Assembly: GCA_964577695.1 (NCBI GenBank) | Contig: CAZOAL010000003.1 | Location: 163,486 to 227,485 of the forward strand | Source of the DNA: an uncultured bacterium | Lineage (GTDB): Bacteria > Poribacteria > WGA-4E > PCPOR2b | DNA: 64,000 nt | Reading direction: 5' to 3' | Shown: piece by piece, positions 1 to 64,000 of the stretch | Layout: the number at the start of each line of letters is the position of its first letter | Numbering within the stretch: position 1 is the first letter of the stretch | Translations under genes and position numbers: made by a program | Notes under the pieces: model-generated | What the model saw: only the letters and a program-made list of their open reading frames with translations | What the model was told of the DNA's origin: nothing | Database searches by the model: none

Positions 1-789
1 GGCATTGATCGGCGCGACACGGTCTACTGCCCTTTTCGGGATGTGGAAGAGGTTCTCTCGTTTGACGCCGTTGAGGAGTACGGTTTGCCCAGTGAAGATG
101 AGCTAATCTCGTATTACGAGCGGGTTTATCAAAACAGTCAGAGGAATCATCCGAAACAGATTTATACCGGCGGGTATTACAAGACCATCGTTTCTGGGCT
201 GATACAGACCTTCGGCTGGGACATGCTGCTTGAGGCAGCCGCTGACCGTCGGCGATTTGATCGGGTGATTGAAAGCTTCTTTCGACTTTCCCTTCATCAT
301 TACCGCGCTTGGGCAAAGACCTCCGTCGAAATCTTTATCTGCCATGACGATATGGTGTGGACGCAGGGACCGTTCATGCACCCTGATTTTTATAGGGCAT
401 CCATCTTTCCACGTTACCGCAAGCTGTGGGAAGTCCTTCACGAGGCGGGCAAAACCATCCTGTACTGCTCGGACGGGACGTGGACGGAGTTCGTGGATGA
501 CATCGCGCGTGCCGGGGCGGATGGATTTATCTTTGAGCCAACGACGTCGCTGGATTACGTCGTCGAGCGGTACGGCAAAACGCATGCGATACTCGGTAGC
601 AAGGTGGATTGTCGAACGCTGACCTTCAGCACACGGGAGGCGATTCGTTCGGAGATAGACGCCACACTCGCCCTGGCGAAGGATTGCCCGGGATTCATGT
701 TCGCTGTTGGCAATCACATCCCCAGCAATGTACCGGTTGAAAATGCCCTATTCTATTTCGATTATCTTAGGGAACACTGGAATCGTTAA
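1..789 (+). CDS. uroporphyrinogen decarboxylase (URO-D/MtaA-like) family protein, 5'-partial (frame open to window edge)
   Basis: ORF 43..789; frame has no stop back to nt 1; C-terminal URO-D-like motifs (FAVGNHIPSNVPVENALFYFDYL). Confidence 0.5.
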   Translation, partial: GIDRRDTVYCPFRDVEEVLSFDAVEEYGLPSEDELISYYERVYQNSQRNHPKQIYTGGYYKTIVSGLIQTFGWDMLLEAAADRRRFDRVIESFFRLSLHHYRAWAKTSVEIFICHDDMVWTQGPFMHPDFYRASIFPRYRKLWEVLHEAGKTILYCSDGTWTEFVDDIARAGADGFIFEPTTSLDYVVERYGKTHAILGSKVDCRTLTFSTREAIRSEIDATLALAKDCPGFMFAVGNHIPSNVPVENALFYFDYLREHWNR

Positions 790-805
790 TATGGGACGGA
801 AGAAT

Positions 806-1000
806 GGAAGGAGAACGTGAAACGTGAAGCGTGAAACGTGAAAGGAAAGAATGGAAGGAAGGGAAGGAAAGGAAGGATGGAAGAAAGGAAGAATGGAAGG
901 ATGGAAGGTTGTTGTTGGAAGGATGGAAGGATGGAAGGATGGAAGGGAAGAAGTTTTTCACGTTTCACGTTTCACGTTTCACGCATCATTTTCTCTAATC
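806..1000. repeat. heptamer-repeat hairpin element: (CGTGAAA)n arm, GGAAGG/ATGGAAGG tract, (GTTTCAC)n arm
   Basis: read directly: cgtgaaacgtgaagcgtgaaacgtgaaagg 813-842; ggaaggatggaagg units 842-955; gtttcacgtttcacgtttcacg 958-985 (inverted to left arm). Confidence 0.85.
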
Positions 1001-1023
1001 TTCCAAAAGGAGGAGTTTTCAGA

Positions 1024-2189
1024 ATGCGCATCTTTGATGAAAAAGAGATCGGTTATGTCCGAGAAGTTTTGAACTCAGGGCGTTTGGGGTGGTATCGTGC
1101 GGGGAAGCGAAGCGGAGGGGCGGCAGGTTCGAGCAGGCTTTTGCGGAATTTGTCGGTTCCAAGCACACAATCACTCGCAGTTCTGCGATGACCGGACTCG
1201 CCCAGGCAGTGAGTTGTTCAGAGGCTGGGTGGGATACGGAAGTTATCTGCGACCCGGTGGTGCATTTTGGTGGGGTCGCGGCTTTATACGAAAATGCCAC
1301 GCCAGTCTTCGCCGATATTGAACGGGATACGTTGTTGATGGACCCGGATTCGGTCCGACAGAAGATTACGGAAAAAACCAAGGCGTTGATTGTTACCAAT
1401 CTGTGGGGATTGTGCGCCCGTCTTGACGAACTGAAGGGTATCTGTGACGACCACGGTATTTTTATGATTGAGGACTGTGCGCACAATATGTGCAGTTACT
1501 GGAAGGGAAAGCATGCCGGTACGTGGGGGCATATCGGCGTATTCAGCTTCCAGCAGGGGAAACATCTGCCGACCGGCGACGGCGGAATGATGGTGACGGA
1601 CGACGATGAACTCGACCATAAGCTTTACAATGAATGGGCTTTTGGCGGTGAGTCGCCCGCCTTCTTCACCCTCAACTTCCGTATGAATGAAGTTACGGCG
1701 GCGATTGGGCTGGCGCAACTTGAGCGGGTGCGCGGATACGTCGAGACGTACAACGCCTGCCTGAAACACCTCAACGGGGCGATTGAAGGGTGCGAGTGGC
1801 TCCGACCGCGCCACGTCCCCGAAGGTGCCATACAAGCCGGTTATAATTGGTGTTGCTTCTGGGAGGGAGACAAACACAGATTAAGCCATGAGCGATTTAA
1901 GCAGGTCGCGAGGGAAGCCGGAGCGCCGTTGGGATTCGGTTTCACGCAGAAACCGGCTTACCTTTTCGATGTCTTTCAATCTGTCACCGACCACACCCAC
2001 CCCGGCCGTAAACCGTTCAAACGACACGCGCCTTATCCGGGGAGGAAATACGCTCAAGGGGATTGTCCCGTCGCGGAAGATACCATCTGGCGGATTGTCA
2101 GCAGCGGGGCGATGCTGGCGACCGAAGAAGCGGGGAAGCGTGCGGCGGAAAAAATCCGCATCGCCATTGAGGTGATGAACAAGGGGTAA
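1024..2189 (+). pseudogene. DegT/DnrJ/EryC1/StrS-family PLP-dependent sugar aminotransferase interrupted by a 1-nt frameshift near 1100-1125 (genuine or assembly error)
   Basis: N-terminus MRIFDEKEIGYVREVLNSGRLGWYRAG is in the frame of ORF 838..1191; the rest (FEQAFAEF...EDCAHN...) is in ORF 1089..2189; G-run gagggg at 1115-1120. Confidence 0.6.
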
Positions 2190-2261
2190 TGATGGAATGC
2201 AGGAGTCGCATCCCTTCGACGACGTTCGTGGAGAGGATTCCGCAGAAAGAAGGATTTAGCA

Positions 2262-2822
2262 ATGGGTTGGTGGAGGAAGTTCGTAAGTTGGTGGCGGCGT
2301 ATTTTGAGAAAAATCATTTACTGGATTTCATGCACTTTTGGATTGAAACCTCCAGAAGGTAATCCGCCCACAGCCTCACAGGAATTAACCATTAAAAACG
2401 ACTTCCCAAACCTTCAGACCTGGAGTGTTACAGAAGCAAGTACCACCGCTTATAACTGTATCGCCTGGAGCGTAGGTATCACGAATCAATGGGTATGGCC
2501 GGGAAATACGGTTGCAGATTTTGACGCATTTTATGCTTCCCATGGCTGGTCCGTCGCAAATAATTGTAATCGCGAATATAAAAAGAGAAAGGTCACTCTC
2601 TATGCAAACAATTCTGATCCGAATGATTGTACGCATTCTTCACGAGAAACTCACGATTGTGGCTGGGATGAAAGCAAATTGGGCTCTCTTGAATGTATCA
2701 TGCATATCCGAGATGAACTGGAAGGTGGATGCTACGGCACTGTTATCCGCTGCTATGAGAAGCGAGATGACAATGCAAATGTAGACCTGTTTAGGGAAAA
2801 GGTGGCTAATCATGGGCAATGA
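2262..2822 (+). CDS. hypothetical protein with Cys/His motifs (YNCIAWS ... THDCGWDE ... IMHIRDE); possible papain-like/amidase-type hydrolase
   Basis: 186-aa ORF; Trp/Arg-rich N-terminus; spaced Cys...His...Asp residues; overlaps next gene by 11 nt. Confidence 0.45.
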   Translation: MGWWRKFVSWWRRILRKIIYWISCTFGLKPPEGNPPTASQELTIKNDFPNLQTWSVTEASTTAYNCIAWSVGITNQWVWPGNTVADFDAFYASHGWSVANNCNREYKKRKVTLYANNSDPNDCTHSSRETHDCGWDESKLGSLECIMHIRDELEGGCYGTVIRCYEKRDDNANVDLFREKVANHGQ

Positions 2823-3162
2823 TAACAAAAAGGTTAAGGAAAAGTTTGATGCGCTGTTTGCAGAGTGGGAAAAAGCCATACAAGCCGCTAAGATTCGACT
2901 CAGTTCCAGACCACAGGATTACATAAACAACAAACCATATTGTGAGATCGTGAAACTGGGTAGAGAGGTTTTGCCTTTCATTATAGAAAAGCTGGAACAG
3001 GTCGAAGGCTCTTGGAACGGAGGGGGATTTTTCCTCAATCAGGCAGTTGTTGAGATTACCGGGAGCAAAATGGAAGAAATTATTGGCAACGATCGGCGTT
3101 TTGTGAGCGAACAGGAGAAGTCAGCTTTGATTGTGAAATGGTGGCGGTTGCAAAAACAATAA
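2812..3162 (+). CDS. small hypothetical protein (116 aa), translationally coupled partner of 2262..2822 (immunity-like position)
   Basis: ORF begins inside the end of the upstream ORF; no recognisable domain. Confidence 0.4.
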   Translation: MGNDNKKVKEKFDALFAEWEKAIQAAKIRLSSRPQDYINNKPYCEIVKLGREVLPFIIEKLEQVEGSWNGGGFFLNQAVVEITGSKMEEIIGNDRRFVSEQEKSALIVKWWRLQKQ

Positions 3163-3286
3163 CCCACCCATCAATGAGAGGGAAGTTATACCATTTCTGC
3201 GTGAAGCGGAGAGGGGGGTTGTTAATGATTACGATATCGCGAGGGGGAGAACCACATCCGGTTTCCCTAACATAAAGGAGTGAGGA

Positions 3287-4507
3287 TTGAAGTTGCACTT
3301 GTCGAGCACCTTTACGGCGTTCAAGCACCGTAACTTTCAACTATGGTGGTTTGGGCAGATGGTGTCCTTAGTCGGCACCTGGATGCAGACAGTCGCTTTG
3401 GGTTGGCTCGTCTATCAACTTACCAACTCTCCACTGTCTCTTGGGTTTGTCGGTTTTTTTCAGTCATTACCGGTGTTGTTACTTTCACTCTTCGGCGGCG
3501 TGGTTGCTGACAGGACGAACAAGCGGGCGCTGATCGTGTGCACACAAACGGCGGCGATGCTTTTGGCATTCGTTCTCTCTGCGCTCACCTTCAGCGGAAT
3601 GGTGCACATCCAGCATCTCTTCCTTGTGGCTTTTTGTCTTGGCATCGTGCAAGCGTTCGATATGCCAGCACGCCAGGCATTTGTGGTTGAAATGGTCGGG
3701 AAAGAAGATTTGATGAACGCTATCGCACTCAACTCGACAATATTCAACGGTGCACGGATCTTAGGTCCGGCTGTCGCTGGCGCGCTCGTTGCGGTTGTGG
3801 GAGTCGGGTGGTGCTTCTTCTTAAACGGCGTGAGTTTTCTTGCTGTCATTGCGGGGTTACTTTTCATGCGTTTTCCCAAAAGCCGAACCGTCGCGCGCCA
3901 AGAATCCGTCTGGGCAAATCTGGCGGAAGGACTGAAGTACATCGTGCGCTCTCCCACCGTGCTGACGCTGGAAAGCCTCGTTGCGGTGGCAAGCCTTTTT
4001 GGCATGCCTTATTCCAGGCTGATGCCCGTGTTTGCAAAGGACGTTCTACAGGTCGGGGCGCACGGCTACGGTTTTCTCTTTTCCGCGACGGGGAGCGGGG
4101 CGCTCATGGGCGCGCTTTTGCTGGCATCGCTCGGCAACTTCCAACACAAAGGCTGGCTTGTGACTGCTGGAAATCTGCTCTACCCGGTGATGCTGTTAGC
4201 ATTCTCCTTTTCCCGCTGGTTTCCGCTTTCACTGGTTTTCCTTGTCGGAGTTGGTTTTTCAATGATTACCCAAAACGCCACGACGAACACCTTGCTTCAG
4301 ACGACTGTGCCTGACCACTTGAGAGGACGGGTGATGAGCGTCCACGCGATCTTCTTCGGAGGGCTGGCACCTTTTGGGGATGTGTTAGCTGGAACTGTGG
4401 CTTCTTTCTCTAGCGCCCCCGCCGCTGTTGGGTTAGACGCGGCTATCGCTTTAAGCTACTCTCTCTTTGTCCTCTTGCGCCTCCCACAAGTACGCAGGCT
4501 TTCATAG
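3287..4507 (+). CDS. MFS transporter
   Basis: 406 aa, about 12 hydrophobic segments, MFS-type motif GGVVADRTNKR after TM2. Confidence 0.75.
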   Translation: MKLHLSSTFTAFKHRNFQLWWFGQMVSLVGTWMQTVALGWLVYQLTNSPLSLGFVGFFQSLPVLLLSLFGGVVADRTNKRALIVCTQTAAMLLAFVLSALTFSGMVHIQHLFLVAFCLGIVQAFDMPARQAFVVEMVGKEDLMNAIALNSTIFNGARILGPAVAGALVAVVGVGWCFFLNGVSFLAVIAGLLFMRFPKSRTVARQESVWANLAEGLKYIVRSPTVLTLESLVAVASLFGMPYSRLMPVFAKDVLQVGAHGYGFLFSATGSGALMGALLLASLGNFQHKGWLVTAGNLLYPVMLLAFSFSRWFPLSLVFLVGVGFSMITQNATTNTLLQTTVPDHLRGRVMSVHAIFFGGLAPFGDVLAGTVASFSSAPAAVGLDAAIALSYSLFVLLRLPQVRRLS

Positions 4508-4574
4508 TTTTTGCACTGAAAAAGGAAAGAAAGAATGGAAGGAAGGGCATGTTTCAATTTTCTGAAAAAATATG

Positions 4575-4662
4575 TTGACACTTTGGACTCAGGACTCAGG
4601 ATTCAGGATTCAACTACATCTTGCATCTTGCATCTTGCATCTTGCATCTTGTATCTTGTATC
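4575..4662. repeat. tandem heptamers (GGACTCA/GGATTCA)x4 followed by (CTTGCAT)x4(CTTGTAT)x2
   Basis: read directly at 4581-4608 and 4616-4660; lies inside the 5' part of track ORF 4535..6394 but upstream of the likely true start. Confidence 0.85.
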
Positions 4663-4663
4663 A

Positions 4664-6394
4664 ATGAAGTGGCAACAGTTTTCTGAAACATGCCGCTTGC
4701 TCGCCCTCATTCTCACTTTGTGCCTTATGCTCGCTCTGAACTGTTTACATGCCGAGAGCGAACTCCCAATCCCAGTCCAGTTCACAGATGTCACCGCACA
4801 AGCTGGGATACACTTCCGGCATGCGGATGGGCGTAGTGGCCGGAGGTATTTTGTGGAGACAATCGGTTCGGGATGCGCTTTCGTTGATTTTGATAACGAT
4901 GGCGCGCCTGATATCTATCTGGTCAATGCAGCAGATTTGCCGGGATTCCACTCCGAGACCCCGCCGATAAACGCCCTCTACCGAAACAACGGGGATGGGA
5001 CGTTTACTGATGTCACCGACCACGCCGGGGTCGGTCATCCGGGCTACGGCACTGGCGTCACAGCGGCGGATTATAACAATGATGGGTTCGTTGACCTCTA
5101 CGTCACAAATTTTGGGGCCAATGTGCTCTACCGCAACAATGGCGATGGCACCTTCGCTGACGTGACAGACCAGGCAGGAGTGGGGGACCCCCGGTGGAGT
5201 GCGGGTGCCGCTTTTGCCGACTACGATAACGATGGCTTCTTAGACCTCTATGTGACCAACTATTGTGATTTTCGCTTCGATGAACACCGGACTTGTCATG
5301 AACAAGGCGTTGAGGTATACTGTGGTCCTGAGGAATTCTCTGGGGTCCCCGATACGCTGTATCATAACAATGGGGATGGCACCTTTACTGATGTCACTCG
5401 TGAAGCGGGCGTGTATAACCCCAAGGGCAAAGGGATGGGCGTCATCTGGGCAGACTATGATAATGATGGGGATTTGGACATTTTTGTGGCAAACGATACG
5501 ACAGAGAATTTTCTTTATCAAAATAATGGCGATGGCACATTCACTGATGTCGCCTGGATGGCGGGCGTTGAAAGCGATGAACGTGGCACTCCGCAGGGAA
5601 GCATGGGAGTGGACTTTGGTGATTATGATAACGATGGATGGCTCGATCTCGTGGTAACCAATTTTCAACGCCAGCTTAATGCAATCTATCATAATGATGG
5701 GAACGGAGGCTTTACCGATGTCTCCTTTATCGTTGGATTTGGATACAGCCTGCCTTATGTGAGTTGGGGTACAGGTTTCTTTGACTTCAACAACGATGGC
5801 TGGCGGGATGTGTTTATCGCCAACGGCCATATTCAGGATGAGATCGAACGCTACGACAAAAGCACCACCTATCTCCAGCCGAATCAACTGTTACTCAATA
5901 ATAGGCAGGGACGCTTCATCGATGTGTCAGCAACAGCGGGTTCAGGCTTGCAGATACACAAGGCAAGTCGAGGCGTCGCCTTTGGGGATTACGACAATGA
6001 TGGGGACATCGATATTCTCATCAGCAACGCAAACGACACGCCCGATCTGTTGCGTAACGATACGCCCCACACCGGTCACTGGATTCTGATTCAAACGATA
6101 GGGACCAAAAGTAATCGAGATGGCATTGGCGCGAGGATTCAAGTGCGGACAGGCAATCACTCAGGGCAGGTCCGCTTTGCGGACTCCCGGAACGGAGCTC
6201 TGACGCAAATTGCGGAAGTCCGTAGCGGTTCAAGCTATATGTCCCAGAACGACAGGCGCGTCCATTTCGGTTTGGGAACGGCCAAAGTGATAGAGCGTCT
6301 TGAGATACGCTGGCCAAGCGGAGTCGTGGATGTGATGGAGAATGTGCCTGTGGATAGACTACTTTATGTAACGGAGGGGGAACACGGAAATTGA
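4664..6394 (+). CDS. secreted ASPIC/UnbV-type FG-GAP (integrin alpha-like) repeat protein, CRTAC1 family
   Basis: signal peptide MKWQQFSETCRLLALILTLCLMLALNCLHA; repeated NNGDGTFTDVT...DYDNDG FG-GAP units; C-terminal UnbV/ASPIC-like region; start moved to ATG 4664 downstream of the repeat tract. Confidence 0.75.
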   Translation: MKWQQFSETCRLLALILTLCLMLALNCLHAESELPIPVQFTDVTAQAGIHFRHADGRSGRRYFVETIGSGCAFVDFDNDGAPDIYLVNAADLPGFHSETPPINALYRNNGDGTFTDVTDHAGVGHPGYGTGVTAADYNNDGFVDLYVTNFGANVLYRNNGDGTFADVTDQAGVGDPRWSAGAAFADYDNDGFLDLYVTNYCDFRFDEHRTCHEQGVEVYCGPEEFSGVPDTLYHNNGDGTFTDVTREAGVYNPKGKGMGVIWADYDNDGDLDIFVANDTTENFLYQNNGDGTFTDVAWMAGVESDERGTPQGSMGVDFGDYDNDGWLDLVVTNFQRQLNAIYHNDGNGGFTDVSFIVGFGYSLPYVSWGTGFFDFNNDGWRDVFIANGHIQDEIERYDKSTTYLQPNQLLLNNRQGRFIDVSATAGSGLQIHKASRGVAFGDYDNDGDIDILISNANDTPDLLRNDTPHTGHWILIQTIGTKSNRDGIGARIQVRTGNHSGQVRFADSRNGALTQIAEVRSGSSYMSQNDRRVHFGLGTAKVIERLEIRWPSGVVDVMENVPVDRLLYVTEGEHGN

Positions 6395-7869
6395 CGCAAA
6401 CCAGGTGGTTTACGAGTGCGCTGATGGGATTTCTGGCGCTTGGAGTCTGGTGTGTTTCGGCTCAAGTTGCTTTGAATCCCGCTTGCGGGGGCGCAGAGGT
6501 TCCAGAAACCATACAATCGCAACTACAACGTGGCGAGGTTTATATTCTCCAGGGGAAATTTGATGAAGCGGAGGGCGTCTATCGGGCGCTCTTGCAGCAG
6601 GATGCAAAATCGGCTGAAGCGTACCGTGGGCTGGGCCTTGTTTACTGGACTCGTGGGATGGTCGGTGAGGCGCTCCGATATTATCAGGAAGCGCTGAGAT
6701 TAAATCCCGAGATGGTCCAAGCGCTGATGGATGTGGGGGTCATCCTATCTCACCTCGGGCAGCATCTGAAGGCGATCGAACATTGCGAACAGGCGATTCG
6801 CCTTGCACCCGATTCGAGTTGGGTCAGGCTGACGTTCGGCGATATCCTCTGGAATGCCGAACGATATGAGGAGGCAGCCCAACAATACCAAGAGGCTTTG
6901 AATCAGGATTCCCATCTCGTGGCGGCGTATGTTGGACTCGGGCGCGCGTATCTGGCTCAAGCGAAGTTGGAAGCGGCGCTCCAGGCATTCGAGGCAGCGT
7001 TAGCCTTGGATGCGAACGCGCAGGATGCCTACTACCACCGTGGCGTCGTCTATTCCAAACAGGGAAAATACGATTTGGCGATTGCAGATTTTCAAAAAGT
7101 ATTGGAACTCAAATCCGACCACGCGGATGCCTATTTTGAGATGGGGTATGCCTATCAACAGCAGCAGCAGTATGAACAGGCAATTCGCGCCTACCGAGGT
7201 GCGCTCCAAATCAATCCAGACGATGCGGTGGTGCATCACAACCTGGCACGATGCTATATCCGCCAGGGAAACCGAGAAGCTGCCGAACGGGAGCGAAAAA
7301 TCGCCCAGCAGCTCCAGGAATATGCGGATGCGATTGCTCATGCGAAAGCCTATATCACTCAATATCCCGATAAGGCAGAGGGGTACGCCTATTTGGCTTC
7401 CCTGTATCAACAGCGCGGTAAATGGGAGGACGCCATCCAGCAGTACCGTCTCGCATTGACGGTCGATACCCACTTCATGCCCGCCTACAGCAACCTTGCG
7501 GAACTTTATACCCAACGGCGGCAATTCGATCTGGCGGTTAAGGTTTATCAGGAGGCGCTCCGGCAGTCGCCCGACAATGTTCAAATACGTGTTGCGTTGA
7601 GCCTCCTTTATCAAAAGCAAAATCGGGCGAAGGAAGCAGTGGAACAACTGAACATCGCACAGGAATTGGTTGAAACGGCTGCGGCTGCCGGAAAAGCTTC
7701 AGCCGAACAGTTGGAGACACTGGCGTTTGTGTACTATGCAAAGGGGTGGTATGATAAAGCAGAAGCGGTTCTGCGGGAGGTGATGCAGTTCGCTCCGAAT
7801 AATCCAAAGTACCTGCGCCAACTGGATACGATTCGCACAGCACGCCGACGTCAGGAAGGGTTAAAATGA
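6391..7869 (+). CDS. tetratricopeptide (TPR) repeat protein with signal peptide
   Basis: about 12 TPR units ([12 protein letters not shown]..., [13 protein letters not shown]..., [13 protein letters not shown]...); 4-nt overlap with the upstream gene; TTG start or ATG at 6424. Confidence 0.75.
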
Positions 7870-8200
7870 GCAAATGTGCAAATGGAAGGAGAGGAAGAAA
7901 AGGAAGGATGGAAGGAAGGAAGGATGGAAGAAGGGAAGGATGGAGGGATGGAAGAATGGAAGATTGGAAGGATGGAAGATTGGAAGGATGGAAGGATGGA
8001 AGGATGGGAAGGATGGAAGATTGGAAGGATGGAGGGATGGAAGGATGGAAGATTGGAAGGATGGAAGAATGGAAGGATGGAAGGATGGGAAGGATGGAAG
8101 ATTGGAAGGATGGAGGGATGGAAGGATGGAAGGATGGAAAGGAAGAAGTTTTTCACGTTTCGCGTTTCACGTTTCACGTTTCACGTTTTACGCCATAAGC
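7866..8200. repeat. about 290-bp degenerate GGAAGGAT/GGATGGAA tandem tract followed by (GTTTCAC/GTTTCGC)x5
   Basis: read directly; the four overlapping track ORFs here encode WKDGRMEG / HPSILPSF low-complexity repeats and are repeat artefacts. Confidence 0.9.
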
Positions 8201-8225
8201 AATACGCATGGAGGAGGAAGCTATC

Positions 8226-9455
8226 ATGTCTATGAATCACAAAGATAAAACCATCTTACGCGATCTCGCCAAGCAAGTGGCAGAGATTGCTAGTTTACCT
8301 ATTATGACTGAACGGAGGGAGATGTGGAAACGCCACAACCGCCTGGAGCGCGTTCGTCCGATGATACTGGTGTTCCCGGAGGGGGCGTGGCGAGAACTCC
8401 TTCCACCATCTGCGCTGGAATGTGAAGATGAAAATGCGAGAGGAATGGAACGGAATCTGCGAAGCCGATTGTACTATCACGACCATCTCCATGATGATAC
8501 CGTCATTGAAAAAGAGTGGATTGTGCATAAAGTGGTGAGAACAACCGGCTGGGGACTTGAAGCCAGGCATATTCCAAGCACCGTCTCCACAGGCGCGTGG
8601 GGCTTCGATCCGGTCATCAAAACCCCAAAAGATTTGAAGAAACTCAGGTTCCCTGATGTTCTATATGACGCGGATACAACCCAGAGAAACTTTGAAGCAG
8701 CGCAAGCACTCTTCGGAGATATTCTGGATGTCAAACTGAAAGGAGTCAGCCGCGTCTCCTTTCACCTGATGAACCTGTACACCGGGCTCCGAGGTCTGGA
8801 ACAGGTGATGTGGGATATGTATGAAAATCCGGGGATGCTCCACGACGCTATGGCATTCTTGGAAGAGGGGCACCACAGAATCGTCAAGCAGTACGAAGAG
8901 CTGAACCTCTTGAGCCTGAATAACGACAGCTCCTATCATTCATCAGGCGGGGTGGGGTACACAGATGAACTCCCCCAACCGGATTATAATCCTGACCGCA
9001 TCCGCCCCTGTGATATGTGGGCGTCTGCGGAGGCGCAAGAGATGGACCCGGTTTCCCCGGAGATGCACGAAGAATTTATCCTTCAGTATGAGAGACGACT
9101 GCTCGAACCCTTCGGGCTGAATGGATACGCCTGCTGCGATGACCTCACGAGGAAGTTTGATTCTGTGTTCCCAATTCCGAATATCCGACGGATATCCATC
9201 GCTCCGTTTGCCGATGTCGATGCCTGTGCCAAGCAACTTCAGGGGAACTATATCTTCTCATGGAAGCCCAAGCCATCCTACCTTGTCGGGACTTTCGACG
9301 ACGAAAAGGTGCGGGCGTATATCAAGCATACGCTTGACGTGACCCAGAATTGCGTCATCGAAATGATCCTCAAAGACACCCACACCTGTGAAAATCATCC
9401 GGAACGCTTTACCCGGTGGACAGCGATTGCGCGTGACCTTGTGGAGGCCCAATGA
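8226..9455 (+). CDS. uroporphyrinogen decarboxylase (URO-D)-like family protein
   Basis: 410 aa; URO-D/MtaA-like C-terminal half (GYACCDDLT..., IEMILKDTH); RBS ggaggaag at 8211-8218 favours ATG 8226. Confidence 0.45.
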   Translation: MSMNHKDKTILRDLAKQVAEIASLPIMTERREMWKRHNRLERVRPMILVFPEGAWRELLPPSALECEDENARGMERNLRSRLYYHDHLHDDTVIEKEWIVHKVVRTTGWGLEARHIPSTVSTGAWGFDPVIKTPKDLKKLRFPDVLYDADTTQRNFEAAQALFGDILDVKLKGVSRVSFHLMNLYTGLRGLEQVMWDMYENPGMLHDAMAFLEEGHHRIVKQYEELNLLSLNNDSSYHSSGGVGYTDELPQPDYNPDRIRPCDMWASAEAQEMDPVSPEMHEEFILQYERRLLEPFGLNGYACCDDLTRKFDSVFPIPNIRRISIAPFADVDACAKQLQGNYIFSWKPKPSYLVGTFDDEKVRAYIKHTLDVTQNCVIEMILKDTHTCENHPERFTRWTAIARDLVEAQ

Positions 9456-9493
9456 TTAGTGCATCGCGGCATAAGTTTTGACCCCCCCTCGGT

Positions 9494-9580
9494 CCCCCCG
9501 TGGACGGGGGGAAGGAAACGCCCCTCCCCGCCCTTCTCCCTCCCTGTCCACGGGGAGGGCCGGGGTGGGGGGAGGCCGGG
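9494..9580. repeat. GC-rich palindromic (REP-like) hairpins just after the stop codon
   Basis: ccccccgtggacgggggg 9494-9511; ccctccctgtccacggggaggg about 9540-9562. Confidence 0.6.
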
Positions 9581-9689
9581 TGGGGGTAAACATCTGTCGA
9601 GTTATTTCTGCCTTGAAGCACTGGTCAACCACAGTGATGATGAATGTTGTGAGGGGGTTGCACCCCCGAACTCAAACTGTCGGGGGTAC

Positions 9690-9905
9690 AACCCCCTTAG
9701 AACCATACATCAAAATCCGAAATCCCAGATCCTTCCGAAGGTTTCAAACCTACGACTTTTTCAGTTATGGGCAAAAGTGAGGCCCAGACTTCCGAAGTTT
9801 CCACAGATGAGTTGAGCGGAGACGATGCAAAACCATGAAAAACCGATTCATCAAAAATCTGGTCTCAAACTTCGGAAGTCTAAGTGAAAAACTCGTATCA
9901 AACCT
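9690..9905. repeat. MITE-like palindromic element, family A (TIR ...cgactttttcagttatgggcaaaagtga...; internal gacttccgaagttt / aaacttcggaagtct)
   Basis: near-identical copies at 21835-21995 and 53105-53300; a partial hairpin at 19060-19100. Confidence 0.8.
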
Positions 9906-10071
9906 TCGGAAGGTTTCGCACAAAGGTGGGGTCGTTATTTCCGCCGATGCGTACTACCTTTTTACCAAAATGCAGATTTTTATTTACATGGGGCGGAAAA
10001 ATTGGTAAGATTTAATACCTTGCTTCCGCCGTTGGTTGCGGAAGCCAACAAATTTGATGGAGGAATTTTTC

Positions 10072-11043
10072 ATGAGTGGAGATGTGTTGCGTTTTGGAGT
10101 CGTTGGTTTAGGAATGGGGATGTCCCGTTCCAATACGATCGCCACCACGGAAGGTGCCCAACTGGTTGCCGTTGCAGACCTCGTTGAGGGGCGACGCAAA
10201 GCGGCCGCGGAGAAGTTGGGTTGTGATACTTACGACGATGCGATCAAGATGTTTGAACGTGACGAGCTAGACGTCGCAATGATCATGACGCCGAGCGGTT
10301 TGCATGCAAAACTCGGTATTGAGGCTGCCAAGCGCGGCAAGCATGTGATTACCACGAAGCCGATGGACGTGAATCTGGATAACTGCGATGCGCTGATTCG
10401 TGCCTGTGAGGAAAATCATGTAAAACTGCTGGTGGACTTTGGCGAACGTTATGGCGAGTGGAATCGTAAGATTCGTGCGGCGCTGGAGATGGGAGCGCTT
10501 GGAAAACCCATCCTGTGCGAACTGCGCATGAAGTGGTTCCGTGCTGACAGCTATTATGAGGGGTGGCACGGCACCTGGGAGCTCGATGGCGGCGGTTCTG
10601 TGATGAACCAGGGCGTGCATTATATCGATCTCGTGCAGTGGTTCATGGGGCCCGTTGCGCGTGTGCTGGGCGCTCATTACGGTGTGTATGCACATGAGCA
10701 TTGTGAAACGGAAGACCTCACCTCGGCGATTATCGAGTTCAAGAGCGGCGCAATTGGCACTGTGTTGACGACCACGACCTTCCCCGGCGACAGTGTCTCG
10801 ATGGTCCAGATTCACGGCGAGAAAGGGGTAATCGGCATCGACCCCCATGTATGGCAGTTTAAGGAGGGAGAACCAGAAATTAATCTACCCCCTTATCCGA
10901 AGAACGTGATTCAGGACGCCATCCGGGTCATTCGAGATGGAGCGCAACCGGCGGTGGATGGCTACGAGGGCAAGAAGTCCGTCGCGCTCAACCTGGCAAT
11001 CTACGAATCCGCTCGCAAAGGCCAACCGGTTGTGCCCGGTTAA
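10072..11043 (+). CDS. Gfo/Idh/MocA family NAD(P)-dependent oxidoreductase
   Basis: MSGDVLRFGVVGLGMG Rossmann N-terminus; RBS ggagg at 10058. Confidence 0.8.
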   Translation: MSGDVLRFGVVGLGMGMSRSNTIATTEGAQLVAVADLVEGRRKAAAEKLGCDTYDDAIKMFERDELDVAMIMTPSGLHAKLGIEAAKRGKHVITTKPMDVNLDNCDALIRACEENHVKLLVDFGERYGEWNRKIRAALEMGALGKPILCELRMKWFRADSYYEGWHGTWELDGGGSVMNQGVHYIDLVQWFMGPVARVLGAHYGVYAHEHCETEDLTSAIIEFKSGAIGTVLTTTTFPGDSVSMVQIHGEKGVIGIDPHVWQFKEGEPEINLPPYPKNVIQDAIRVIRDGAQPAVDGYEGKKSVALNLAIYESARKGQPVVPG

Positions 11044-11049
11044 AAAAGG

Positions 11050-11200
11050 AGTGGTCATCATTCAGAGTACACCTGTAGTCTAGTACCCTGTCACACAAGA
11101 TTTGACCAGTTCGTAGTGGCGACTTCAGTCGCTCTTTTGAACGTTACTACGAAAAGCCAACTTATTGCAAATTAATTTGACAAGGGGCTAGACTACGACT
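11050..11200. repeat. palindromic repeat element, family C (gtagtctagtaccctg ... cgtagtggcgacttcagtcgc ... ggggctagactacgac)
   Basis: reverse-complement copy of the core at 54660-54682 (gcgactgaagtcgccactacg), with the flanking gggggctaaactacgat palindrome at 54725-54770. Confidence 0.65.
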
Positions 11201-11234
11201 GGATTGACCGATAATTATGAGGAGGGAAAATAGG

Positions 11235-12017
11235 ATGGTCTTGACATCAGATTCGATTCATCATTATCGCGAACAGGGATATTTGGTCGTTGAAGATTTG
11301 TTCGCACCTGACGAGTGTGAGGAGATTAATCGCTATGCAGCGGATGTGGTGATGGGGAGGATACCGCTTCCGGAGCGAACCGGAATCTGGATGGAGCCTG
11401 CTGCGGAGGAGATGGGATTGGTGAAGGCGGACAACCGGTACGACTATCTGTTTAAGATCGGCCATCAGATGCACATAGCCGATCCGGTTTTTCAGCGCTA
11501 TGCTGTGCATCCACGGCTGGCGGACGTACTTGAAGGGCTCATCGGGCCGGACGTCAAGTGCGTGCAGAGTATGTACATCGACAAGCCCCGTGGAATCGGA
11601 ATTGGGCAGCCGTACCATCAGGACGCCTGGTATCTGAAAACTGACCCCGATACACTGATGGCAGTCTGGATTGCCTGCGATGATGCGGATTTAGACAACG
11701 GCTGCCTGCATGTCGTCCCCGGCAGTCAGAACGACCCCATCCATACCCACGAGAAGCCGATTGACCCCGACCAGCGCATCTATGCCGAGGTGCATAGCGC
11801 ACGCTCACGCCCAGAGGTCGCTGTGCCGCTCAAGACAGGCAGTGCCGTGTTCTTCGGTGGGCATGTACTGCACCGGTCGGGCAACAACTGCTCGAATCGG
11901 AAGCGGCGATGTTATGTCCTCCACTATGCCGACGCGAAGTCGAAATGGCTCAATGATCCGAAGGCAAAGAATCCGTTTTTGCTGGTGAGAGGGAAAGAAT
12001 ATCCGGGGTGTCTGTAA
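11235..12017 (+). CDS. phytanoyl-CoA dioxygenase (PhyH) family Fe(II)/2OG oxygenase
   Basis: HQDAWY ... HVVPGSQ ... HYA motif spacing typical of PhyH; RBS gaggaggg before ATG 11235. Confidence 0.8.
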   Translation: MVLTSDSIHHYREQGYLVVEDLFAPDECEEINRYAADVVMGRIPLPERTGIWMEPAAEEMGLVKADNRYDYLFKIGHQMHIADPVFQRYAVHPRLADVLEGLIGPDVKCVQSMYIDKPRGIGIGQPYHQDAWYLKTDPDTLMAVWIACDDADLDNGCLHVVPGSQNDPIHTHEKPIDPDQRIYAEVHSARSRPEVAVPLKTGSAVFFGGHVLHRSGNNCSNRKRRCYVLHYADAKSKWLNDPKAKNPFLLVRGKEYPGCL

Positions 12018-12073
12018 CTCATTGTCAATCATCATCTTGACCATTACAATTTCAGCAAAGAAGGCAGATTACG

Positions 12074-12436
12074 ATGACAGACGAGATGATTACAACGCTT
12101 TCCTTCGATGAACTTCCCCCTGATGATGAATCGGCGTGGGAGCAGTTTGATCGCTTAACCGATGCAGAATGTGAAGAGAGACAAGATAGAGACAATCCGC
12201 CGTTGACAGCGGAACAGCGAAAACAATTCAGGCGGGCTTATTTCGTCAAAGGGGAAATGGTCTGGAAAGATGACAAAACGATTGGGGAATTGTTGAAAGA
12301 GAAGGGAGAGGCCCCGACAATCATTCCTGTGGATTCGGACATTGCCGAATGGTTCAAAGCACAAGGGCAAGACTTTAAAGCCCTCATGAATGCAGCACTC
12401 AGAGATTATGTCTCCGCTCACCAAAACGCCCGTTGA
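12074..12436 (+). CDS. BrnA-like (DUF4415) antitoxin-family protein, with no adjacent toxin gene
   Basis: C-terminal IPVDSDIAEWFKAQGQDFKALMNAALRDYVSAHQ resembles BrnA-family antitoxins. Confidence 0.5.
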   Translation: MTDEMITTLSFDELPPDDESAWEQFDRLTDAECEERQDRDNPPLTAEQRKQFRRAYFVKGEMVWKDDKTIGELLKEKGEAPTIIPVDSDIAEWFKAQGQDFKALMNAALRDYVSAHQNAR

Positions 12437-12452
12437 TTGAAAGGGAATCCTG

Positions 12453-15400
12453 ATGCAACAACTTTCCTTGAAACCCACGCACAAGCCTGTCAGGGCATAT
12501 TATGACGCCTTAGCTCGATTTCACGCCATCGGTGTTGCGCATGAAACCGCCGTGCGCTCTGCCTTTTTTAGCCTGCTCGAATCCTGCGGGCGTCAGTTTG
12601 ATTGGACGCTGGTCCCAGAGTGGCCGATGAAACGAGGCAAGAACCAACGGATTATTGTGGACGGTGCGCTCGTGGATGCGTATCACTTGACGCACGGCTT
12701 CTGGGAAGCGAAGGATAGTCAAGATGACCTGGAACGGGAAATCGACAAGAAGTTTTCTACTGGCTACCCCAGAGATAATATCCTGTTTCAGGCACCTGAA
12801 CGGGCAATCCTCTGGCAGAATGACCGACAGGTTCTGGATGCCGATCTCACCCAAGTCGATCAGTTAATCGAAACGCTCACAGCCCTCTTGGAGTATCGCC
12901 CCCCTGATTATGTCGAATGGGAGAAAGCGGTTGCGGAGTTCAAAGACCGCGTTCCTGACTTGGCAACAGGGCTTGTGAGACTCATCGAAAAGGAACGGCA
13001 AACCAACACGCGCTTTCTCTCAGCCTTCACTGTTTTCACCGAGAAGTGTCGTCAATCGATAAACCCTAACATCTCCTCAGCGGCGGTCGAGGAGATGTTG
13101 ATTCAGCACTTGCTCACCGAACGCATCTTCCGCACGGTCTTTCACAACCCGGATTTCAGGGATAAAAATGTCATCGCTTGCGAAATCGAAACGGTGATTC
13201 GAGCTTTGACTTCCCAATCCTTCAGCAGAGATCAATTCCTCAAGAACCTCGATCGGTTCTATGTCGCGATTGAACGAACCGCCGCCACGATTGACGACTT
13301 CTCTCACAAACAGCATTTCCTCAACACGGTCTACGAACAATTCTTTCAAGGCTACTCCGTCAAGGTCGCTGACACACACGGCATCGTCTACACCCCACAG
13401 CCGATTGTCACGTTCATGGTCAAGAGTGTGGAGGACATCTTGCAAAAAGAGTTTGGCAGGTCGCTTTCTGATAGGGACGTGCATATCATCGATCCGTTCG
13501 TGGGAACGGGTAACTTCATCGTGCACGTCATGCAGGAGATCAGGAAAACCGCGCTCCCTCACAAATATGCCCATGAACTCCACTGTAACGAGGTGATGCT
13601 CCTGCCCTACTACATCGCTTCGATGAACATCGAACACGAATACTTTGAAGCAACGGGACACTATCAGCCCTTTGAAGGCATCTGCTTGGTGGATACGTTT
13701 GATCTGGCAGAGGAACGGCAACTCCCGCTGTTTGTTGAGGAAAACACGGCGCGGGTGGAAAAGCAGAAGCGGACGCCGATGTTTGTGATTATCGGGAATC
13801 CGCCGTACAATACGACACAGGTGAATGAGAATGATAATAACAAGAATCGGAAGTATGAAACGATAGATAAGCGCGTGTCGGAAACATACGCAAAAGATTC
13901 AAAGGCTACTAATGTCAATAAGCTGAGTGATCCCTACGTCAAAGCGATTCGTTGGGCATCAGATCGGATCGGTGAGGAAGGTATCGTCGCATTCGTGACG
14001 AACAATAGTTTTATGGATCAAATTGCCTTTGATGGGATGCGTCAACACTTAGCAAAAGATTTTGATGTGATTTATGTCCTCGACTTGAGCGGCAATGTCA
14101 GGAAGAATCCGAAGCTATCAGGCACCACGCATAACGTGTTTGGCATTCAGGTAGGCGTCAGTATTAACCTTTTCATCAGAAAAAGTCAGGCACCCAAAAA
14201 CGCCGCACAGATCCATTACGCACGGGTGGATGAGTTTTGGCGAAAAGAGGAGAAGTATCGGTATCTGGACGAAAAGCAACACAGAGGCACTATTGATTGG
14301 CAATCTATCCAGCCAGATAAGAAAAAGGCGTGGCTGACGGAAGGTCTACACGATGAGTTTGAAACGCTCATATCCATGGGGAATAAGGCATCGAAATCTG
14401 CGAGGGGAGAGGCTGTCGATGCGATCTTCAAGGTTTACAGTCTCGGCGTTGTTACCAACCGCGATACTTGGGCGTACAACTTCAACCGAGATACCCTCAT
14501 CGGAAACATCAAACGAACCATCGCAACCTACAACGAGCAGGTCTTAAAGTGGATTCACCGATCGAATAAAGATGCGAACGTGGATGACTTTGTGCTGTAT
14601 GACGATAGCAGACTGAGCTGGAGCAGAGACTTAAAAGCGGATCTCAACAGAGGACGGCTGGCGGAATTTTCGGAGGAAAAGGTGAGGCAATCCCTCTACC
14701 GCCCGTTTACTCGCACCACTCTGTTCTTTGATCGAATCTTGAACCAGGATGTTTTTGTCTTTCCTTCCATTTACCCCATGCCTGAAACAGAAGCGGAGAA
14801 TCGGGTGATTTGCCTAAGCGCAGTTGGAAATAACAAGGCATTTCATTGTTTAGTGGTAAATATCATACCAGATTTACACTTGACTGGTGATTCTCAATCC
14901 TTCCCCTTCTACACCTACAACGAGGACGGCACGAACCGCCGCGAAAACATTACCGACTGGTCACTCGCTCAATTCCGCAATCACTATGCCCAATCCGCAA
15001 TCCGCAATCCGCAATCCGCAATCGAAAAATGGGATATATTCCACTACGTCTATGCTGTGCTGCATCACCCCGATTATCGTGAACGGTATCAAGCCAACCT
15101 GAAGCGAGAATTGCCCCGCATTCCCTTTGCGCCCGATTTCTGGGCGTTTGCCAGTGCAGGGGAACGCTTGGCAGAGATTCACGTCCACTATGAGGAGCAG
15201 CCCGAATATCCGCTGAAAATGGTTGAGACTCCCAATCAGCGGCTCGATTGGCGTGTCGAGAAGATGCGGCTTTCCAAAGACAAGACGCAACTTCGCTACA
15301 ACGATTTCTTGACGCTGGACGGGGTTCCATCGGAAGCGTTTGACTATCGGCTCGGCAATCGCTCGGCGTTGGATTGGGTGATAGACCAGTATCAGGTCAA

Positions 15401-15554
15401 GACCGACTCACGAAGCGGTATCGTCAATGACCCCAATCGACAGGATGACCCCGAATACATTGTCCGTTTGATTGGACAGGTGATCACCGTGAGTCTGGAA
15501 ACGGTGAAGATTGTGAAGGCTTTGCCAGAGCTGGGGATACCATCGGAAGGGTAA
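12453..15554 (+). CDS. single-polypeptide Type IIL/IIG restriction-modification enzyme (MmeI-like): N-terminal PD-ExK nuclease, gamma-class N6-adenine methyltransferase, C-terminal target-recognition domain
   Basis: PD-ExK signature in IVDGALVDAYHLTHGFWEAKD; methyltransferase motif IV VIIGNPPYN; 1033 aa. Confidence 0.75.
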   Translation: MQQLSLKPTHKPVRAYYDALARFHAIGVAHETAVRSAFFSLLESCGRQFDWTLVPEWPMKRGKNQRIIVDGALVDAYHLTHGFWEAKDSQDDLEREIDKKFSTGYPRDNILFQAPERAILWQNDRQVLDADLTQVDQLIETLTALLEYRPPDYVEWEKAVAEFKDRVPDLATGLVRLIEKERQTNTRFLSAFTVFTEKCRQSINPNISSAAVEEMLIQHLLTERIFRTVFHNPDFRDKNVIACEIETVIRALTSQSFSRDQFLKNLDRFYVAIERTAATIDDFSHKQHFLNTVYEQFFQGYSVKVADTHGIVYTPQPIVTFMVKSVEDILQKEFGRSLSDRDVHIIDPFVGTGNFIVHVMQEIRKTALPHKYAHELHCNEVMLLPYYIASMNIEHEYFEATGHYQPFEGICLVDTFDLAEERQLPLFVEENTARVEKQKRTPMFVIIGNPPYNTTQVNENDNNKNRKYETIDKRVSETYAKDSKATNVNKLSDPYVKAIRWASDRIGEEGIVAFVTNNSFMDQIAFDGMRQHLAKDFDVIYVLDLSGNVRKNPKLSGTTHNVFGIQVGVSINLFIRKSQAPKNAAQIHYARVDEFWRKEEKYRYLDEKQHRGTIDWQSIQPDKKKAWLTEGLHDEFETLISMGNKASKSARGEAVDAIFKVYSLGVVTNRDTWAYNFNRDTLIGNIKRTIATYNEQVLKWIHRSNKDANVDDFVLYDDSRLSWSRDLKADLNRGRLAEFSEEKVRQSLYRPFTRTTLFFDRILNQDVFVFPSIYPMPETEAENRVICLSAVGNNKAFHCLVVNIIPDLHLTGDSQSFPFYTYNEDGTNRRENITDWSLAQFRNHYAQSAIRNPQSAIEKWDIFHYVYAVLHHPDYRERYQANLKRELPRIPFAPDFWAFASAGERLAEIHVHYEEQPEYPLKMVETPNQRLDWRVEKMRLSKDKTQLRYNDFLTLDGVPSEAFDYRLGNRSALDWVIDQYQVKTDSRSGIVNDPNRQDDPEYIVRLIGQVITVSLETVKIVKALPELGIPSEG
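14988..15022 (+). repeat. (CAATCCG)x~4.7 heptamer tandem repeat inside the RM coding sequence
   Basis: cccaatccgcaatccgcaatccgcaatccgcaatcg, encoding QSAIRNPQSAIRNPQSAIE; the 7-bp unit is not a multiple of 3. Confidence 0.9.
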
Positions 15555-15628
15555 GAAAGCAGAGCGGGCAAAACCATCAGACGAACAGCTTGAACTGCTC
15601 TGATAGATTGGATAGAAAGGAAAAAAAG

Positions 15629-15904
15629 ATGAAAACCATTGCCATTGAACAGGCAAAATTAAAGATAAAAGAATCACTTGCATCAAACGACACCCTAATC
15701 GACCAGCGCGAATTAGCGAAAATGCTAGGCATCAATATAAAAGCCGTGGCGCGCGCGTATCACGAGCTGGTCGAGGAAGGCATTGTTCACGAAGAAACCT
15801 ACTTTCTTTGGAAAAACCCGGTCATGCGTCAGCGTCTTTTTGAAGCGATGCAAAGCCAAGAATATATTCCATTTGAGGTGGTTCGTGAAAGACTTGGTAT
15901 TTAA
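15629..15904 (+). CDS. Phd/YefM-position antitoxin
   Basis: MKTIAIEQAKLKIKE N-terminus; immediately upstream of and overlapping the YoeB gene; RBS aaagg at 15615. Confidence 0.6.
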   Translation: MKTIAIEQAKLKIKESLASNDTLIDQRELAKMLGINIKAVARAYHELVEEGIVHEETYFLWKNPVMRQRLFEAMQSQEYIPFEVVRERLGI

Positions 15905-16145
15905 GCCACAAGCGCTTCAAGATTTAGAATGGTGGATTAAGCAAAATCGAAAAGTGGCATTACGAATTTTGTCTCTGTTGCGAGAAATTCAGCAAACCCC
16001 CTTTCATGGCAGAGGTAAGCCTGAGCTTCTGAGGCACCAATATGCCGGTTGCTGGTCCAGACGTATCGATCAAGTCAATCGTATTGTTTATCAGGTTGAA
16101 ACGGATAAAATTATTGTTCATGCCTGCAAAGGTCACTACCAATGA
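15885..16145 (+). CDS. yoeB: YoeB/Txe-family type II toxin (ribosome-dependent mRNA interferase)
   Basis: ...REIQQTPFHGRGKPELLRHQYAGCWSRRIDQVNRIVYQVETDKIIVHACKGHY matches YoeB along its length; GTG start at 15885, 20-nt overlap with the antitoxin. Confidence 0.8.
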   Translation: MKDLVFKPQALQDLEWWIKQNRKVALRILSLLREIQQTPFHGRGKPELLRHQYAGCWSRRIDQVNRIVYQVETDKIIVHACKGHYQ

Positions 16146-16320
16146 AAACCGCCGCCATTTATGCCCGCGACTCACCTGGGCGTGACCGAGACCAGACCTC
16201 CACCATCGATGAAGCGCACATCGACATAGACCGTGCCATCTAGCAGATTTCACCAGAAATAGACAGTCATCGGAGATTTACAATACGGAACAGGAGTCAC
16301 ACGCAGAAGGGAGACAACAG

Positions 16321-16941
16321 ATGCGAGATTTGATCATTCTGGGACTCGGGGCGCACGGCCCGGAGATGGCGGAAATGGTGGAGGCGGTCAACCGCGTAAA
16401 AGAGACATGGCACCTGCGTGGCTTCATCTCCCCGGATGGACATCAGGTTGGGGAGTCTGTCAACGGTTACCCCGTCCTTGGCACGATGGAGGTGTTAAAG
16501 GATTACCCAGATGCTGATGTGGTGCCTCACAACGAGGGGACCGAGCGCCTGAACGTCCCCCGCCATCGGCTAGTGTCACTCATCCATCCCAGCGCCGTTG
16601 TGTCCCGCACGGCGCACATTGGCGTTGGCTGTGTCATTTATCCGCACTGTTACGTCGGTCTCAATGCACGGATAAATGATTTCGTCTTTTGCCTGAGTGG
16701 GTGTATCATCAATCACGATGATGTCATCGAAGAGCGGGTAATCTTCGCGAGTGGGGTCACGCTGGCGGGCGTCGTGCATGTGGAGTCCGACTGCTACCTG
16801 GGTCAGGGGTGTCAGGTCAGGCAACACTTGAGAATCGGTCGGAACAGCCTGATTGGTATGGGCGCGGTGGTGGTCACGGATGTTCCACCGAACAGCGTCA
16901 TGGTCGGCAATCCGGCTCGGAAACTGAGAGAGCGGGGATGA
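16321..16941 (+). CDS. PglD/NeuD-family sugar O-acyltransferase (left-handed beta-helix, hexapeptide repeats)
   Basis: Rossmann-like N-terminus MRDLIILGLGAHG followed by hexapeptide repeats (IGVGCVIYPHCYVGLNARIND...). Confidence 0.7.
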   Translation: MRDLIILGLGAHGPEMAEMVEAVNRVKETWHLRGFISPDGHQVGESVNGYPVLGTMEVLKDYPDADVVPHNEGTERLNVPRHRLVSLIHPSAVVSRTAHIGVGCVIYPHCYVGLNARINDFVFCLSGCIINHDDVIEERVIFASGVTLAGVVHVESDCYLGQGCQVRQHLRIGRNSLIGMGAVVVTDVPPNSVMVGNPARKLRERG

Positions 16942-17254
16942 GCGGACGCCGCGACTGGCTCGGCGTGGATTGACACATCCACGCCACGACTGCCGCTGGA
17001 TTTGTCAATCCAGCGAGAGCAGGAAAAATGTTAGCTACTGAAGTCATCGGACATAATTATTTGAGGCTTGGTCATAATTACCGGCAGATCCCGTTTGGCT
17101 ATGACTTTGCCGTGGGAGCAACCTCCCGGTCGCGAGGCGATGAATCGAGTCCGGCAGGACTCTCCCACAGAATTATGACCAACCCTCAATTATTTTGATA
17201 TTCGCCCCCATTCTGGATGCTTGAGACACTGCTTCCCCGACAAATTAAAAATTG

Positions 17255-17300
17255 AAGATTGAAGATTGAAACATCCGCAATCGACAATTGACAATCGACA
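17255..17300. repeat. tandem heptamers (GATTGAA)x3 then CAATCGACA/ATTGACA units
   Basis: aattgaagattgaagattgaaacatccgcaatcgacaattgacaatcgacaaagg. Confidence 0.8.
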
Positions 17301-17313
17301 AAGGAGATTTTAC

Positions 17314-18084
17314 TTGTCTGAACAACCGATTATCGAGGTCCATCGTCTGACCAAACATTTTGGCGACGTGACGGCGGTCAATGCCCTTTCCTTCACGGTG
17401 GATAAGGGGGAGATTCTAGGGCTACTTGGCCCCAACGGTGCCGGGAAGACCACGACGATTCAGATGCTTCTCGGCTTGACGACGCCCACGTCAGGGGACA
17501 TCCGTATTTTTGGACTCAATGTGCGGAAGCATCGTCTTGCGATTCTACAACGTGTCAACTTTTCCTCCGCTTATGTCTCCCTGCCCAGCAACCTGACAGG
17601 GCGGGAAAACCTGACCGTCTTTGCGCGACTTTACGGCATCCGTAAACCACAGCAGAAAATCGATGCGTTGTTAAATCTATTCGAGATTCCGCAAGCCCGC
17701 GACCGCGTGTCGGGTGCGCTCTCGTCGGGGCAGTTGACCCGCCTGAATCTCTGCAAAGCGTTCTTGAATGACCCGGAGGTGCTGTTCCTTGACGAGCCAA
17801 CCGCCAGCCTCGACCCGGACATCGCCGATAAGGTCCGCTCAACCTTGCGTCAGATTCAGCGGGAACGCGGCGTGACCATACTCTATACCTCCCACAACAT
17901 GCGGGAAATCGAACTGATGTGTGACCGGGTGATTTTTCTCTCGCGTGGAAATATCGTCGCCGAGGGCACCCCCAAAGAAATTCTCGAACGCGCCCGGACA
18001 CAGTCGTTAGAAGAGGTGTTTATCTCAATTGCACGAGATGGGGAACTGAAAGACCTATCAGCAAGAAAAGTGGAGGACAACTGA
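17314..18084 (+). CDS. ABC transporter ATP-binding protein
   Basis: Walker A GPNGAGKTT, signature LSSGQ, Walker B LFLDEP; TTG start 7 nt after RBS aaggag. Confidence 0.85.
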   Translation: MSEQPIIEVHRLTKHFGDVTAVNALSFTVDKGEILGLLGPNGAGKTTTIQMLLGLTTPTSGDIRIFGLNVRKHRLAILQRVNFSSAYVSLPSNLTGRENLTVFARLYGIRKPQQKIDALLNLFEIPQARDRVSGALSSGQLTRLNLCKAFLNDPEVLFLDEPTASLDPDIADKVRSTLRQIQRERGVTILYTSHNMREIELMCDRVIFLSRGNIVAEGTPKEILERARTQSLEEVFISIARDGELKDLSARKVEDN

Positions 18085-18863
18085 TGTGGATGCGAGTGAG
18101 CGGCTTAATTTTGCGCCATCTTTATCTCTATCGGCGGAGTTTGGCACGAGCGGGTGAAATCTTCTTCTGGCCCGTCATGGATCTCCTCGTCTGGGGGTTC
18201 GTCACCGCCTATATGGAACGGCTGAACGTCACGGCCCTTTTCTTGCTCGGTTCGCTGATTTTCTGGGACATTCTCTACCGCTCCCAACAGGCGATTACCT
18301 TTTCTATCACAGAGGAGATCTGGGTCAAAAACATCCTCAACATCTTCATCGCTCCTGTCAGCATTTATGAACTGATGCTTTCGACCTGCCTGCTCGGCGT
18401 GATTAAGGCACTCATTACCGCCGTTGTGTTGGGAGGGCTTGCCTATCTCCTCTACGCCTTCAACCTGTTGGCTGTCGGTATGGCAATCCTCCCCTTTATG
18501 GTCAGCCTTCTTCTGTTTGGCTGGGCGGTCGGGATGGTCACAACAGCGCTCATCCTCCGTTTGGGGCAGGCAGCAGAAGCCCTGGTCTGGGGAGTCCCCT
18601 TCCTGATACAACCCTTCTCGGCGGTCTTTTACCCGGTGGATGTGCTTCCGAAAGTGTTACAGGTGATCGCACACGGTTTGCCCTCAACGTACATCTTTGA
18701 AGGGATGCGAACAGCCCTGCGAACGGGTAGTGTGGATGTTTCCATGCTTATGACAGCGTTTGCCCTCAACGTCGTATACCTGGCTGCCGGTGCAACATTT
18801 TTTGGATGGATGTTCCAGCAGGTGCGGAAAAAAGGCTATCTGAGCCGACTGGGAATGGAATGA
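18084..18863 (+). CDS. ABC-2 type transporter permease
   Basis: six TM segments; ATGA overlap with the ATPase gene. Confidence 0.8.
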   Translation: MWMRVSGLILRHLYLYRRSLARAGEIFFWPVMDLLVWGFVTAYMERLNVTALFLLGSLIFWDILYRSQQAITFSITEEIWVKNILNIFIAPVSIYELMLSTCLLGVIKALITAVVLGGLAYLLYAFNLLAVGMAILPFMVSLLLFGWAVGMVTTALILRLGQAAEALVWGVPFLIQPFSAVFYPVDVLPKVLQVIAHGLPSTYIFEGMRTALRTGSVDVSMLMTAFALNVVYLAAGATFFGWMFQQVRKKGYLSRLGME

Positions 18864-19138
18864 TGAGCGGAAAGGGGAATGTTTTAGAAACCTCTTTACA
18901 CGCTTTGGGGTTGGAAGATTGGAAGAATGGAAGGATGGGTGGCAGGGCTTCATCTTCCATTCGTGCAGGTTTCCTGCTCTCATATCAAGTGCAAACTCAT
19001 TTTTTCAGGAATTTGAAACATGCCACTATTAGTCAACCAAATTTAATCTGAGGGATAGACTTCCGAAGTTTCCGAAACTTCGGAAGTCTGCGAGTCCATC
19101 AATTTAAATTTGGTGAAGCACTCTAAGGAGAAAAAATA

Positions 19139-20392
19139 ATGAAGGTCAATCCACAACAATTTCTTGATGATGGCTATCTCATTTTACGAGAGGTTATTTC
19201 TCCACAACGGTTAGACGAACTGCGCGCCAGTTTTGAAGTCCTTGTTGAACGGCAGAAAGCAATTTGGGTACGTGAGCGCAAGCCCAACGACCCGCCGGGC
19301 GGCGCATGGGAAACTTCAGCCCAGCCACGGTTGGGGGCTTTCAATACTCTTATTGATGAGACAACTGCCAACACAGTTGAATGTTGGTTACACGAAAATA
19401 CGTTGGGTGTCAGTCGCCAACTGTTGAGCGTGCCGGATGCGGCGTCGGTCGCGGGGATGATGTTGATGTGCAGCCCCACGCGCGATCACGGCCCCGCCAA
19501 TTGGCACCGCGATGTCCATCCCATTGACATGGCACCACTCGGTGGCTTGCAGATGGACCTGCTGGAGAAAGGGCCCAAGTATGTACAGTGGAACATCCCA
19601 CTCTATGACGATGATGTGCTGTGGGTGGTGCCCGGCAGCCATCGCCGCCTCAATACCGACGTAGAAAACCGACAACTGCTTGAAAATCCGCGCACCCCCT
19701 TGCCGGGGAGCATCCCGGTTCACCTCAAAGCTGGCGATGGTGTGGTGTATATCAACTACCTCCTGCACTGGGGCAGCAACTACAGCACCAAACTGCGACG
19801 CACCCTTCACGGCGGTCACTCAATTTTCCCTTACTTCCCTGACCTGAGCTTCACGAGGTTCCTTTCGCCTTCGGCGCGGGAGACCTTTGCGTGCTGGGCT
19901 CAGAAAAGCGCAAAGATGCAAGACCTTACAGAGGCAGCGCTCCGCGCTGTTATCAACAAAGATGTCAACACTTACCATGCAGCGGTCGAATCGCTCCAGC
20001 CCGGCGCGGGCGAGAAGGGCAAACTGGCACTGGCAATCTATCTCTCCAAGGCGGCCTATCACATCCACATCTTGAAACGCCCCGACTTTGACAGCCCCGC
20101 AAGTCGAAGACTCTCGGAACGGAGCGGGATTCAAAGCAACTTGCCCGCGGATGTTCGCAGACGCGCGACCAACTCGCACTCAATCACGCTCAACTGGGGG
20201 CCAGCGTTCGCCGTTCGCTTCTCGCAGGCAGAGGCTGACATTTTATGGCAGCGTTTCAAGACGCTTGACGCGAAACTTCAGGCGGAGACGGAGCAGTTTG
20301 TTCCCGGCTTCCAGTCCGGGCCGATGCGATACTTCTTCGAGGAGATGCCAGACGATTTCGATGTCGAAGACTTTATCGCCAGTTGGGATTAA
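19139..20392 (+). CDS. phytanoyl-CoA dioxygenase (PhyH) family protein with C-terminal extension
   Basis: N-terminus MKVNPQQFLDDGYLILREVI...; HRDVHP ... H motif spacing; RBS aaggag. Confidence 0.7.
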   Translation: MKVNPQQFLDDGYLILREVISPQRLDELRASFEVLVERQKAIWVRERKPNDPPGGAWETSAQPRLGAFNTLIDETTANTVECWLHENTLGVSRQLLSVPDAASVAGMMLMCSPTRDHGPANWHRDVHPIDMAPLGGLQMDLLEKGPKYVQWNIPLYDDDVLWVVPGSHRRLNTDVENRQLLENPRTPLPGSIPVHLKAGDGVVYINYLLHWGSNYSTKLRRTLHGGHSIFPYFPDLSFTRFLSPSARETFACWAQKSAKMQDLTEAALRAVINKDVNTYHAAVESLQPGAGEKGKLALAIYLSKAAYHIHILKRPDFDSPASRRLSERSGIQSNLPADVRRRATNSHSITLNWGPAFAVRFSQAEADILWQRFKTLDAKLQAETEQFVPGFQSGPMRYFFEEMPDDFDVEDFIASWD

Positions 20393-20395
20393 GTG

Positions 20396-20500
20396 AGGGC
20401 TAGTCATCATTCCCAGGGGAGGCAGTCGTAGCCTAAGATTCTATCTTGGCCCCTTGCGCAAGGGGCCAAGATAGAATCTTGGGCTACAATTCAACCGCCG
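20396..20500. repeat. gene-end motif gtgagggctagtcatcattcccaggggaggcagtcgtagcc plus family-B core palindrome (gtagcctaagattctatcttggcc..ggccaagatagaatcttgggctac)
   Basis: same motif follows the stops at 42976 and, in diverged form, 11043. Confidence 0.8.
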
Positions 20501-20682
20501 GATAATTATGACCAAGCCTCGATTAAGTGTGGGGCTGGTCCATTTCTGGAAAAATGAGTTGACACGCAGCATCAGCCGGAAGGAAAGGAAGGAAGAAAGG
20601 GGGGAAACCCTTCCCTTCCTTCCTTTCCGTTCACTCTGCTCTTCTTACCCAATTGTCAACATCTTTCTGAAACACCTGTCCA

Positions 20683-21810
20683 TCACACCGCATAAGCCAC
20701 TGAGCCATCTTCGCGCAACAAGGTCTGACCGGTGTTCATGGGTTGGTACGGAGTCTGAGCGATCAGGTTGTCGTCGAGCTCCACACCCAACCCCGGCGCT
20801 TCGGGAATCGGAATAAAGCCCCCCTCGCGTCGGTATGAGGTTTTATAAACCGCGTTGTGAGGGGCTTCGTCGCTTTTGGTGTACTCTTGGGTGATGAAGT
20901 TCGGGATGCTGGCGTCGAGGTGCAGCGAGGCAGCCGTAATCAACGGACTCAGGAAATTGTGAGTCACGACGGCGCTGTGGTAGGATTCGGCGATGGCGGC
21001 GATTTTTTTGCAGTGGGTCAGGCCGCCAGCCAAAGCCACATCCGGGCGCACGTACTGAGGACCACCCGCAGCCAGCAACTCGCGGAACTCCCAGATCGTC
21101 GTCAGGCGTTCGCCGATGCCCAGAGGAACGGTGATGCGCCTGGCAATCTCCGCCTGGGACACAATGCTGTCGATCTGGATGGGGTCCTCCAGGAAGTAGA
21201 GATTAAAAGGTGCCAAAGCCTCAGCCAGGACGATGGCGTTCATAGGAGTGAGTTTGCGGTGGACTTCGACGATTAGGTCCAGGTCGGGGCCGCCGCCCTC
21301 GCGTGCCGCCGCGACCAGGTCACGGGCCGTCTTGACAAGGCGATCCAGGGCCATATTCTGGTATCCACCGACCACCGGGTCGAACTTGAGGGCAGTGAAA
21401 CCCTCCTCCACCGTCGCTTTGGCAGTCTGGAACATTGCCTCCGGGGTGGAGCCGCCAGCCATAAGGTGCAGGCGGATTTTGTCGCGGCAATTGCCTCCTA
21501 ACAGCTCCCACACTGGGACGCCGAAGTGCTTGCCTTTGATGTCCCACAGTGCGATGTCAACGGCACTGATGGCACCACAGAGGGCCGACCCCCGAAAAGG
21601 CCCCATGCGATAGAGGTACTGCCAGTGGTGTTCAATGCGCAAGGGATTCTGGCCGATCAGGTACTTCTCGAAAGTCCCAACGATTCTTTCCACCGCTTCG
21701 GGGTAGCCCCAGCAGGCGGTCTGGCCAATGCCGCTGATACCATTATCGGTATGGATGCGGACCACATAGCCATTGCCAATAAAGAGGGATTCGATTCTGT
21801 CAATTTTCAT
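20683..21810 (-). CDS. mandelate racemase/muconate lactonizing enzyme (enolase superfamily) sugar-acid dehydratase, galactonate/mannonate dehydratase-like
   Basis: N-terminus MKIDRIESLFIG...ISAVDIALWDIKGK...; 375 aa; RBS aaaggag. Confidence 0.75.
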   Translation of the reverse strand: MKIDRIESLFIGNGYVVRIHTDNGISGIGQTACWGYPEAVERIVGTFEKYLIGQNPLRIEHHWQYLYRMGPFRGSALCGAISAVDIALWDIKGKHFGVPVWELLGGNCRDKIRLHLMAGGSTPEAMFQTAKATVEEGFTALKFDPVVGGYQNMALDRLVKTARDLVAAAREGGGPDLDLIVEVHRKLTPMNAIVLAEALAPFNLYFLEDPIQIDSIVSQAEIARRITVPLGIGERLTTIWEFRELLAAGGPQYVRPDVALAGGLTHCKKIAAIAESYHSAVVTHNFLSPLITAASLHLDASIPNFITQEYTKSDEAPHNAVYKTSYRREGGFIPIPEAPGLGVELDDNLIAQTPYQPMNTGQTLLREDGSVAYAV

Positions 21811-21834
21811 GGTGAACTCCTTTCAAAACTGTGA

Positions 21835-21995
21835 ATGACACGACTGTTTCAGTTATGGGCAAAAGTGATGCGCAGACTTCCGAAGTTTCAACATCTGAGT
21901 TGAGCTGAGACGATGTGAAACCATAAAAAACAGATTCAGCAAAAATCGGGTCTCAAACTTCGGAAGTCTCAGTGAAAAACTCGTATGAATAAGGA
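21835..21995. repeat. MITE-like element family A, copy 2
   Basis: aligns base-for-base with 9740-9900. Confidence 0.8.
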
Positions 21996-22104
21996 TTAAC
22001 AGAAAAATCTCGTGGAGATTCATTATCTCATACTTTCATCAACGGGTCAATACGGAAAAAAGCTGATATGCGTGTTTTTAATTGATTTCGGACTTTCCAG
22101 GTTT

Positions 22105-22160
22105 TGAATCCGTCCAGTTTGCGTGTTGCGTATCGCGTATTTCGTACTTCTACGCAACAC
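22105..22160. repeat. inverted repeat tttgcgtgttgcgtatcgcgtatttcgta / tacgcaacacgcaatacgagag
   Basis: read directly. Confidence 0.7.
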
Positions 22161-22327
22161 GCAATACGAGAGTTCGTGTTGGTCAGTTATACGAGTTTTT
22201 CGCTTGGTTCCCTCGCCCCTTGTGGGAGAGGGAGAAAGACGAACCTTCGGTTGGACTCGATTGGGCGATAACCGACAAACTCGTATCAGTTATTGGGAAA
22301 TTCTTTACGAATTAACGGAGGAAGATA

Positions 22328-23254
22328 ATGGCAACGTTGCAAAAGGACGGTTCAGTGTTGCAAATTGAAACGGATAGCTATCACGCCGCCATGCAGACAC
22401 AAGGCTATGTCAGCGGCACGATGGCAGGCAGTTTCATGGACAAACGCACCGGTGCTCGCGATTTGGGGTTCGGCTTGTGTATCATCGATTTTTTACTGGA
22501 GCCGGGAGCTGACGATGAAACGACACCGCCAGCGTTGCGCTACCACTGGGGAGACGCGGTACATGGCCAGATTCCCAAGCGTTATGTGGAACTTCCGCAG
22601 ATTTGCACGCAGGCGAAGCAGCTCCCCTTTGAAGTTGTGGAAGGCGAAGGCTTTGTCGCCGTGCGGCAGTGGTTCAGATGGGATACCGCTCGTCCGCCTT
22701 ACAAAGCAGGCTCGCGTTGGGAGCAATGGCTCGTTTTCCCCGACGGCGTCCGTTGGTTCTTCGCTTACGACAAAGTGACCAGTGCCAACACAGTCGATAA
22801 CCTCGTGTTGCGGATGGATATGCCAGGGCACCTCAAGCACCAACGCGGTGACACATTTGAGGGGGTTTACTTGAGTTATCACGGGGACATCCCATCGGGT
22901 GCGTTTGCTGATGATTTTCCACCCGATGGGCGTTACTTTTATCGGCGCGGTGGCGATGGCAGTGTGCCGCAACGGTTCATCCGCGCTTATCAGTTGCGCA
23001 ACGGCGTTTGGCTGGCAGGGATGGCGTTAGAACCATCGGCCGTTTATGAGGCATGGTGCCACCAGCGCGGCTATGTTTGCTTCATTCAGGAAATCGGTGG
23101 GCGACGTGTACACGCAGGTGAAAGTTTTGGTGCTGTTCACCTCATTGGCTTCTTCGATGACCTTGCTGAGATGGAGCGCGTGTTTGACGCTCACAAAGGC
23201 GCAACGGCTTTGCGAGTGGAGGGTGGTCGGTGGCGGTTGGAAAGTGAAACGTAA
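22328..23254 (+). CDS. hypothetical protein
   Basis: 308-aa ORF, RBS ggaggaag; no recognisable motif. Confidence 0.5.
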   Translation: MATLQKDGSVLQIETDSYHAAMQTQGYVSGTMAGSFMDKRTGARDLGFGLCIIDFLLEPGADDETTPPALRYHWGDAVHGQIPKRYVELPQICTQAKQLPFEVVEGEGFVAVRQWFRWDTARPPYKAGSRWEQWLVFPDGVRWFFAYDKVTSANTVDNLVLRMDMPGHLKHQRGDTFEGVYLSYHGDIPSGAFADDFPPDGRYFYRRGGDGSVPQRFIRAYQLRNGVWLAGMALEPSAVYEAWCHQRGYVCFIQEIGGRRVHAGESFGAVHLIGFFDDLAEMERVFDAHKGATALRVEGGRWRLESET

Positions 23255-23403
23255 TGGAAGGAGGGGAGGGATGGAAGAAAGCAACCTGCCAAGTTCCCTC
23301 TCCCTCCGTGGGAATTGCTTCGCGATATTTGATGTGCAGGGCTTCCACCATAAGGTCAAGTCCACAGAGCTCAGTCACCGAGCGTGCGTTGAAGCTTGGC
23401 GTT

Positions 23404-23874
23404 TCAATGCTTCCGCTTCTTCTGTTGTAATTCCTCTGCTCGTTTTGCTACGATTTGCGCCAGTGTGGTAAAAACTCGGAAATCACCTTTGAGGATGTCG
23501 ATCACATGCTGTCTAAGGACTGTGGCGTATTGCGAGAGAATTCTCTCTAGCTTTCGGGGAGCGAATGCTTCTTGGAATTTCTGTTCAACTCTTGATGATG
23601 GCGATCTGAGCTCAATCAGGTCGTCTAAGTAAAAGCCATTCATTGCATCCGCATATTCCGGGCGTCGGTTATTGACAAGCTGAGAGAGAAAAACAAACAC
23701 CCGATACTCCCTTGGCTCAAAGCGGATGGTGATGGATGTCGTTTGGTTTCGGTACTCAATTTCCGTTCCGAAAGGGTCCCGTTCAGTCGCCACGACCTTG
23801 AAACCAAACTCATCTATCAGAAATTGGAATACATCGTCACACAGTTTTTCAAACCTCTTATTCATATCATTCAT
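23404..23874 (-). CDS. hypothetical protein (156 aa), ATGA-coupled to the upstream 51-aa ORF (immunity/antitoxin-like position)
   Basis: ORF; lower-GC region. Confidence 0.5.
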   Translation of the reverse strand: MNDMNKRFEKLCDDVFQFLIDEFGFKVVATERDPFGTEIEYRNQTTSITIRFEPREYRVFVFLSQLVNNRRPEYADAMNGFYLDDLIELRSPSSRVEQKFQEAFAPRKLERILSQYATVLRQHVIDILKGDFRVFTTLAQIVAKRAEELQQKKRKH

Positions 23875-24026
23875 GGGTGTACCACAGGGTAACCGACCTT
23901 TTCGATCTCCCTGCGCTCCATTTCATAGTAAGGACTGCGGAAAGGTCTTTTGGAATCGGGACCAAGATCTATAATCACCCTTCCCTTTTTCATCTGTTCA
24001 CGTATCCATTTTTTGTTGTTATTCAT
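23871..24026 (-). CDS. small ORF (51 aa) MNNNKKWIREQMKKGRVIIDLGPDSKRPFRSPYYEMERREIEKVGYPVVHP, below the 60-aa ORF-track cutoff
   Basis: translated by hand from the complement; its stop TGA overlaps the ATG of 23404..23874 (cccATGAatg). Confidence 0.4.
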   Translation of the reverse strand: MNNNKKWIREQMKKGRVIIDLGPDSKRPFRSPYYEMERREIEKVGYPVVHP

Positions 24027-24317
24027 CCAATTTTCTGGAATCTCTGATCTGGGTCTATAGTACCTCGCTCCAATCTGTTTCGCTTATGGAATGACACGGG
24101 CTTTCATGTTCTCACCAATCACTACCTTACCGATTCCCCTGTTGGCAGTCTGTTTTCGTTGACCTGAACTTCTTCGCTGAATCAAATTTCCTGGATGGGC
24201 CAATCTATCCAACACCTCCCAAAACCGCACCTGCCCCATACGCGGCATCCACATTCCTAAGTCTTTTCTACCTCTATCTTGTTAAATTCAGAAAACCGGC
24301 GCCAGGCGTGAGGGAAA

Positions 24318-24593
24318 CTACCGATGGAGAAGCACCGAGACCACCCAGTTCCACCCCGCGGAACTGTAGAACGTATACATCTCTAGTGAGAATTCGTCTC
24401 CGAATTTTTCCGCAAAACGCGAGAGCAGGTCTTCCCGCCAACGTCGGCAGTGATTTCGTGTGATCTCAGGTGTTGCCGCCTGTACCATGCGGGAAGCACC
24501 TTTCCCAGCCCATAAACTCAATATGGTATTCCTCTTCAGATACCACACCTGAGGCGCATTGCCATAGGCAAACTGAACACGGCGAATATCCAT
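24318..24593 (-). CDS. hypothetical small protein (91 aa), possibly a gene remnant
   Basis: ORF 18 nt downstream of 24612..25607; followed by about 290 nt of non-coding or decayed sequence. Confidence 0.3.
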   Translation of the reverse strand: MDIRRVQFAYGNAPQVWYLKRNTILSLWAGKGASRMVQAATPEITRNHCRRWREDLLSRFAEKFGDEFSLEMYTFYSSAGWNWVVSVLLHR

Positions 24594-24611
24594 CGGGTAA
24601 GTTCAGCGCAA

Positions 24612-25607
24612 TTAAGGTTCATTTATGATAGTCCAAGCTCGTTGTTTAGCGTACGTATATGCTTCTTGGATGCCAATGAACACAAGTTCTCCTGTATGAG
24701 CTTCAAGCTCAGGATTGATCCCTAGGGTGCATGACCCATCTGGCATGATCCAACCATCATTTGGTATATTAATCCAGTAAACTCCTTCCCAAGACACACT
24801 CTTATCCGGTATTCCAATCCGATAACCAAATGCCTTAGTGAAGTCTGGGTTCGCATCAATAACAACATGCGTAATTGGTTGCTGTCTGCGGCTCAACAAC
24901 TTGTTATATGCTTGTCGATACTCCACAAACTTATCGCGCGATGCCGTATCCCAAGCCTTTCTGACGAGTTCGTCTAAGGCAGCAATTGCTGCCGGGGTGG
25001 TCATTCTTGAAATACATCGTGCCCCTTCTGTCCCCATGTCATCCTTCTTGGTCAGCAAGATGTACGTTACCAGGGCAGTTGCGGCTTCTGAGGTGTTTTC
25101 AATAGCAACCACGTTTATGCCTCGGAGAGCAACCCCATGCTCAAGGTTGCTGTGAAAACCACTCGCAGCACCAATGTGAACTAAACAATTGTAAGCTTTT
25201 CTGGCGCGACTGCTCGCAAACCACCCGGATCTAAGAGCACGGTAGAAATTTTCAATTAGAGAGCTTGGTACTTTTCTTTTCCATTTATCCACTTTCCATT
25301 CATGAGTTAATGGATCGTATCCTGAAGAAACGCTTATGTTCCAAAGACGTAGACGTGCAACTTCACGGTGTGCTGCTTCAAAGGTATCGCACCTGGTATA
25401 CTCTTTCAAGCTACGTGGATCTGCCATAAAGTCTTCTACAAGCACAACATGGGCCCTCCTACTATCCTGGACAATAGCACAGGGTTCCCAAGGAATATCA
25501 CCGTCCAACGGCTCATCAAACCAAATCGATATAACGTAGCCCCATTTTCCGCTGGCAAGTTCTCTTTGGTAGTTTGACAACCATTGGCTTTTAATTTGGC
25601 TAATCAT
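24612..25607 (-). CDS. hypothetical protein (331 aa) of unknown function
   Basis: strong RBS aaggagg before ATG; lower-GC region; no recognisable family. Confidence 0.6.
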   Translation of the reverse strand: MISQIKSQWLSNYQRELASGKWGYVISIWFDEPLDGDIPWEPCAIVQDSRRAHVVLVEDFMADPRSLKEYTRCDTFEAAHREVARLRLWNISVSSGYDPLTHEWKVDKWKRKVPSSLIENFYRALRSGWFASSRARKAYNCLVHIGAASGFHSNLEHGVALRGINVVAIENTSEAATALVTYILLTKKDDMGTEGARCISRMTTPAAIAALDELVRKAWDTASRDKFVEYRQAYNKLLSRRQQPITHVVIDANPDFTKAFGYRIGIPDKSVSWEGVYWINIPNDGWIMPDGSCTLGINPELEAHTGELVFIGIQEAYTYAKQRAWTIINEP

Positions 25608-26035
25608 CGAGTTGCCTCCTTACTTGGCGCAAACTTATAGATGTCAGACCGAGAACGCAGATTAAAGTGAAATGGACCACAGTTCGTGTCCACTTCCCAA
25701 TGCGCGACCTCGAGGTGTCCTTCAAGCAAATGTATCTTCGTAATCTGCGGCGATTTGTTAAATTGACCGGAAAACTTAACATTCTTTGGATTGGGTTCAA
25801 TTCATGGAGTGTCGCACCGCCAATTCTGTCACCTCGCAAAAACGTCTGGTCGAGCCATAAGATTCGACGAAATCTCCAGATGTTGGGATTAAGGAAAACC
25901 AGAGGCAGAAGCCTCCACTCCCACGAACACGGAAGGGCTTTCACGTCACATCTGGCGTTTTCAGCCATGAAAACCCAGCGATTTCGCCAAAACCCTCCCG
26001 TTTTCCTTTGGGCGATTGCCCGCTCTTCCAGAGGG

Positions 26036-26407
26036 TTAGGGTGGTGGAGGGAGAAGATTTTGCACGAAATCCTTTATCGGCTGATAGGCGAGGTTGATGA
26101 GATCTTCGACTTCTGGTGGTGTGAATCGGTACAGCTCATATCTTGCTTGACGGCTTGCCCAGTACAGATCTAAATACTCACTTGCGATAGGCAATCCAAA
26201 TCGCATCACAGCATCATTGCAAGCCCGATGAGAAGTGAAGTGCTGATGATGGCGGTTATCAAAGTATGCTTCAATCCAATGTAATGCTGCGTAAAAAGCG
26301 GCCGTGACAATCCACTCTCGATTCACCGACACCGTTCTGTCTAGCGATTGAAAGAAGGTTTCGTTACGTTGCGCCTGTGTTTCATGTTGCACTTGGCTCG
26401 GCATCAC
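26036..26407 (-). CDS. hypothetical protein (123 aa), helical, HEPN-like candidate
   Basis: ATGA overlap with the upstream gene; AAFYAALHWIEAYF...SHRACNDAV...RQARYE helical pattern. Confidence 0.45.
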   Translation of the reverse strand: MMPSQVQHETQAQRNETFFQSLDRTVSVNREWIVTAAFYAALHWIEAYFDNRHHQHFTSHRACNDAVMRFGLPIASEYLDLYWASRQARYELYRFTPPEVEDLINLAYQPIKDFVQNLLPPPP

Positions 26408-26757
26408 TTCTCCTTTTCATAAAGGACAATCGCCTCTTCGGGAAGGTGTTCTCTTTTGCTGGTAATCATAAAATCAAATAAAAGTCCCGGGTCAGACTTT
26501 CGTACCACTTTGATAAAGCGCTCAATGATTGCCTTACCCAAATCTCGGTTGTCCCGAGCTGTAACTGTCCAGAGGTCAACATAGCCAGCATACGGAATAG
26601 CCCCGATGGTAACAACACCATCGAGTTGACTGACCTTCTGGGCAAATGCCTGACACACTTCTTCGTACTCACCGAGTTCTTTTCGGACCCAGAGTTTTTC
26701 TTTAGCCCATTTTAGCATTTCTTCTTCCGTTTGAACCGTTGCTGGAACGCTCATCGT
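26404..26757 (-). CDS. hypothetical protein (117 aa, MSVPATVQ...), upstream partner of 26036..26407
   Basis: RBS aaggaggg 7 nt before ATG 26757, so the track ORF is trimmed; GVVTIGAIPYAGYVDLW is a weak minimal-nucleotidyltransferase-like motif. Confidence 0.45.
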   Translation of the reverse strand, partial: TMSVPATVQTEEEMLKWAKEKLWVRKELGEYEEVCQAFAQKVSQLDGVVTIGAIPYAGYVDLWTVTARDNRDLGKAIIERFIKVVRKSDPGLLFDFMITSKREHLPEEAIVLYEKEK

Positions 26758-26981
26758 AAATCCCTCCTTCTGAAGTTGATAGGACCACAGCATTATAGCA
26801 CAAGGCACTTTGAGGCGCAAGCGAATCTTTTGATATACAAAAACTGGTGTCCACCTACTTATCTCATGATTCAACCGGCTCTGCCGCTTTTGAATCCGTG
26901 CCCTGGTCGGTCAGGACCGTCAATTTGCCGTGGCCAGCCTTCCAGCCAAAAGTCAGCCATGGCGTTGAGTTCATTCACGTT

Positions 26982-27842
26982 TCACGTTCCTAATTCAGAC
27001 AAAACCCGTCGCAGATAAGCCACATCTTCCTTCGCCCACTGCTCTAAATTGGGTGGGGAGGTGTCCGCATACCCGACCTGGCGGATAATCGATTCATCGA
27101 AGTTATACTCCGTGTGAACTGATAAAGGGCCGTCAAAGCCGAGTTTTCGCAGGGCGCTCAAGCAGCGATGCCAATTGACACATCCCGCCCCAACCTTCAC
27201 GAAGCAGGGGATATAAGGTAGGATATGACCGGCGGGTTGGGGGGCATAGAGAGCGTCCTTGATGCCCACGACGGACAGGTAATCGCGGAGCATCGACAGC
27301 CCCATGGCATCATCCTCCCCATCAAGCAAAAGGTGGCCGAAGTCAGGGTAGGCACCGACATGGCGGGGGTCAAACCCTTTGATGAGGTGCATCAACCCCG
27401 CGCAGTTAGACCCGATACAGGGGCCGCTATGGATTTGATAGCAGGTTTGCACCCCGTATTTTTCGCTCAACTTCACGAACCCTTCGAGGTCAGCGCGCGC
27501 GCCGTCCAGGACCTTCCAGTAATCGTCGCCCTCGTTGAATTTCCAGAACCCGATCTTGAGGCGAGGGACCCCCGCCTCCGCGCAAGCGGCATATAACGTT
27601 TCGGCGTCGGGGGCCTTCGGAGCGGTCATCGTCACCGCTGCTGTCGCCAACGGGCAAACGAGGCCCTGAGTCTGCCAAACCTTCACCGCCTTGGGCAACG
27701 CCTCGATTACGTTCTCAACGTGAATGGGGTGCCCCGGACGGATGCAGATGTCGATGCCATCGAAGCCAAGCGCAATCGCTTTCTCGCCAAGCCGCTCAAT
27801 GGTGAGATGTGAAAAGAATTTAGAATTGATAATGAGTTGCAT
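26982..27842 (-). CDS. sugar phosphate isomerase/epimerase (xylose isomerase-like TIM barrel)
   Basis: 286 aa; family-typical N-terminus ...LGFDGIDICIRPGHP... Confidence 0.7.
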   Translation of the reverse strand: MQLIINSKFFSHLTIERLGEKAIALGFDGIDICIRPGHPIHVENVIEALPKAVKVWQTQGLVCPLATAAVTMTAPKAPDAETLYAACAEAGVPRLKIGFWKFNEGDDYWKVLDGARADLEGFVKLSEKYGVQTCYQIHSGPCIGSNCAGLMHLIKGFDPRHVGAYPDFGHLLLDGEDDAMGLSMLRDYLSVVGIKDALYAPQPAGHILPYIPCFVKVGAGCVNWHRCLSALRKLGFDGPLSVHTEYNFDESIIRQVGYADTSPPNLEQWAKEDVAYLRRVLSELGT

Positions 27843-27844
27843 AT

Positions 27845-27880
27845 CAGGCGTGAAACGTGAAACGTGAAACGTGAAATGTG
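27845..27880. repeat. (GTGAAAC)x3-4 heptamer repeat
   Basis: gtgaaacgtgaaacgtgaaacgtgaaatgtgagg. Confidence 0.85.
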
Positions 27881-27912
27881 AGGATTTGAACCCATGAACT
27901 GATGAACACCCT

Positions 27913-28770
27913 CTACCCGGTGTTTATACTTCCTTCGATTTGACGCAAATAATCCGCAATCTGCCGATACGCCGAGTTCAGCCGCTGCATCATTTCAAGG
28001 CTCCCGCCTTTATCCGGGTGATAATTCAATGCCAGTTGACGGTAGCGAGTTTTCAATTCATCAAAGTCAGCCTGATGAGTAAAGCCCAAAAGTTGGAAGT
28101 TGTTTCGCAAGGCTTCAGGCACGTTAAGTGGCTGATGCTCTGTTTCTTGCCGTTCCACTCGCTCGATCTCTTGCAGACGGAGGGCTTCCAGATGCCTCTC
28201 CAGTGTCATTGAGGACATCAATCGAATTCTATCCACCTCAAAAAACAGTTCCCCGACGCACTTCGCATGAATTTCATCCGGCGTCCCATCCGTCTTCTGA
28301 GCCATCACCCGCTCAAATGCCGCGATTCGCTCCCGTTTATTTTGAGATACAGTCCGTTCATAATATGCCCGAACCAGCTCCTGGTACAGTTGCCATTTGG
28401 GGTGTTGCAAACCGATCGTCGCCCAATTCCGCAACCGACAGCCGATGAACGCATCAAGTGCCTCGCGTGCGACATAAGCGGAAATCTCCTCCTGGATGAC
28501 CTCCATATCCTCTCGATTGAAATCTTGAAAAATCGAGAAATCTAGTTTATGTCGATAGAAATCCTTCAGCCGCTCCAGGTCACACGCTGCAACAAAAGGT
28601 TGGGGCGGTTTGATAAACCCACGCTCCCAGGTGCGAAGTTGTTTCTGGAATCGTTGGACCTCCTTGAAAGAAATACGGGCTGCGACATCATGCGCGTGTT
28701 GCTCAAAAACGTGCCGCAATCGCTCCGAAATAAACGCCAGTTCATCAACGAATAAATAAGTTTTAGACAT
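27913..28770 (-). CDS. J-domain (DnaJ-like) protein, J domain at the C-terminus
   Basis: ELKTRYRQLALNYHPDKGG with HPD tripeptide. Confidence 0.7.
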   Translation of the reverse strand: MSKTYLFVDELAFISERLRHVFEQHAHDVAARISFKEVQRFQKQLRTWERGFIKPPQPFVAACDLERLKDFYRHKLDFSIFQDFNREDMEVIQEEISAYVAREALDAFIGCRLRNWATIGLQHPKWQLYQELVRAYYERTVSQNKRERIAAFERVMAQKTDGTPDEIHAKCVGELFFEVDRIRLMSSMTLERHLEALRLQEIERVERQETEHQPLNVPEALRNNFQLLGFTHQADFDELKTRYRQLALNYHPDKGGSLEMMQRLNSAYRQIADYLRQIEGSINTG

Positions 28771-28796
28771 ATGACTTTTTCACCGTTCGTTCAAAC

Positions 28797-28866
28797 CCCG
28801 GTTGTCCTTTGGACACCGGGTGTTTGAAATTGACACACCCGGTGTCTAAAGACAACCGGGGTGTAA
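28797..28866. promoter_or_regulatory. operator-like 25-bp inverted repeat (cggttgtcctttggacaccgggtgt N11 acacccggtgtctaaagacaaccg) upstream of the J-protein gene
   Basis: read directly; 27-95 nt upstream of the minus-strand start at 28770. Confidence 0.5.
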
Positions 28867-28954
28867 TATTTTTAATTTTAGACGTGCTGATATGGAAAAA
28901 GTATAGCCATTTCGACAATTTTTTACTTTTTTGCTGATGCCGTGCTTCCCTGTT

Positions 28955-28984
28955 TTGCCTTGACTTTTAATCATGCCTTTGCTA
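28955..28984 (+). promoter_or_regulatory. sigma70-like promoter TTGACT-N17-TAAAAT
   Basis: ttgacttttaatcatgcctttgctaaaatag. Confidence 0.45.
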
Positions 28985-29223
28985 AAATAGCGTGGATCTA
29001 ACGGCAAGTGAGATCGTCAACGGTTGGTGACCTGATGACGCGTTACATTCACCTACTGGAAGGCGAAAGGGATGTTTTCATAGCGAACCCATAAACACAC
29101 GATAGAGACAACGAGGAATGAGGGGAGAGGTTACAAAGGCTGAAAGTGATATTGTGAAGAAGATGCTTACCAAGCAAGGAAATCTGTGTTATCATTTTGA
29201 TTATCTAAACGAAGGAGATTTTT

Positions 29224-30801
29224 ATGGATGAGAAAAAGTTATGGACGGCGAAGGCAGCGGGAATGAAAAGAACGCTTTCAGAGATTCCCGAGCCGTCTGC
29301 GTATAGTCCTGTGACAGATGCCCTTCAAAGGGTGACGCAATTAGGCGAACCAGAAATTGCCGCGATTCTCAAGAATTTTAGCTCAATGCCACAGTCAACG
29401 CTGGTTTTCGCGAACCCGGTTTTACATCATGCAATGGTCCACTGTGATAATACAGATATAACCTTGGATATCCGGAGTTTTGCCATTCGCGGCCTCATCC
29501 GAGAAAGTGAAATTGTCGCGGGCGACTTTAGCCCGGCGTATCTCACTTTTGTTGGTTTATTTGGTCGAAAACCAGAGGTCACTCCGGCAGGGGTCGATGA
29601 AGAAGCGATGCTTGACGCCTCCATCAATCGGAAGTTTTACAGGTCGATGGGAATCATCAGAGAAAGCCTCATGGGGCATGAGCCAATGATACAGCAGGTT
29701 GCTGAATTTGTCAAAAAGTTTCCAGATTCGGGACCTGAAATGACCATCCAGTATTTCTCAACGCTCCGAAAAGCGCATCTGGTGAAAAATCGAATACCGG
29801 AGCGGGGATTGAACGATGAGCGGCACCCCGGCGCACTGCTTGTAGAGATGATTAGAACTCATATCGAAAATGTGGCGTTCGGAACGATGTCTGTTTATAT
29901 GCGTCATCTGTTACGAGACAATCCGACCTTAACGGCTGAAGCGCTCGTTCACCAGACAGACGATTTCATCTCTCAAGAAGAGGAGGCAGGAAACATGGCG
30001 TTTCGAGCGTGCTATAGCCTGCTACTCGGTCATCATGTCAATACGGTTGAAAGTAAAATTTTAGAGCGAATGGGGATGATACAACTGCATCATGGTTCCG
30101 CTGGAGCCAACATGGTTGCGCGGTATCTGGCAACTTTACACACCGGGTCGGTTTCAGATTTTTTAAGTGCCTCTCAGATGACTTTAGATGGCAACCGACA
30201 TTTTGGGGCGATTCATGACATGACCCACTTTATGAATGAACTTGAGCCACTAACTCCGGAAAAGCGCGATAAAGCCATTCAGGATAAAGTGCTCAGTGGG
30301 GGATTGCCGACGTTTGGTCACCCGGAAATCGCTGCTGCTGGACGGGCGGACGAAATCCAACAAGACCCACGCCCCGCGATTTACCTCGCCCCGCTCTTTC
30401 GAGCGATAGATAAAGGTCAGATTACGCTAACCGATAAACAGAGAGAACGACTCGCTATCGTTCAGCGCATCTATCAAATCGCTTTTGTTGAGGGAGTCGT
30501 TAAACCGGGAAGGGAACACGAACCCCCACTCCGTCTGACGCCGAATACAGACTTCGGAGGCTGGTCTGTCCAGGAAGCCCTGGGCGTTTATGAAACTGAC
30601 AGGACCCTCCTCACTTATATCTTTAGAGGGTTTGGATGGATGCTGGATGTCCGAGAGCAACTCCAACAAAAAATTATTCGCCCTGTCATTCCACCTGACC
30701 CACGTATTATTCCGACGCCTGGCGCTGACCGAGTGATACCTCAAGTGGTGGTTACTGTTCATAATCGACTTGTTGAGGGGGATGCCTTTACGGTGCATTG
30801 A
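29224..30801 (+). CDS. divergent citrate synthase-like (citrate synthase/citryl-CoA lyase superfamily) protein
   Basis: HHGSAGANMVARYLATLHTGSVSDFLSASQMTLDGNRHFGAIHDMTHF parallels the citrate synthase HADHEGGNVSAHT...LSDPYLSF...GPLHG block; FGHPEIAAAGRADEIQQDPR parallels GYGH..K.DPR; adjacent to icd and mdh. Confidence 0.5.
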   Translation: MDEKKLWTAKAAGMKRTLSEIPEPSAYSPVTDALQRVTQLGEPEIAAILKNFSSMPQSTLVFANPVLHHAMVHCDNTDITLDIRSFAIRGLIRESEIVAGDFSPAYLTFVGLFGRKPEVTPAGVDEEAMLDASINRKFYRSMGIIRESLMGHEPMIQQVAEFVKKFPDSGPEMTIQYFSTLRKAHLVKNRIPERGLNDERHPGALLVEMIRTHIENVAFGTMSVYMRHLLRDNPTLTAEALVHQTDDFISQEEEAGNMAFRACYSLLLGHHVNTVESKILERMGMIQLHHGSAGANMVARYLATLHTGSVSDFLSASQMTLDGNRHFGAIHDMTHFMNELEPLTPEKRDKAIQDKVLSGGLPTFGHPEIAAAGRADEIQQDPRPAIYLAPLFRAIDKGQITLTDKQRERLAIVQRIYQIAFVEGVVKPGREHEPPLRLTPNTDFGGWSVQEALGVYETDRTLLTYIFRGFGWMLDVREQLQQKIIRPVIPPDPRIIPTPGADRVIPQVVVTVHNRLVEGDAFTVH

Positions 30802-30805
30802 ACCG

Positions 30806-30900
30806 CATGAAACGTATTGCGTATTGCGTATTGCGTACTGCGTATTGCGTGAGTCGTGATACCTGAACCTAACACCTAACACCTAACACCTGACACCTAA
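30806..30900. repeat. (GCGTATT)x5 followed by (CACCTAA)x5 heptamer tracts
   Basis: cgtattgcgtattgcgtattgcgtactgcgtattgcg ... cctaacacctaacacctaacacctgacacctaac. Confidence 0.9.
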
Positions 30901-30916
30901 CGAACGAGGAATAAAA

Positions 30917-32167
30917 ATGATCGAATTTGATAAACTCATAGTGCCCGGAGTCGGCGAAAGAATTGGTAGAGAAAACGGTCGATTGGTTTTTCCCAATCGT
31001 CCGATTATTCCTGTGATTGAGGGCGATGGCATTGGCAGAGACATCATGCGTGCCACTCGCCGGGTGATCGATGCCGCCGTTGAAACCGCCTACGGTGGAG
31101 CCAAACGAATCGCGTGGTTTGATATTTATGCCGGCGAGAAAGCCAACGAAATGTATGGGGAATGGTTGCCCCAGGACACCTTCAAAGCCATTCAGTATTT
31201 TCGGGTTGCCCTGAAGGGGCCCTTGACAACGCCTGTCGGCGGCGGATTTCGTAGCTTAAATGTGACCCTCCGTCAAGAACTAGACCTGTATGCGTGCGTT
31301 CGCCCGGTGCGCCATTTTCAAGGGGTGCCTTCCCCCGTGACGCACCCGGAAAAAATGGATGTCGTCATTTTCCGGGAAAATACCGAAGACGTTTATGCAG
31401 GAATCGAATGGGCGCAGGGAACGCCGGAAGCGAAGAAAGTGATTGAATTTCTCCGCACGCAGATGGGAGCGGACATCCGTGAAGACTCAGGGATCGGTAT
31501 TAAGCCGATCAGCATTTTCGGGACGAAGCGCCTGGTGCGAATGGCGCTCCAATACGCCATCGATCATCACCGCCGGAGTGTCACGCTCGTTCACAAGGGC
31601 AACATTATGAAATTCACGGAAGGTGCTTTCCGTGATTGGGGCTATGAAGTTGCGAAGGAAGAATTCGGGGGTCAGACGGTCACAGAAGATGCGGTTTATA
31701 GCCAATACAATGGGAGAATCCCTGAAGGAAAGATTGTTATTAAAGATCGGATCGCGGATAGCATGTTACAGCAGATCTTGACACGAACGGACGACTACGA
31801 CGTCATTGCAACACCTAACCTGAACGGTGACTACCTCTCCGATGCCTGCGCCGCGCAGGTGGGTGGAATCGGGATGGCACCGGGTGGCAACATCGGTGAT
31901 GAACAGGCGCTGTTTGAAGCCACCCATGGGACTGCGCCCAAGTACACCGATCAAGACGTGTCCAATCCCAGTTCACTCATCCTTTCGGCGGTGATGATGC
32001 TCGAACACATCGGTTGGCAGGGTGCCGCAGATCTCGTGACTCAGGGGCTTGGGCAGGCAATTCTACAAAAGCGTGTGACTTATGACCTCGAACGTTTGAT
32101 GGAAGGCGCGACGAAACTTCACACCTCGGAGTTTGGAACCGCAATTATTGAGAATTTTAAATCATAA
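30917..32167 (+). CDS. icd: NADP-dependent isocitrate dehydrogenase
   Basis: collinear with E. coli Icd from the N-terminus ([15 protein letters not shown]...). Confidence 0.85.
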
Positions 32168-32226
32168 TGCGTAATACGTAATGCGTAAAAATCCTACTTA
32201 TTACGCATTACGTATTACGTATTACG
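32166..32226. terminator. heptamer-built hairpin (aatgcgtaatacgtaatgcgtaa / ttacgcattacgtattacgtattacgcatt) after icd
   Basis: perfect inverted heptamer arrays directly after the stop. Confidence 0.55.
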
Positions 32227-32242
32227 CATTCAGGAGAAACAA

Positions 32243-33169
32243 ATGGCTAGGAAAAAAATCAGCGTCATCGGCGCTGGAAACGTTGGCGCGACTGCCGCAT
32301 TTCTTATCGCTCAAAAGCAAGTTGGCGATGTCGTGATGGTGGATATTATCGATGGGATTCCACAGGGGAAGAGTTTGGACATGGCACAAGCATCCCCTAT
32401 TGAGCTCTTTGACGCAAGCGTTACAGGCTCGCTGGATTATGAAGCGACTGCTGGCTCTGACCTCGTCATCATTACGTCTGGCTCTCCCCGCAAGCCGGGC
32501 ATGACCCGCGAAGACCTCTTGCAGACCAATGCGAAAATCGTTGGCATCGTCACGGAAAGCGTGGTGAAGCACTCGCCGAATTGTATCATCGTGATGTTGA
32601 CAAACCCGCTGGACATCATGACCTATCATGCGTGGAAGGTGTCGGGTTTCCCACCCAATCGCGTCCTTGGACAAGCTGGCGTCCTGGATTCAGCGCGGTT
32701 CCGTTATTTTATCGCTCTGGAACTTGGCGTCTCTGTCGAAGACGTTCAGGCACTTGTGATGGGGGGACACGGGGATACGATGGTGCCCCTGCCGCGTTAT
32801 ACAACGGTTGCCGGGGTTCCAATCACACAACTCATGTCCCCTGAGCGAATCACAGCGCTTGCCGAGCGGACACGCGACGGCGGCGCTGAAATCGTCAACC
32901 TGCTGAAAACCAGCGGTTACTACGCCGCCGGTGCCGCGCTCGCTCAAATGGCAGAAGCTATCATCCGAGACAAGAAGCGGATTATCCCTTGCTCGGCTTA
33001 CCTCACCGGACAGTACGGCATCAATGACCTGTACAGCGGCGTCCCGATTAAATTGGGGGCGGGCGGCGTTGAGCAGGTTATCGAAATCGAACTGACAGAC
33101 GATGAACTTCAGGCGTTGCAAACGTCGGCTCAGACGTATCGGGAAGGGATTCAACTGCTGGGGTATTGA
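32243..33169 (+). CDS. mdh: malate dehydrogenase (LDH-like MDH family)
   Basis: KISVIGAGNVGATAAFL Rossmann N-terminus; 308 aa; family conservation throughout. Confidence 0.85.
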   Translation: MARKKISVIGAGNVGATAAFLIAQKQVGDVVMVDIIDGIPQGKSLDMAQASPIELFDASVTGSLDYEATAGSDLVIITSGSPRKPGMTREDLLQTNAKIVGIVTESVVKHSPNCIIVMLTNPLDIMTYHAWKVSGFPPNRVLGQAGVLDSARFRYFIALELGVSVEDVQALVMGGHGDTMVPLPRYTTVAGVPITQLMSPERITALAERTRDGGAEIVNLLKTSGYYAAGAALAQMAEAIIRDKKRIIPCSAYLTGQYGINDLYSGVPIKLGAGGVEQVIEIELTDDELQALQTSAQTYREGIQLLGY

Positions 33170-33333
33170 TGCCGATTATAGTAAACGATCATGGGAATTA
33201 GTTCGTCTATTCAGAAGTTAGGCGCAATGCCAGTTATAGTGGAGGAGTTCTTTCTCTATCCTTACTAGCGAAGGTCAAGTGAGCAATATGATTTGGAACC
33301 GACAGACTAATCGGGAAGGTGAGTCGAGAATTC

Positions 33334-34107
33334 ATGGCAGAGCGAAAAAAGAAAGGGCGTCAGATCGTTGTTCACCTTTTGGCGTTTCTGGTACTCTTGT
33401 GTTTGTGGCAGTCGTTCGCATTGGCGTTCTTTCGGGGTTCAGAAATTTTCCCTGCCCCGTATGCTGTACTGAGAGCGTTGTTTGTGGAGATTCCTCCAAA
33501 AAGCCTTGTCAGTGATTGTGTGGCAAGCCTGAGTCGCGTGGGCGTTGGGTTGCTGGCAGCGATGATTCTGGGCATTGGGTTGGGCGTGCTCTTAGGGATG
33601 TTGCCGCGTGTGGGTCTGTATTTGACGACGCTTATCGAGTTCTTTCGTCCCATTCCGCCCATTGCTTGGATTCCGCTTGCTATCCTGTGGTTCGGCATTG
33701 GGGAGGTGTCGTCTTATTTCATCATATTCATGGCGGCGTTCTTTCCCATTTTCACGAACTCGTTTGCAGGAGCGCGTTCCCTCAGTCCCATCCACACAAC
33801 CGTCGCACGCAGTTTGAAGGTTCGCTGGACACTGTTCCTTCAGCACGTCCTGTTGCCGTCTGCGCTGCCGCAGATTGTGACAGGCGTGCGCGTCGGGTTA
33901 GGCATCGCTTGGATGGCAGTCATCGCATCTGAGATGGTGGCGGCTCAATCAGGCTTGGGTTACATGATTCAACTTAATCGCCTGCTGCTGTTAAGTGACC
34001 GTGTGGTCGCGGGGATGGTCATTATTGGTCTGGTTGGTTATGTAATGAACCAACTGGCACTACTGATTGGCGAGGTGCTAACGCCATGGACACGGCTCAA
34101 CAACTAA
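33334..34107 (+). CDS. ABC transporter permease, NitT/TauT (SsuC-like) family
   Basis: six TM segments; EAA-like loop; GTG 33319 is an alternative start. Confidence 0.75.
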   Translation: MAERKKKGRQIVVHLLAFLVLLCLWQSFALAFFRGSEIFPAPYAVLRALFVEIPPKSLVSDCVASLSRVGVGLLAAMILGIGLGVLLGMLPRVGLYLTTLIEFFRPIPPIAWIPLAILWFGIGEVSSYFIIFMAAFFPIFTNSFAGARSLSPIHTTVARSLKVRWTLFLQHVLLPSALPQIVTGVRVGLGIAWMAVIASEMVAAQSGLGYMIQLNRLLLLSDRVVAGMVIIGLVGYVMNQLALLIGEVLTPWTRLNN

Positions 34108-34925
34108 TCGGTCTTGGGGCACAGGCGGTTGACGCACGGATGGTGGTTTCGGAAGTGAGCAAGGTCTTCCAAAATGGAACTGCCGTGCTTCCCGTGCTGG
34201 AAAGTCTTTCGTTTACGGTGCAAGATGGCGAAGTGTTGGCAGTCGTCGGACCCAGCGGTTGTGGCAAGACAACGCTGCTTCACGTTCTCGGTGGACTACA
34301 ACCCCCCACCGCTGGAAGCATCGTCCTGGATGGAGAGCCATTGACAGAACCGTCTCGGAAAATTTCCTATGTGTTTCAGGAAGATAGCCTCTTCCCCTGG
34401 AAGACGGTGATGGGCAATATATTATTTGCGCTAGAGGCTCAAGACATCGGAAAGAAGGAAGCCGTGCCGCGAGCGCGAAAGTATATTGAGATGGTTGGGC
34501 TGACAGGGTTCGAGCACTACTATCCTGCTCAACTTTCCGGCGGGATGAAACAGCGTGTGGCTCTGGCGCGGGCACTTGCCACCGAACCCGAAATCTTGCT
34601 GATGGACGAACCGCTCGCAGCCCTTGATCCCGAGCGCCGTGAGAAGTTGCAGGAGGAGATCTCGGATATTCAGCATCACCTTGCTCGCACGATTGTCTTA
34701 GTCAGTCACGATGTTGACGAAATTGTATTTCTGGCAAACCGTGTCATTGTACTCTCGGGACGCCCTGCGACAATACGGGAGGAGGTTACTGTTAACCTTC
34801 CCTTCCCACGCACGGCAAGCGTCCGAGCCACCGATGAATTCATGCACATCAAAGCACATATTTGGAAGGTGCTGAGAGGCATCAATTCGACTGAGAATGG
34901 TTCACTAATGAAGGAGAATGAATAA
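34086..34925 (+). CDS. ABC transporter ATP-binding protein, NitT/TauT family
   Basis: Walker A GPSGCGKTT, LSGGMKQR, LLMDEP. Confidence 0.85.
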   Translation: MDTAQQLIGLGAQAVDARMVVSEVSKVFQNGTAVLPVLESLSFTVQDGEVLAVVGPSGCGKTTLLHVLGGLQPPTAGSIVLDGEPLTEPSRKISYVFQEDSLFPWKTVMGNILFALEAQDIGKKEAVPRARKYIEMVGLTGFEHYYPAQLSGGMKQRVALARALATEPEILLMDEPLAALDPERREKLQEEISDIQHHLARTIVLVSHDVDEIVFLANRVIVLSGRPATIREEVTVNLPFPRTASVRATDEFMHIKAHIWKVLRGINSTENGSLMKENE

Positions 34926-34926
34926 T

Positions 34927-35949
34927 ATGAATAAACGAAAGATAGGCTTACTTGTTGCCGTTATTGCGATACTAGCGGTTGCCGCTGTCGGTGTTTATGT
35001 GCTACGCCCCCAAGGCAATCTAACTAACAACACGAATCCAGAACAACAGCCGACGTTGCGCGTGGCGTGGATGACTTCATGGGCAACGGCGGGGCAGGTG
35101 GTAGAGGCACTGATTCATACTGATATATTGAAGCGGCACGGCGTTAAGGCGGAGTTCAAGAGTTTCCTATTCGGACCGCCGATGAACGAAGCGGCACTGG
35201 CGGGCAACGTGGACGTGACCATTGTGGGGGATATGCCTGCCATTAGCCTGCTGGGGCGGTCCGGCAAGTGGTCGGTCGTCTCGCGCACGATTTATTTCCC
35301 CTATGCGCTTATGGTGCGCAGTGACGTTGAGGCGAACGATATCGCTGACCTGAAGGGCAAAACAATTGGCGTGCCGTTCGGCTCTGGTCCGCAACCGACG
35401 CTTTACCGCTGGCTGGAGGAAATGGGCTTGAAGATTGAATCGGATGTAAAGGTCATCAATATATTACCGAATGAAATAGGGGAAGCAATCAAATCCAAAC
35501 GTGTGGATGCGGTCATGACGTGGGAGCCGACAATGACAGTTCTTGAAAAGGATAAGAGCGCGCGGGTGCTGAAGGAGGCAAAAGGTGTAGGCTTTATGTG
35601 CATGTCCAACGAGTTCATTGAGAAACATCCCGACGTTGTCCGCCGCTTTGTCGCCGCGTGGAAAGAAGCCCTGTTTTACACCGCACAACACCGCAAGGAG
35701 ACGGATGAGTGGTTTGCAACGGACTCGCGCTTTCCGCTTGACTTGCTCGCCAGCATTCGCATCGTGGATGACAATCTGAAGATGACGAACCTTGAGGGTG
35801 TGGATGTGCGTCTTACTGATGAAGACATTATGATGAACCAACAGAAGGCCGATTTTGCACTTGAGCAGAAATTAATAGCCGGCCCCCTTGATGTAAGGAA
35901 ACAAATACGACAAGAGTTCGCAACAGAAGGTAACCGGAGGAAACTATGA
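34927..35949 (+). CDS. ABC transporter substrate-binding protein (NMT1/THI5/SsuA-like)
   Basis: signal/anchor IGLLVAVIAILAVAAVGV; RBS aaggag 10 nt before ATG 34927. Confidence 0.7.
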   Translation: MNKRKIGLLVAVIAILAVAAVGVYVLRPQGNLTNNTNPEQQPTLRVAWMTSWATAGQVVEALIHTDILKRHGVKAEFKSFLFGPPMNEAALAGNVDVTIVGDMPAISLLGRSGKWSVVSRTIYFPYALMVRSDVEANDIADLKGKTIGVPFGSGPQPTLYRWLEEMGLKIESDVKVINILPNEIGEAIKSKRVDAVMTWEPTMTVLEKDKSARVLKEAKGVGFMCMSNEFIEKHPDVVRRFVAAWKEALFYTAQHRKETDEWFATDSRFPLDLLASIRIVDDNLKMTNLEGVDVRLTDEDIMMNQQKADFALEQKLIAGPLDVRKQIRQEFATEGNRRKL

Positions 35950-36626
35950 GTGATCATCAATCGGATTCCGATGAAAACCAGTGGCCTATGTACGTACTGT
36001 TAGGGAGTATTTTAGGGGGGCTGATAGTATTTGGCGTGATGTTGATGGTGTCTTGCCCTGGATTGATGTCACAGGAGCCGCCTGAAGGCACCGTAAAAAT
36101 TCATCAACTCCTCTATGAATCCACTTCAATCCTCGGTGTCTCCGTTGCGATCGTGGTGGCTGGTTTAGCAGTTGCAGCTCCTTTGTATATTTTTCTATGG
36201 CAATCCTTGACTGACTCCATTTTTCATGTCTTCCTGACCCTGTCCGACCAATATGAACGGGCAAGTGTAGCAGATAAGGAAAAACTAAAGAAATTAAAAC
36301 AGGAGGCTTTCGACACTTTGCAAGATTTGCAAAACCGTATAAAGCCAATGCGATTGATGTTCGGTTTTTCACTAATCTGGGCAATTTGCCTTTTGGTTTT
36401 GCTTGCTACTGTCATAGTCTTGCCTCGGCAAGAATATGCTTACGTAGTAGCGACAGGCGCTGTCCTTCTTTCTCTTGGGCTCGCGACTTTGTTTTTATCT
36501 CTGGTGCTTCGTGTTCAACGTCTAGGCCCTGTACCTCAAAAGTTCACTTTGCAGATAGCTCTGGCGAAAATTTTGGATGAAAGAGACCACGAGCAGAACA
36601 GGAATAATAACTATGATGAAGATTGA
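35946..36626 (+). CDS. hypothetical membrane protein (226 aa)
   Basis: about four TM segments; ATGA-coupled to the substrate-binding-protein gene. Confidence 0.5.
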   Translation: MSDHQSDSDENQWPMYVLLGSILGGLIVFGVMLMVSCPGLMSQEPPEGTVKIHQLLYESTSILGVSVAIVVAGLAVAAPLYIFLWQSLTDSIFHVFLTLSDQYERASVADKEKLKKLKQEAFDTLQDLQNRIKPMRLMFGFSLIWAICLLVLLATVIVLPRQEYAYVVATGAVLLSLGLATLFLSLVLRVQRLGPVPQKFTLQIALAKILDERDHEQNRNNNYDED

Positions 36627-38040
36627 CCTCATATATCCTGCATCAACTTCTGGTAGCGAAAACTACTCCAGTGAGCCACCGCTGGGACCAATTGCGCTAT
36701 ATTCATCGCTGCCTGAAGAATGGCGTCGTCATGTGCGCTTTCTGGATAGCACCGTAATGACGCAGACGGAGATTGACGAGGGAGTCAACGAGCGCAAAGC
36801 AGATGTTGTTGCCATCAGTTGCACGATGTTCAATTACGCCAACGCAGTGCGTTTGGCAGAAGTTGCCAAACGGAATGGCTCGTGGGTGGTCTTGGGCGGC
36901 ATCCACATCACCTACCTGCGTGACGCGATTTTGGCGAAGATGCAGCAAGGCGAACGGGCAATTGATTTCTTGGTTACAGGCTACGGCGAACCCACCTTCT
37001 ACCCACTACTGCGGGCGTTGGCGATGGGCGGTTCGGTGACGGACATTCCCAACCTGAGTTACATAGAGAACGGACACATCGTCGTCAACCCGTCCGCCTA
37101 TAATCGACACGGTAGCGACCCGCTGGCTGAATCAATTGATTACCGCCCGATTGATTTTCGACGATACAGTGAGAAGTTCCAACGATACGGCAATCTAAGT
37201 TCCGTCAGTGTTGCCGCGTCCATGTTCACTCAACGTGGTTGCGCATACGCTGGCTCGCGCAAATGCACCTTCTGCTCTATTGAGCAAATCAACCCCCGCC
37301 GCCCGCCGAACCTAATTGAGCAGGACATTATAACGCTAATCACAGAGCACCACGCCGACCACATTCGTATCAGCGATGGTGACTTCACGGTGGACATCCG
37401 TCACATGAAGCGTGTCGCCGATGCCGCCGAACACGCCTTTGCCAAGACGGGACGTCGCCCCACCTTCTACTGCTTCGCCCGCGCCGATGAGATTGATGAG
37501 GCGCGAATTGAAGCACTCAAACGGCTGAACGTCGTCTCAGTGTTCATCGGATACGAGTCAGGCAGCGATGAAATGTTGCGGTCTATGCACAAATACACTA
37601 CTAAAGAGCAAAACTTACGTTCCACCGAGTTGCTGAAACAACATGGAATAGACGTAATTTGTGCGGGCATCGTTTTGGGCGCGGAGGGCGAGACAGAAGC
37701 GACGCTTCAGGAAACTCTTCAGTTCGTCCGTGAGTTGAAATCCATTGGCAACACCCATGCTTTAGTTGCTACACCTCTCATCCCCCTGCCAGGCTCGCCA
37801 TCCTTCACCCGCCTGTTGCAAGTGCTAGCAAAAGACGCTCCCGGCAAGTATCAAGAAGTCATCACCGCCGATGACTTCGACATTGAAGAACTCATAGAGA
37901 TCTGGAACAGGTACATGTGCAACGTACCCTTGTCCCGTCTGTTACGGGCTTCTGACGAAATCGCTACTCTATTCCGCATTGGTATTCGCTTTCTCAACTT
38001 CTCGCACGAGGGAAGCGTCACGCTGTCCAACAAAAAATAG
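36619..38040 (+). CDS. B12-binding domain radical SAM protein
   Basis: N-terminal cobalamin-binding-like domain (VVAISC...VVLGGIH); Cys cluster CAYAGSRKCTFCS with Cx8Cx2C spacing. Confidence 0.6.
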   Translation, partial: KIDLIYPASTSGSENYSSEPPLGPIALYSSLPEEWRRHVRFLDSTVMTQTEIDEGVNERKADVVAISCTMFNYANAVRLAEVAKRNGSWVVLGGIHITYLRDAILAKMQQGERAIDFLVTGYGEPTFYPLLRALAMGGSVTDIPNLSYIENGHIVVNPSAYNRHGSDPLAESIDYRPIDFRRYSEKFQRYGNLSSVSVAASMFTQRGCAYAGSRKCTFCSIEQINPRRPPNLIEQDIITLITEHHADHIRISDGDFTVDIRHMKRVADAAEHAFAKTGRRPTFYCFARADEIDEARIEALKRLNVVSVFIGYESGSDEMLRSMHKYTTKEQNLRSTELLKQHGIDVICAGIVLGAEGETEATLQETLQFVRELKSIGNTHALVATPLIPLPGSPSFTRLLQVLAKDAPGKYQEVITADDFDIEELIEIWNRYMCNVPLSRLLRASDEIATLFRIGIRFLNFSHEGSVTLSNKK

Positions 38041-38102
38041 CGCATTGGCTGCTGCACTATGCTCCACAGAAAACCTCACCTTTAGGTTGCGGCTTCGTCT
38101 AA

Positions 38103-38429
<327 letters not shown>

Positions 38430-38465
38430 ACAAAGATTCAGGATACAAGATACAGAATACAGCAT
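38430..38465. repeat. degenerate heptamer tract (gattcag gatacaa gatacag aatacag)
   Basis: read directly. Confidence 0.7.
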
Positions 38466-38506
38466 GTTTCAAATGTCTGAGACTTGTGATAGAATAAGGG
38501 ACAGAG

Positions 38507-38764
38507 GTGATGACGATGCCGACATTGACATTGACCGATGAACAGGTGATTGAATTGGTTAAGCAATTGCCGCCAGAGCGCAAGCGGGTGGCGTTGCTGG
38601 CGGAGGATGCCTGTGCCCGACGGGAGGCACGTCTGGACTATGCCGAGGCACAGTTGCGGCGGCTGTGCGCCGAACGTGGACGGAATTGGGATGCGATGAG
38701 CGAGGACGAGCGCGAGGCGTTCATTGACGACCTGGTGCATGAGGACAGACCATGTGCTATGTAG
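38507..38764 (+). CDS. putative antitoxin partner of the PIN-domain protein (85 aa)
   Basis: small acidic helical protein overlapping the PIN gene by 13 nt. Confidence 0.5.
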   Translation: MMTMPTLTLTDEQVIELVKQLPPERKRVALLAEDACARREARLDYAEAQLRRLCAERGRNWDAMSEDEREAFIDDLVHEDRPCAM

Positions 38765-39165
38765 CCGTGTTCGACACCAACATCCTGTTATCGGGAGTGG
38801 GCTGGCGGGGCAATCCTTATCGCTGCCTTGAGTTGGCACGGGCTGGCATGGTGGAAGGAGTCCTCTGTCAGGAGTTGCTAGACGAGTTGACGGAGAAACT
38901 CCAAACCAGGTTGAAGTTTTCCACTGCTCAAGTCACTGACACTGTTGTCGATTTACTGACCTTCCTGCGGATGGTGACTATCACGAACACCCTAAAGGTT
39001 GTCGCCGCTGACCCCGACGATGACAAAGTGTTGGAGTGTGCGGTGGTCGGCGGAGCAACTCACATCGTCACAGGTGACCGGCACCATCTGCTGCCACTGG
39101 GCAATTATCAAGGCATTTCCATCGTCAGTGCTGCCGATTTTCTCATGCTGGTGCCTGTGCCGTGA
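38752..39165 (+). CDS. PIN-domain ribonuclease (VapC-like toxin)
   Basis: VFDTNILL N-terminal motif; acidic cluster AADPDDDKVLECA; C-terminal IVTGD. Confidence 0.7.
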   Translation: MCYVAVFDTNILLSGVGWRGNPYRCLELARAGMVEGVLCQELLDELTEKLQTRLKFSTAQVTDTVVDLLTFLRMVTITNTLKVVAADPDDDKVLECAVVGGATHIVTGDRHHLLPLGNYQGISIVSAADFLMLVPVP

Positions 39166-39247
39166 TGAAGTGGGGAATTTTACGGAAGTACCAAGGCGAC
39201 GGCAAAAAAGATTGGGGTCAAGTTCAGAGGAAGGTAGTTTTGTAGAG

Positions 39248-40165
39248 ATGAACCAGCGCAAATATCCTGAACCAGACACATTAGTGGCCCTCCTCAAAGA
39301 AAAACGGGATTTAAGCATTCTCGAAGAAGAGGGGTGGTATCGCATTCCTGTCAAAAGTGCGCCCAAATTGCTAGAGCGGGTCAAATATCTGGCGTTCTAT
39401 CAACCGAAGACCTTTGGCGAAGAGAAGTGGCGGGTGCAATATTACGGACGCATCAAACGGATCGACGAAGTGAAACGCATTGAGCTACTACCGCATGAAT
39501 CGTCTCATCCCCGGCGCGATGAACGCTATCATCGGATTGAAATCTCCGACCTTCAGGCATTACCGAAACCAATCGTGAGCTATCGGGGGAGAAGAATCGT
39601 GTTTATCCCGACCACTTTTGAGAAACTGCGCGCTGCGGAAGAACTCAATGATCTGTTTCACGATAGCCCTTTGGAAGATGACCTGTGGCTACAGTTGAAA
39701 AAAGTACAGATTGAGGCGGAAAGACAATATTATGTACAAGAGGGAGGAAGGCGTTATTGTTTGGACTTTGCCCTGCTGTGTCGGGAGGGGAAAATCGATG
39801 TCGAATGCGATGGAGACCAATGGCATCATAATCGAAAAATCGCCCCGATAGACAATAAGCGGGATAATTTCCTCCATCGGAAAGGCTGGCATGTGCTTCG
39901 TTATTCAACGGTACAACTCCAGAAGATGCAGACCAGTTTGAATGAGATCAAAGAGACGATTTATCAGTGTGGCGGGATAGTTCCCACAGGCAAGCCGACG
40001 CCAATGCTGACGGATGGGCCCACTTTGGAGCAGGTCGAGCAACTGGCGGCGCAACTGCCGGCCCAAGAGCAATTGCGGATGGTTGCGCACCTCAGCCAAC
40101 AGTTGAGTGAGCGGGTGGTATCGGAGAAAGTTGAGGAATACGAGCCGCAAGATGATGTTCAGTAA
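39248..40165 (+). CDS. protein with C-terminal DUF559 (Vsr-like PD-(D/E)xK) endonuclease domain
   Basis: YCLDFALLCREGKIDVECDGDQWHHN...RDNFLHRKGWHVLRYS matches the DUF559 core. Confidence 0.65.
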   Translation: MNQRKYPEPDTLVALLKEKRDLSILEEEGWYRIPVKSAPKLLERVKYLAFYQPKTFGEEKWRVQYYGRIKRIDEVKRIELLPHESSHPRRDERYHRIEISDLQALPKPIVSYRGRRIVFIPTTFEKLRAAEELNDLFHDSPLEDDLWLQLKKVQIEAERQYYVQEGGRRYCLDFALLCREGKIDVECDGDQWHHNRKIAPIDNKRDNFLHRKGWHVLRYSTVQLQKMQTSLNEIKETIYQCGGIVPTGKPTPMLTDGPTLEQVEQLAAQLPAQEQLRMVAHLSQQLSERVVSEKVEEYEPQDDVQ

Positions 40166-40306
40166 GCAGAAGTTAGCCCAAAAGTGGAACCTGTCGCTGC
40201 CTGATAGGAGAGATGACAACCTTCAGATTACGGAGCGCAAGGCACTGGAAGGCTACATTCAATGCTTACAGGAAGGATGTAATGTGCCATTGCAAGGGGG
40301 AAAACC

Positions 40307-40699
40307 ATGGAAATACAAGTGATGTCCGTTATGCCGGAGAGGATGGTAAAACTGCTGACCGGCTTGACGGTTAGCGATTGGATTGCTGTTGTGGGGTTAA
40401 TCTTCACCATGGGGGGTGCATTGTATGCCTGGTGGCGGTGGTGGTGGTGCAGTGCCAAAGGTGAACTGAAGCGAATCTACCGGCGCGCTGCCAGGAAAGC
40501 AACGCAGAAAAATAGCAAGCTTGTGCCAATCGTATGTGCCATAGTTGATGAAGCCGATTTTTGGAAAGGGGCATGGTCCCCGCGTGTTTCTGAAACGGAT
40601 GAACGCGAGAGTTTTCGTGAACAATTGAAACGACGGTGCCCTGCTTTGGATGTGACTAAATTAGGGCGTGTTGACGAACTCGGGCAAATGCGCTCGTAG
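40307..40699 (+). CDS. hypothetical membrane protein; C-terminal codons are supplied by repeat element B
   Basis: one TM segment and WRWWWC; the ORF runs into the MITE-like element at 40655. Confidence 0.3.
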   Translation: MEIQVMSVMPERMVKLLTGLTVSDWIAVVGLIFTMGGALYAWWRWWWCSAKGELKRIYRRAARKATQKNSKLVPIVCAIVDEADFWKGAWSPRVSETDERESFREQLKRRCPALDVTKLGRVDELGQMRS

Positions 40700-40795
40700 C
40701 CCAAGTTTCTAACTTGGTGCCTCGTCCCCAACCAAGATAGAATCTTGGGCTACAGTTGGATTGCGAAACAGTTCGTCAACACGCCCTCAACCAGC
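40655..40795. repeat. MITE-like palindromic element family B, full copy (TIR gggcgtgttgacgaact; core gtagcccaag[at]ttctaacttgg / ccaagatagaatcttgggctac)
   Basis: full copies at 46075-46215 and 60655-60795; core-only copies at 20430-20500 and 43010-43075. Confidence 0.85.
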
Positions 40796-42976
40796 ATCAT
40801 TGACTCCGACATAAAGGGCATCCTCTACCTGCGCTGTCTGCGCGGCGACCTCAGTCTGGGGCGGATGTTCGTCGAGGCGGGGCGCATCGTCGGAGGTAGC
40901 GAGGCGTTCCAGCAGACCTACGCCAACCGCGATCTGACCCTTGAGCGGAAACTGGAGTTCTTCTTCCGTGAACTGAGCCGAGCGGGGGACGTCTGGGTGG
41001 TGATGGACAACTTTGAAGACCTGCTTGCCCCCGACGACACCATCGCTGACCCGGAGCTGCGCCAGTTCATCGAAACCGCTGTGGACACCTCGCACACCGT
41101 GCGCCTCATTGCCACCACCCGCGCCATCCCGCGCTTTCGCGGCAGTCAGCAGGTTAAGCCGATAGACCTGCGCGAGGGCTTGCCGGAAGACCAGGCAATT
41201 GCGTATCTGCGAACGGATGGAGCGGACTACGGCCTGGCGGATGCCGACGAGGGGTTGCTGCGCGCCTTCGTCAACCGCGTCCACCGCATCCCGAAGGCGC
41301 TGGAGTCGGTCATCGGCTACCTCTCGGAGAAATATCCTGTGGTGCAGTTGTCCGACCTGATGGCGAACGACGCCCTGTTTGCGGACTTTGACCGCCACGA
41401 CGCGGAGAACGGCTTGAAGCGGCTCATCGCCGAACAGTTTGCCGACCAGACGCCGGACGCGCAGTTGGTGCTGTGCGCCCTGTCTATCTTCCCCAAGCCC
41501 GCCCCGCTCACCGCGCTGCGCTATCTGCTCCCCGCCCTCGACTGGGCGAGCGTCCTGCCCCGTCTCGAACGCAACAGACTGGTTGGCAGACAGGTTGACC
41601 GCTATGACCTGCACCCGATTGTGCGGGAGTATGCTTATGCGCAGATACCTGAATACATGCAGGATTCAAGGTTCAGGTCAGAGCGGAGCGGAGACTCCCC
41701 GATGGGATCGGGACAGGCCGATCTATCGGAGATTCAGGATTCAGGTGAGACAGTGTCTGCACCTTCCACCAACGGCGTGCCATTCACTCGCTCTGCGTTG
41801 CACACGCGGGCGGCGGATTTCTTCCGTGAACTCCGCAAGCCGCAACAGGAGTGGAAGACCATCGCTGACCTTGAGCCGCAGTTGGACGAGTTCCACCATC
41901 GCGTCCGAGCGGGGCAGTATGACGCCGCGGCGCGAGTGCTCAATGACATTGACTTCGACTACCTGCAACTCTGGGGGCACGCCCGAACGGTCATTGAGTT
42001 GCGCCAGCAGTTGGAGGGGAAGTTGACGGACACCGATCTGGCACGCGTCAACGTGGGCCATTTGGGGTTTGTTTATCAGGACACGGGGCGGGTGCGCGAA
42101 GCCATCCCCTGCCTGGAACGTGCCTTACAAAGCGCTCGGGATGAAGACAATCAGGGTGGGATCGGCGTATGGCTGGGCAATCTGGGGAATGCCTACGCCG
42201 ATCTGGGGGAGACGCGCCAGGCTATCGAGTATTACGAGCAGGTGCTGGAGATTGCCAGAGCGATTGGCGACCGACGGGGGGAAGGGAATTGCTTGGGCAA
42301 TCTGGGGATTGCCTACGCCGATTTAGGTGAGAGGCACCAGGCGATTAGGTATTACAAGCAGGCGCTGGCGATTAAACGCGAGATTGGTGACCGAGTAGGG
42401 GAAGGCAAACAGTTGGACAACCTCGGAGCAGCGTACTTGAGGTCAGGCGAGTTCGATTCGGCAATCGGACACTACACGCAAGCAGCGCGTGTGTCGGAAG
42501 AGGTGGGTGACAAAGAAAACCAGTCTTATGCCCTGGGTGGCCTGGGCGCTGTCCACCATCACCGTGTCAACCTCGCCGACGCCCGCCGCTGTTACGCAGA
42601 CGCCCTCGCCCTTGATATGCCGAGGACCGACTACAGTTGCGCCGTCAAGTTAGGTGTCCTCTGCCTGGAAGAGGGCAAGGCAGAGGATGCGCAGGACTAC
42701 TTCGCCCGCGGCATCGCCCTCTGCCGCGCCCTGCTGGAAAAGACGCCGCGTCTTTACGACGCGCTCTACGAACTTGCCCTCGCGCAACTGGGGGGCGGGC
42801 AGCCTGACGGTGCCCTCGTCACCTATCGGCAGGCGTTGGAGGTCTGCGCGGCGAAGGGTGTGGTGCAGAATGCGCTTCAGGACCTGCGGCTGCTGGGACG
42901 GGCGGTGTTGCCGGTGGCAGGGTTGGCGGAGGCGGTGGCGTTGTTGGAGAAGGCTACGGAAGGGGGGGTTAAGTGA
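40745..42976 (+). pseudogene. STAND-type (NB-ARC-like) NTPase-TPR protein lacking its N-terminal P-loop; probably 5'-truncated
   Basis: Walker-B-like VWVVMDNFEDLL and IATTRA present but no GxxxxGK[ST]; ORF starts inside repeat B; C-terminal TPR units (NLGNAYADLGETRQAIEYYEQVLEIAR... x5). Confidence 0.55.
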
Positions 42977-42977
42977 G

Positions 42978-43078
42978 GGGTGGTCATCATTCCAAGGGGA
43001 GGCAATCGTAGCCCAAGATTCTATCTTGGCCTTCCGGCACAAGAGCCAAGTTAGAAACTTGGGCTACAGAAGGGTTTT
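42978..43078. repeat. gene-end motif (gtgaggggtggtcatcattccaaggggaggcaatcgtagcc) plus family-B core palindrome
   Basis: compare 20396-20500. Confidence 0.8.
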
Positions 43079-43190
43079 GGCCGAATGTTGAATATGTGCT
43101 CGGAGTGGTGACGATTCGCCAACGAACACGGAAAGGATATGTCCAAACCGCGTTCCTCGTTGATGGTCTTTCTAAAGGAGGTAAGTTGTT

Positions 43191-43493
43191 ATGGAAAAAA
43201 CCTTAAAGTTCTCGTACTATCCGCCCAGCGATGCGCTGAATATTCACTTTGGCGAGCCGCGCCCGTGTATCTCAAAGGAGATCGCCGATGAGATTTATCT
43301 GAGGCTCGATTCAGAGACGCGCGAGGTCGTTGGTTTAACCATCCTGCATTTTCGCCAGCGATTTACGGGAGCGAAAAATAAGCCCTTGTCTTTCGACATA
43401 CCGGTTCTGGCTCACATTCAATTGCTGATGCGCGAGGCGCAAGCGCTCGGGCTCATTACGCGCCGCGATGTGAGAGGTGCTGAATGTCACTGA
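43191..43493 (+). CDS. DUF2283 domain protein
   Basis: YYPPSDALNIHF...EVVGLTILHF matches the DUF2283 pattern (YDPEADALYIRL...GIEIL). Confidence 0.6.
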   Translation: MEKTLKFSYYPPSDALNIHFGEPRPCISKEIADEIYLRLDSETREVVGLTILHFRQRFTGAKNKPLSFDIPVLAHIQLLMREAQALGLITRRDVRGAECH

Positions 43494-43592
43494 GCAACAT
43501 TCACCTGAACCCTGCGCTTACCGATCGCGACCTGGATTGGGTTTTGGGATGGTTGCACGACCCGCGCACGATAGCGAGAGCAGATTGGCCCG

Positions 43593-44033
43593 ATGCGTTC
43601 ATTGCCTTTGACCATCTTCGCCGACCTGCGGGAGGCGGGAATTGAGTTTGCAGCGCACGACCTGTTGAAACGAGAGGAACGGCGCAGTCCTTACGACCTG
43701 ATGGTGTTGAGACGCAAAGGGGATGTCAAGTTCAGCACCTATTTTCTTCATCTGGCGCGCAGTTTTCCGTTGCGCCACGACTTCTACATCACGCGCCTGT
43801 ATGCCGTGTCGCGGCGGATGTGGCAGGACGTTGTCATTCTGCGCCCCGAGGTGTGGGCGGAACTGGATGGCGAGACGCAGGCTACCGCATTGGAAGACAC
43901 GCTCAATATCTTTCCTACAGCAGCGGAAGTGCAACTGCGTGGGGCACCCTATATCGCGGTGGACTACGCCCTGTGGAAAGACAGGGTGAAAGCGCGACAG
44001 CAAGCGCCAAAGGAGGAAATTTCTGATGAGTAA
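43593..44033 (+). CDS. hypothetical protein (146 aa)
   Basis: ORF only. Confidence 0.4.
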   Translation: MRSLPLTIFADLREAGIEFAAHDLLKREERRSPYDLMVLRRKGDVKFSTYFLHLARSFPLRHDFYITRLYAVSRRMWQDVVILRPEVWAELDGETQATALEDTLNIFPTAAEVQLRGAPYIAVDYALWKDRVKARQQAPKEEISDE

Positions 44034-44274
44034 AAAGTGGACAGAGATGAGCGATGAAGGGTTTGTCCAAATGCTGGACAACCTGTCGAAGCCAGAGTAT
44101 GGGGAACTGACGGACACCGAATTTTTCGGTGCTCTGGCAGCGATGGACGCGGCGGACGAAATCTACCTGACGGGGCACATTGAAAACGGTCAACTGGTCT
44201 TTGACGAACCCGCGCCGCTGCTCGTTAAGGGCAATGTGATTCAACTGGGGCCCAAGCGCATTGTGATTGAGTAA
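44026..44274 (+). CDS. hypothetical small protein (82 aa), ATGA-coupled to 43593..44033
   Basis: start overlaps the upstream stop. Confidence 0.4.
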   Translation: MSKKWTEMSDEGFVQMLDNLSKPEYGELTDTEFFGALAAMDAADEIYLTGHIENGQLVFDEPAPLLVKGNVIQLGPKRIVIE

Positions 44275-44395
44275 GGAAATCTGAATCGGGTGAACAATTC
44301 GCATCAACCATACACATGGACGAGGTTTATTGTTTGACAGTAATCACACCTTGATAGGATTTCTTGAACCATAACCGAAATGGAGTCCTTGAACC

Positions 44396-44932
44396 ATGAC
44401 GACAAAGATGGATTTTACAATAGGTAGTATATCGGATCGAGAGAACCTTGTCGCTTCACTGTGGTACAATAATGTGCTCTGGTGTGAAATCTCTCAAGAG
44501 GAGAGCACTCCCGTCCTTGAGATGTATCCCCATCCAACGGGAAAACCGTGGACATTTCCGTTTGAAGAGGCGTTGGTATGTCTCCAACACGCCGCACGCA
44601 AGCTGTTAGGCATGGACGCGCCGGTGCCACAGCCAACCATGACAACTCAGATGGAAATTAAGATAGCCAGCCTGCCTGATAGAGAGAATCTTGTTGCTGA
44701 AGTGTGGGACGATAAGGTACAATGGTGCGAAATCTCTCAAGAGGAAAGCGACCCCATCCTTGAGATTTATCCCCATCCAACGGGCAAATTTCCGTTTGCA
44801 GAGGCATTCGCATGTCCCCAACACGCGGCACGCAAGCTGGTAGGCCCGGATGAGCCGGTGCCAGAACCGTCGTCATTCGTCGTGAAACAGGTAGCCCAAA
44901 AGGCAGCGAATCCGGATGTTCGGGCAGAATAA
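44396..44932 (+). CDS. hypothetical protein made of two tandem ~85-aa repeats
   Basis: repeat 1 ISDRENLVASLWYNNVLWCEISQEESTPVLEMYPHPTGK...LQHAARKL; repeat 2 LPDRENLVAEVWDDKVQWCEISQEESDPILEIYPHPTGK...PQHAARKL. Confidence 0.55.
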   Translation: MTTKMDFTIGSISDRENLVASLWYNNVLWCEISQEESTPVLEMYPHPTGKPWTFPFEEALVCLQHAARKLLGMDAPVPQPTMTTQMEIKIASLPDRENLVAEVWDDKVQWCEISQEESDPILEIYPHPTGKFPFAEAFACPQHAARKLVGPDEPVPEPSSFVVKQVAQKAANPDVRAE

Positions 44933-44982
44933 CAGGCAATCTTGCCAGCGTTTCACCTTCCGTTAAAGTAAGGAATTTATCC

Positions 44983-45459
44983 ATGCAGATCAAAGACACT
45001 TATACAGTTTCCGCTCCTCATGAAAAGGTATGGGAGTATTTCACAGCCCCTGAATTTTTACAGCAATGTATCCCCGGTTGTGATGAACTGATACCGCTCG
45101 GTGACGATACGTTTGAAGCCATTCTCAGTGTGGGAATTTCTTCGATTAAAGGGGTATACAAAGGCAAGGTCAAGCTGGAAAATAAACAGCCACCTTCAGC
45201 GTATCGACTGGTCGTCCACGGCGAAAGTAAGATCGGGTTCGTCAATGGCGCTTGTCATTTTACGCTGGAAGCGACACAACCTGATCAGACAGCGGTCACT
45301 CTTGACGGGGAATTAATGGTTGGCGGAAAACTCGCCCGCGTGGGTCAACGCATCATCGGCGCGGCAGCCAAGCTGATGATTGGCCAATTCTTCAAGGGGG
45401 TTGCGAAGTTGGCCCAATCTGAAATGGAACCTTCACCAGAAAAGGTGGAAGATTGCTGA
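44983..45459 (+). CDS. SRPBCC-family protein, carbon monoxide dehydrogenase subunit G (CoxG)-like
   Basis: MQIKDTYTVSAPHEKVWEYFTAPEFLQQCIPGCD... matches the CoxG N-terminal pattern. Confidence 0.7.
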   Translation: MQIKDTYTVSAPHEKVWEYFTAPEFLQQCIPGCDELIPLGDDTFEAILSVGISSIKGVYKGKVKLENKQPPSAYRLVVHGESKIGFVNGACHFTLEATQPDQTAVTLDGELMVGGKLARVGQRIIGAAAKLMIGQFFKGVAKLAQSEMEPSPEKVEDC

Positions 45460-45675
45460 TACAGGTGTCGCGTGCTGAAACGAGTAGAGAAAGGGTCAGT
45501 GGAAATCCATTCAAGGGAAAAACGCCGCAGCAAATCGATGAGATGTTCCTTTCGTAGAACATGCGGCTCGCTTGTTCCAACTCCCCATCGAACGAGCGAG
45601 CCGTGCTCGTCCGAGAATCGGACACGTTCTACGGGGCGATCGTCCCCCAAATGTGACATTGGCGAAATAATAGGG

Positions 45676-45906
45676 ATGGGCGATAAGATGCTTACATTTG
45701 AACTTACAAAAGATGCAAACGAGGTCGAGATTCACGGGAATGAGGAAGGATTTCGAGAACTCATTGAGGCGTTATCAATGGTTATCAATACCTCTGGACA
45801 TGATCATTTGATGACGCCTGCATGGGGTGGCTGTGAACTGACCGAAGAAAAACAAGGTAAGGTGAACAGGTTAATCAATAAAGTCACGATTCGTTTATGG
45901 CACTAA
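45676..45906 (+). CDS. small hypothetical protein (76 aa, MGDKMLTFELTKD...GHDHLMTPAWGG...)
   Basis: 3' part of track ORF 45472..45906, starting at the first plausible ATG. Confidence 0.35.
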   Translation: MGDKMLTFELTKDANEVEIHGNEEGFRELIEALSMVINTSGHDHLMTPAWGGCELTEEKQGKVNRLINKVTIRLWH

Positions 45907-45954
45907 TCAGCGCTTCATTGGATTCAGTGGCAAAATGGATTTCACACTTAACTT

Positions 45955-46075
45955 TGAATAAATTTCTTTGACTTTTCACCCTCACCCCCGGCCCCTCCCC
46001 ATCAAGGGAGAGGGGAGCAACACAGTTCCCTCCCCTCGTGGGAGAGGGTTAGGGTGAGGGGGATTCAGAACAAAA
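45955..46075. repeat. GC-rich REP-like palindromes (tcaccctcacccccggcccctccccatcaagggagaggggagc ... ccctcccctcgtgggagagggttagggtgaggggg)
   Basis: read directly; related to the intragenic elements at 52733-52800 and 55350-55420. Confidence 0.7.
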
Positions 46076-46215
46076 AAGTTGAAAGAACTAGGGCGTGTTG
46101 ACGAACTATTTTTCGATCCCGTCGTAGCCCAAGATTCTATCTTGGTTTAGTGCTTGGGGCCAAGTTAGAAACTTAGGCTACAAGCGCATTTCCCCGAGTT
46201 CGTCAACAGAGCCTA
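46075..46215. repeat. MITE-like element family B, full copy; exact reverse complement of the 60655-60795 copy
   Basis: direct comparison. Confidence 0.85.
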
Positions 46216-46238
46216 ATTATAACGAAGGAGAAAGTTAA

Positions 46239-47213
46239 ATGAATATTCCCCCCAAAGAATTTATCCGCGTGATGCCGGGCGTCCTCCGCTCCTTTACGGC
46301 GGAGGTTTTCCAGAAAGCAGGCACGTCAGCAGAAGATGGCGCGTTTCTCGCCGAGTTGCTTGTCCTCACCGATTTGCGCGGCGTGTTTAGTCACGGGACG
46401 CGTCAGGTGCCGGGCTATGTGCAAATGATGCTTGACGGCAAAGTGAACCCGCGCCCCAATGTGCGCCTTGTCGATGAGACCCCGACAACCGCGATTTTCG
46501 ACGGGGATGGCGGCATGGGCCATTTCCCCGCTTACCGCGCCGCAAAAACGGCGGTGCAGAAAGCGAAAGCGATGGGTCTCGGCGCAGCAACGAGTCGAAA
46601 CCACTTTCACTTTGGAGGCGCGGGCAAGTATTCGCGGCTTGCGCTGGAAGCCGATTGCGTTGGATTCGCGGTTTCGGCCCATCGATTCCATCCCCATCCG
46701 GAGAGTTCGGTTTTGACGGCCTCCGGGGCGTCGCCCATGAGTTTCGCCATTCCCACGGGGACTCAACCCCCCATCGTGATGGACGGGGGAAACTGGGTTG
46801 ACCACAACGAACCGCTGGAACAGGCGTTTGCGCGCGGCCCAGCGACCTTTTTCAAAATCCTGGGCTTGGGTGCCGTTTGTCACGCGCTTGGTGGGTTTAT
46901 GGCGGGTATCTGGCTATTCGATAAACCGCCAGGACCCGGCATCTGGGAAGGCGCCAATCAAGGGGCGTTCATCCTTGCCATTGACATCGCCCGATTTATG
47001 CCCATCGCAGATTTCAAGAAAGGGGTTGATCGCCATATCAGCGAAATCCGCCAGATGAAACCTGCCCCCGGTTATGATCGCGCAAATCTGCCCGGCGCTC
47101 TGGAATGGGAACGCGAACGCGAATGGGCGAAGATTGGCATCCCAATCGGGAAGGACCATCAAGCGCAACTGACATCGGTTGGAAATAAACTGGGTGTTCC
47201 TGTGCCATTCTAA
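46239..47213 (+). CDS. Ldh_2 family (malate/L-lactate dehydrogenase-like) oxidoreductase
   Basis: N-terminal pattern ...AEVFQKAGTSAEDGAFLAELLVLTDLRGVFSHGT... typical of Ldh_2/AllD-like enzymes. Confidence 0.7.
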   Translation: MNIPPKEFIRVMPGVLRSFTAEVFQKAGTSAEDGAFLAELLVLTDLRGVFSHGTRQVPGYVQMMLDGKVNPRPNVRLVDETPTTAIFDGDGGMGHFPAYRAAKTAVQKAKAMGLGAATSRNHFHFGGAGKYSRLALEADCVGFAVSAHRFHPHPESSVLTASGASPMSFAIPTGTQPPIVMDGGNWVDHNEPLEQAFARGPATFFKILGLGAVCHALGGFMAGIWLFDKPPGPGIWEGANQGAFILAIDIARFMPIADFKKGVDRHISEIRQMKPAPGYDRANLPGALEWEREREWAKIGIPIGKDHQAQLTSVGNKLGVPVPF

Positions 47214-47254
47214 TTCGCCAATGTCACATTTCACGAGAAGTGAGTCGTCACGCG

Positions 47255-47430
47255 GGATGAGGTGAGTGGTAGGAGTGACGGAGTGATAGGAGTGGTAGGA
47301 GTGGTAGGAGTGATAGGAGTGGTAGGAGATTATCCCTGTGTCTGTCCTCCTCATAAAGCCCCAATGCCCCTAACACCCCTAACACTCCCATGCTCCGTTG
47401 CCCCTAACACCCCTAACACGTCCATGCTCA
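47255..47430. repeat. (GTGGTAGGA/GTGATAGGA)n tract and (CCCCTAACAC)n tract
   Basis: read directly. Confidence 0.85.
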
Positions 47431-47537
47431 GAAGCACTCACTTGTCGAACCAGGGGTCCAATTTGAATCCGATAATGTGACATTGGCGAGGTACTACTCC
47501 CCGAGCGGGGATTTTCTTAAACCGAGGGGCGCATGTT

Positions 47538-47915
47538 TTGTCCCTCCCTGAAACCAAAATGACAAAAGCATTTAAAAAAACTTTAATTGCGTTTTTGCTC
47601 TTTATTTTGCTTCTTATCAGTATCCTTCTCCTCGTTATCCGACAGTGGTCACGATACGGTTCTTTATCTGAGACCATGCGGATGGTTAATTTTAGCGAGC
47701 TCCTGCTTGCGCTCTTAGGGGCGTCAATCTTAATCCTTATCAGCATTGCATTGACCTTTTGGCTTGCCCATGCCTGGTCGATTGAACAACCATCGCTTGG
47801 TGAGCGGATTATTCGCCTGGCGATGGTTGTGAGCATTTTGCTCATCCTGGTCTTCGGTGGCCTGGGAGGTGGCATCATCGTTTTGCGGACGCTCTGGACG
47901 ATTGGGTACTTTTAG
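47538..47915 (+). CDS. small membrane protein (125 aa, three TM segments)
   Basis: hydrophobic segments; ORF. Confidence 0.45.
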   Translation: MSLPETKMTKAFKKTLIAFLLFILLLISILLLVIRQWSRYGSLSETMRMVNFSELLLALLGASILILISIALTFWLAHAWSIEQPSLGERIIRLAMVVSILLILVFGGLGGGIIVLRTLWTIGYF

Positions 47916-48135
47916 GACTTTCCAATTTTAAAAGTCTTCCCAACCGTAGGAATTATCTTGCATTCAGGATTAGGATATGCTAAAATACATTTCCGCTTTA
48001 CTTTGTATGTCAAACTGAACTCACTATATTCGTATTGTAACAGTCGATGGAAGGTATCGACCATATTTGGGGGTGTAAAAGATTCAGAACAGAGGTAGCC
48101 GTTTTCAGAAAAGGGTTCGGCAGCAACAGAATCGA

Positions 48136-48630
48136 GTGAATGAGAGGATTCGAGTCAAACAGGTTTTTGTGATTGATTCAAATAACAAGCAGCTTGGGGT
48201 GATGTACACTCGCGAAGCGTTAGAGCGCGCTCGAGAAGAAGGACTCGATTTAGTGGAAGTTTCCCCTAATGCAGAACCACCTGTTTGCAAGATGATGGAT
48301 TATGGTAAGTTTCAATATGAGAAAAGCAAAAGGGCAAAAGAAGCCAAGAAGAAACAGACCAAAGTCATCCTGAAAGAAATTCAATTTAAATCCGATACTG
48401 CTGAACATGATTATCAATTCAAAATGCGTCATGTCCGTGAGTTTTTGTCGAATGGCTGGAAAGTCAGAACCACTGTTAGATTCAGAGGACGTGAGATGAT
48501 GCACACCGATCTGGGGCGACAACTGCTACAACGACTTGCCGCAGATGTCGATGATATTGCTCAGGTTGAGCAAGCCCCTCAGATGGAAACCAGATCTATG
48601 ATTATGATCTTATCACTAAAATCGTCGTAG
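48136..48630 (+). CDS. infC: translation initiation factor IF-3
   Basis: [58 protein letters not shown] is collinear with IF-3; GTG start, or a rarer upstream start. Confidence 0.85.
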
Positions 48631-48634
48631 GAGC

Positions 48635-48835
48635 ATGAAAATGCCGAAAATAAAAACTCATAAGGGAGCAGCCAAACGCTTCAAGGTTACAGGCACAGGG
48701 AAGATTCGCCGGCACCACGCTTATGCCAACCATTTATTTTTGTCGAAGACGCCGAAACGCAAGCGGAATCTCAGGAAAAGTGCCATTGTGGATGCAACAA
48801 ATGCAAAAAGACTGCGGCGCTTGCTTCCTAAATAG
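48635..48835 (+). CDS. rpmI: 50S ribosomal protein L35
   Basis: [24 protein letters not shown]. Confidence 0.9.
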
Positions 48836-48864
48836 AACCACCACCTTTCCCGAAGGAGTCAAGA

Positions 48865-49212
48865 ATGTCAAGAGTTAAAACAGGTAATGTCCGTAGAAAA
48901 CGCCGCCAAAGGCTTATGAAGCAATCGAAGGGCTATCGGGGTGGGCGTAACAATTTGAAGCAATCCGCCGTGGAGGGTGTAGAAAAAGGCTGGAATTATG
49001 CTTATAGGGATCGGCGGGTTCGCAAACGGGAATTCCGAAGGCTCTGGATTGTTCGTATCAATGCGGCTGCAAGAAGCCATGGCCTATCCTACAGTCGCTT
49101 TATGGATGGATTGAAAAAAGCAGGGATTGAGCTAAACCGCAAGGTCCTTGCCGACATCGCCGTTTATGACGAAGCAGGGTTTGCTCAAATCGCCGCACTT
49201 GCGAAAGGTTAA
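48865..49212 (+). CDS. rplT: 50S ribosomal protein L20
   Basis: [27 protein letters not shown]... Confidence 0.9.
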
Positions 49213-49689
49213 AACTGAGATTCAAATTTCTGTCCCTTTGCCGTTTTGGGGAACAATCCGCGCAATGCGAGCTCTGATTCAAGATGCAAGTTGAGCGAAG
49301 CGAAATCCCGATCCATCGGGAATTCAGAATTCATCCGGGTTCCGGTAAAAAGCGCGAAAGTATTGGAAAAATTAAATTTGCGTAAAGGCTGTGAAAGGAC
49401 AAAGTAAGCTGTTGGGTTATTCCAAACAGAGAGGATGCGTCACTGGCTGAAAGCGCGTCTTTGGAACCAGCCGCCGAATTTCATCCGGGAGCCGCCAAGT
49501 TGAACGCCAATTCGCAAGTAGATTTGTGCCGGAGGTTTCGCCGTTATCGAAACAACCAATGAAGAGGGTAGATGTTTTACAAAAAAACGCGAGAAAGCCC
49601 CGATCTTTAGATCTGGGGATGAATCGCGCCGTCTTTAGGGGATTGTGTTTTAAGCACTTGCGAATATTTGACTAATATAGTATAATATT

Positions 49690-49850
49690 CGCATTCGCAT
49701 TGGGACGACAATGCGTGGCTAACGCCTAGAAGCCCCCGAATTTATTCGTGGGGAGTCGTCACCTGCCAACCAGGGTGGTACCGCGGCAGTATTTGACGCC
49801 TGTGACTTTCGTCCCTAATGGACAAAGTGACAGGCGTTTTTATTTGCACC
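49690..49850 (+). ncRNA. T-box riboswitch leader upstream of pheS
   Basis: T-box consensus ccagggtggtaccgcg at 49770-49786, followed by a terminator hairpin gacgcctgtgac...gtgacaggcg + TTTTT (49795-49846); promoter-like ttgact...tataat at 49668-49690. Confidence 0.6.
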
Positions 49851-49875
49851 TAACACCTACTTCCCGGAGGTAAAC

Positions 49876-50892
49876 ATGCAGGAACAATTAAAACAGATTG
49901 AGACCGAAGCCCTTACAGAACTCAAATCGGTGACGCATCGGCGTGAACTTGAATCGCTTCGGATTAAGTATTTCGGACGCAAAGGTGCCCTCACAGTGGT
50001 GATGAAAGGGATGGGGCAACTCTCCAAAGAAGACCGTCCGGTTGTCGGCAAGTTCGCCAATGAAGTGAGGGCCACCCTGACAGACGCTTTTGATCAAGCG
50101 GGTAAAATCCTCAATCAACGAGAGCGTGAGGGACGGCTTACCGCAGAGGCTGTGGATATTACCCTCCCGGGGCGGCGTCCGCGAATTGGGAAAAAGCACC
50201 CGATCACACAAACCTTTGACCGCATTCAGGAAATCTTCGGCAACATGGGCTTCCAGGTCGCTGAAGGTCCCGAGATTGAACATGAATATTACAACTTTGA
50301 TGCGCTGAACACGCCCGCAGACCACCCCGCTCGTGATGCACATGCGACTTTCTACATTGCGGATGGAATTGTGTTGCGGACACACACCTCTCCGGTTCAG
50401 ATTCGTGTCATGGAAAAACAGAAACCACCTGTGCGAATCATTGTGCCGGGGAGGGTGTACCGATGCGACTCCGATCCATCTCACACGCCGATGTTCCACC
50501 AGGTCGAAGGATTGCTCGTTGATCATCACGTCACTTTCAGCGAGTTGAAAGGCGTACTCTACTCCTTTGTGAAACAGATGTTCGGGGAGAGGACCCGCCT
50601 GCGATTCCGGCCTCACTTCTTCCCCTTCACGGAGCCGAGCGCGGAGGTTGATATTTCTTGCACGGTTTGCGGTGGCAAAGGGTGTCGCCTCTGTTCAGAA
50701 ACAGGATGGCTCGAAATCCTGGGTGCTGGTTCCGTCGATCCGAATGTTTTCCGTTACGTCAACTACAATCCGGAACAAGTCACTGGTTTTGCATTTGGGA
50801 TGGGAGTGGATCGAATCGTGTCGCTACGATTCGGCATCCCCGATCTAAGAATCCTCTTTGAAAATGATATGCGATTCGCACGGCAGTTCTAA
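49876..50892 (+). CDS. pheS: phenylalanine--tRNA ligase alpha subunit
   Basis: class II aaRS motifs; FHQVEG; length 338 aa. Confidence 0.9.
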   Translation: MQEQLKQIETEALTELKSVTHRRELESLRIKYFGRKGALTVVMKGMGQLSKEDRPVVGKFANEVRATLTDAFDQAGKILNQREREGRLTAEAVDITLPGRRPRIGKKHPITQTFDRIQEIFGNMGFQVAEGPEIEHEYYNFDALNTPADHPARDAHATFYIADGIVLRTHTSPVQIRVMEKQKPPVRIIVPGRVYRCDSDPSHTPMFHQVEGLLVDHHVTFSELKGVLYSFVKQMFGERTRLRFRPHFFPFTEPSAEVDISCTVCGGKGCRLCSETGWLEILGAGSVDPNVFRYVNYNPEQVTGFAFGMGVDRIVSLRFGIPDLRILFENDMRFARQF

Positions 50893-50992
50893 TGTGTGAA
50901 ACGTGAAACGTGAAGAGGAACATGCAAACACCTAACACCTAACACCTAATACCTAACACCTTCCACGCATCACGTTTCACGACTTAAAAGGA
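50893..50992. repeat. heptamer hairpin element: (GTGAAAC)x3 ... (CACCTAA)x4 ... CGTTTCACG
   Basis: read directly. Confidence 0.85.
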
Positions 50993-50993
50993 G

Positions 50994-51875
50994 ATGACCG
51001 TTATGTTCACAGGAAAACTATCCCCGAAAAAACGCACAGCGGCTGTCACTTCTCGACGCCTTTCTCGCCGCTCATTTATCAAAGGCGCGGCAGGGGTCAC
51101 CGCCTCGGCGCTCATCGCTGATCGGTTTGTGCCTTCAAGCGAGGCTTTTAGGGAATATCTCCCCTATGACCCCGCACGAGACGCTCACTATGGATTCCGT
51201 TATGGATGGATCCAACACCATCGCCCTTCGCTGGATTCAACGGGCGAAAAATTCGTCTTTGTCCGACTCAAATATCCGGGAGGGGACTGGTACACGAACA
51301 TTATCGATTACTACCGTTGGCCCTCCGACCTCAAATTTACAGAAATTTTGGCGCAAGAAACATCGATTGACGTTGAGCGTCATGAAAACCCGCAGTATGT
51401 CTCGCTTGATGACCCAGAACTTTTCGCTTATCCTTTCCTGTTCATGACAGGACATATCGGTGTCAGTTTTTCGGATGATGATGTGCGAAAATTGCGCGAA
51501 TATCTGGAACGTGGTGGCTTCCTCCATGTGGAGGATTGCGATATTCGACTCGATTACGGTGGGCGTATGCGTCCTGCAATACACCGCCTCATGAAGCAGG
51601 TCTTTCCTGATAAGAAGTTTGAGCGACTCGACCTGAGTCACCAGATCTATCACACCCTCTACAACCACAATGAATATATGGGGGGCGACAAGCTGATTCC
51701 TCCTTACGATTTTGATGAGGCAATCCTGTTCGATGATCGAATCGCTGTCTACTTTTGCCCAAGCGATCTCAACTGCGCGTGGGAAGGGAGGCCGTGTGAA
51801 CCGGCAGGTGAGGAACAACGTCGATGGGCTTATGAGCAAGGGATGAATGTGGTAGCTTATGCGTTGAGCCGCTAA
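50994..51875 (+). CDS. Tat-signal protein, DUF4159-like
   Basis: twin-arginine motif SRRSFIKGAAGVTASAL; conserved FVRLKYPGGDW...FMTGH..SF.DDDVRKLREYLERGGFL block. Confidence 0.6.
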   Translation: MTVMFTGKLSPKKRTAAVTSRRLSRRSFIKGAAGVTASALIADRFVPSSEAFREYLPYDPARDAHYGFRYGWIQHHRPSLDSTGEKFVFVRLKYPGGDWYTNIIDYYRWPSDLKFTEILAQETSIDVERHENPQYVSLDDPELFAYPFLFMTGHIGVSFSDDDVRKLREYLERGGFLHVEDCDIRLDYGGRMRPAIHRLMKQVFPDKKFERLDLSHQIYHTLYNHNEYMGGDKLIPPYDFDEAILFDDRIAVYFCPSDLNCAWEGRPCEPAGEEQRRWAYEQGMNVVAYALSR

Positions 51876-51879
51876 CCAT

Positions 51880-51925
51880 GGAACTTGGAAGGAAGGAAGG
51901 AAGGAAGGGAAGGATGGAAGGCAGG
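51880..51925. repeat. (GGAAGGA)n tract
   Basis: ggaaggaaggaaggaaggaagggaaggatggaagg. Confidence 0.8.
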
Positions 51926-52065
51926 TTTCAAATTTCCTGAAAAATTACTTTACACTGAATCACAAAGATTGTAAAGAGGCTCATAAATATGCCGAAATTT
52001 CTAAACTTCCCGTAATTGGAACAACACGCTGACGGAGGCGTTTTCTGTCTCTGCAAACGTTTATC

Positions 52066-53103
52066 ATGAACGATACAATCACCGCCATCAAGGGAATCAA
52101 AGTTGGACATGCGACGAATCCAGTGGCACGCACCGGGTGTACGGTTATCCTCTGCGAGTCCGGGGCTGTCGCCGGAGTCGATGTCCGCGGCTCTGCGCCC
52201 GGCACACGAGAGACAGATGCCATCCGACCAGGAGGACTGGTTCAGTGTGCACATGCAGTTTTGCTCACGGGTGGAAGCGCGTTCGGATTGGACGCCGCCG
52301 GAGGGGTCATGCAGTACCTCGAAGAGCGAGGTATCGGATTTCCTGCTGGGCCAGTCCGTGTGCCGATTGTTCCGGCGGCGGTCATTTTCGATCTGGGAGT
52401 CGGCGATGCAAGGGTGCGCCCAGACTCGGAAATGGGCTATCGTGCCTGTGTAAGTGCGACAAACCAGCCGGTCAAGATGGGGCAGATTGGGGCTGGAGCT
52501 GGCGCAACCCTCGGAAAGGCGCTGGGGTGCATTCCATCAAACGGCGGCGTTGGATCGGCGTGTCGAAGGTTGAAGTCAGGGCTGATCGTCGGGGCGATTG
52601 TCGTCGTCAACGCGCTTGGGAACGTCGTCGATCCAATGACCGGAGCAATCGTGGCGGGTGCCCGGGATAAAGGGACGGGTGAGTTTGTGGATATTGTGGC
52701 GCGTTCATCCGATGCCACGCTGCCTTTCCCTCCCCCTCACCCCTTACCTCTCTCCCCAGCCCGCTTCGCTTCGAGAGGGGCAGGGAGTGAGGGGAGGGGA
52801 GGGGTCAGGAACGAGAGTGGAACGTTGGGAACGAACACAACCATCGGTATCGTCGCGACCAATGCCGAGCTCTCCCCTACAGCGGTGACGAAGGTGGCAC
52901 AGATGGCGCATGACGGCCTGGCGAGAGCGATTCGCCCAGCTCACACGATGTTCGATGGAGACACGATTTTCGCGCTCTCTCTGGGAACGGAAACGGCTTC
53001 GAGTCCCGATTCTATCGGGATCGCGGAAGTGAATACCATCGGAATCGTTGCGGCGGAGGTCATGGCGGAAGCAATCTTGCAGGCTGTGAAACGTGACGCG
53101 TAA
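52066..53103 (+). CDS. P1/S58 (DmpA-type) family aminopeptidase, carrying an in-frame insertion of a GC-rich palindromic element
   Basis: N-terminal GIKVGHATNPVARTGCTVIL pattern; low-complexity insert LPFPPPHPLPLSPARFASRGAGSEGRGG encoded by the 52733-52800 repeat. Confidence 0.7.
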   Translation: MNDTITAIKGIKVGHATNPVARTGCTVILCESGAVAGVDVRGSAPGTRETDAIRPGGLVQCAHAVLLTGGSAFGLDAAGGVMQYLEERGIGFPAGPVRVPIVPAAVIFDLGVGDARVRPDSEMGYRACVSATNQPVKMGQIGAGAGATLGKALGCIPSNGGVGSACRRLKSGLIVGAIVVVNALGNVVDPMTGAIVAGARDKGTGEFVDIVARSSDATLPFPPPHPLPLSPARFASRGAGSEGRGGVRNESGTLGTNTTIGIVATNAELSPTAVTKVAQMAHDGLARAIRPAHTMFDGDTIFALSLGTETASSPDSIGIAEVNTIGIVAAEVMAEAILQAVKRDA

Positions 53104-53104
53104 T

Positions 53105-53300
53105 ACCAATTCGCGTTTCAAAAAGTTTCCTACTTCGTTATACGAGTTTTTCGCTTAGACTTCCGAAGTTTGACACCCAACCTGCGCGGGACGGTTCCTT
53201 CAAGGTTTCGCATTGTACCGGCTCACCTCGTCTGTTAAAACTTCGGAAGTCTGGGTCTCACTTTTGCTGATAACCGAAAAAGTCGTATCGTTACACTCAG
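53105..53300. repeat. MITE-like element family A, copy 3
   Basis: gttatacgagtttttcgcttagacttccgaagttt ... aaacttcggaagtct ... rc matches the 9700-9900 copy. Confidence 0.8.
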
Positions 53301-53439
53301 TGCAAGCTCTGAACCCTTCGACAAGTTCAGGGCAGGCCGTAGTGAAAGGACACGTTCTGACAGATCGCGCGACAGCGCTACAGATTGTGCTCGTAACGCG
53401 AATGGTTCATTTCGTAAATATCTCCCTTACGGTTTCTCG

Positions 53440-53520
53440 GAATTGGTGAGTGGTGAATGGTGAATGGTGAGTGGCATCGGTCACAACTCACCGCTCACCC
53501 ACTCACCATTCATTGAGCTG
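53440..53520. repeat. inverted repeat of GTGAGTG/GTGAATG heptamers (ggtgagtggtgaatggtgaatggtgagtgg ... ctcaccgctcacccactcaccattca)
   Basis: read directly. Confidence 0.8.
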
Positions 53521-54573
53521 TTACTTCTTCTGCTCCGGAAACGGCGCGCGAATATCGTAACGTCCCGCCTTCAGCACGGGGAGGGTGCCATCTGCCACCA
53601 TCAAATCCAGCGGGGATTCTCTGGTTTTGAGCGGCATCGTGACCACATTTTTGATGCGCAACGACTCGTAGATTGCCATCATGATCTCCATGGTATATCG
53701 CGCCTGCCGCCCGCTACTTCGGTGCTCAGGAATCTTCCCCTCCATCCAATCAATCAATTCTTGAAATTGATCCCTTTCCTCCGGGCGGGGCTTGATCTCC
53801 TGCCAGCCGCTCACTTTGTCATTTTGAAGCAGCACGAGGCCCCCTTCTCCGGTTTTGATTTGGCCCTCCGTCCCGTAGATGCGCGGCATCGGGACTTTCG
53901 GTTCGGGCAGGTCGCCTTCATAGATTCCGCGCGCGCCGCCTTCAAAGCAGACCAGTCCCATGCACAAATCCTCACAGGGGCTGCGACGTTCCCACCGGTC
54001 GGTGGTGCGAGACGTTTGCCCAATTACCCACAGCGTTTCGGGGTCCGATAAAATGTACCGCCAGCCATCGATGGCGTGTGTGCCTGTGTTGAGCAATCCA
54101 GCGTTGGGCTTGGCTCGGTGATGGACCAACGTCGGTTGTCCGATTGCGCCGTCAGCGACCAGCCTGTGAATCTCCGTGCTTGTGGCACTGAACCGCCCAT
54201 TATGTCCGATGACCAGCTTGGCACCATTCTTTTCGCACACATCGATCATGTCATCCGCTTGACCCAAAGACGCCGCCATCGGCTTTTCGCCGAGGATGCC
54301 TTTGACCCCCGCGTTTGCAGCAGCGACAGTGATCTCCGCGCGGACGCCTTGCCATGTTGTGATGCTAACAATGTCGAGCTCCTCTTTTGCTAACATCTGA
54401 TTATAGTCGGTGTACACGGCAGGAATGGAAAATTCTCCGGCGAGTCTTTTCGCTGATTCCTCACCGATATCCATTGCCGCGACCAGTTCCGTTGCCGGAT
54501 TTCGGGCATAAGCCCTCGAATGGGAGTGTCCCATCCCGCCACAGCCAATAATGCCAACTCGATATGTAGCCAT
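53521..54573 (-). CDS. Gfo/Idh/MocA family oxidoreductase
   Basis: MATYRVGIIGCGGMGHSHSRAY Rossmann N-terminus; start trimmed to that Met. Confidence 0.8.
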   Translation of the reverse strand: MATYRVGIIGCGGMGHSHSRAYARNPATELVAAMDIGEESAKRLAGEFSIPAVYTDYNQMLAKEELDIVSITTWQGVRAEITVAAANAGVKGILGEKPMAASLGQADDMIDVCEKNGAKLVIGHNGRFSATSTEIHRLVADGAIGQPTLVHHRAKPNAGLLNTGTHAIDGWRYILSDPETLWVIGQTSRTTDRWERRSPCEDLCMGLVCFEGGARGIYEGDLPEPKVPMPRIYGTEGQIKTGEGGLVLLQNDKVSGWQEIKPRPEERDQFQELIDWMEGKIPEHRSSGRQARYTMEIMMAIYESLRIKNVVTMPLKTRESPLDLMVADGTLPVLKAGRYDIRAPFPEQKK

Positions 54574-54639
54574 CAGTTTGCCTCCTCTTTTTAGCGATTT
54601 TTTTCGCAGATATACCATTTTTACCTGGTTCTAAAGCAT

Positions 54640-54790
54640 TAAATTCGTAGTCGTTCCAAACAGCGACTGAAGTCGCCACTACGGGGAATGCTTTATTTTT
54701 AGAGCAAAATGTGACAATCTGTAGTTTAGCCCCCCCGATCCCTCGGGGGGGCTAAACTACGATAGGTCGCATCTGCTAAAAGTTTAATTT
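54640..54790. repeat. palindromic repeat family C, copy 2 (gcgactgaagtcgccactacg; gggggctaaactacgat palindrome)
   Basis: reverse complement of 11110-11135. Confidence 0.65.
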
Positions 54791-54980
54791 ATAACCGTGT
54801 ACAGTGTAACTCGTGAAGAAGAAAAGACGTTGGAACAAATGTACCACTATGTGAAAAAACCCAGACTCAGACAACGGGCTCTCATGGTCTTGCTTTCTAC
54901 AAAAGGATATTGTCAAAAAGAGATTGCCCCCATTGTCCGGGTCAGAAAGCCCCTTCCGTCTCCGTGCGGCAGGGGCTTTT

Positions 54981-56003
54981 TTATGTCCCTGACGGGATTT
55001 GAAACGTCTCCACACAGGCTTTGATATAAGATTTGATGGCTTTGCCATAATCCGCATCCCGGATGGCGAAGTCGATGAAGGCGCGATAATAGTCCTCATG
55101 GTTGCCAAGGTCATACCGCGTTTCAGATGCCGCCAGTTGCACCGCGCGAACCGGATATCCCTGGTGGATGAGATGTTGAATCGCAGGGGTGACAGGAATT
55201 TCTCCATCCGGCGTCAGAGGAACTTTCCGGATGGCTTCAAAGATTTCGGGACCGAAGATGTAACGCGCATTTACAGCCAGCGAGCTGGGAGCGTCTGCGG
55301 CGGAAGGCTTCTCAACGATGTCGGAAATTTCCACATCACTGCCCTCTCCATCCTTGCCCCCCCCCCTCACCCCCTGCCCCTCTCCCCAGCCCGCTTCGCT
55401 TCGAGAGGGGTGAGGGGGTGCCGGTCCCGATCTTGGATCGGGACTCCCGGAACGGGGCTTGACAACACCGTAGCGGTGAATCTGTTCGCGGGCAACCTTT
55501 CTCACGCCGACCGTACATACGGACTGACGGGTGATATGGGAGTTGACCATACGAATTATATAATTGGGGTCGAGTTCTGAATAGATAATCGTATCACCGT
55601 AGGCGACGATAAACGGTTCAGCCCCCACGAACGTTTCGGCGGCAGCGATCGCGGCACCCGTACCTTGCGGTTTCAGGATGCCGGGCGGTCCCTGTTGACG
55701 GGTGTAAAAAAAGGAAATCCCTCTCGCTTGATAATCGAACGTTCCAAGCCGATCTAATTGTCCGACTTGAGTCAAGTAGGCGATGAGCTCCGTCTGATTA
55801 TCAAACTGGTTCTCGATAATCGTCTTGCTGCGAGAGGTGATGAAGAGAATATCGCGAACGCCAGCAGAGATCATCTCTTCCACAACGTACTGAATGGTGG
55901 GATAACGACCCACCGGAAGCATCTCCTTCGGGAGTGCGCGTGTGGTTGGTAAGAGTCTCGTCCCGAAACCGGAGACAGGGATGACAGCCTTACGTATCGT
56001 CAT
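54981..56003 (-). CDS. galU: UTP--glucose-1-phosphate uridylyltransferase-like sugar nucleotidyltransferase, with an in-frame palindromic-element insertion
   Basis: KAVIPVSGFGTRLLPTTRALPKEMLPV N-terminus; about 45 residues longer than typical GalU, with insert ...PAPPHPSRSEAGWGEGQGVRGGG... encoded by 55350-55420. Confidence 0.65.
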   Translation of the reverse strand: MTIRKAVIPVSGFGTRLLPTTRALPKEMLPVGRYPTIQYVVEEMISAGVRDILFITSRSKTIIENQFDNQTELIAYLTQVGQLDRLGTFDYQARGISFFYTRQQGPPGILKPQGTGAAIAAAETFVGAEPFIVAYGDTIIYSELDPNYIIRMVNSHITRQSVCTVGVRKVAREQIHRYGVVKPRSGSPDPRSGPAPPHPSRSEAGWGEGQGVRGGGKDGEGSDVEISDIVEKPSAADAPSSLAVNARYIFGPEIFEAIRKVPLTPDGEIPVTPAIQHLIHQGYPVRAVQLAASETRYDLGNHEDYYRAFIDFAIRDADYGKAIKSYIKACVETFQIPSGT

Positions 56004-56054
56004 GTATCCTCCTTGCGATGCAAAAACCCTAAATTCAAAAATGAACTACTACCT

Positions 56055-56423
56055 TCATTTGAGTCCGAGACTGCGTTTGAGACAAGTATCAACTTTTCCC
56101 ATGAGTGTATCTGACATCTTTCCAACTTTACGTGATACCAATGAGGCAGGCACTGTCATCACAAAGTCCAATCGCACAATAGAAGTGGCCCTTAGTCCAG
56201 TACCGCCGAAATCTGGATGACTCGCGTGGATTTCTAATTCATTCGCTGTCAGGTTTGTTAGATGTTGTGAGGTGATTGCAGCAAGCATCAGATCATCAGG
56301 GAACCTTCGCGACACTGTATGATCGGAGACAATCAATGCTGGTCGTAACTTTTGCTGCGTACCTGCGGCAGTTAGAAATGGGTAGTCAATCAGGACAACA
56401 TCACCCCGTTCGTAAATTGGCAT
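56055..56423 (-). CDS. MazF/PemK-family type II toxin endoribonuclease
   Basis: RGDVVLIDYPF...KLRPALIVS N-terminal pattern. Confidence 0.7.
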   Translation of the reverse strand: MPIYERGDVVLIDYPFLTAAGTQQKLRPALIVSDHTVSRRFPDDLMLAAITSQHLTNLTANELEIHASHPDFGGTGLRATSIVRLDFVMTVPASLVSRKVGKMSDTLMGKVDTCLKRSLGLK

Positions 56424-56664
56424 CGTAAATATCCTCCTCGGGGCTATCCCAGATCTTTGCGAGTGCCATTTGTTGCAATCTTAAATCGGATTCTGTCACA
56501 CTGGTTTGTTCTGTGAAAGTGTCGATGAGTTTGAGGACCAACACCCCTTCGTCAGCAGCAAGCAGTTTGAATTTCATGCCCTCTATAAGGTTGAGCTGGC
56601 GCAAAACTTCCTCTGGCAAGACCAGATGCCCACCAACCATTTGAGCGTATGGTGTTTCTGCCAT
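56401..56664 (-). CDS. AbrB/MazE-fold antitoxin
   Basis: MAETPYAQMVGGHLVLPEEVLRQL; 23-nt overlap with the toxin. Confidence 0.6.
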   Translation of the reverse strand: MAETPYAQMVGGHLVLPEEVLRQLNLIEGMKFKLLAADEGVLVLKLIDTFTEQTSVTESDLRLQQMALAKIWDSPEEDIYDANLRTG

Positions 56665-56799
56665 GTTCCAATCCTCCTTTTTAATTTGTTCTTGTGCTCT
56701 GCGTGGGCGCATTTCTAGCGCAAGTACCTGCGTGAATCCGCGTAAGCCAAATTTGGCGGTTACTTCATCTGTTAATGATGTACGCTTTCTCTGTCATTG

Positions 56800-58665
56800 T
56801 TACAGAAAATACCGCTCCTTACGCTTCGCAATTTCGTATTTCTTGTAAGCCTCTTGCGCGGTGCCGACCTCAGAAACTTGAGCGACAGGCACATCCCACC
56901 ACGATTCATAGCCGGGGACTCGTTGATCGAAATCGACATCGATCTTGATGACTGTCGTGCGATCCGAACCCTTCGCGTCTCCGAGCGCCGCTTTCAGGCT
57001 CGTTACCGTCGTTGCTTCGATGACATGGGCCCCAAGGCTCGCGGCATTGGCAGCCAAGTCAACAGGTAATATTTCCCCATCCAGTTGTCCTGTTGCGGAA
57101 CTACGGTAGCGAAAGTGTGTCGCAAAGCCTTGAGCGCCAGTTGACTCAGAAAGCCCGCTAATGCTGCTGTGACCGTTGTTATTGACCAATACGATGATGA
57201 GCTTGTACCCCTCCTGGACGGAGGTCATGATCTCTTGGCCCATCATCAGGTAGGAACCATCGCCGACCATCACATACACCTCACGGCTTGGGTCAGCCAT
57301 CTTGATGCCCAATCCGCCTGCGACTTCGTAGCCCATACACGAATAACCGTACTCAAGATGGAACTGCTTGGGATTGCGGGACCGCCAGAGCTTATGCAGG
57401 TCGCCGGGCATGCTGCCTGCCGCGCACACCATGACATCCTGCGGGTCCGAAAACTCATTCACTACGCCGATGACCTCGCTTTGACTCGGCAGAGGGCCGT
57501 GACCGAGATGGTAAAGCCGATTCACTTCAGCCTCCCACCCGTCACGAAATGTGTCAATCTGTGCGCTGTAGTCCGAATCGACATGATAGCCACTCACGGC
57601 TTCTCCCAACTCCTCAAGCGTGACGCGGGCATCCGCAACGAGTGGCAATGCGGCGTGCTTGGCGGCGTCAAACTCGGCGACGTTAATGTTGATGAAACGC
57701 ACATCCGGATTCTGGAACGCTGTTTTGGAAGCCGTTGTGAAGTCGCTCAACCGTGTTCCGATAGCGATGACGAGGTCGGCTTCACGGGCGATGATGTTGG
57801 CACCAAACGTGCCGGTGACACCCATCGCGCCTAAGCACCGGGGGTGGTCGTAACGAAGCGAGCCCTTGCCTGCAAACGTTTCGGCGACCGGAATGCCGGT
57901 CTGTTCGGCGAAACGCGCTAGGTGATCGGTCGCTTCGCTGTAGATGACGCCGCCCCCCGCGATAATCAGTGGTTTCTTGCTCCCGCGTATCCATTCCGCC
58001 GCGCGTGTGAGCAGATTCACATCCGCCCGTGGACGCGGAATCGTATAGACGCGCTTCTCGAACAGCGCGGCCGGGTAATCGAACGCTTCAGCTTGCACAT
58101 CCTGCGGCAATGCCAACGTGACGGTGCCGGTTTCGGCCTGCGAGGTCAGCACTCGCATTGCCTCCGGTAGTGAGGTGATGATCTGTTCAGGTCGGTTGAT
58201 GCGGTCCCAGTAGCGTGAAACTGGCTTGAAGCAATCGTTCACCGAGATGTCCTGTGAGCCCGGCGATTCCAGTTGTTGCAGGACCGGCGCGACGAGGCGA
58301 GTTGAGAAAATATCCCCCGGCAGTAAGAGCACCGGTATCCGGTTAATCGTCGCCCCGGCAGCGCCGGTGATCATGTTCGTTGCCCCCGGCCCAATCGATG
58401 TCGTGCATGCGAATGTGCGCAGGCGGTTGTTCATCTTGGCAAACGCGGCGGCGGTATGCACCATCGCTTGCTCATTGCGCGTTTGATAGAAGCGAAACGA
58501 GTCAGAATATTGATGCAATGCCTGACCGATTCCAGCGACATTGCCGTGTCCAAAGATGCCAAACATGCCGGCGAAGAACTGATGTTCAACCCCATCGCGT
58601 GCTACATACTGGTTCTTGAGAAATTCGACAACGGCTTGACCCATTGTCAATCTTCGAGTTTTCAT
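56800..58665 (-). CDS. iolD: 3D-(3,5/4)-trihydroxycyclohexane-1,2-dione acylhydrolase (ThDP-dependent)
   Basis: collinear with Bacillus IolD from the N-terminus (LTMGQAVVEFLKNQYV...IFGHGNV.GIGQAL...NEQ.M.H.A). Confidence 0.75.
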   Translation of the reverse strand: MKTRRLTMGQAVVEFLKNQYVARDGVEHQFFAGMFGIFGHGNVAGIGQALHQYSDSFRFYQTRNEQAMVHTAAAFAKMNNRLRTFACTTSIGPGATNMITGAAGATINRIPVLLLPGDIFSTRLVAPVLQQLESPGSQDISVNDCFKPVSRYWDRINRPEQIITSLPEAMRVLTSQAETGTVTLALPQDVQAEAFDYPAALFEKRVYTIPRPRADVNLLTRAAEWIRGSKKPLIIAGGGVIYSEATDHLARFAEQTGIPVAETFAGKGSLRYDHPRCLGAMGVTGTFGANIIAREADLVIAIGTRLSDFTTASKTAFQNPDVRFININVAEFDAAKHAALPLVADARVTLEELGEAVSGYHVDSDYSAQIDTFRDGWEAEVNRLYHLGHGPLPSQSEVIGVVNEFSDPQDVMVCAAGSMPGDLHKLWRSRNPKQFHLEYGYSCMGYEVAGGLGIKMADPSREVYVMVGDGSYLMMGQEIMTSVQEGYKLIIVLVNNNGHSSISGLSESTGAQGFATHFRYRSSATGQLDGEILPVDLAANAASLGAHVIEATTVTSLKAALGDAKGSDRTTVIKIDVDFDQRVPGYESWWDVPVAQVSEVGTAQEAYKKYEIAKRKERYFL

Positions 58666-58679
58666 AGTTACCTCCTTAC

Positions 58680-58961
58680 TTATAGTGCTTCGTTTCCGTA
58701 TGAGTTTTCAAACGGTGCAGAGGCAGCGTGGATTCGCGCTTGCTCTACAGCGGTTCCCGATGCTTTCTGCGCGAGATACCCCTCTATCTCCCGTTCGATT
58801 TTTTCAATCAGGAATCGGGTGCTATCTACACACATCTCGCGAATGTCGGGGTGAATCTCAGTCTCATCAAGCGTTTTATATCTTTCCAAGACTCGCTGAA
58901 ACCTTTGAACCCAATCACGAGAGACTTGTAATTCAAAATCATCTTTAATCTTCGTTGCCAT
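58680..58961 (-). CDS. hypothetical protein, downstream partner of the nucleotidyltransferase gene
   Basis: MATKIKDDFEL...; overlaps the upstream gene by 17 nt. Confidence 0.4.
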   Translation of the reverse strand: MATKIKDDFELQVSRDWVQRFQRVLERYKTLDETEIHPDIREMCVDSTRFLIEKIEREIEGYLAQKASGTAVEQARIHAASAPFENSYGNEAL

Positions 58962-59385
58962 GACAAGATACCTCCACAATACCACGCGGGCGTTTCCGCT
59001 GAGTGTGGCATAAAAAAGTCATAAAATCTGTATACAATTCCAGTGGATACTCATACAACACCAAATAGCCCTGGTCCACATCATAGTGCATCCTAGCCTC
59101 GAAGGGGACGAAAAAGCGTTGGTCTTCGGGGTCAATTGCGGCAAGTCGGTGCCGTGGATCCACGACAATCGAGTAATCCAAATCTCCCGGTTCCGGTTTG
59201 GCGGAGACAAAGCTGCCCCACAGCAAAACCCGTTTAATCGTCGGATACTTTCTCGCGCTTTCGACGATGAGGCGTAGCAGATTGCCACCCCGTTCTCGTG
59301 TTGGCTTAACGGACTGTTTTCCCCATTTAGAGAATAGGAAAAAAACAACCCTAAACCTATAAGTATATCCCGCCACGCGGGACAA
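58945..59385 (-). CDS. minimal nucleotidyltransferase (MNT-like) domain protein
   Basis: VLLWGSFVSAKPEPGDLDYSIVV resembles the GS-X9-13-D-x-D motif. Confidence 0.5.
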   Translation of the reverse strand: MSRVAGYTYRFRVVFFLFSKWGKQSVKPTRERGGNLLRLIVESARKYPTIKRVLLWGSFVSAKPEPGDLDYSIVVDPRHRLAAIDPEDQRFFVPFEARMHYDVDQGYLVLYEYPLELYTDFMTFLCHTQRKRPRGIVEVSCHGNED

Positions 59386-59397
59386 CGTGACCTCTTA

Positions 59398-60618
59398 TCA
59401 GGGTTCAAACGCGTCTTGTTCCTTAATGGCATTTTCTTCATAGGCGCGAATTATTTCGACGTTCTTTCTTTCGATTTCGTTGAGCAAGCCTTCGCTGAAG
59501 TTCGGGTTAGGTTTGTACCAATTAAAACTGGAGAAGTAGTTTTGCAGCCACTTATTCTCAAACACTTTACCGCGGCGGGCATAGATCTCGTCGCGCAACT
59601 TGCTCGCGTCTTCAAGAAACAGGCCATCAAGCAAACTTTCAGAAATGGACTTGGTGCTCAGCTCATCGTGAATTCTGCGCTCGAGCTTGACAATCGTCGC
59701 GATATTCTTGATTTCAATCGGGGATAGTTCCGGCTCGCGGAAATCCTTCATCGGTTCGTACCAGGGATGCATATTGAAGTATGTTTGAATCCATTCCGTG
59801 CGGAAGCGACACCCTCGTAATGCATAGACTTCATTTCGCAGTATGCGCAGTTCGTAAAGTCCTAGCCCGTGCAGCATGTCTTCGGTGATAAGTTTGTTTT
59901 GAAACATGTCCATGTCGCCAGGTAACAGGCTGAATTTGCTTTGCTTCTTTTCTACCGCACGAATTGTCGTCAGGTTCTTGCGTTCGGTTTCAGTGAGCTG
60001 CTTGGGGTCGTATTTCTCGCTCGGTTTGTACCAGTAACGTTCCTCGAAATATCGCTGGATCCACGGCTCGTCGTCAAAGCGTTTGCCGTGAATGGCTTCG
60101 ATCTCTGCACGCAAAATGCGATACTCTGCTCGCGAGTGCTCACCCAACTGCCCCTCAGTGATGAAGCGGTCACGATAAAATCGCATGTCACCCAGCTCAA
60201 TGTGTTCATGTTCCCTGGCTTCGGCTTCGCGGATGATGTCAAGGTTTTTGCGTTCGGTGTCGTTTAGCATCGCGTTTTGAAACTTAGGGTCTGGTTTGTA
60301 CCACGGACGATGCTCGAGGAACCCCTGCTGGATGTCCCGCTTTTTAAATACCCGCCCGTGACGACCAAAGACGATAGCACGTAGTACTTGCAGCCTGTCG
60401 AGCGGTTCGCCATATTCATCCCCATCGGAGTCAAAGTTCTTAACTTGCTCCGGGCCGATCTCATCTTTGGTGAAATCAAACTTCTCCCACTCTTCCACAA
60501 ACTTTAGGTCCACAAAGCCGATGAGAGGCTCCTGGGCATTAAGACGGGATGGCCGAACCACGAGCAGCACAGTGAGAATCAAGAAAATACGAAAAGTGAA
60601 GTGATATAAGGTTGACAC
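59398..60618 (-). CDS. secreted YARHG-domain repeat protein (four repeats)
   Basis: four repeats of ...YAxRGxxF...W.Q.YF...WYKP...ERKN..IIR; RBS aaggagg 6 nt before GTG 60618; signal/TM LILTVLLVV. Confidence 0.65.
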   Translation of the reverse strand: MSTLYHFTFRIFLILTVLLVVRPSRLNAQEPLIGFVDLKFVEEWEKFDFTKDEIGPEQVKNFDSDGDEYGEPLDRLQVLRAIVFGRHGRVFKKRDIQQGFLEHRPWYKPDPKFQNAMLNDTERKNLDIIREAEAREHEHIELGDMRFYRDRFITEGQLGEHSRAEYRILRAEIEAIHGKRFDDEPWIQRYFEERYWYKPSEKYDPKQLTETERKNLTTIRAVEKKQSKFSLLPGDMDMFQNKLITEDMLHGLGLYELRILRNEVYALRGCRFRTEWIQTYFNMHPWYEPMKDFREPELSPIEIKNIATIVKLERRIHDELSTKSISESLLDGLFLEDASKLRDEIYARRGKVFENKWLQNYFSSFNWYKPNPNFSEGLLNEIERKNVEIIRAYEENAIKEQDAFEP

Positions 60619-60654
60619 GGCAATCCTCCTTTGGTAAGGAATAGGAAAAATCAA

Positions 60655-60795
60655 GTCTAACACGGTATTAGGGCGTGTTGACGAACTCGGGGAAATGCGC
60701 TTGTAGCCTAAGTTTCTAACTTGGCCCCAAGCACTAAACCAAGATAGAATCTTGGGCTACGACGGGATCGAAAAATAGTTCGTCAACACGCCCTA
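60655..60795. repeat. MITE-like element family B, full copy (inverse of the 46075-46215 copy)
   Basis: direct comparison. Confidence 0.85.
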
Positions 60796-60844
60796 GTCTC
60801 CCTGTCTCCTTGTCCCCTATCTTTCCCTCCTTCCATTCCATCCC

Positions 60845-61879
60845 TTACCATCCGCCTCTTTCGGCAACGAAATCCTCGACCTCACGCATCGTCGGCATAA
60901 AGTTCGCGCAGCCGTGCCGGGTCACGACAATCGCTCCGGTCGCGTTGCCGAGGCGAGCGGATTTCTCCCACCCCCAGCCTTTCAGGCATCCGTAGATAAA
61001 ACCGCTGGCAAAGGCATCCCCAGCCCCAAGCGTATTGTAAACCTCCACGGGGAACGGATCGGCGTTGATCACTTCTCCGCTGGGCAGATAAACGGTTGCC
61101 CCTTCAATCCCACGCTTCATCACTAATGCTTCCGGCCCACCGCCCAGAATCGTCTCAATGGCGTCTGCTACATCACCTTTGATAGTCGGAGCGGAGAGCT
61201 GGGAGTGCTCGATGGAGAGCTGGGAGAGGTCGGTGAGGGTCGCGGCTTTGACCTCCGCTTCTGTGCCGACGGCGATGTCAACCAGCCGTAACGCGGATCT
61301 GATTACCACGCCGAAGGCGCGGGGGTCGTGCCATTGGTCTGCGCGAAAATCCAGGTCTAAAAACACTTTCGTCTCCGTCCCGTGAGTCTTCGACCCGACA
61401 CCTCTCGCACTCTCAGCCGCGAAGAGCGTCGCGCTACGGCTCGGTTCTTTGCTGAGCCCCGTTCCCGAAATCAGCAGGGCATCGCTATCGGCGATGGGGG
61501 CAGCGAGCACATCGTCGATCGTGAGTTCGATGTCAGCACAGTTGTCACGGTAGTAGACCAGTGGAAACCGATCCGGCGGCTCAATTCCAAGCACGACTGC
61601 ACTGGTTCTATGTCCAGGTTTGCGAGGGATGAATTTTGTCTCTATGCCCTCATCATTCAGGAATTTGAGAATGAAATCGCCGACCGGGTCTTGACCCAAA
61701 GCGGTGAGCAGTGCGGCTCGGAGCCCAAGCCGCCGCGTCCCGACGCTGATGTTTGTCGGGCAGCCCCCCACATACGCTGCAAAGTTGGTGATTTCAGTAA
61801 AGGGGGCACCGATATCGTTGGAATAGAGATCGATGGAACTGCGCCCCATCGACAGAATATCATAAATTCGTTTGCTCAT
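60845..61879 (-). CDS. iolC: 5-dehydro-2-deoxygluconokinase (PfkB family)
   Basis: N-terminus parallels IolC (ILSMGRSSIDLY...YVGGCPTNISVGTRRLGL); near iolD. Confidence 0.65.
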   Translation of the reverse strand: MSKRIYDILSMGRSSIDLYSNDIGAPFTEITNFAAYVGGCPTNISVGTRRLGLRAALLTALGQDPVGDFILKFLNDEGIETKFIPRKPGHRTSAVVLGIEPPDRFPLVYYRDNCADIELTIDDVLAAPIADSDALLISGTGLSKEPSRSATLFAAESARGVGSKTHGTETKVFLDLDFRADQWHDPRAFGVVIRSALRLVDIAVGTEAEVKAATLTDLSQLSIEHSQLSAPTIKGDVADAIETILGGGPEALVMKRGIEGATVYLPSGEVINADPFPVEVYNTLGAGDAFASGFIYGCLKGWGWEKSARLGNATGAIVVTRHGCANFMPTMREVEDFVAERGGW

Positions 61880-62096
61880 TGTCTCTCCATGTTTTGGATT
61901 CTGCGATCAGGAATATGATTCTCTACCTTCTCCTGCGTGACCTTGGCCAATCGACGCTATGTTCTTCAGGGGTGTTCCGTTGCTAGTACCTGAGCGATGT
62001 CGAACGTACTTGCACGACCTTCCCAAGCCGCTTGGGTTATGAGTTACTCCATAAATTTCATTGTATCATCATTGAGTCATCTCGTCAATCAAATTC

Positions 62097-62621
62097 TTAG
62101 GTGATGTCGGGGCCAATCGCCTCGCGCACCGCCGCCACCACGTCAACGATATCCTCATCCTTCTCCTGCAAGCGGTTATGCGAATAGGGCCCCTTGATAC
62201 ACACCTCCGCCTTAATCGCGCTGAACCCAAATCCCACCGCATCCTTTGCCTTCGCTACGAGGCTTTCCCTGTACTCCGCCAACGTGTTGCCCGCCGGGAG
62301 AAGGCTGGCATACGGGGTCAGCTCGGGCTGTTTAGCGCCTCCCAATAGCTTCCAGATCGGTTTCCCCTCGGCTTTTCCGCGAATATCCCACAGTGCCATA
62401 TCAAGCGCACCCATGGCACAGATACCAAGCCCTCGCCGTCCGTTCATCGCAGAGCCGATGTACAGTTTTTCCCACAACGCCTCCACCTGTAGTGGGTCTT
62501 GACCGATGAGCATCTCCTTAAGCCCCAAGCCCATGCAGTGCGTTCCGGGTGCCTCGATCAACGCCTTTACCGCCCAGGGATTGGTGTCTGTTTCACCGAT
62601 ACCGACGAGCCCTTCGGTCAA
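62097..62621 (-). pseudogene. internal fragment of an enolase-superfamily (MR/MLE) dehydratase gene
   Basis: aligns to residues ~40-210 of the 20683..21810 protein (GIGET...ALWDIRGK...LLGG); it lacks the N-terminal about 40 aa and the whole C-terminal barrel; 5' side abuts the heptamer tract. Confidence 0.6.
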
Positions 62622-62720
62622 TTGTCAATTGTCAATTGTCAATTGTCAATTGTCGATTGTCAATTGTCGATTGTCGATCCCCTCCTTCCCTTCCTTCCCT
62701 TCCTTCCCTTTCTTCCTCTT
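62610..62720. repeat. (CAATTGT)x4(CGATTGT) tract followed by (CCTTCCCTT)n
   Basis: read directly. Confidence 0.9.
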
Positions 62721-62754
62721 AATGGGCAAATTCAAACCTAAATTGGTATAATGC

Positions 62755-64000
62755 CTATTTTACGCCTGACTTCAGTACATTGAGATAACCATCCGTGGTA
62801 CAGACGATAATCTCCGCAAAGCCATCCCCATCGATGTCAGCCAGGATGGGCGTATCCGGCTCGGCTGATAAATGCGCGCGCCACAGGGTATGATTGGGGG
62901 CGTCGTGGTCTAAGGCGATAATCTCGTTTGAGCCGAGCGGGTACAAAAATTCGTCACGTCCATCGGAATCGATATCGCCGCTGGCAAAGTGTCCGCCGCT
63001 CATGCTGCCGTGACTCCGCAATCCATCAACCCCCCATTTGACCTCGCCCGTTTTGCCATCGTAACAGGCGATGCGTCCATCAAGATGGTAAAACGCAATG
63101 TCGGGGATACCATCGCCATCACAATCGCCAACCCCCTGTAGCCCACGCGCACCGACGGAGTTATCCAGGGCTTTTTCCCAGAGAATCTCCATCGTTGGCG
63201 TAACGACTGTCAGACCGCCAATCGCAAACGAATTGGAAGCCAGCAGAAACTCGGTTTGACCATCGCCGTTGTAATCTGCCGGTATCGGCGTAAAATAGGA
63301 CTGCCAGCGGTGAAAGACCTCGTGCCAGATGTTAATCGGCTTGCGAAGGGGTTCGCCGGTGTTTCCATCTAAGACATAGTAGATATAGGCGTAACTCCCA
63401 TAGATTTCGTGGTAGCCATCCCCATCGGCATCGTAACACGCCCATTGGTTGGGATATGGCCAGGCCTGTCCCTTGTCATCTTGCCACGAACTCTTATGCC
63501 AGCGGACCTCGCCGGTTCGCCCGTCAAGGCAGAGCATTTCTGGCTGCGTACTTGCCTGAATCGTCATCAGGATGTCCCATCCCTCCTCCCGAAAACGCCC
63601 GACGCTGAACGTTTCCGTCAGGCGCGGGCCGATTTCCGCAAGCGCCGACTTCCAATAGATCGAGCCATCAGCGCGGAGGGCGTAGATTGTCGTGTGGGGT
63701 TCATCGCCGGCGTCGCAGCAGATGAGCTCCTTTTTTCCATCACCGTCGAGATCGACTGCGGGGAGGGCCGCATGCCCGGTTTTCCATGTGACCCACACCG
63801 GCTGGGCGTACCCGCGAAACTTCCATCGAGCTGTCGGGCGAGACTTTTGGTCGCGTGGTGGGTCAAGGAGTTCGATGAAGCCAGCGGCATCTTCGACGAT
63901 AATCTCGTTGTGACCATCTCCGTCCACATCCGCAATGGTCGGAGTGGTCCGAAAGTTCCCGGCTTGATAATGGGATTGGAGTTGCGCCGATGCGCCGTCG
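62755..64000 (-). CDS. FG-GAP/VCBS-type beta-propeller repeat protein, 5'-partial (continues past the window end)
   Basis: repeated D.DGDG....G motifs (DIDGDGF, DIDSDGR, DCDGDGIPD, DADGDGY); the frame stays open to nt 64000. Confidence 0.65.
   Translation of the reverse strand, partial: DGASAQLQSHYQAGNFRTTPTIADVDGDGHNEIIVEDAAGFIELLDPPRDQKSRPTARWKFRGYAQPVWVTWKTGHAALPAVDLDGDGKKELICCDAGDEPHTTIYALRADGSIYWKSALAEIGPRLTETFSVGRFREEGWDILMTIQASTQPEMLCLDGRTGEVRWHKSSWQDDKGQAWPYPNQWACYDADGDGYHEIYGSYAYIYYVLDGNTGEPLRKPINIWHEVFHRWQSYFTPIPADYNGDGQTEFLLASNSFAIGGLTVVTPTMEILWEKALDNSVGARGLQGVGDCDGDGIPDIAFYHLDGRIACYDGKTGEVKWGVDGLRSHGSMSGGHFASGDIDSDGRDEFLYPLGSNEIIALDHDAPNHTLWRAHLSAEPDTPILADIDGDGFAEIIVCTTDGYLNVLKSGVK

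What the first reader, a model, noticed from the sequence alone, without database searches (positions are those of the whole stretch)
52733..55420. GC-rich palindromic element inserted in frame inside two unrelated enzymes
A roughly 65-bp element (core ctctccccagcccgcttcgcttcgagagggg with flanking gagggg/cccctc arms) occurs in the same + orientation at 52733-52800 and 55350-55420. The first is inside the S58 peptidase gene on the + strand. The second is inside the GalU-like gene on the - strand. In both, the reading frame is preserved. The inserts add low-complexity loops (LPFPPPHPLPLSPARFASRGAGSEGRGG in the peptidase; PAPPHPSRSEAGWGEGQGVRGGG in GalU). A related element lies intergenically at 45955-46075. 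This mirrors the Rickettsia palindromic elements that insert in frame into ORFs, and it is rare outside that lineage.
Basis: seen in the sequence. Interest (0 to 1): 0.65.

Follow-up and report, generated by a model that had tools for sequence, protein, structure and literature searches.

The report
BoxC-type palindromic repeats inside enzyme genes
Two copies of a small G/C-rich palindromic DNA repeat of the widespread BoxC "triplex-motif" kind sit in frame in tolerant surface loops of two housekeeping enzyme genes of a Poribacteria genome, and the same codon positions carry different palindromes in sister strains.

Summary
An identical 31-nt core lies at 52750-52780 and 55380-55410, with none expected by chance. 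One copy is in frame in an S58 peptidase gene (+) and the other in a GalU gene (-). The same DNA gives different peptides in the two genes, so the shared unit is DNA.

Both are lineage-specific insertions. Of 119 GalU relatives, 115 have a 17-20 aa segment where the window has 49 aa. The peptidase segment is 16-32 aa in 119 of the 121 aligned sequences and 51 aa in the window.

The element is not an RPE. It is a derivative of the BoxC/PIT/"TMECO" G/C-rich intrastrand-triplex-motif repeats (Holder 2015). The intergenic copy at 45979-46060 is a textbook BoxC pair and matches 5406 of 5426 E. coli genomes.

Sister strains with about 95% identical flanks carry other triplex-type palindromes at the same GalU codon. 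One of these belongs to a second widespread family.

A 95.6% identical relative has the orthologous GalU element with a short AAGCTT loop. The window's longer loop is shared by both window copies, which indicates recent copying between them.

The host genes remain under purifying selection (dN/dS 0.15-0.34). I also found in-frame copies of this motif in Mfd, VgrG, DsbD, PriA and HemN-like genes elsewhere. This is a new variant of a known kind, of moderate interest.

The parts
52728..52804 (+). BoxC-like palindromic element, copy 1, in frame inside the S58 peptidase gene. Layout: CCCTCCCCCTCACCCC-TTA-CCTCTCTCCCC-[AGCCCGCTTCGCTTC]-GAGAGGGG-CAG-GGAGTGAGGGGAGGGGAGGGG.
52714..52806 (+). Extra coding segment of the peptidase, about aa 217-247. 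It ends 10 residues before the inferred self-cleavage site N257|T258.
   Evidence: Alignment breaks at query 215-247 against 9cxr. N257/T258 align to NylC Asn266/Thr267 (PMC6021441).
52066..53103 (+). Host gene 1: S58/P1-family (DmpA/NylC/ThnT-like) self-processing peptidase, 345 aa.
   Evidence: dN/dS 0.15 against L003
55357..55418 (+). BoxC-like palindromic element, copy 2, in frame inside GalU and read on the minus strand. Layout: C10-TCACCCCC-TG-CCCCTCTCCCC-[AGCCCGCTTCGCTTC]-GAGAGGGG-TGAGGGGG.
55424..55444 (.). Second, separate perfect hairpin inside the GalU insert: GTCCCGATC-ttg-GATCGGGAC. It is shared, in decayed form, with alleles L001 and L249 and is absent from L002/L125.
55359..55454 (-). 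Whole extra coding segment of GalU, about aa 184-215. It replaces the turn between strands 179-183 and 223-231.
   Evidence: the AF2 model has pLDDT below 50 only at 194-219
54981..56003 (-). Host gene 2: UTP--glucose-1-phosphate uridylyltransferase (GalU/YngB-like), 340 aa.
   Evidence: dN/dS 0.21-0.34 against insert-bearing alleles
45979..46060 (.). Intergenic canonical BoxC/TMECO palindromic pair: a type-B-like half (CCG loop) followed by a type-A half. The type-A half is CCCTCCCCT-CGT-GGGAGAGGG-TTA-GGGTGAGGG.
   Evidence: blastn to 5406 of 5426 E. coli genomes; alignment to the E. coli wzc-wcaA BoxC
9522..9575 (+). Further intergenic BoxC-like element with a long loop and a CCG second loop: CCCTCCCCG-N20-CGGGGAGGG-CCG-GGGTGGGGG. 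It lies in a G/C-rich block at 9480-9596.

Best explanation
The two segments are paralogous copies of a small, non-autonomous G/C-rich palindromic repeat. It belongs to the BoxC / PIT / 'TMECO' intrastrand-triplex-motif class, in a derived two-sided form with an expanded loop.

They sit in frame at positions where each protein tolerates extra length. In the S58 peptidase this is the length-variable linker just upstream of the self-cleavage site N257|T258. In GalU it is the turn of a beta-hairpin in the nucleotidyltransferase domain.

They are DNA-level passengers, not selected peptide modules. The same DNA is read on opposite strands and gives unrelated peptides.

Such repeats can adopt non-B structures (hairpin, triplex, G-quadruplex) and make their locus unstable. 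The site therefore turns over by partial deletion, loop slippage and replacement by other triplex-type palindromes. Purifying selection on the host enzymes lets only in-frame, stop-free outcomes survive.

Shown:
- The inserts exist and are lineage-specific.
- The element belongs to the BoxC class by architecture.
- Alleles turn over at the same codons.
- The host genes are under purifying selection.
- The derived loop is shared by the two window copies.

Inferred:
- The identical 31-nt core was spread between the two sites, 2.6 kb apart, by short-patch gene conversion or replication template switching between pre-existing BoxC-like elements. No transposase is invoked.
- The inserted loops are disordered and functionally neutral.
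For: Insertion status:
- Homologues at 82% identity or less lack the segments.
- The GalU segment is 17-20 aa in 115 of 119 sequences, 37 aa in the three closest, and 49 aa in the window.
- The peptidase segment is 16-32 aa in 119 of 121 sequences, 36 aa in P0001, and 51 aa in the window.
- PDB alignments break at the inserts.

Family:
- The published TMECO pattern is CCCTCNCCC N3-6 GGGNGAGGG N3 GGGNGAGGG, with type A/B palindromic pairs (PMC4666352).
- Window 46028-46060 fits type A with one mismatch. The pair matches E. coli at a median of 15 places per genome.
- The intragenic copies carry the same blocks.
- The relaxed architecture is found in at least 120 loci of many phyla.

Turnover:
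- GalU alleles with 94-97% identical flanks carry different inserts at one codon.
- The core of the L002-type insert belongs to a second widespread family, CCCCCC-TTTGAAAA-GGGGGG-NN-GGGGGGATTT, found in at least 120 metagenome contigs.
- The peptidase allele L003 carries yet another C/C/G-block hairpin.
- Synonymous divergence of the flanks is only 0.06-0.19.

Recent exchange:
- The orthologous GalU element in L249 (95.6% identical) has the loop AAGCTT. The window has AGCCCGCTTCGCTTC, and this derived loop is identical in the peptidase copy, while the arms differ.

Tolerance:
- The AF2 GalU model has pLDDT 84. Its only segment below 50 is 194-219, between two strands.
- N257/T258 align to the NylC autocleavage site (PMC6021441).
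- dN/dS is 0.15-0.34.

Generality:
- In-frame copies lie in Mfd (L006), VgrG (L070), the DsbD linker, PriA and a HemN-like gene.

Holder et al. report instability at TMECO sites and deletions that keep a hairpin.
Against: - The intragenic copies fail the strict TMECO pattern. Their first loop is 18-20 nt rather than 3-6. They also gave no blastn hit in E. coli.
- In E. coli the family is reported as 'always intergenic'.
- No mobilisation mechanism is known for BoxC. Gene conversion is inferred only from the pattern of an identical core with diverged arms.
- Only 64 kb of the genome was visible. Genome-wide copy number is unknown, and a master copy elsewhere cannot be excluded.
- A compensatory A/T swap in the stem between L002 and L125 could mean the structure itself is under selection.
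- Stable triplex formation in vivo was not supported, even in E. coli.
- No expression or activity data exist for either protein.
Confidence: 0.7

Rival explanations
1. RPE-like mobile element. A miniature transposable element with its own, trans-acting transposition machinery actively inserts into ORFs, as proposed for Rickettsia palindromic elements.
For: - Two near-identical copies sit in unrelated genes, both in frame.
- Different repeat families occupy the same codon in sister strains, which could reflect repeated insertion at a preferred target.
- The window is rich in other young repeats, for example 131-nt copies 98% identical.
Against: - No terminal inverted repeats beyond the palindrome itself, and no recognisable target-site duplication.
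- No transposase among the neighbouring genes scanned.
- Only the central roughly 49 nt are near-identical. The arms differ, which fits conversion of pre-existing elements better than insertion of a whole unit.
- The element is 62-77 nt and G/C-rich, whereas RPEs are about 105-146 nt.
- Holder et al. found no association of BoxC with mobile elements.
Confidence: 0.15
2. Selected function. The palindrome or its product is maintained because it does something. Candidates are an mRNA or DNA structure (hairpin, G-quadruplex, triplex) that tunes translation, transcription or mRNA decay, or a Pro/Gly-rich flexible loop useful to the enzymes.
For: - A hairpin is retained in every allele despite sequence replacement.
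- A compensatory A/T swap keeps the stem in L002 versus L125.
- Canonical G4 motifs are present in the G-rich arms.
Against: - The same DNA gives unrelated peptides in the two proteins.
- Nearly all orthologues do without the segment.
- The alleles differ completely in sequence.
- Compensatory changes in quasi-palindromes arise mechanistically by template switching (established knowledge).
- PIT/TMECO elements showed no promoter or terminator activity in E. coli.
Confidence: 0.1
3. Artefact. Assembly chimeras at repeats, or decaying pseudogenes.
For: The source is probably a metagenome-assembled genome, and repeats can mislead assemblers.
Against: - The same allele was assembled independently in JGI (L250, 99.94% over 5112 bp) and in ENA.
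- Four further datasets show inserts at the same sites.
- The ORFs are intact, catalytic motifs are conserved, and dN/dS is 0.15-0.34.
Confidence: 0.03

Closest known systems
[quoted passage not shown] 2015, PMC4666352)
   Same: - The same 9-nt blocks: CCCTCACCC, CCCTCTCCC, GGGAGAGGG and GGGTGAGGG.
- The same C-block / G-block / G-block logic and palindromic pairing.
- The window's intergenic copy has the type A (TTA) plus type B (CCG) arrangement and aligns to E. coli copies.
- The sites are hypervariable between close strains, with deletions that keep a hairpin.
   Different: - The two intragenic copies have one shared central hairpin with an 18-20 nt loop and a third-strand block on both sides. 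They therefore fail the strict pattern.
- They lie inside genes in frame, whereas E. coli copies are reported as always intergenic.
- The host is a Poribacterium, not a proteobacterium or cyanobacterium.
Rickettsia palindromic elements (RPE; Ogata et al. 2000)
   Same: A palindromic repeat inserted in frame into unrelated, functional protein genes at positions compatible with the fold. The host genes stay under purifying selection.
   Different: - No sequence relationship was seen or expected.
- RPEs are about 105-146 nt (PMC3184786) and come from an A/T-rich genus. Here the elements are 62-77 nt at 68-75% G+C.
- The class is spread over many phyla.
- Alleles turn over rapidly at a fixed site.
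Other small repeats found inside ORFs: Bordetella BRE (Hot 2011, PMC3110155), the pneumococcal repeats of Croucher 2011, and the enterobacterial repeats of Delihas 2007 (reviewed in PMC3184786)
   Same: Short structured repeats that are mostly intergenic, with a minority fused to or inside coding sequences.
   Different: These are different sequence families. Whether BRE is related to the BoxC-like element I found in a Bordetella-like Mfd (L006) could not be checked, because the BRE sequences are in a supplement I did not read.
REP/RAYT systems and MITEs
   Same: Short, abundant, hairpin-forming, non-coding repeats.
   Different: - No GTAG-type head and no RAYT (REP-associated tyrosine transposase) gene nearby.
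- No terminal inverted repeats with target-site duplications.

Membership tests
BoxC / PIT / TMECO triplex-motif repeats | Sequence pattern CCCTCNCCC N3-6 GGGNGAGGG N3 GGGNGAGGG, one mismatch allowed (PMC4666352) | tested here: inconclusive
   - Intergenic 46028-46060 fits, with one mismatch: CCCTCCCCT-CGT-GGGAGAGGG-TTA-GGGTGAGGG.
- The intragenic copies have the blocks but an 18-20 nt first loop and a shortened G stem, so the strict pattern is not met.
- The orthologous L249 allele has an 11-bp stem, a 6-nt loop, a 3-nt loop and a third block, which is close to canonical.
BoxC / PIT / TMECO triplex-motif repeats | Direct sequence similarity to E. coli BoxC copies | tested here: inconclusive
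   - The intergenic element matches 5406 of 5426 E. coli genomes, at a median of 15 places. The best full-length hits cover 89% at 77% identity, E=3e-7.
- The peptidase copy gave no blastn match.
BoxC / PIT / TMECO triplex-motif repeats | Multicopy, dispersed, either orientation, often as inverted type A plus type B pairs | tested here: met
   Four BoxC-like elements lie in 64 kb, at 9522-9575, 45979-46060, 52728-52804 and 55357-55418. The 45979 copy is an A+B pair.
BoxC / PIT / TMECO triplex-motif repeats | Intergenic location (reported as invariable in E. coli MG1655) | tested here: not met
   Two of the four window copies are inside ORFs. Six instances in five genes among 137 instances from other genomes have Pfam domains on both sides in the same frame. 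This feature describes E. coli rather than defining the family.
BoxC / PIT / TMECO triplex-motif repeats | Local hypervariability between close strains | tested here: met
   Different inserts sit at one GalU codon in alleles with 94-97% identical flanks. A different hairpin sits in the peptidase allele L003.
BoxC / PIT / TMECO triplex-motif repeats | Forms an intrastrand triplex in vitro | not testable with these tools
   Only hairpin folding could be computed. G4 motifs are also present.
Rickettsia palindromic elements (RPE) | Membership of an RPE sequence family, about 105-146 nt, in Rickettsia | tested here: not met
   The elements are 62-77 nt and G/C-rich, and the host is Candidatus Poribacteria. 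No RPE consensus was available for a direct alignment.
Rickettsia palindromic elements (RPE) | In-frame insertion into functional ORFs at structurally permissive sites | tested here: met
REP / RAYT | GT[AG]G head and an associated RAYT transposase | tested here: not met
   No such head is present in the element sequences. There is no Y1 transposase among the ten neighbouring ORFs scanned. The rest of the window was not scanned for one.
MITE | Terminal inverted repeats plus a target-site duplication | tested here: inconclusive
   The arms are inverted repeats. No duplication is visible when compared with empty sites L126 and L127, but those are 24% diverged.
Rfam RNA families | A match at the gathering score | tested here: not met
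   No family matched anywhere in the window.

The most novel reading that the evidence does not exclude
Triplex-type G/C palindromes form a pan-bacterial class of self-propagating DNA. The class includes BoxC-like elements and the CCCCCC-TTTGAAAA-GGGGGG-NN-GGGGGGATTT family.

On this reading they spread without a transposase. They overwrite or nest into existing hairpin or triplex-prone sites by template switching or short-patch conversion, and this happens inside genes as well. The process would then be a general, ongoing source of loop insertions in proteins of many phyla, of the kind known from RPEs. In this Poribacteria population it would be active on the timescale of strain divergence (dS below 0.1).
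Probability: 0.25. Interest if true: 0.7.

Novelty: new variant of a known kind. Interest (0 to 1): 0.45.

Why it matters
BoxC/PIT/TMECO repeats have been known since the 1990s, yet they have no accepted function or means of spread. They have been treated as strictly intergenic.

This window shows three things:
- They can live in frame inside housekeeping enzymes.
- The occupied codon becomes a hot spot where different triplex-type palindromes replace one another between strains that differ by about 5%.
- A private loop variant has been copied between two sites 2.6 kb apart.

This gives a natural system for asking how these repeats move and how much they contribute to length variation in protein loops. 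Metagenomic read data can address that directly. It also warns annotators that Pro/Gly-rich 'PSP...GEG' stretches in proteins from many phyla may be repeat DNA.

Tried and rejected
- **Exact 23-nt core scans.** Scans of genome contigs and metagenome contigs found nothing. This says little, because neither collection holds this population. L250 from JGI carries the element yet was not found.
- **Contig look-up.** Looking up P0121 to reach the rest of the 260-kb contig failed.
- **Rfam.** No match in the window.
- **Peptidase structure.** An AF2 model from a 13-sequence alignment was too poor to use (pLDDT 46.5). I mapped the site by alignment to NylC and ThnT instead.
- **E. coli blastn with the peptidase copy.** No match.
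- **BRE.** I considered that Bordetella BRE might be the same family, because L006 is a Bordetella-like Mfd. The main text gives no sequence, so this stays unresolved.
- **Spanning frames in other genomes.** Of 38 distinct stop-free spanning frames, from 42 motif instances, most had no Pfam domain or a domain on only one side. Those were counted as intergenic or 5' extensions.
- **In-situ point-mutation divergence of one ancestral insert.** Rejected. Flank dS is only 0.06-0.19 while the inserts are unalignable, and one belongs to a different widespread family.
- **Other readings.** An intein, a DGR (diversity-generating retroelement) or a programmed frameshift have no supporting feature here.


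Full report
**1.

The sequence is as described.
- The 31-mer CTCTCCCCAGCCCGCTTCGCTTCGAGAGGGG occurs exactly at 52750-52780 and 55380-55410, both on the + strand. No match appeared in 100 shuffles, even with 3 mismatches allowed.
- With arms, the elements span 52728-52804 and 55357-55418. Left arm plus core are about 92-93% identical. The GalU copy lacks 7 and 9 nt in its right arm.
- As single strands both fold into imperfect hairpins, z = -2.6 to -2.8.
- Copy 1 lies in ORF 52066-53103(+), Peptidase_S58, E=1.9e-48. Copy 2 lies in ORF 54981-56003(-), a GalU-type NTP_transferase.
- Both ORFs read through.
- The same DNA is read on opposite strands and gives unrelated peptides (...PLPLSPARFASRG... 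and ...PSRSEAGWGEGQG...). The shared entity is therefore DNA, not protein.

**2. These are insertions, not ancestral loops**

Alignments to solved homologues break exactly at the inserts.
- Peptidase residues 215-247 face 4 residues of nylon hydrolase 9cxr.
- GalU residues 187-218 face no residues of B. subtilis YngB 7o2n.

Named homologues are Candidatus Poribacteria.
- Across the 119 aligned GalU sequences, the segment from V180 to D228 is 17-20 aa in 115, 37 aa in the three closest relatives, and 49 aa in the window.
- Across 121 peptidases, the segment from V208 to T258 is 16-32 aa in 119, 36 aa in the closest relative, and 51 aa in the window.

It is not met.

The sites are permissive.
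- A deep-alignment AF2 model of GalU has pLDDT 84.4 and pTM 0.84. Its only segment below 50 is 194-219, placed between strands 179-183 and 223-231, so the insert replaces a hairpin turn.
- In the peptidase, N257/T258 align to NylC Asn266/Thr267, the autocatalytic cleavage site (PMC6021441). The insert therefore sits in the naturally length-variable tail of the alpha subunit, 10 residues before the scissile bond.

The host genes remain constrained. dN/dS is 0.15 for the peptidase and 0.21-0.34 for GalU among insert-bearing alleles.

The gene neighbourhood is core genome: IF3, PheS and DUF4159 upstream of the peptidase, and MazF and IolD beyond GalU. Part of it is syntenic in relatives.

An assembly artefact is excluded. 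JGI contig L250 is 99.94% identical over 5112 bp and carries the same element. An ENA protein carries the same insert.

**3. What the element is**

A relaxed architecture search used CCCTCACCCC N1-8 CCTCTC N8-38 GAGAGGGG. These span Chloroflexota, many Pseudomonadota, Cyanobacteria, Planctomycetota, Acidobacteriota, Verrucomicrobiota, Bipolaricaulota and others.
- The typical unit is CCCTCACCCC-NN-CCCTCTCCC-loop-GGGAGAGGGG.

A literature search on these strings led to Holder et al. 2015 (PMC4666352). The family is BoxC, also called PIT elements and 'TMECO'.
- It is a G/C-rich intrastrand triplex motif with the pattern CCCTCNCCC N3-6 GGGNGAGGG N3 GGGNGAGGG.
- E. coli MG1655 has 23 copies, 'always located intergenically'.
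- Type A (TTA loop) and type B (CCG loop) often form inverted pairs.
- It is not linked to known mobile elements and has no promoter or terminator activity.
- It is associated with local instability between strains, including deletions that keep a hairpin.

The window's intergenic element at 45979-46060 is exactly such a pair.
- Its right half, CCCTCCCCT-CGT-GGGAGAGGG-TTA-GGGTGAGGG, is type A with one mismatch. Its left half has the CCG loop.
- It matches 5406 of 5426 E. coli genomes, with a median of 15 places per genome. It aligns along its length to the wzc-wcaA BoxC.
- A fourth BoxC-like element lies at 9522-9575.

The two intragenic copies carry the same blocks in a two-sided arrangement around a single hairpin with an 18-20 nt loop.
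- They fail the strict pattern and gave no blastn hit in E. coli.
- I therefore class them as a derived variant of the family, not a canonical member.
- Rfam has nothing in the window.

**4. The sites are hot spots**

DNA of close relatives was recovered. In a codon alignment of six GalU alleles:
- The two alleles about 76% identical in nucleotides (L126, L127) have an empty site.
- The alleles with 94-97% identical flanks all have an insert at the same codon, but not the same insert.

| Allele | Insert at the GalU codon |
|---|---|
| Window, L250 | Hairpin GTCCCGATC/GATCGGGAC plus the BoxC-like element |
| L249 (95.6% identical) | The same two parts, but a near-canonical element: 11-bp stem, AAGCTT loop, CAG, GGGGTGAGGGG |
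| L001 | The first hairpin plus a short C-tract/G-tract remnant |
| L002, L125 | CCTAAA(A/T)CCCCC-CCA-CCCCCC-TTTGAAAA-GGGGGG-AA-GGGGGA(T/A)TTTAGG, with a compensatory swap between the two |

- The core of the L002/L125 insert, CCCCCCTTTGAAAAGGGGGG, occurs in at least 120 metagenome contigs. Its conserved context is ...GGGGGG-NN-GGGGGGATTT. This is a second widespread C/G/G-block family.
- The peptidase allele L003 has dS 0.06 to the window. It carries yet another C/C/G-block hairpin, C7-TG-C7-GC-GGGCAGGGGGG.

Flank dS is 0.06-0.19 while the inserts are unalignable. The site therefore changes by replacement and deletion, not by point mutation. This matches the behaviour Holder et al. describe at intergenic TMECO sites.

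**5. Recent exchange between the two window copies**

Aligned to L249, the window's GalU element differs mainly in its loop.
- The window has AGCCCGCTTCGCTTC, which contains a GCTTC duplication.
- L249 has AAGCTT.

This derived loop and the adjoining stems are identical in the peptidase copy. The outer arms of the two copies differ: TTA against CTG spacers, and a CAGGGAG segment present only in the peptidase copy.

An identical centre with diverged edges is what short-patch gene conversion or a replication template switch between two pre-existing BoxC-like elements would leave. It is less expected from insertion of a complete unit. This step is inference. A master copy elsewhere in the unseen genome is not excluded.

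**6. Generality**

I examined 137 instances of the relaxed motif in other genomes.
- 42 instances lie in a stop-free frame with at least 60 codons on each side.
- Pfam scans of all 38 distinct frames found six instances in five genes with domains on both sides in the same frame.

| Gene | Locus and source | Supporting detail |
|---|---|---|
| Mfd | L006, Bordetella-like MAG | 63 residues (345-407) where E. coli Mfd 2eyq has 15 |
| VgrG | L070, Stutzerimonas stutzeri | 65 residues (435-499) where VgrG1 4mtk has 32 |
| DsbD (interdomain linker) | L087, Cedecea | Pfam domains on both sides |
| PriA | L060, Gastranaerophilales | Next to an internal DUF559 domain |
| HemN-like | L081, Dehalococcoidia | Two elements |

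In-frame residence is therefore a low-frequency general property of this class, not a Poribacteria oddity. In-frame small repeats are also documented for other families (PMC3184786, PMC3110155).

**7. Verdict**

In-frame insertion of one DNA repeat, analogous to RPEs, is supported. The family assignment and the claim of rarity are not.
- The best explanation is a passenger BoxC-class repeat in permissive loops. Instability-driven turnover and recent copying between the two sites follow from it (confidence 0.7).
- Dedicated transposition (0.15), selected function (0.1) and artefact (0.03) are the rivals.
- Both the family and the phenomenon are known. New here are their combination, the allelic series at a fixed codon, and the evidence for exchange between copies. 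I rate this a new variant of a known kind, interest 0.45.

Noticed in passing
window 811-995, 7854-8195, 27843-27885, 30867-30912, 50895-50975, 51881-51927, 62617-62717: Intergenic arrays of 7- or 8-nt tandem repeats (CGTGAAA, GGAAGGAT, ACCTAAC, GTCAATT), often as inverted blocks flanking genes. They resemble cyanobacterial short tandemly repeated repetitive (STRR) sequences.
   Followed up: no
window 46087-46217, 60667-60797, 40659-40787, 20389-20526, 42930-43031: A repeat of about 131 nt with an inner palindrome CCAAGATAGAATCTTGG. Two inverted copies are 98% identical, which suggests recent mobility. One copy abuts the BoxC pair at 45979-46060.
   Followed up: no
window 21834-21993, 53133-53292, 9730-9901: A repeat family of about 160 nt, 75-85% identical. 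One copy lies immediately 3' of the peptidase gene.
   Followed up: no
window 32886-33169 and 38146-38429: A 284-nt direct repeat, 97% identical, 5.3 kb apart.
   Followed up: no
window 54721-54760: A perfect 18-bp hairpin, GTAGTTTAGCCCCCCCGA-tccc-TCGGGGGGGCTAAACTAC, between the Gfo/Idh/MocA oxidoreductase and GalU. It is another C-tract/G-tract palindrome.
   Followed up: no
window 55424-55444: A separate perfect 9-bp hairpin (GTCCCGATC/GATCGGGAC) inside the GalU insert. It is shared with alleles L001 and L249 but absent from L002/L125, so the GalU insert is composite.
   Followed up: partly
L129-L248 (metagenome contigs): The motif CCCCCC-TTTGAAAA-GGGGGG-NN-GGGGGGATTT, often preceded by AAATCCCCCC, recurs in at least 120 metagenome contigs. 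It looks like a second widespread triplex-type repeat family. I did not find a name for it.
   Followed up: partly
L060:1774-4404 (Gastranaerophilales MAG): PriA carries an internal DUF559 (Vsr-like endonuclease) domain between its 3'-DNA-binding and helicase domains, directly after a BoxC-like element.
   Followed up: no
L006:1065-4649 (Bordetella-like MAG); L070:2802-5273 (S. stutzeri); L087:2-1726 (Cedecea); L081:3316-4809 (Dehalococcoidia): In-frame BoxC-like elements lie in Mfd, VgrG, the DsbD interdomain linker and a HemN-like gene (two copies). The Mfd insert also brings A/T-rich flanking sequence.
   Followed up: partly
L250 versus the metagenome-contig collection: JGI contig Ga0136847_10486167 is 99.94% identical to window 53169-58280 and holds the core. 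The exact-core scan of metagenome contigs still found nothing. That collection is incomplete for this sample, so negative scans there need caution.
   Followed up: yes
window 56055-56712: A MazF/PemK toxin gene and a small upstream ORF lie next to GalU. The toxin is also adjacent to GalU in L002 and L249.
   Followed up: no
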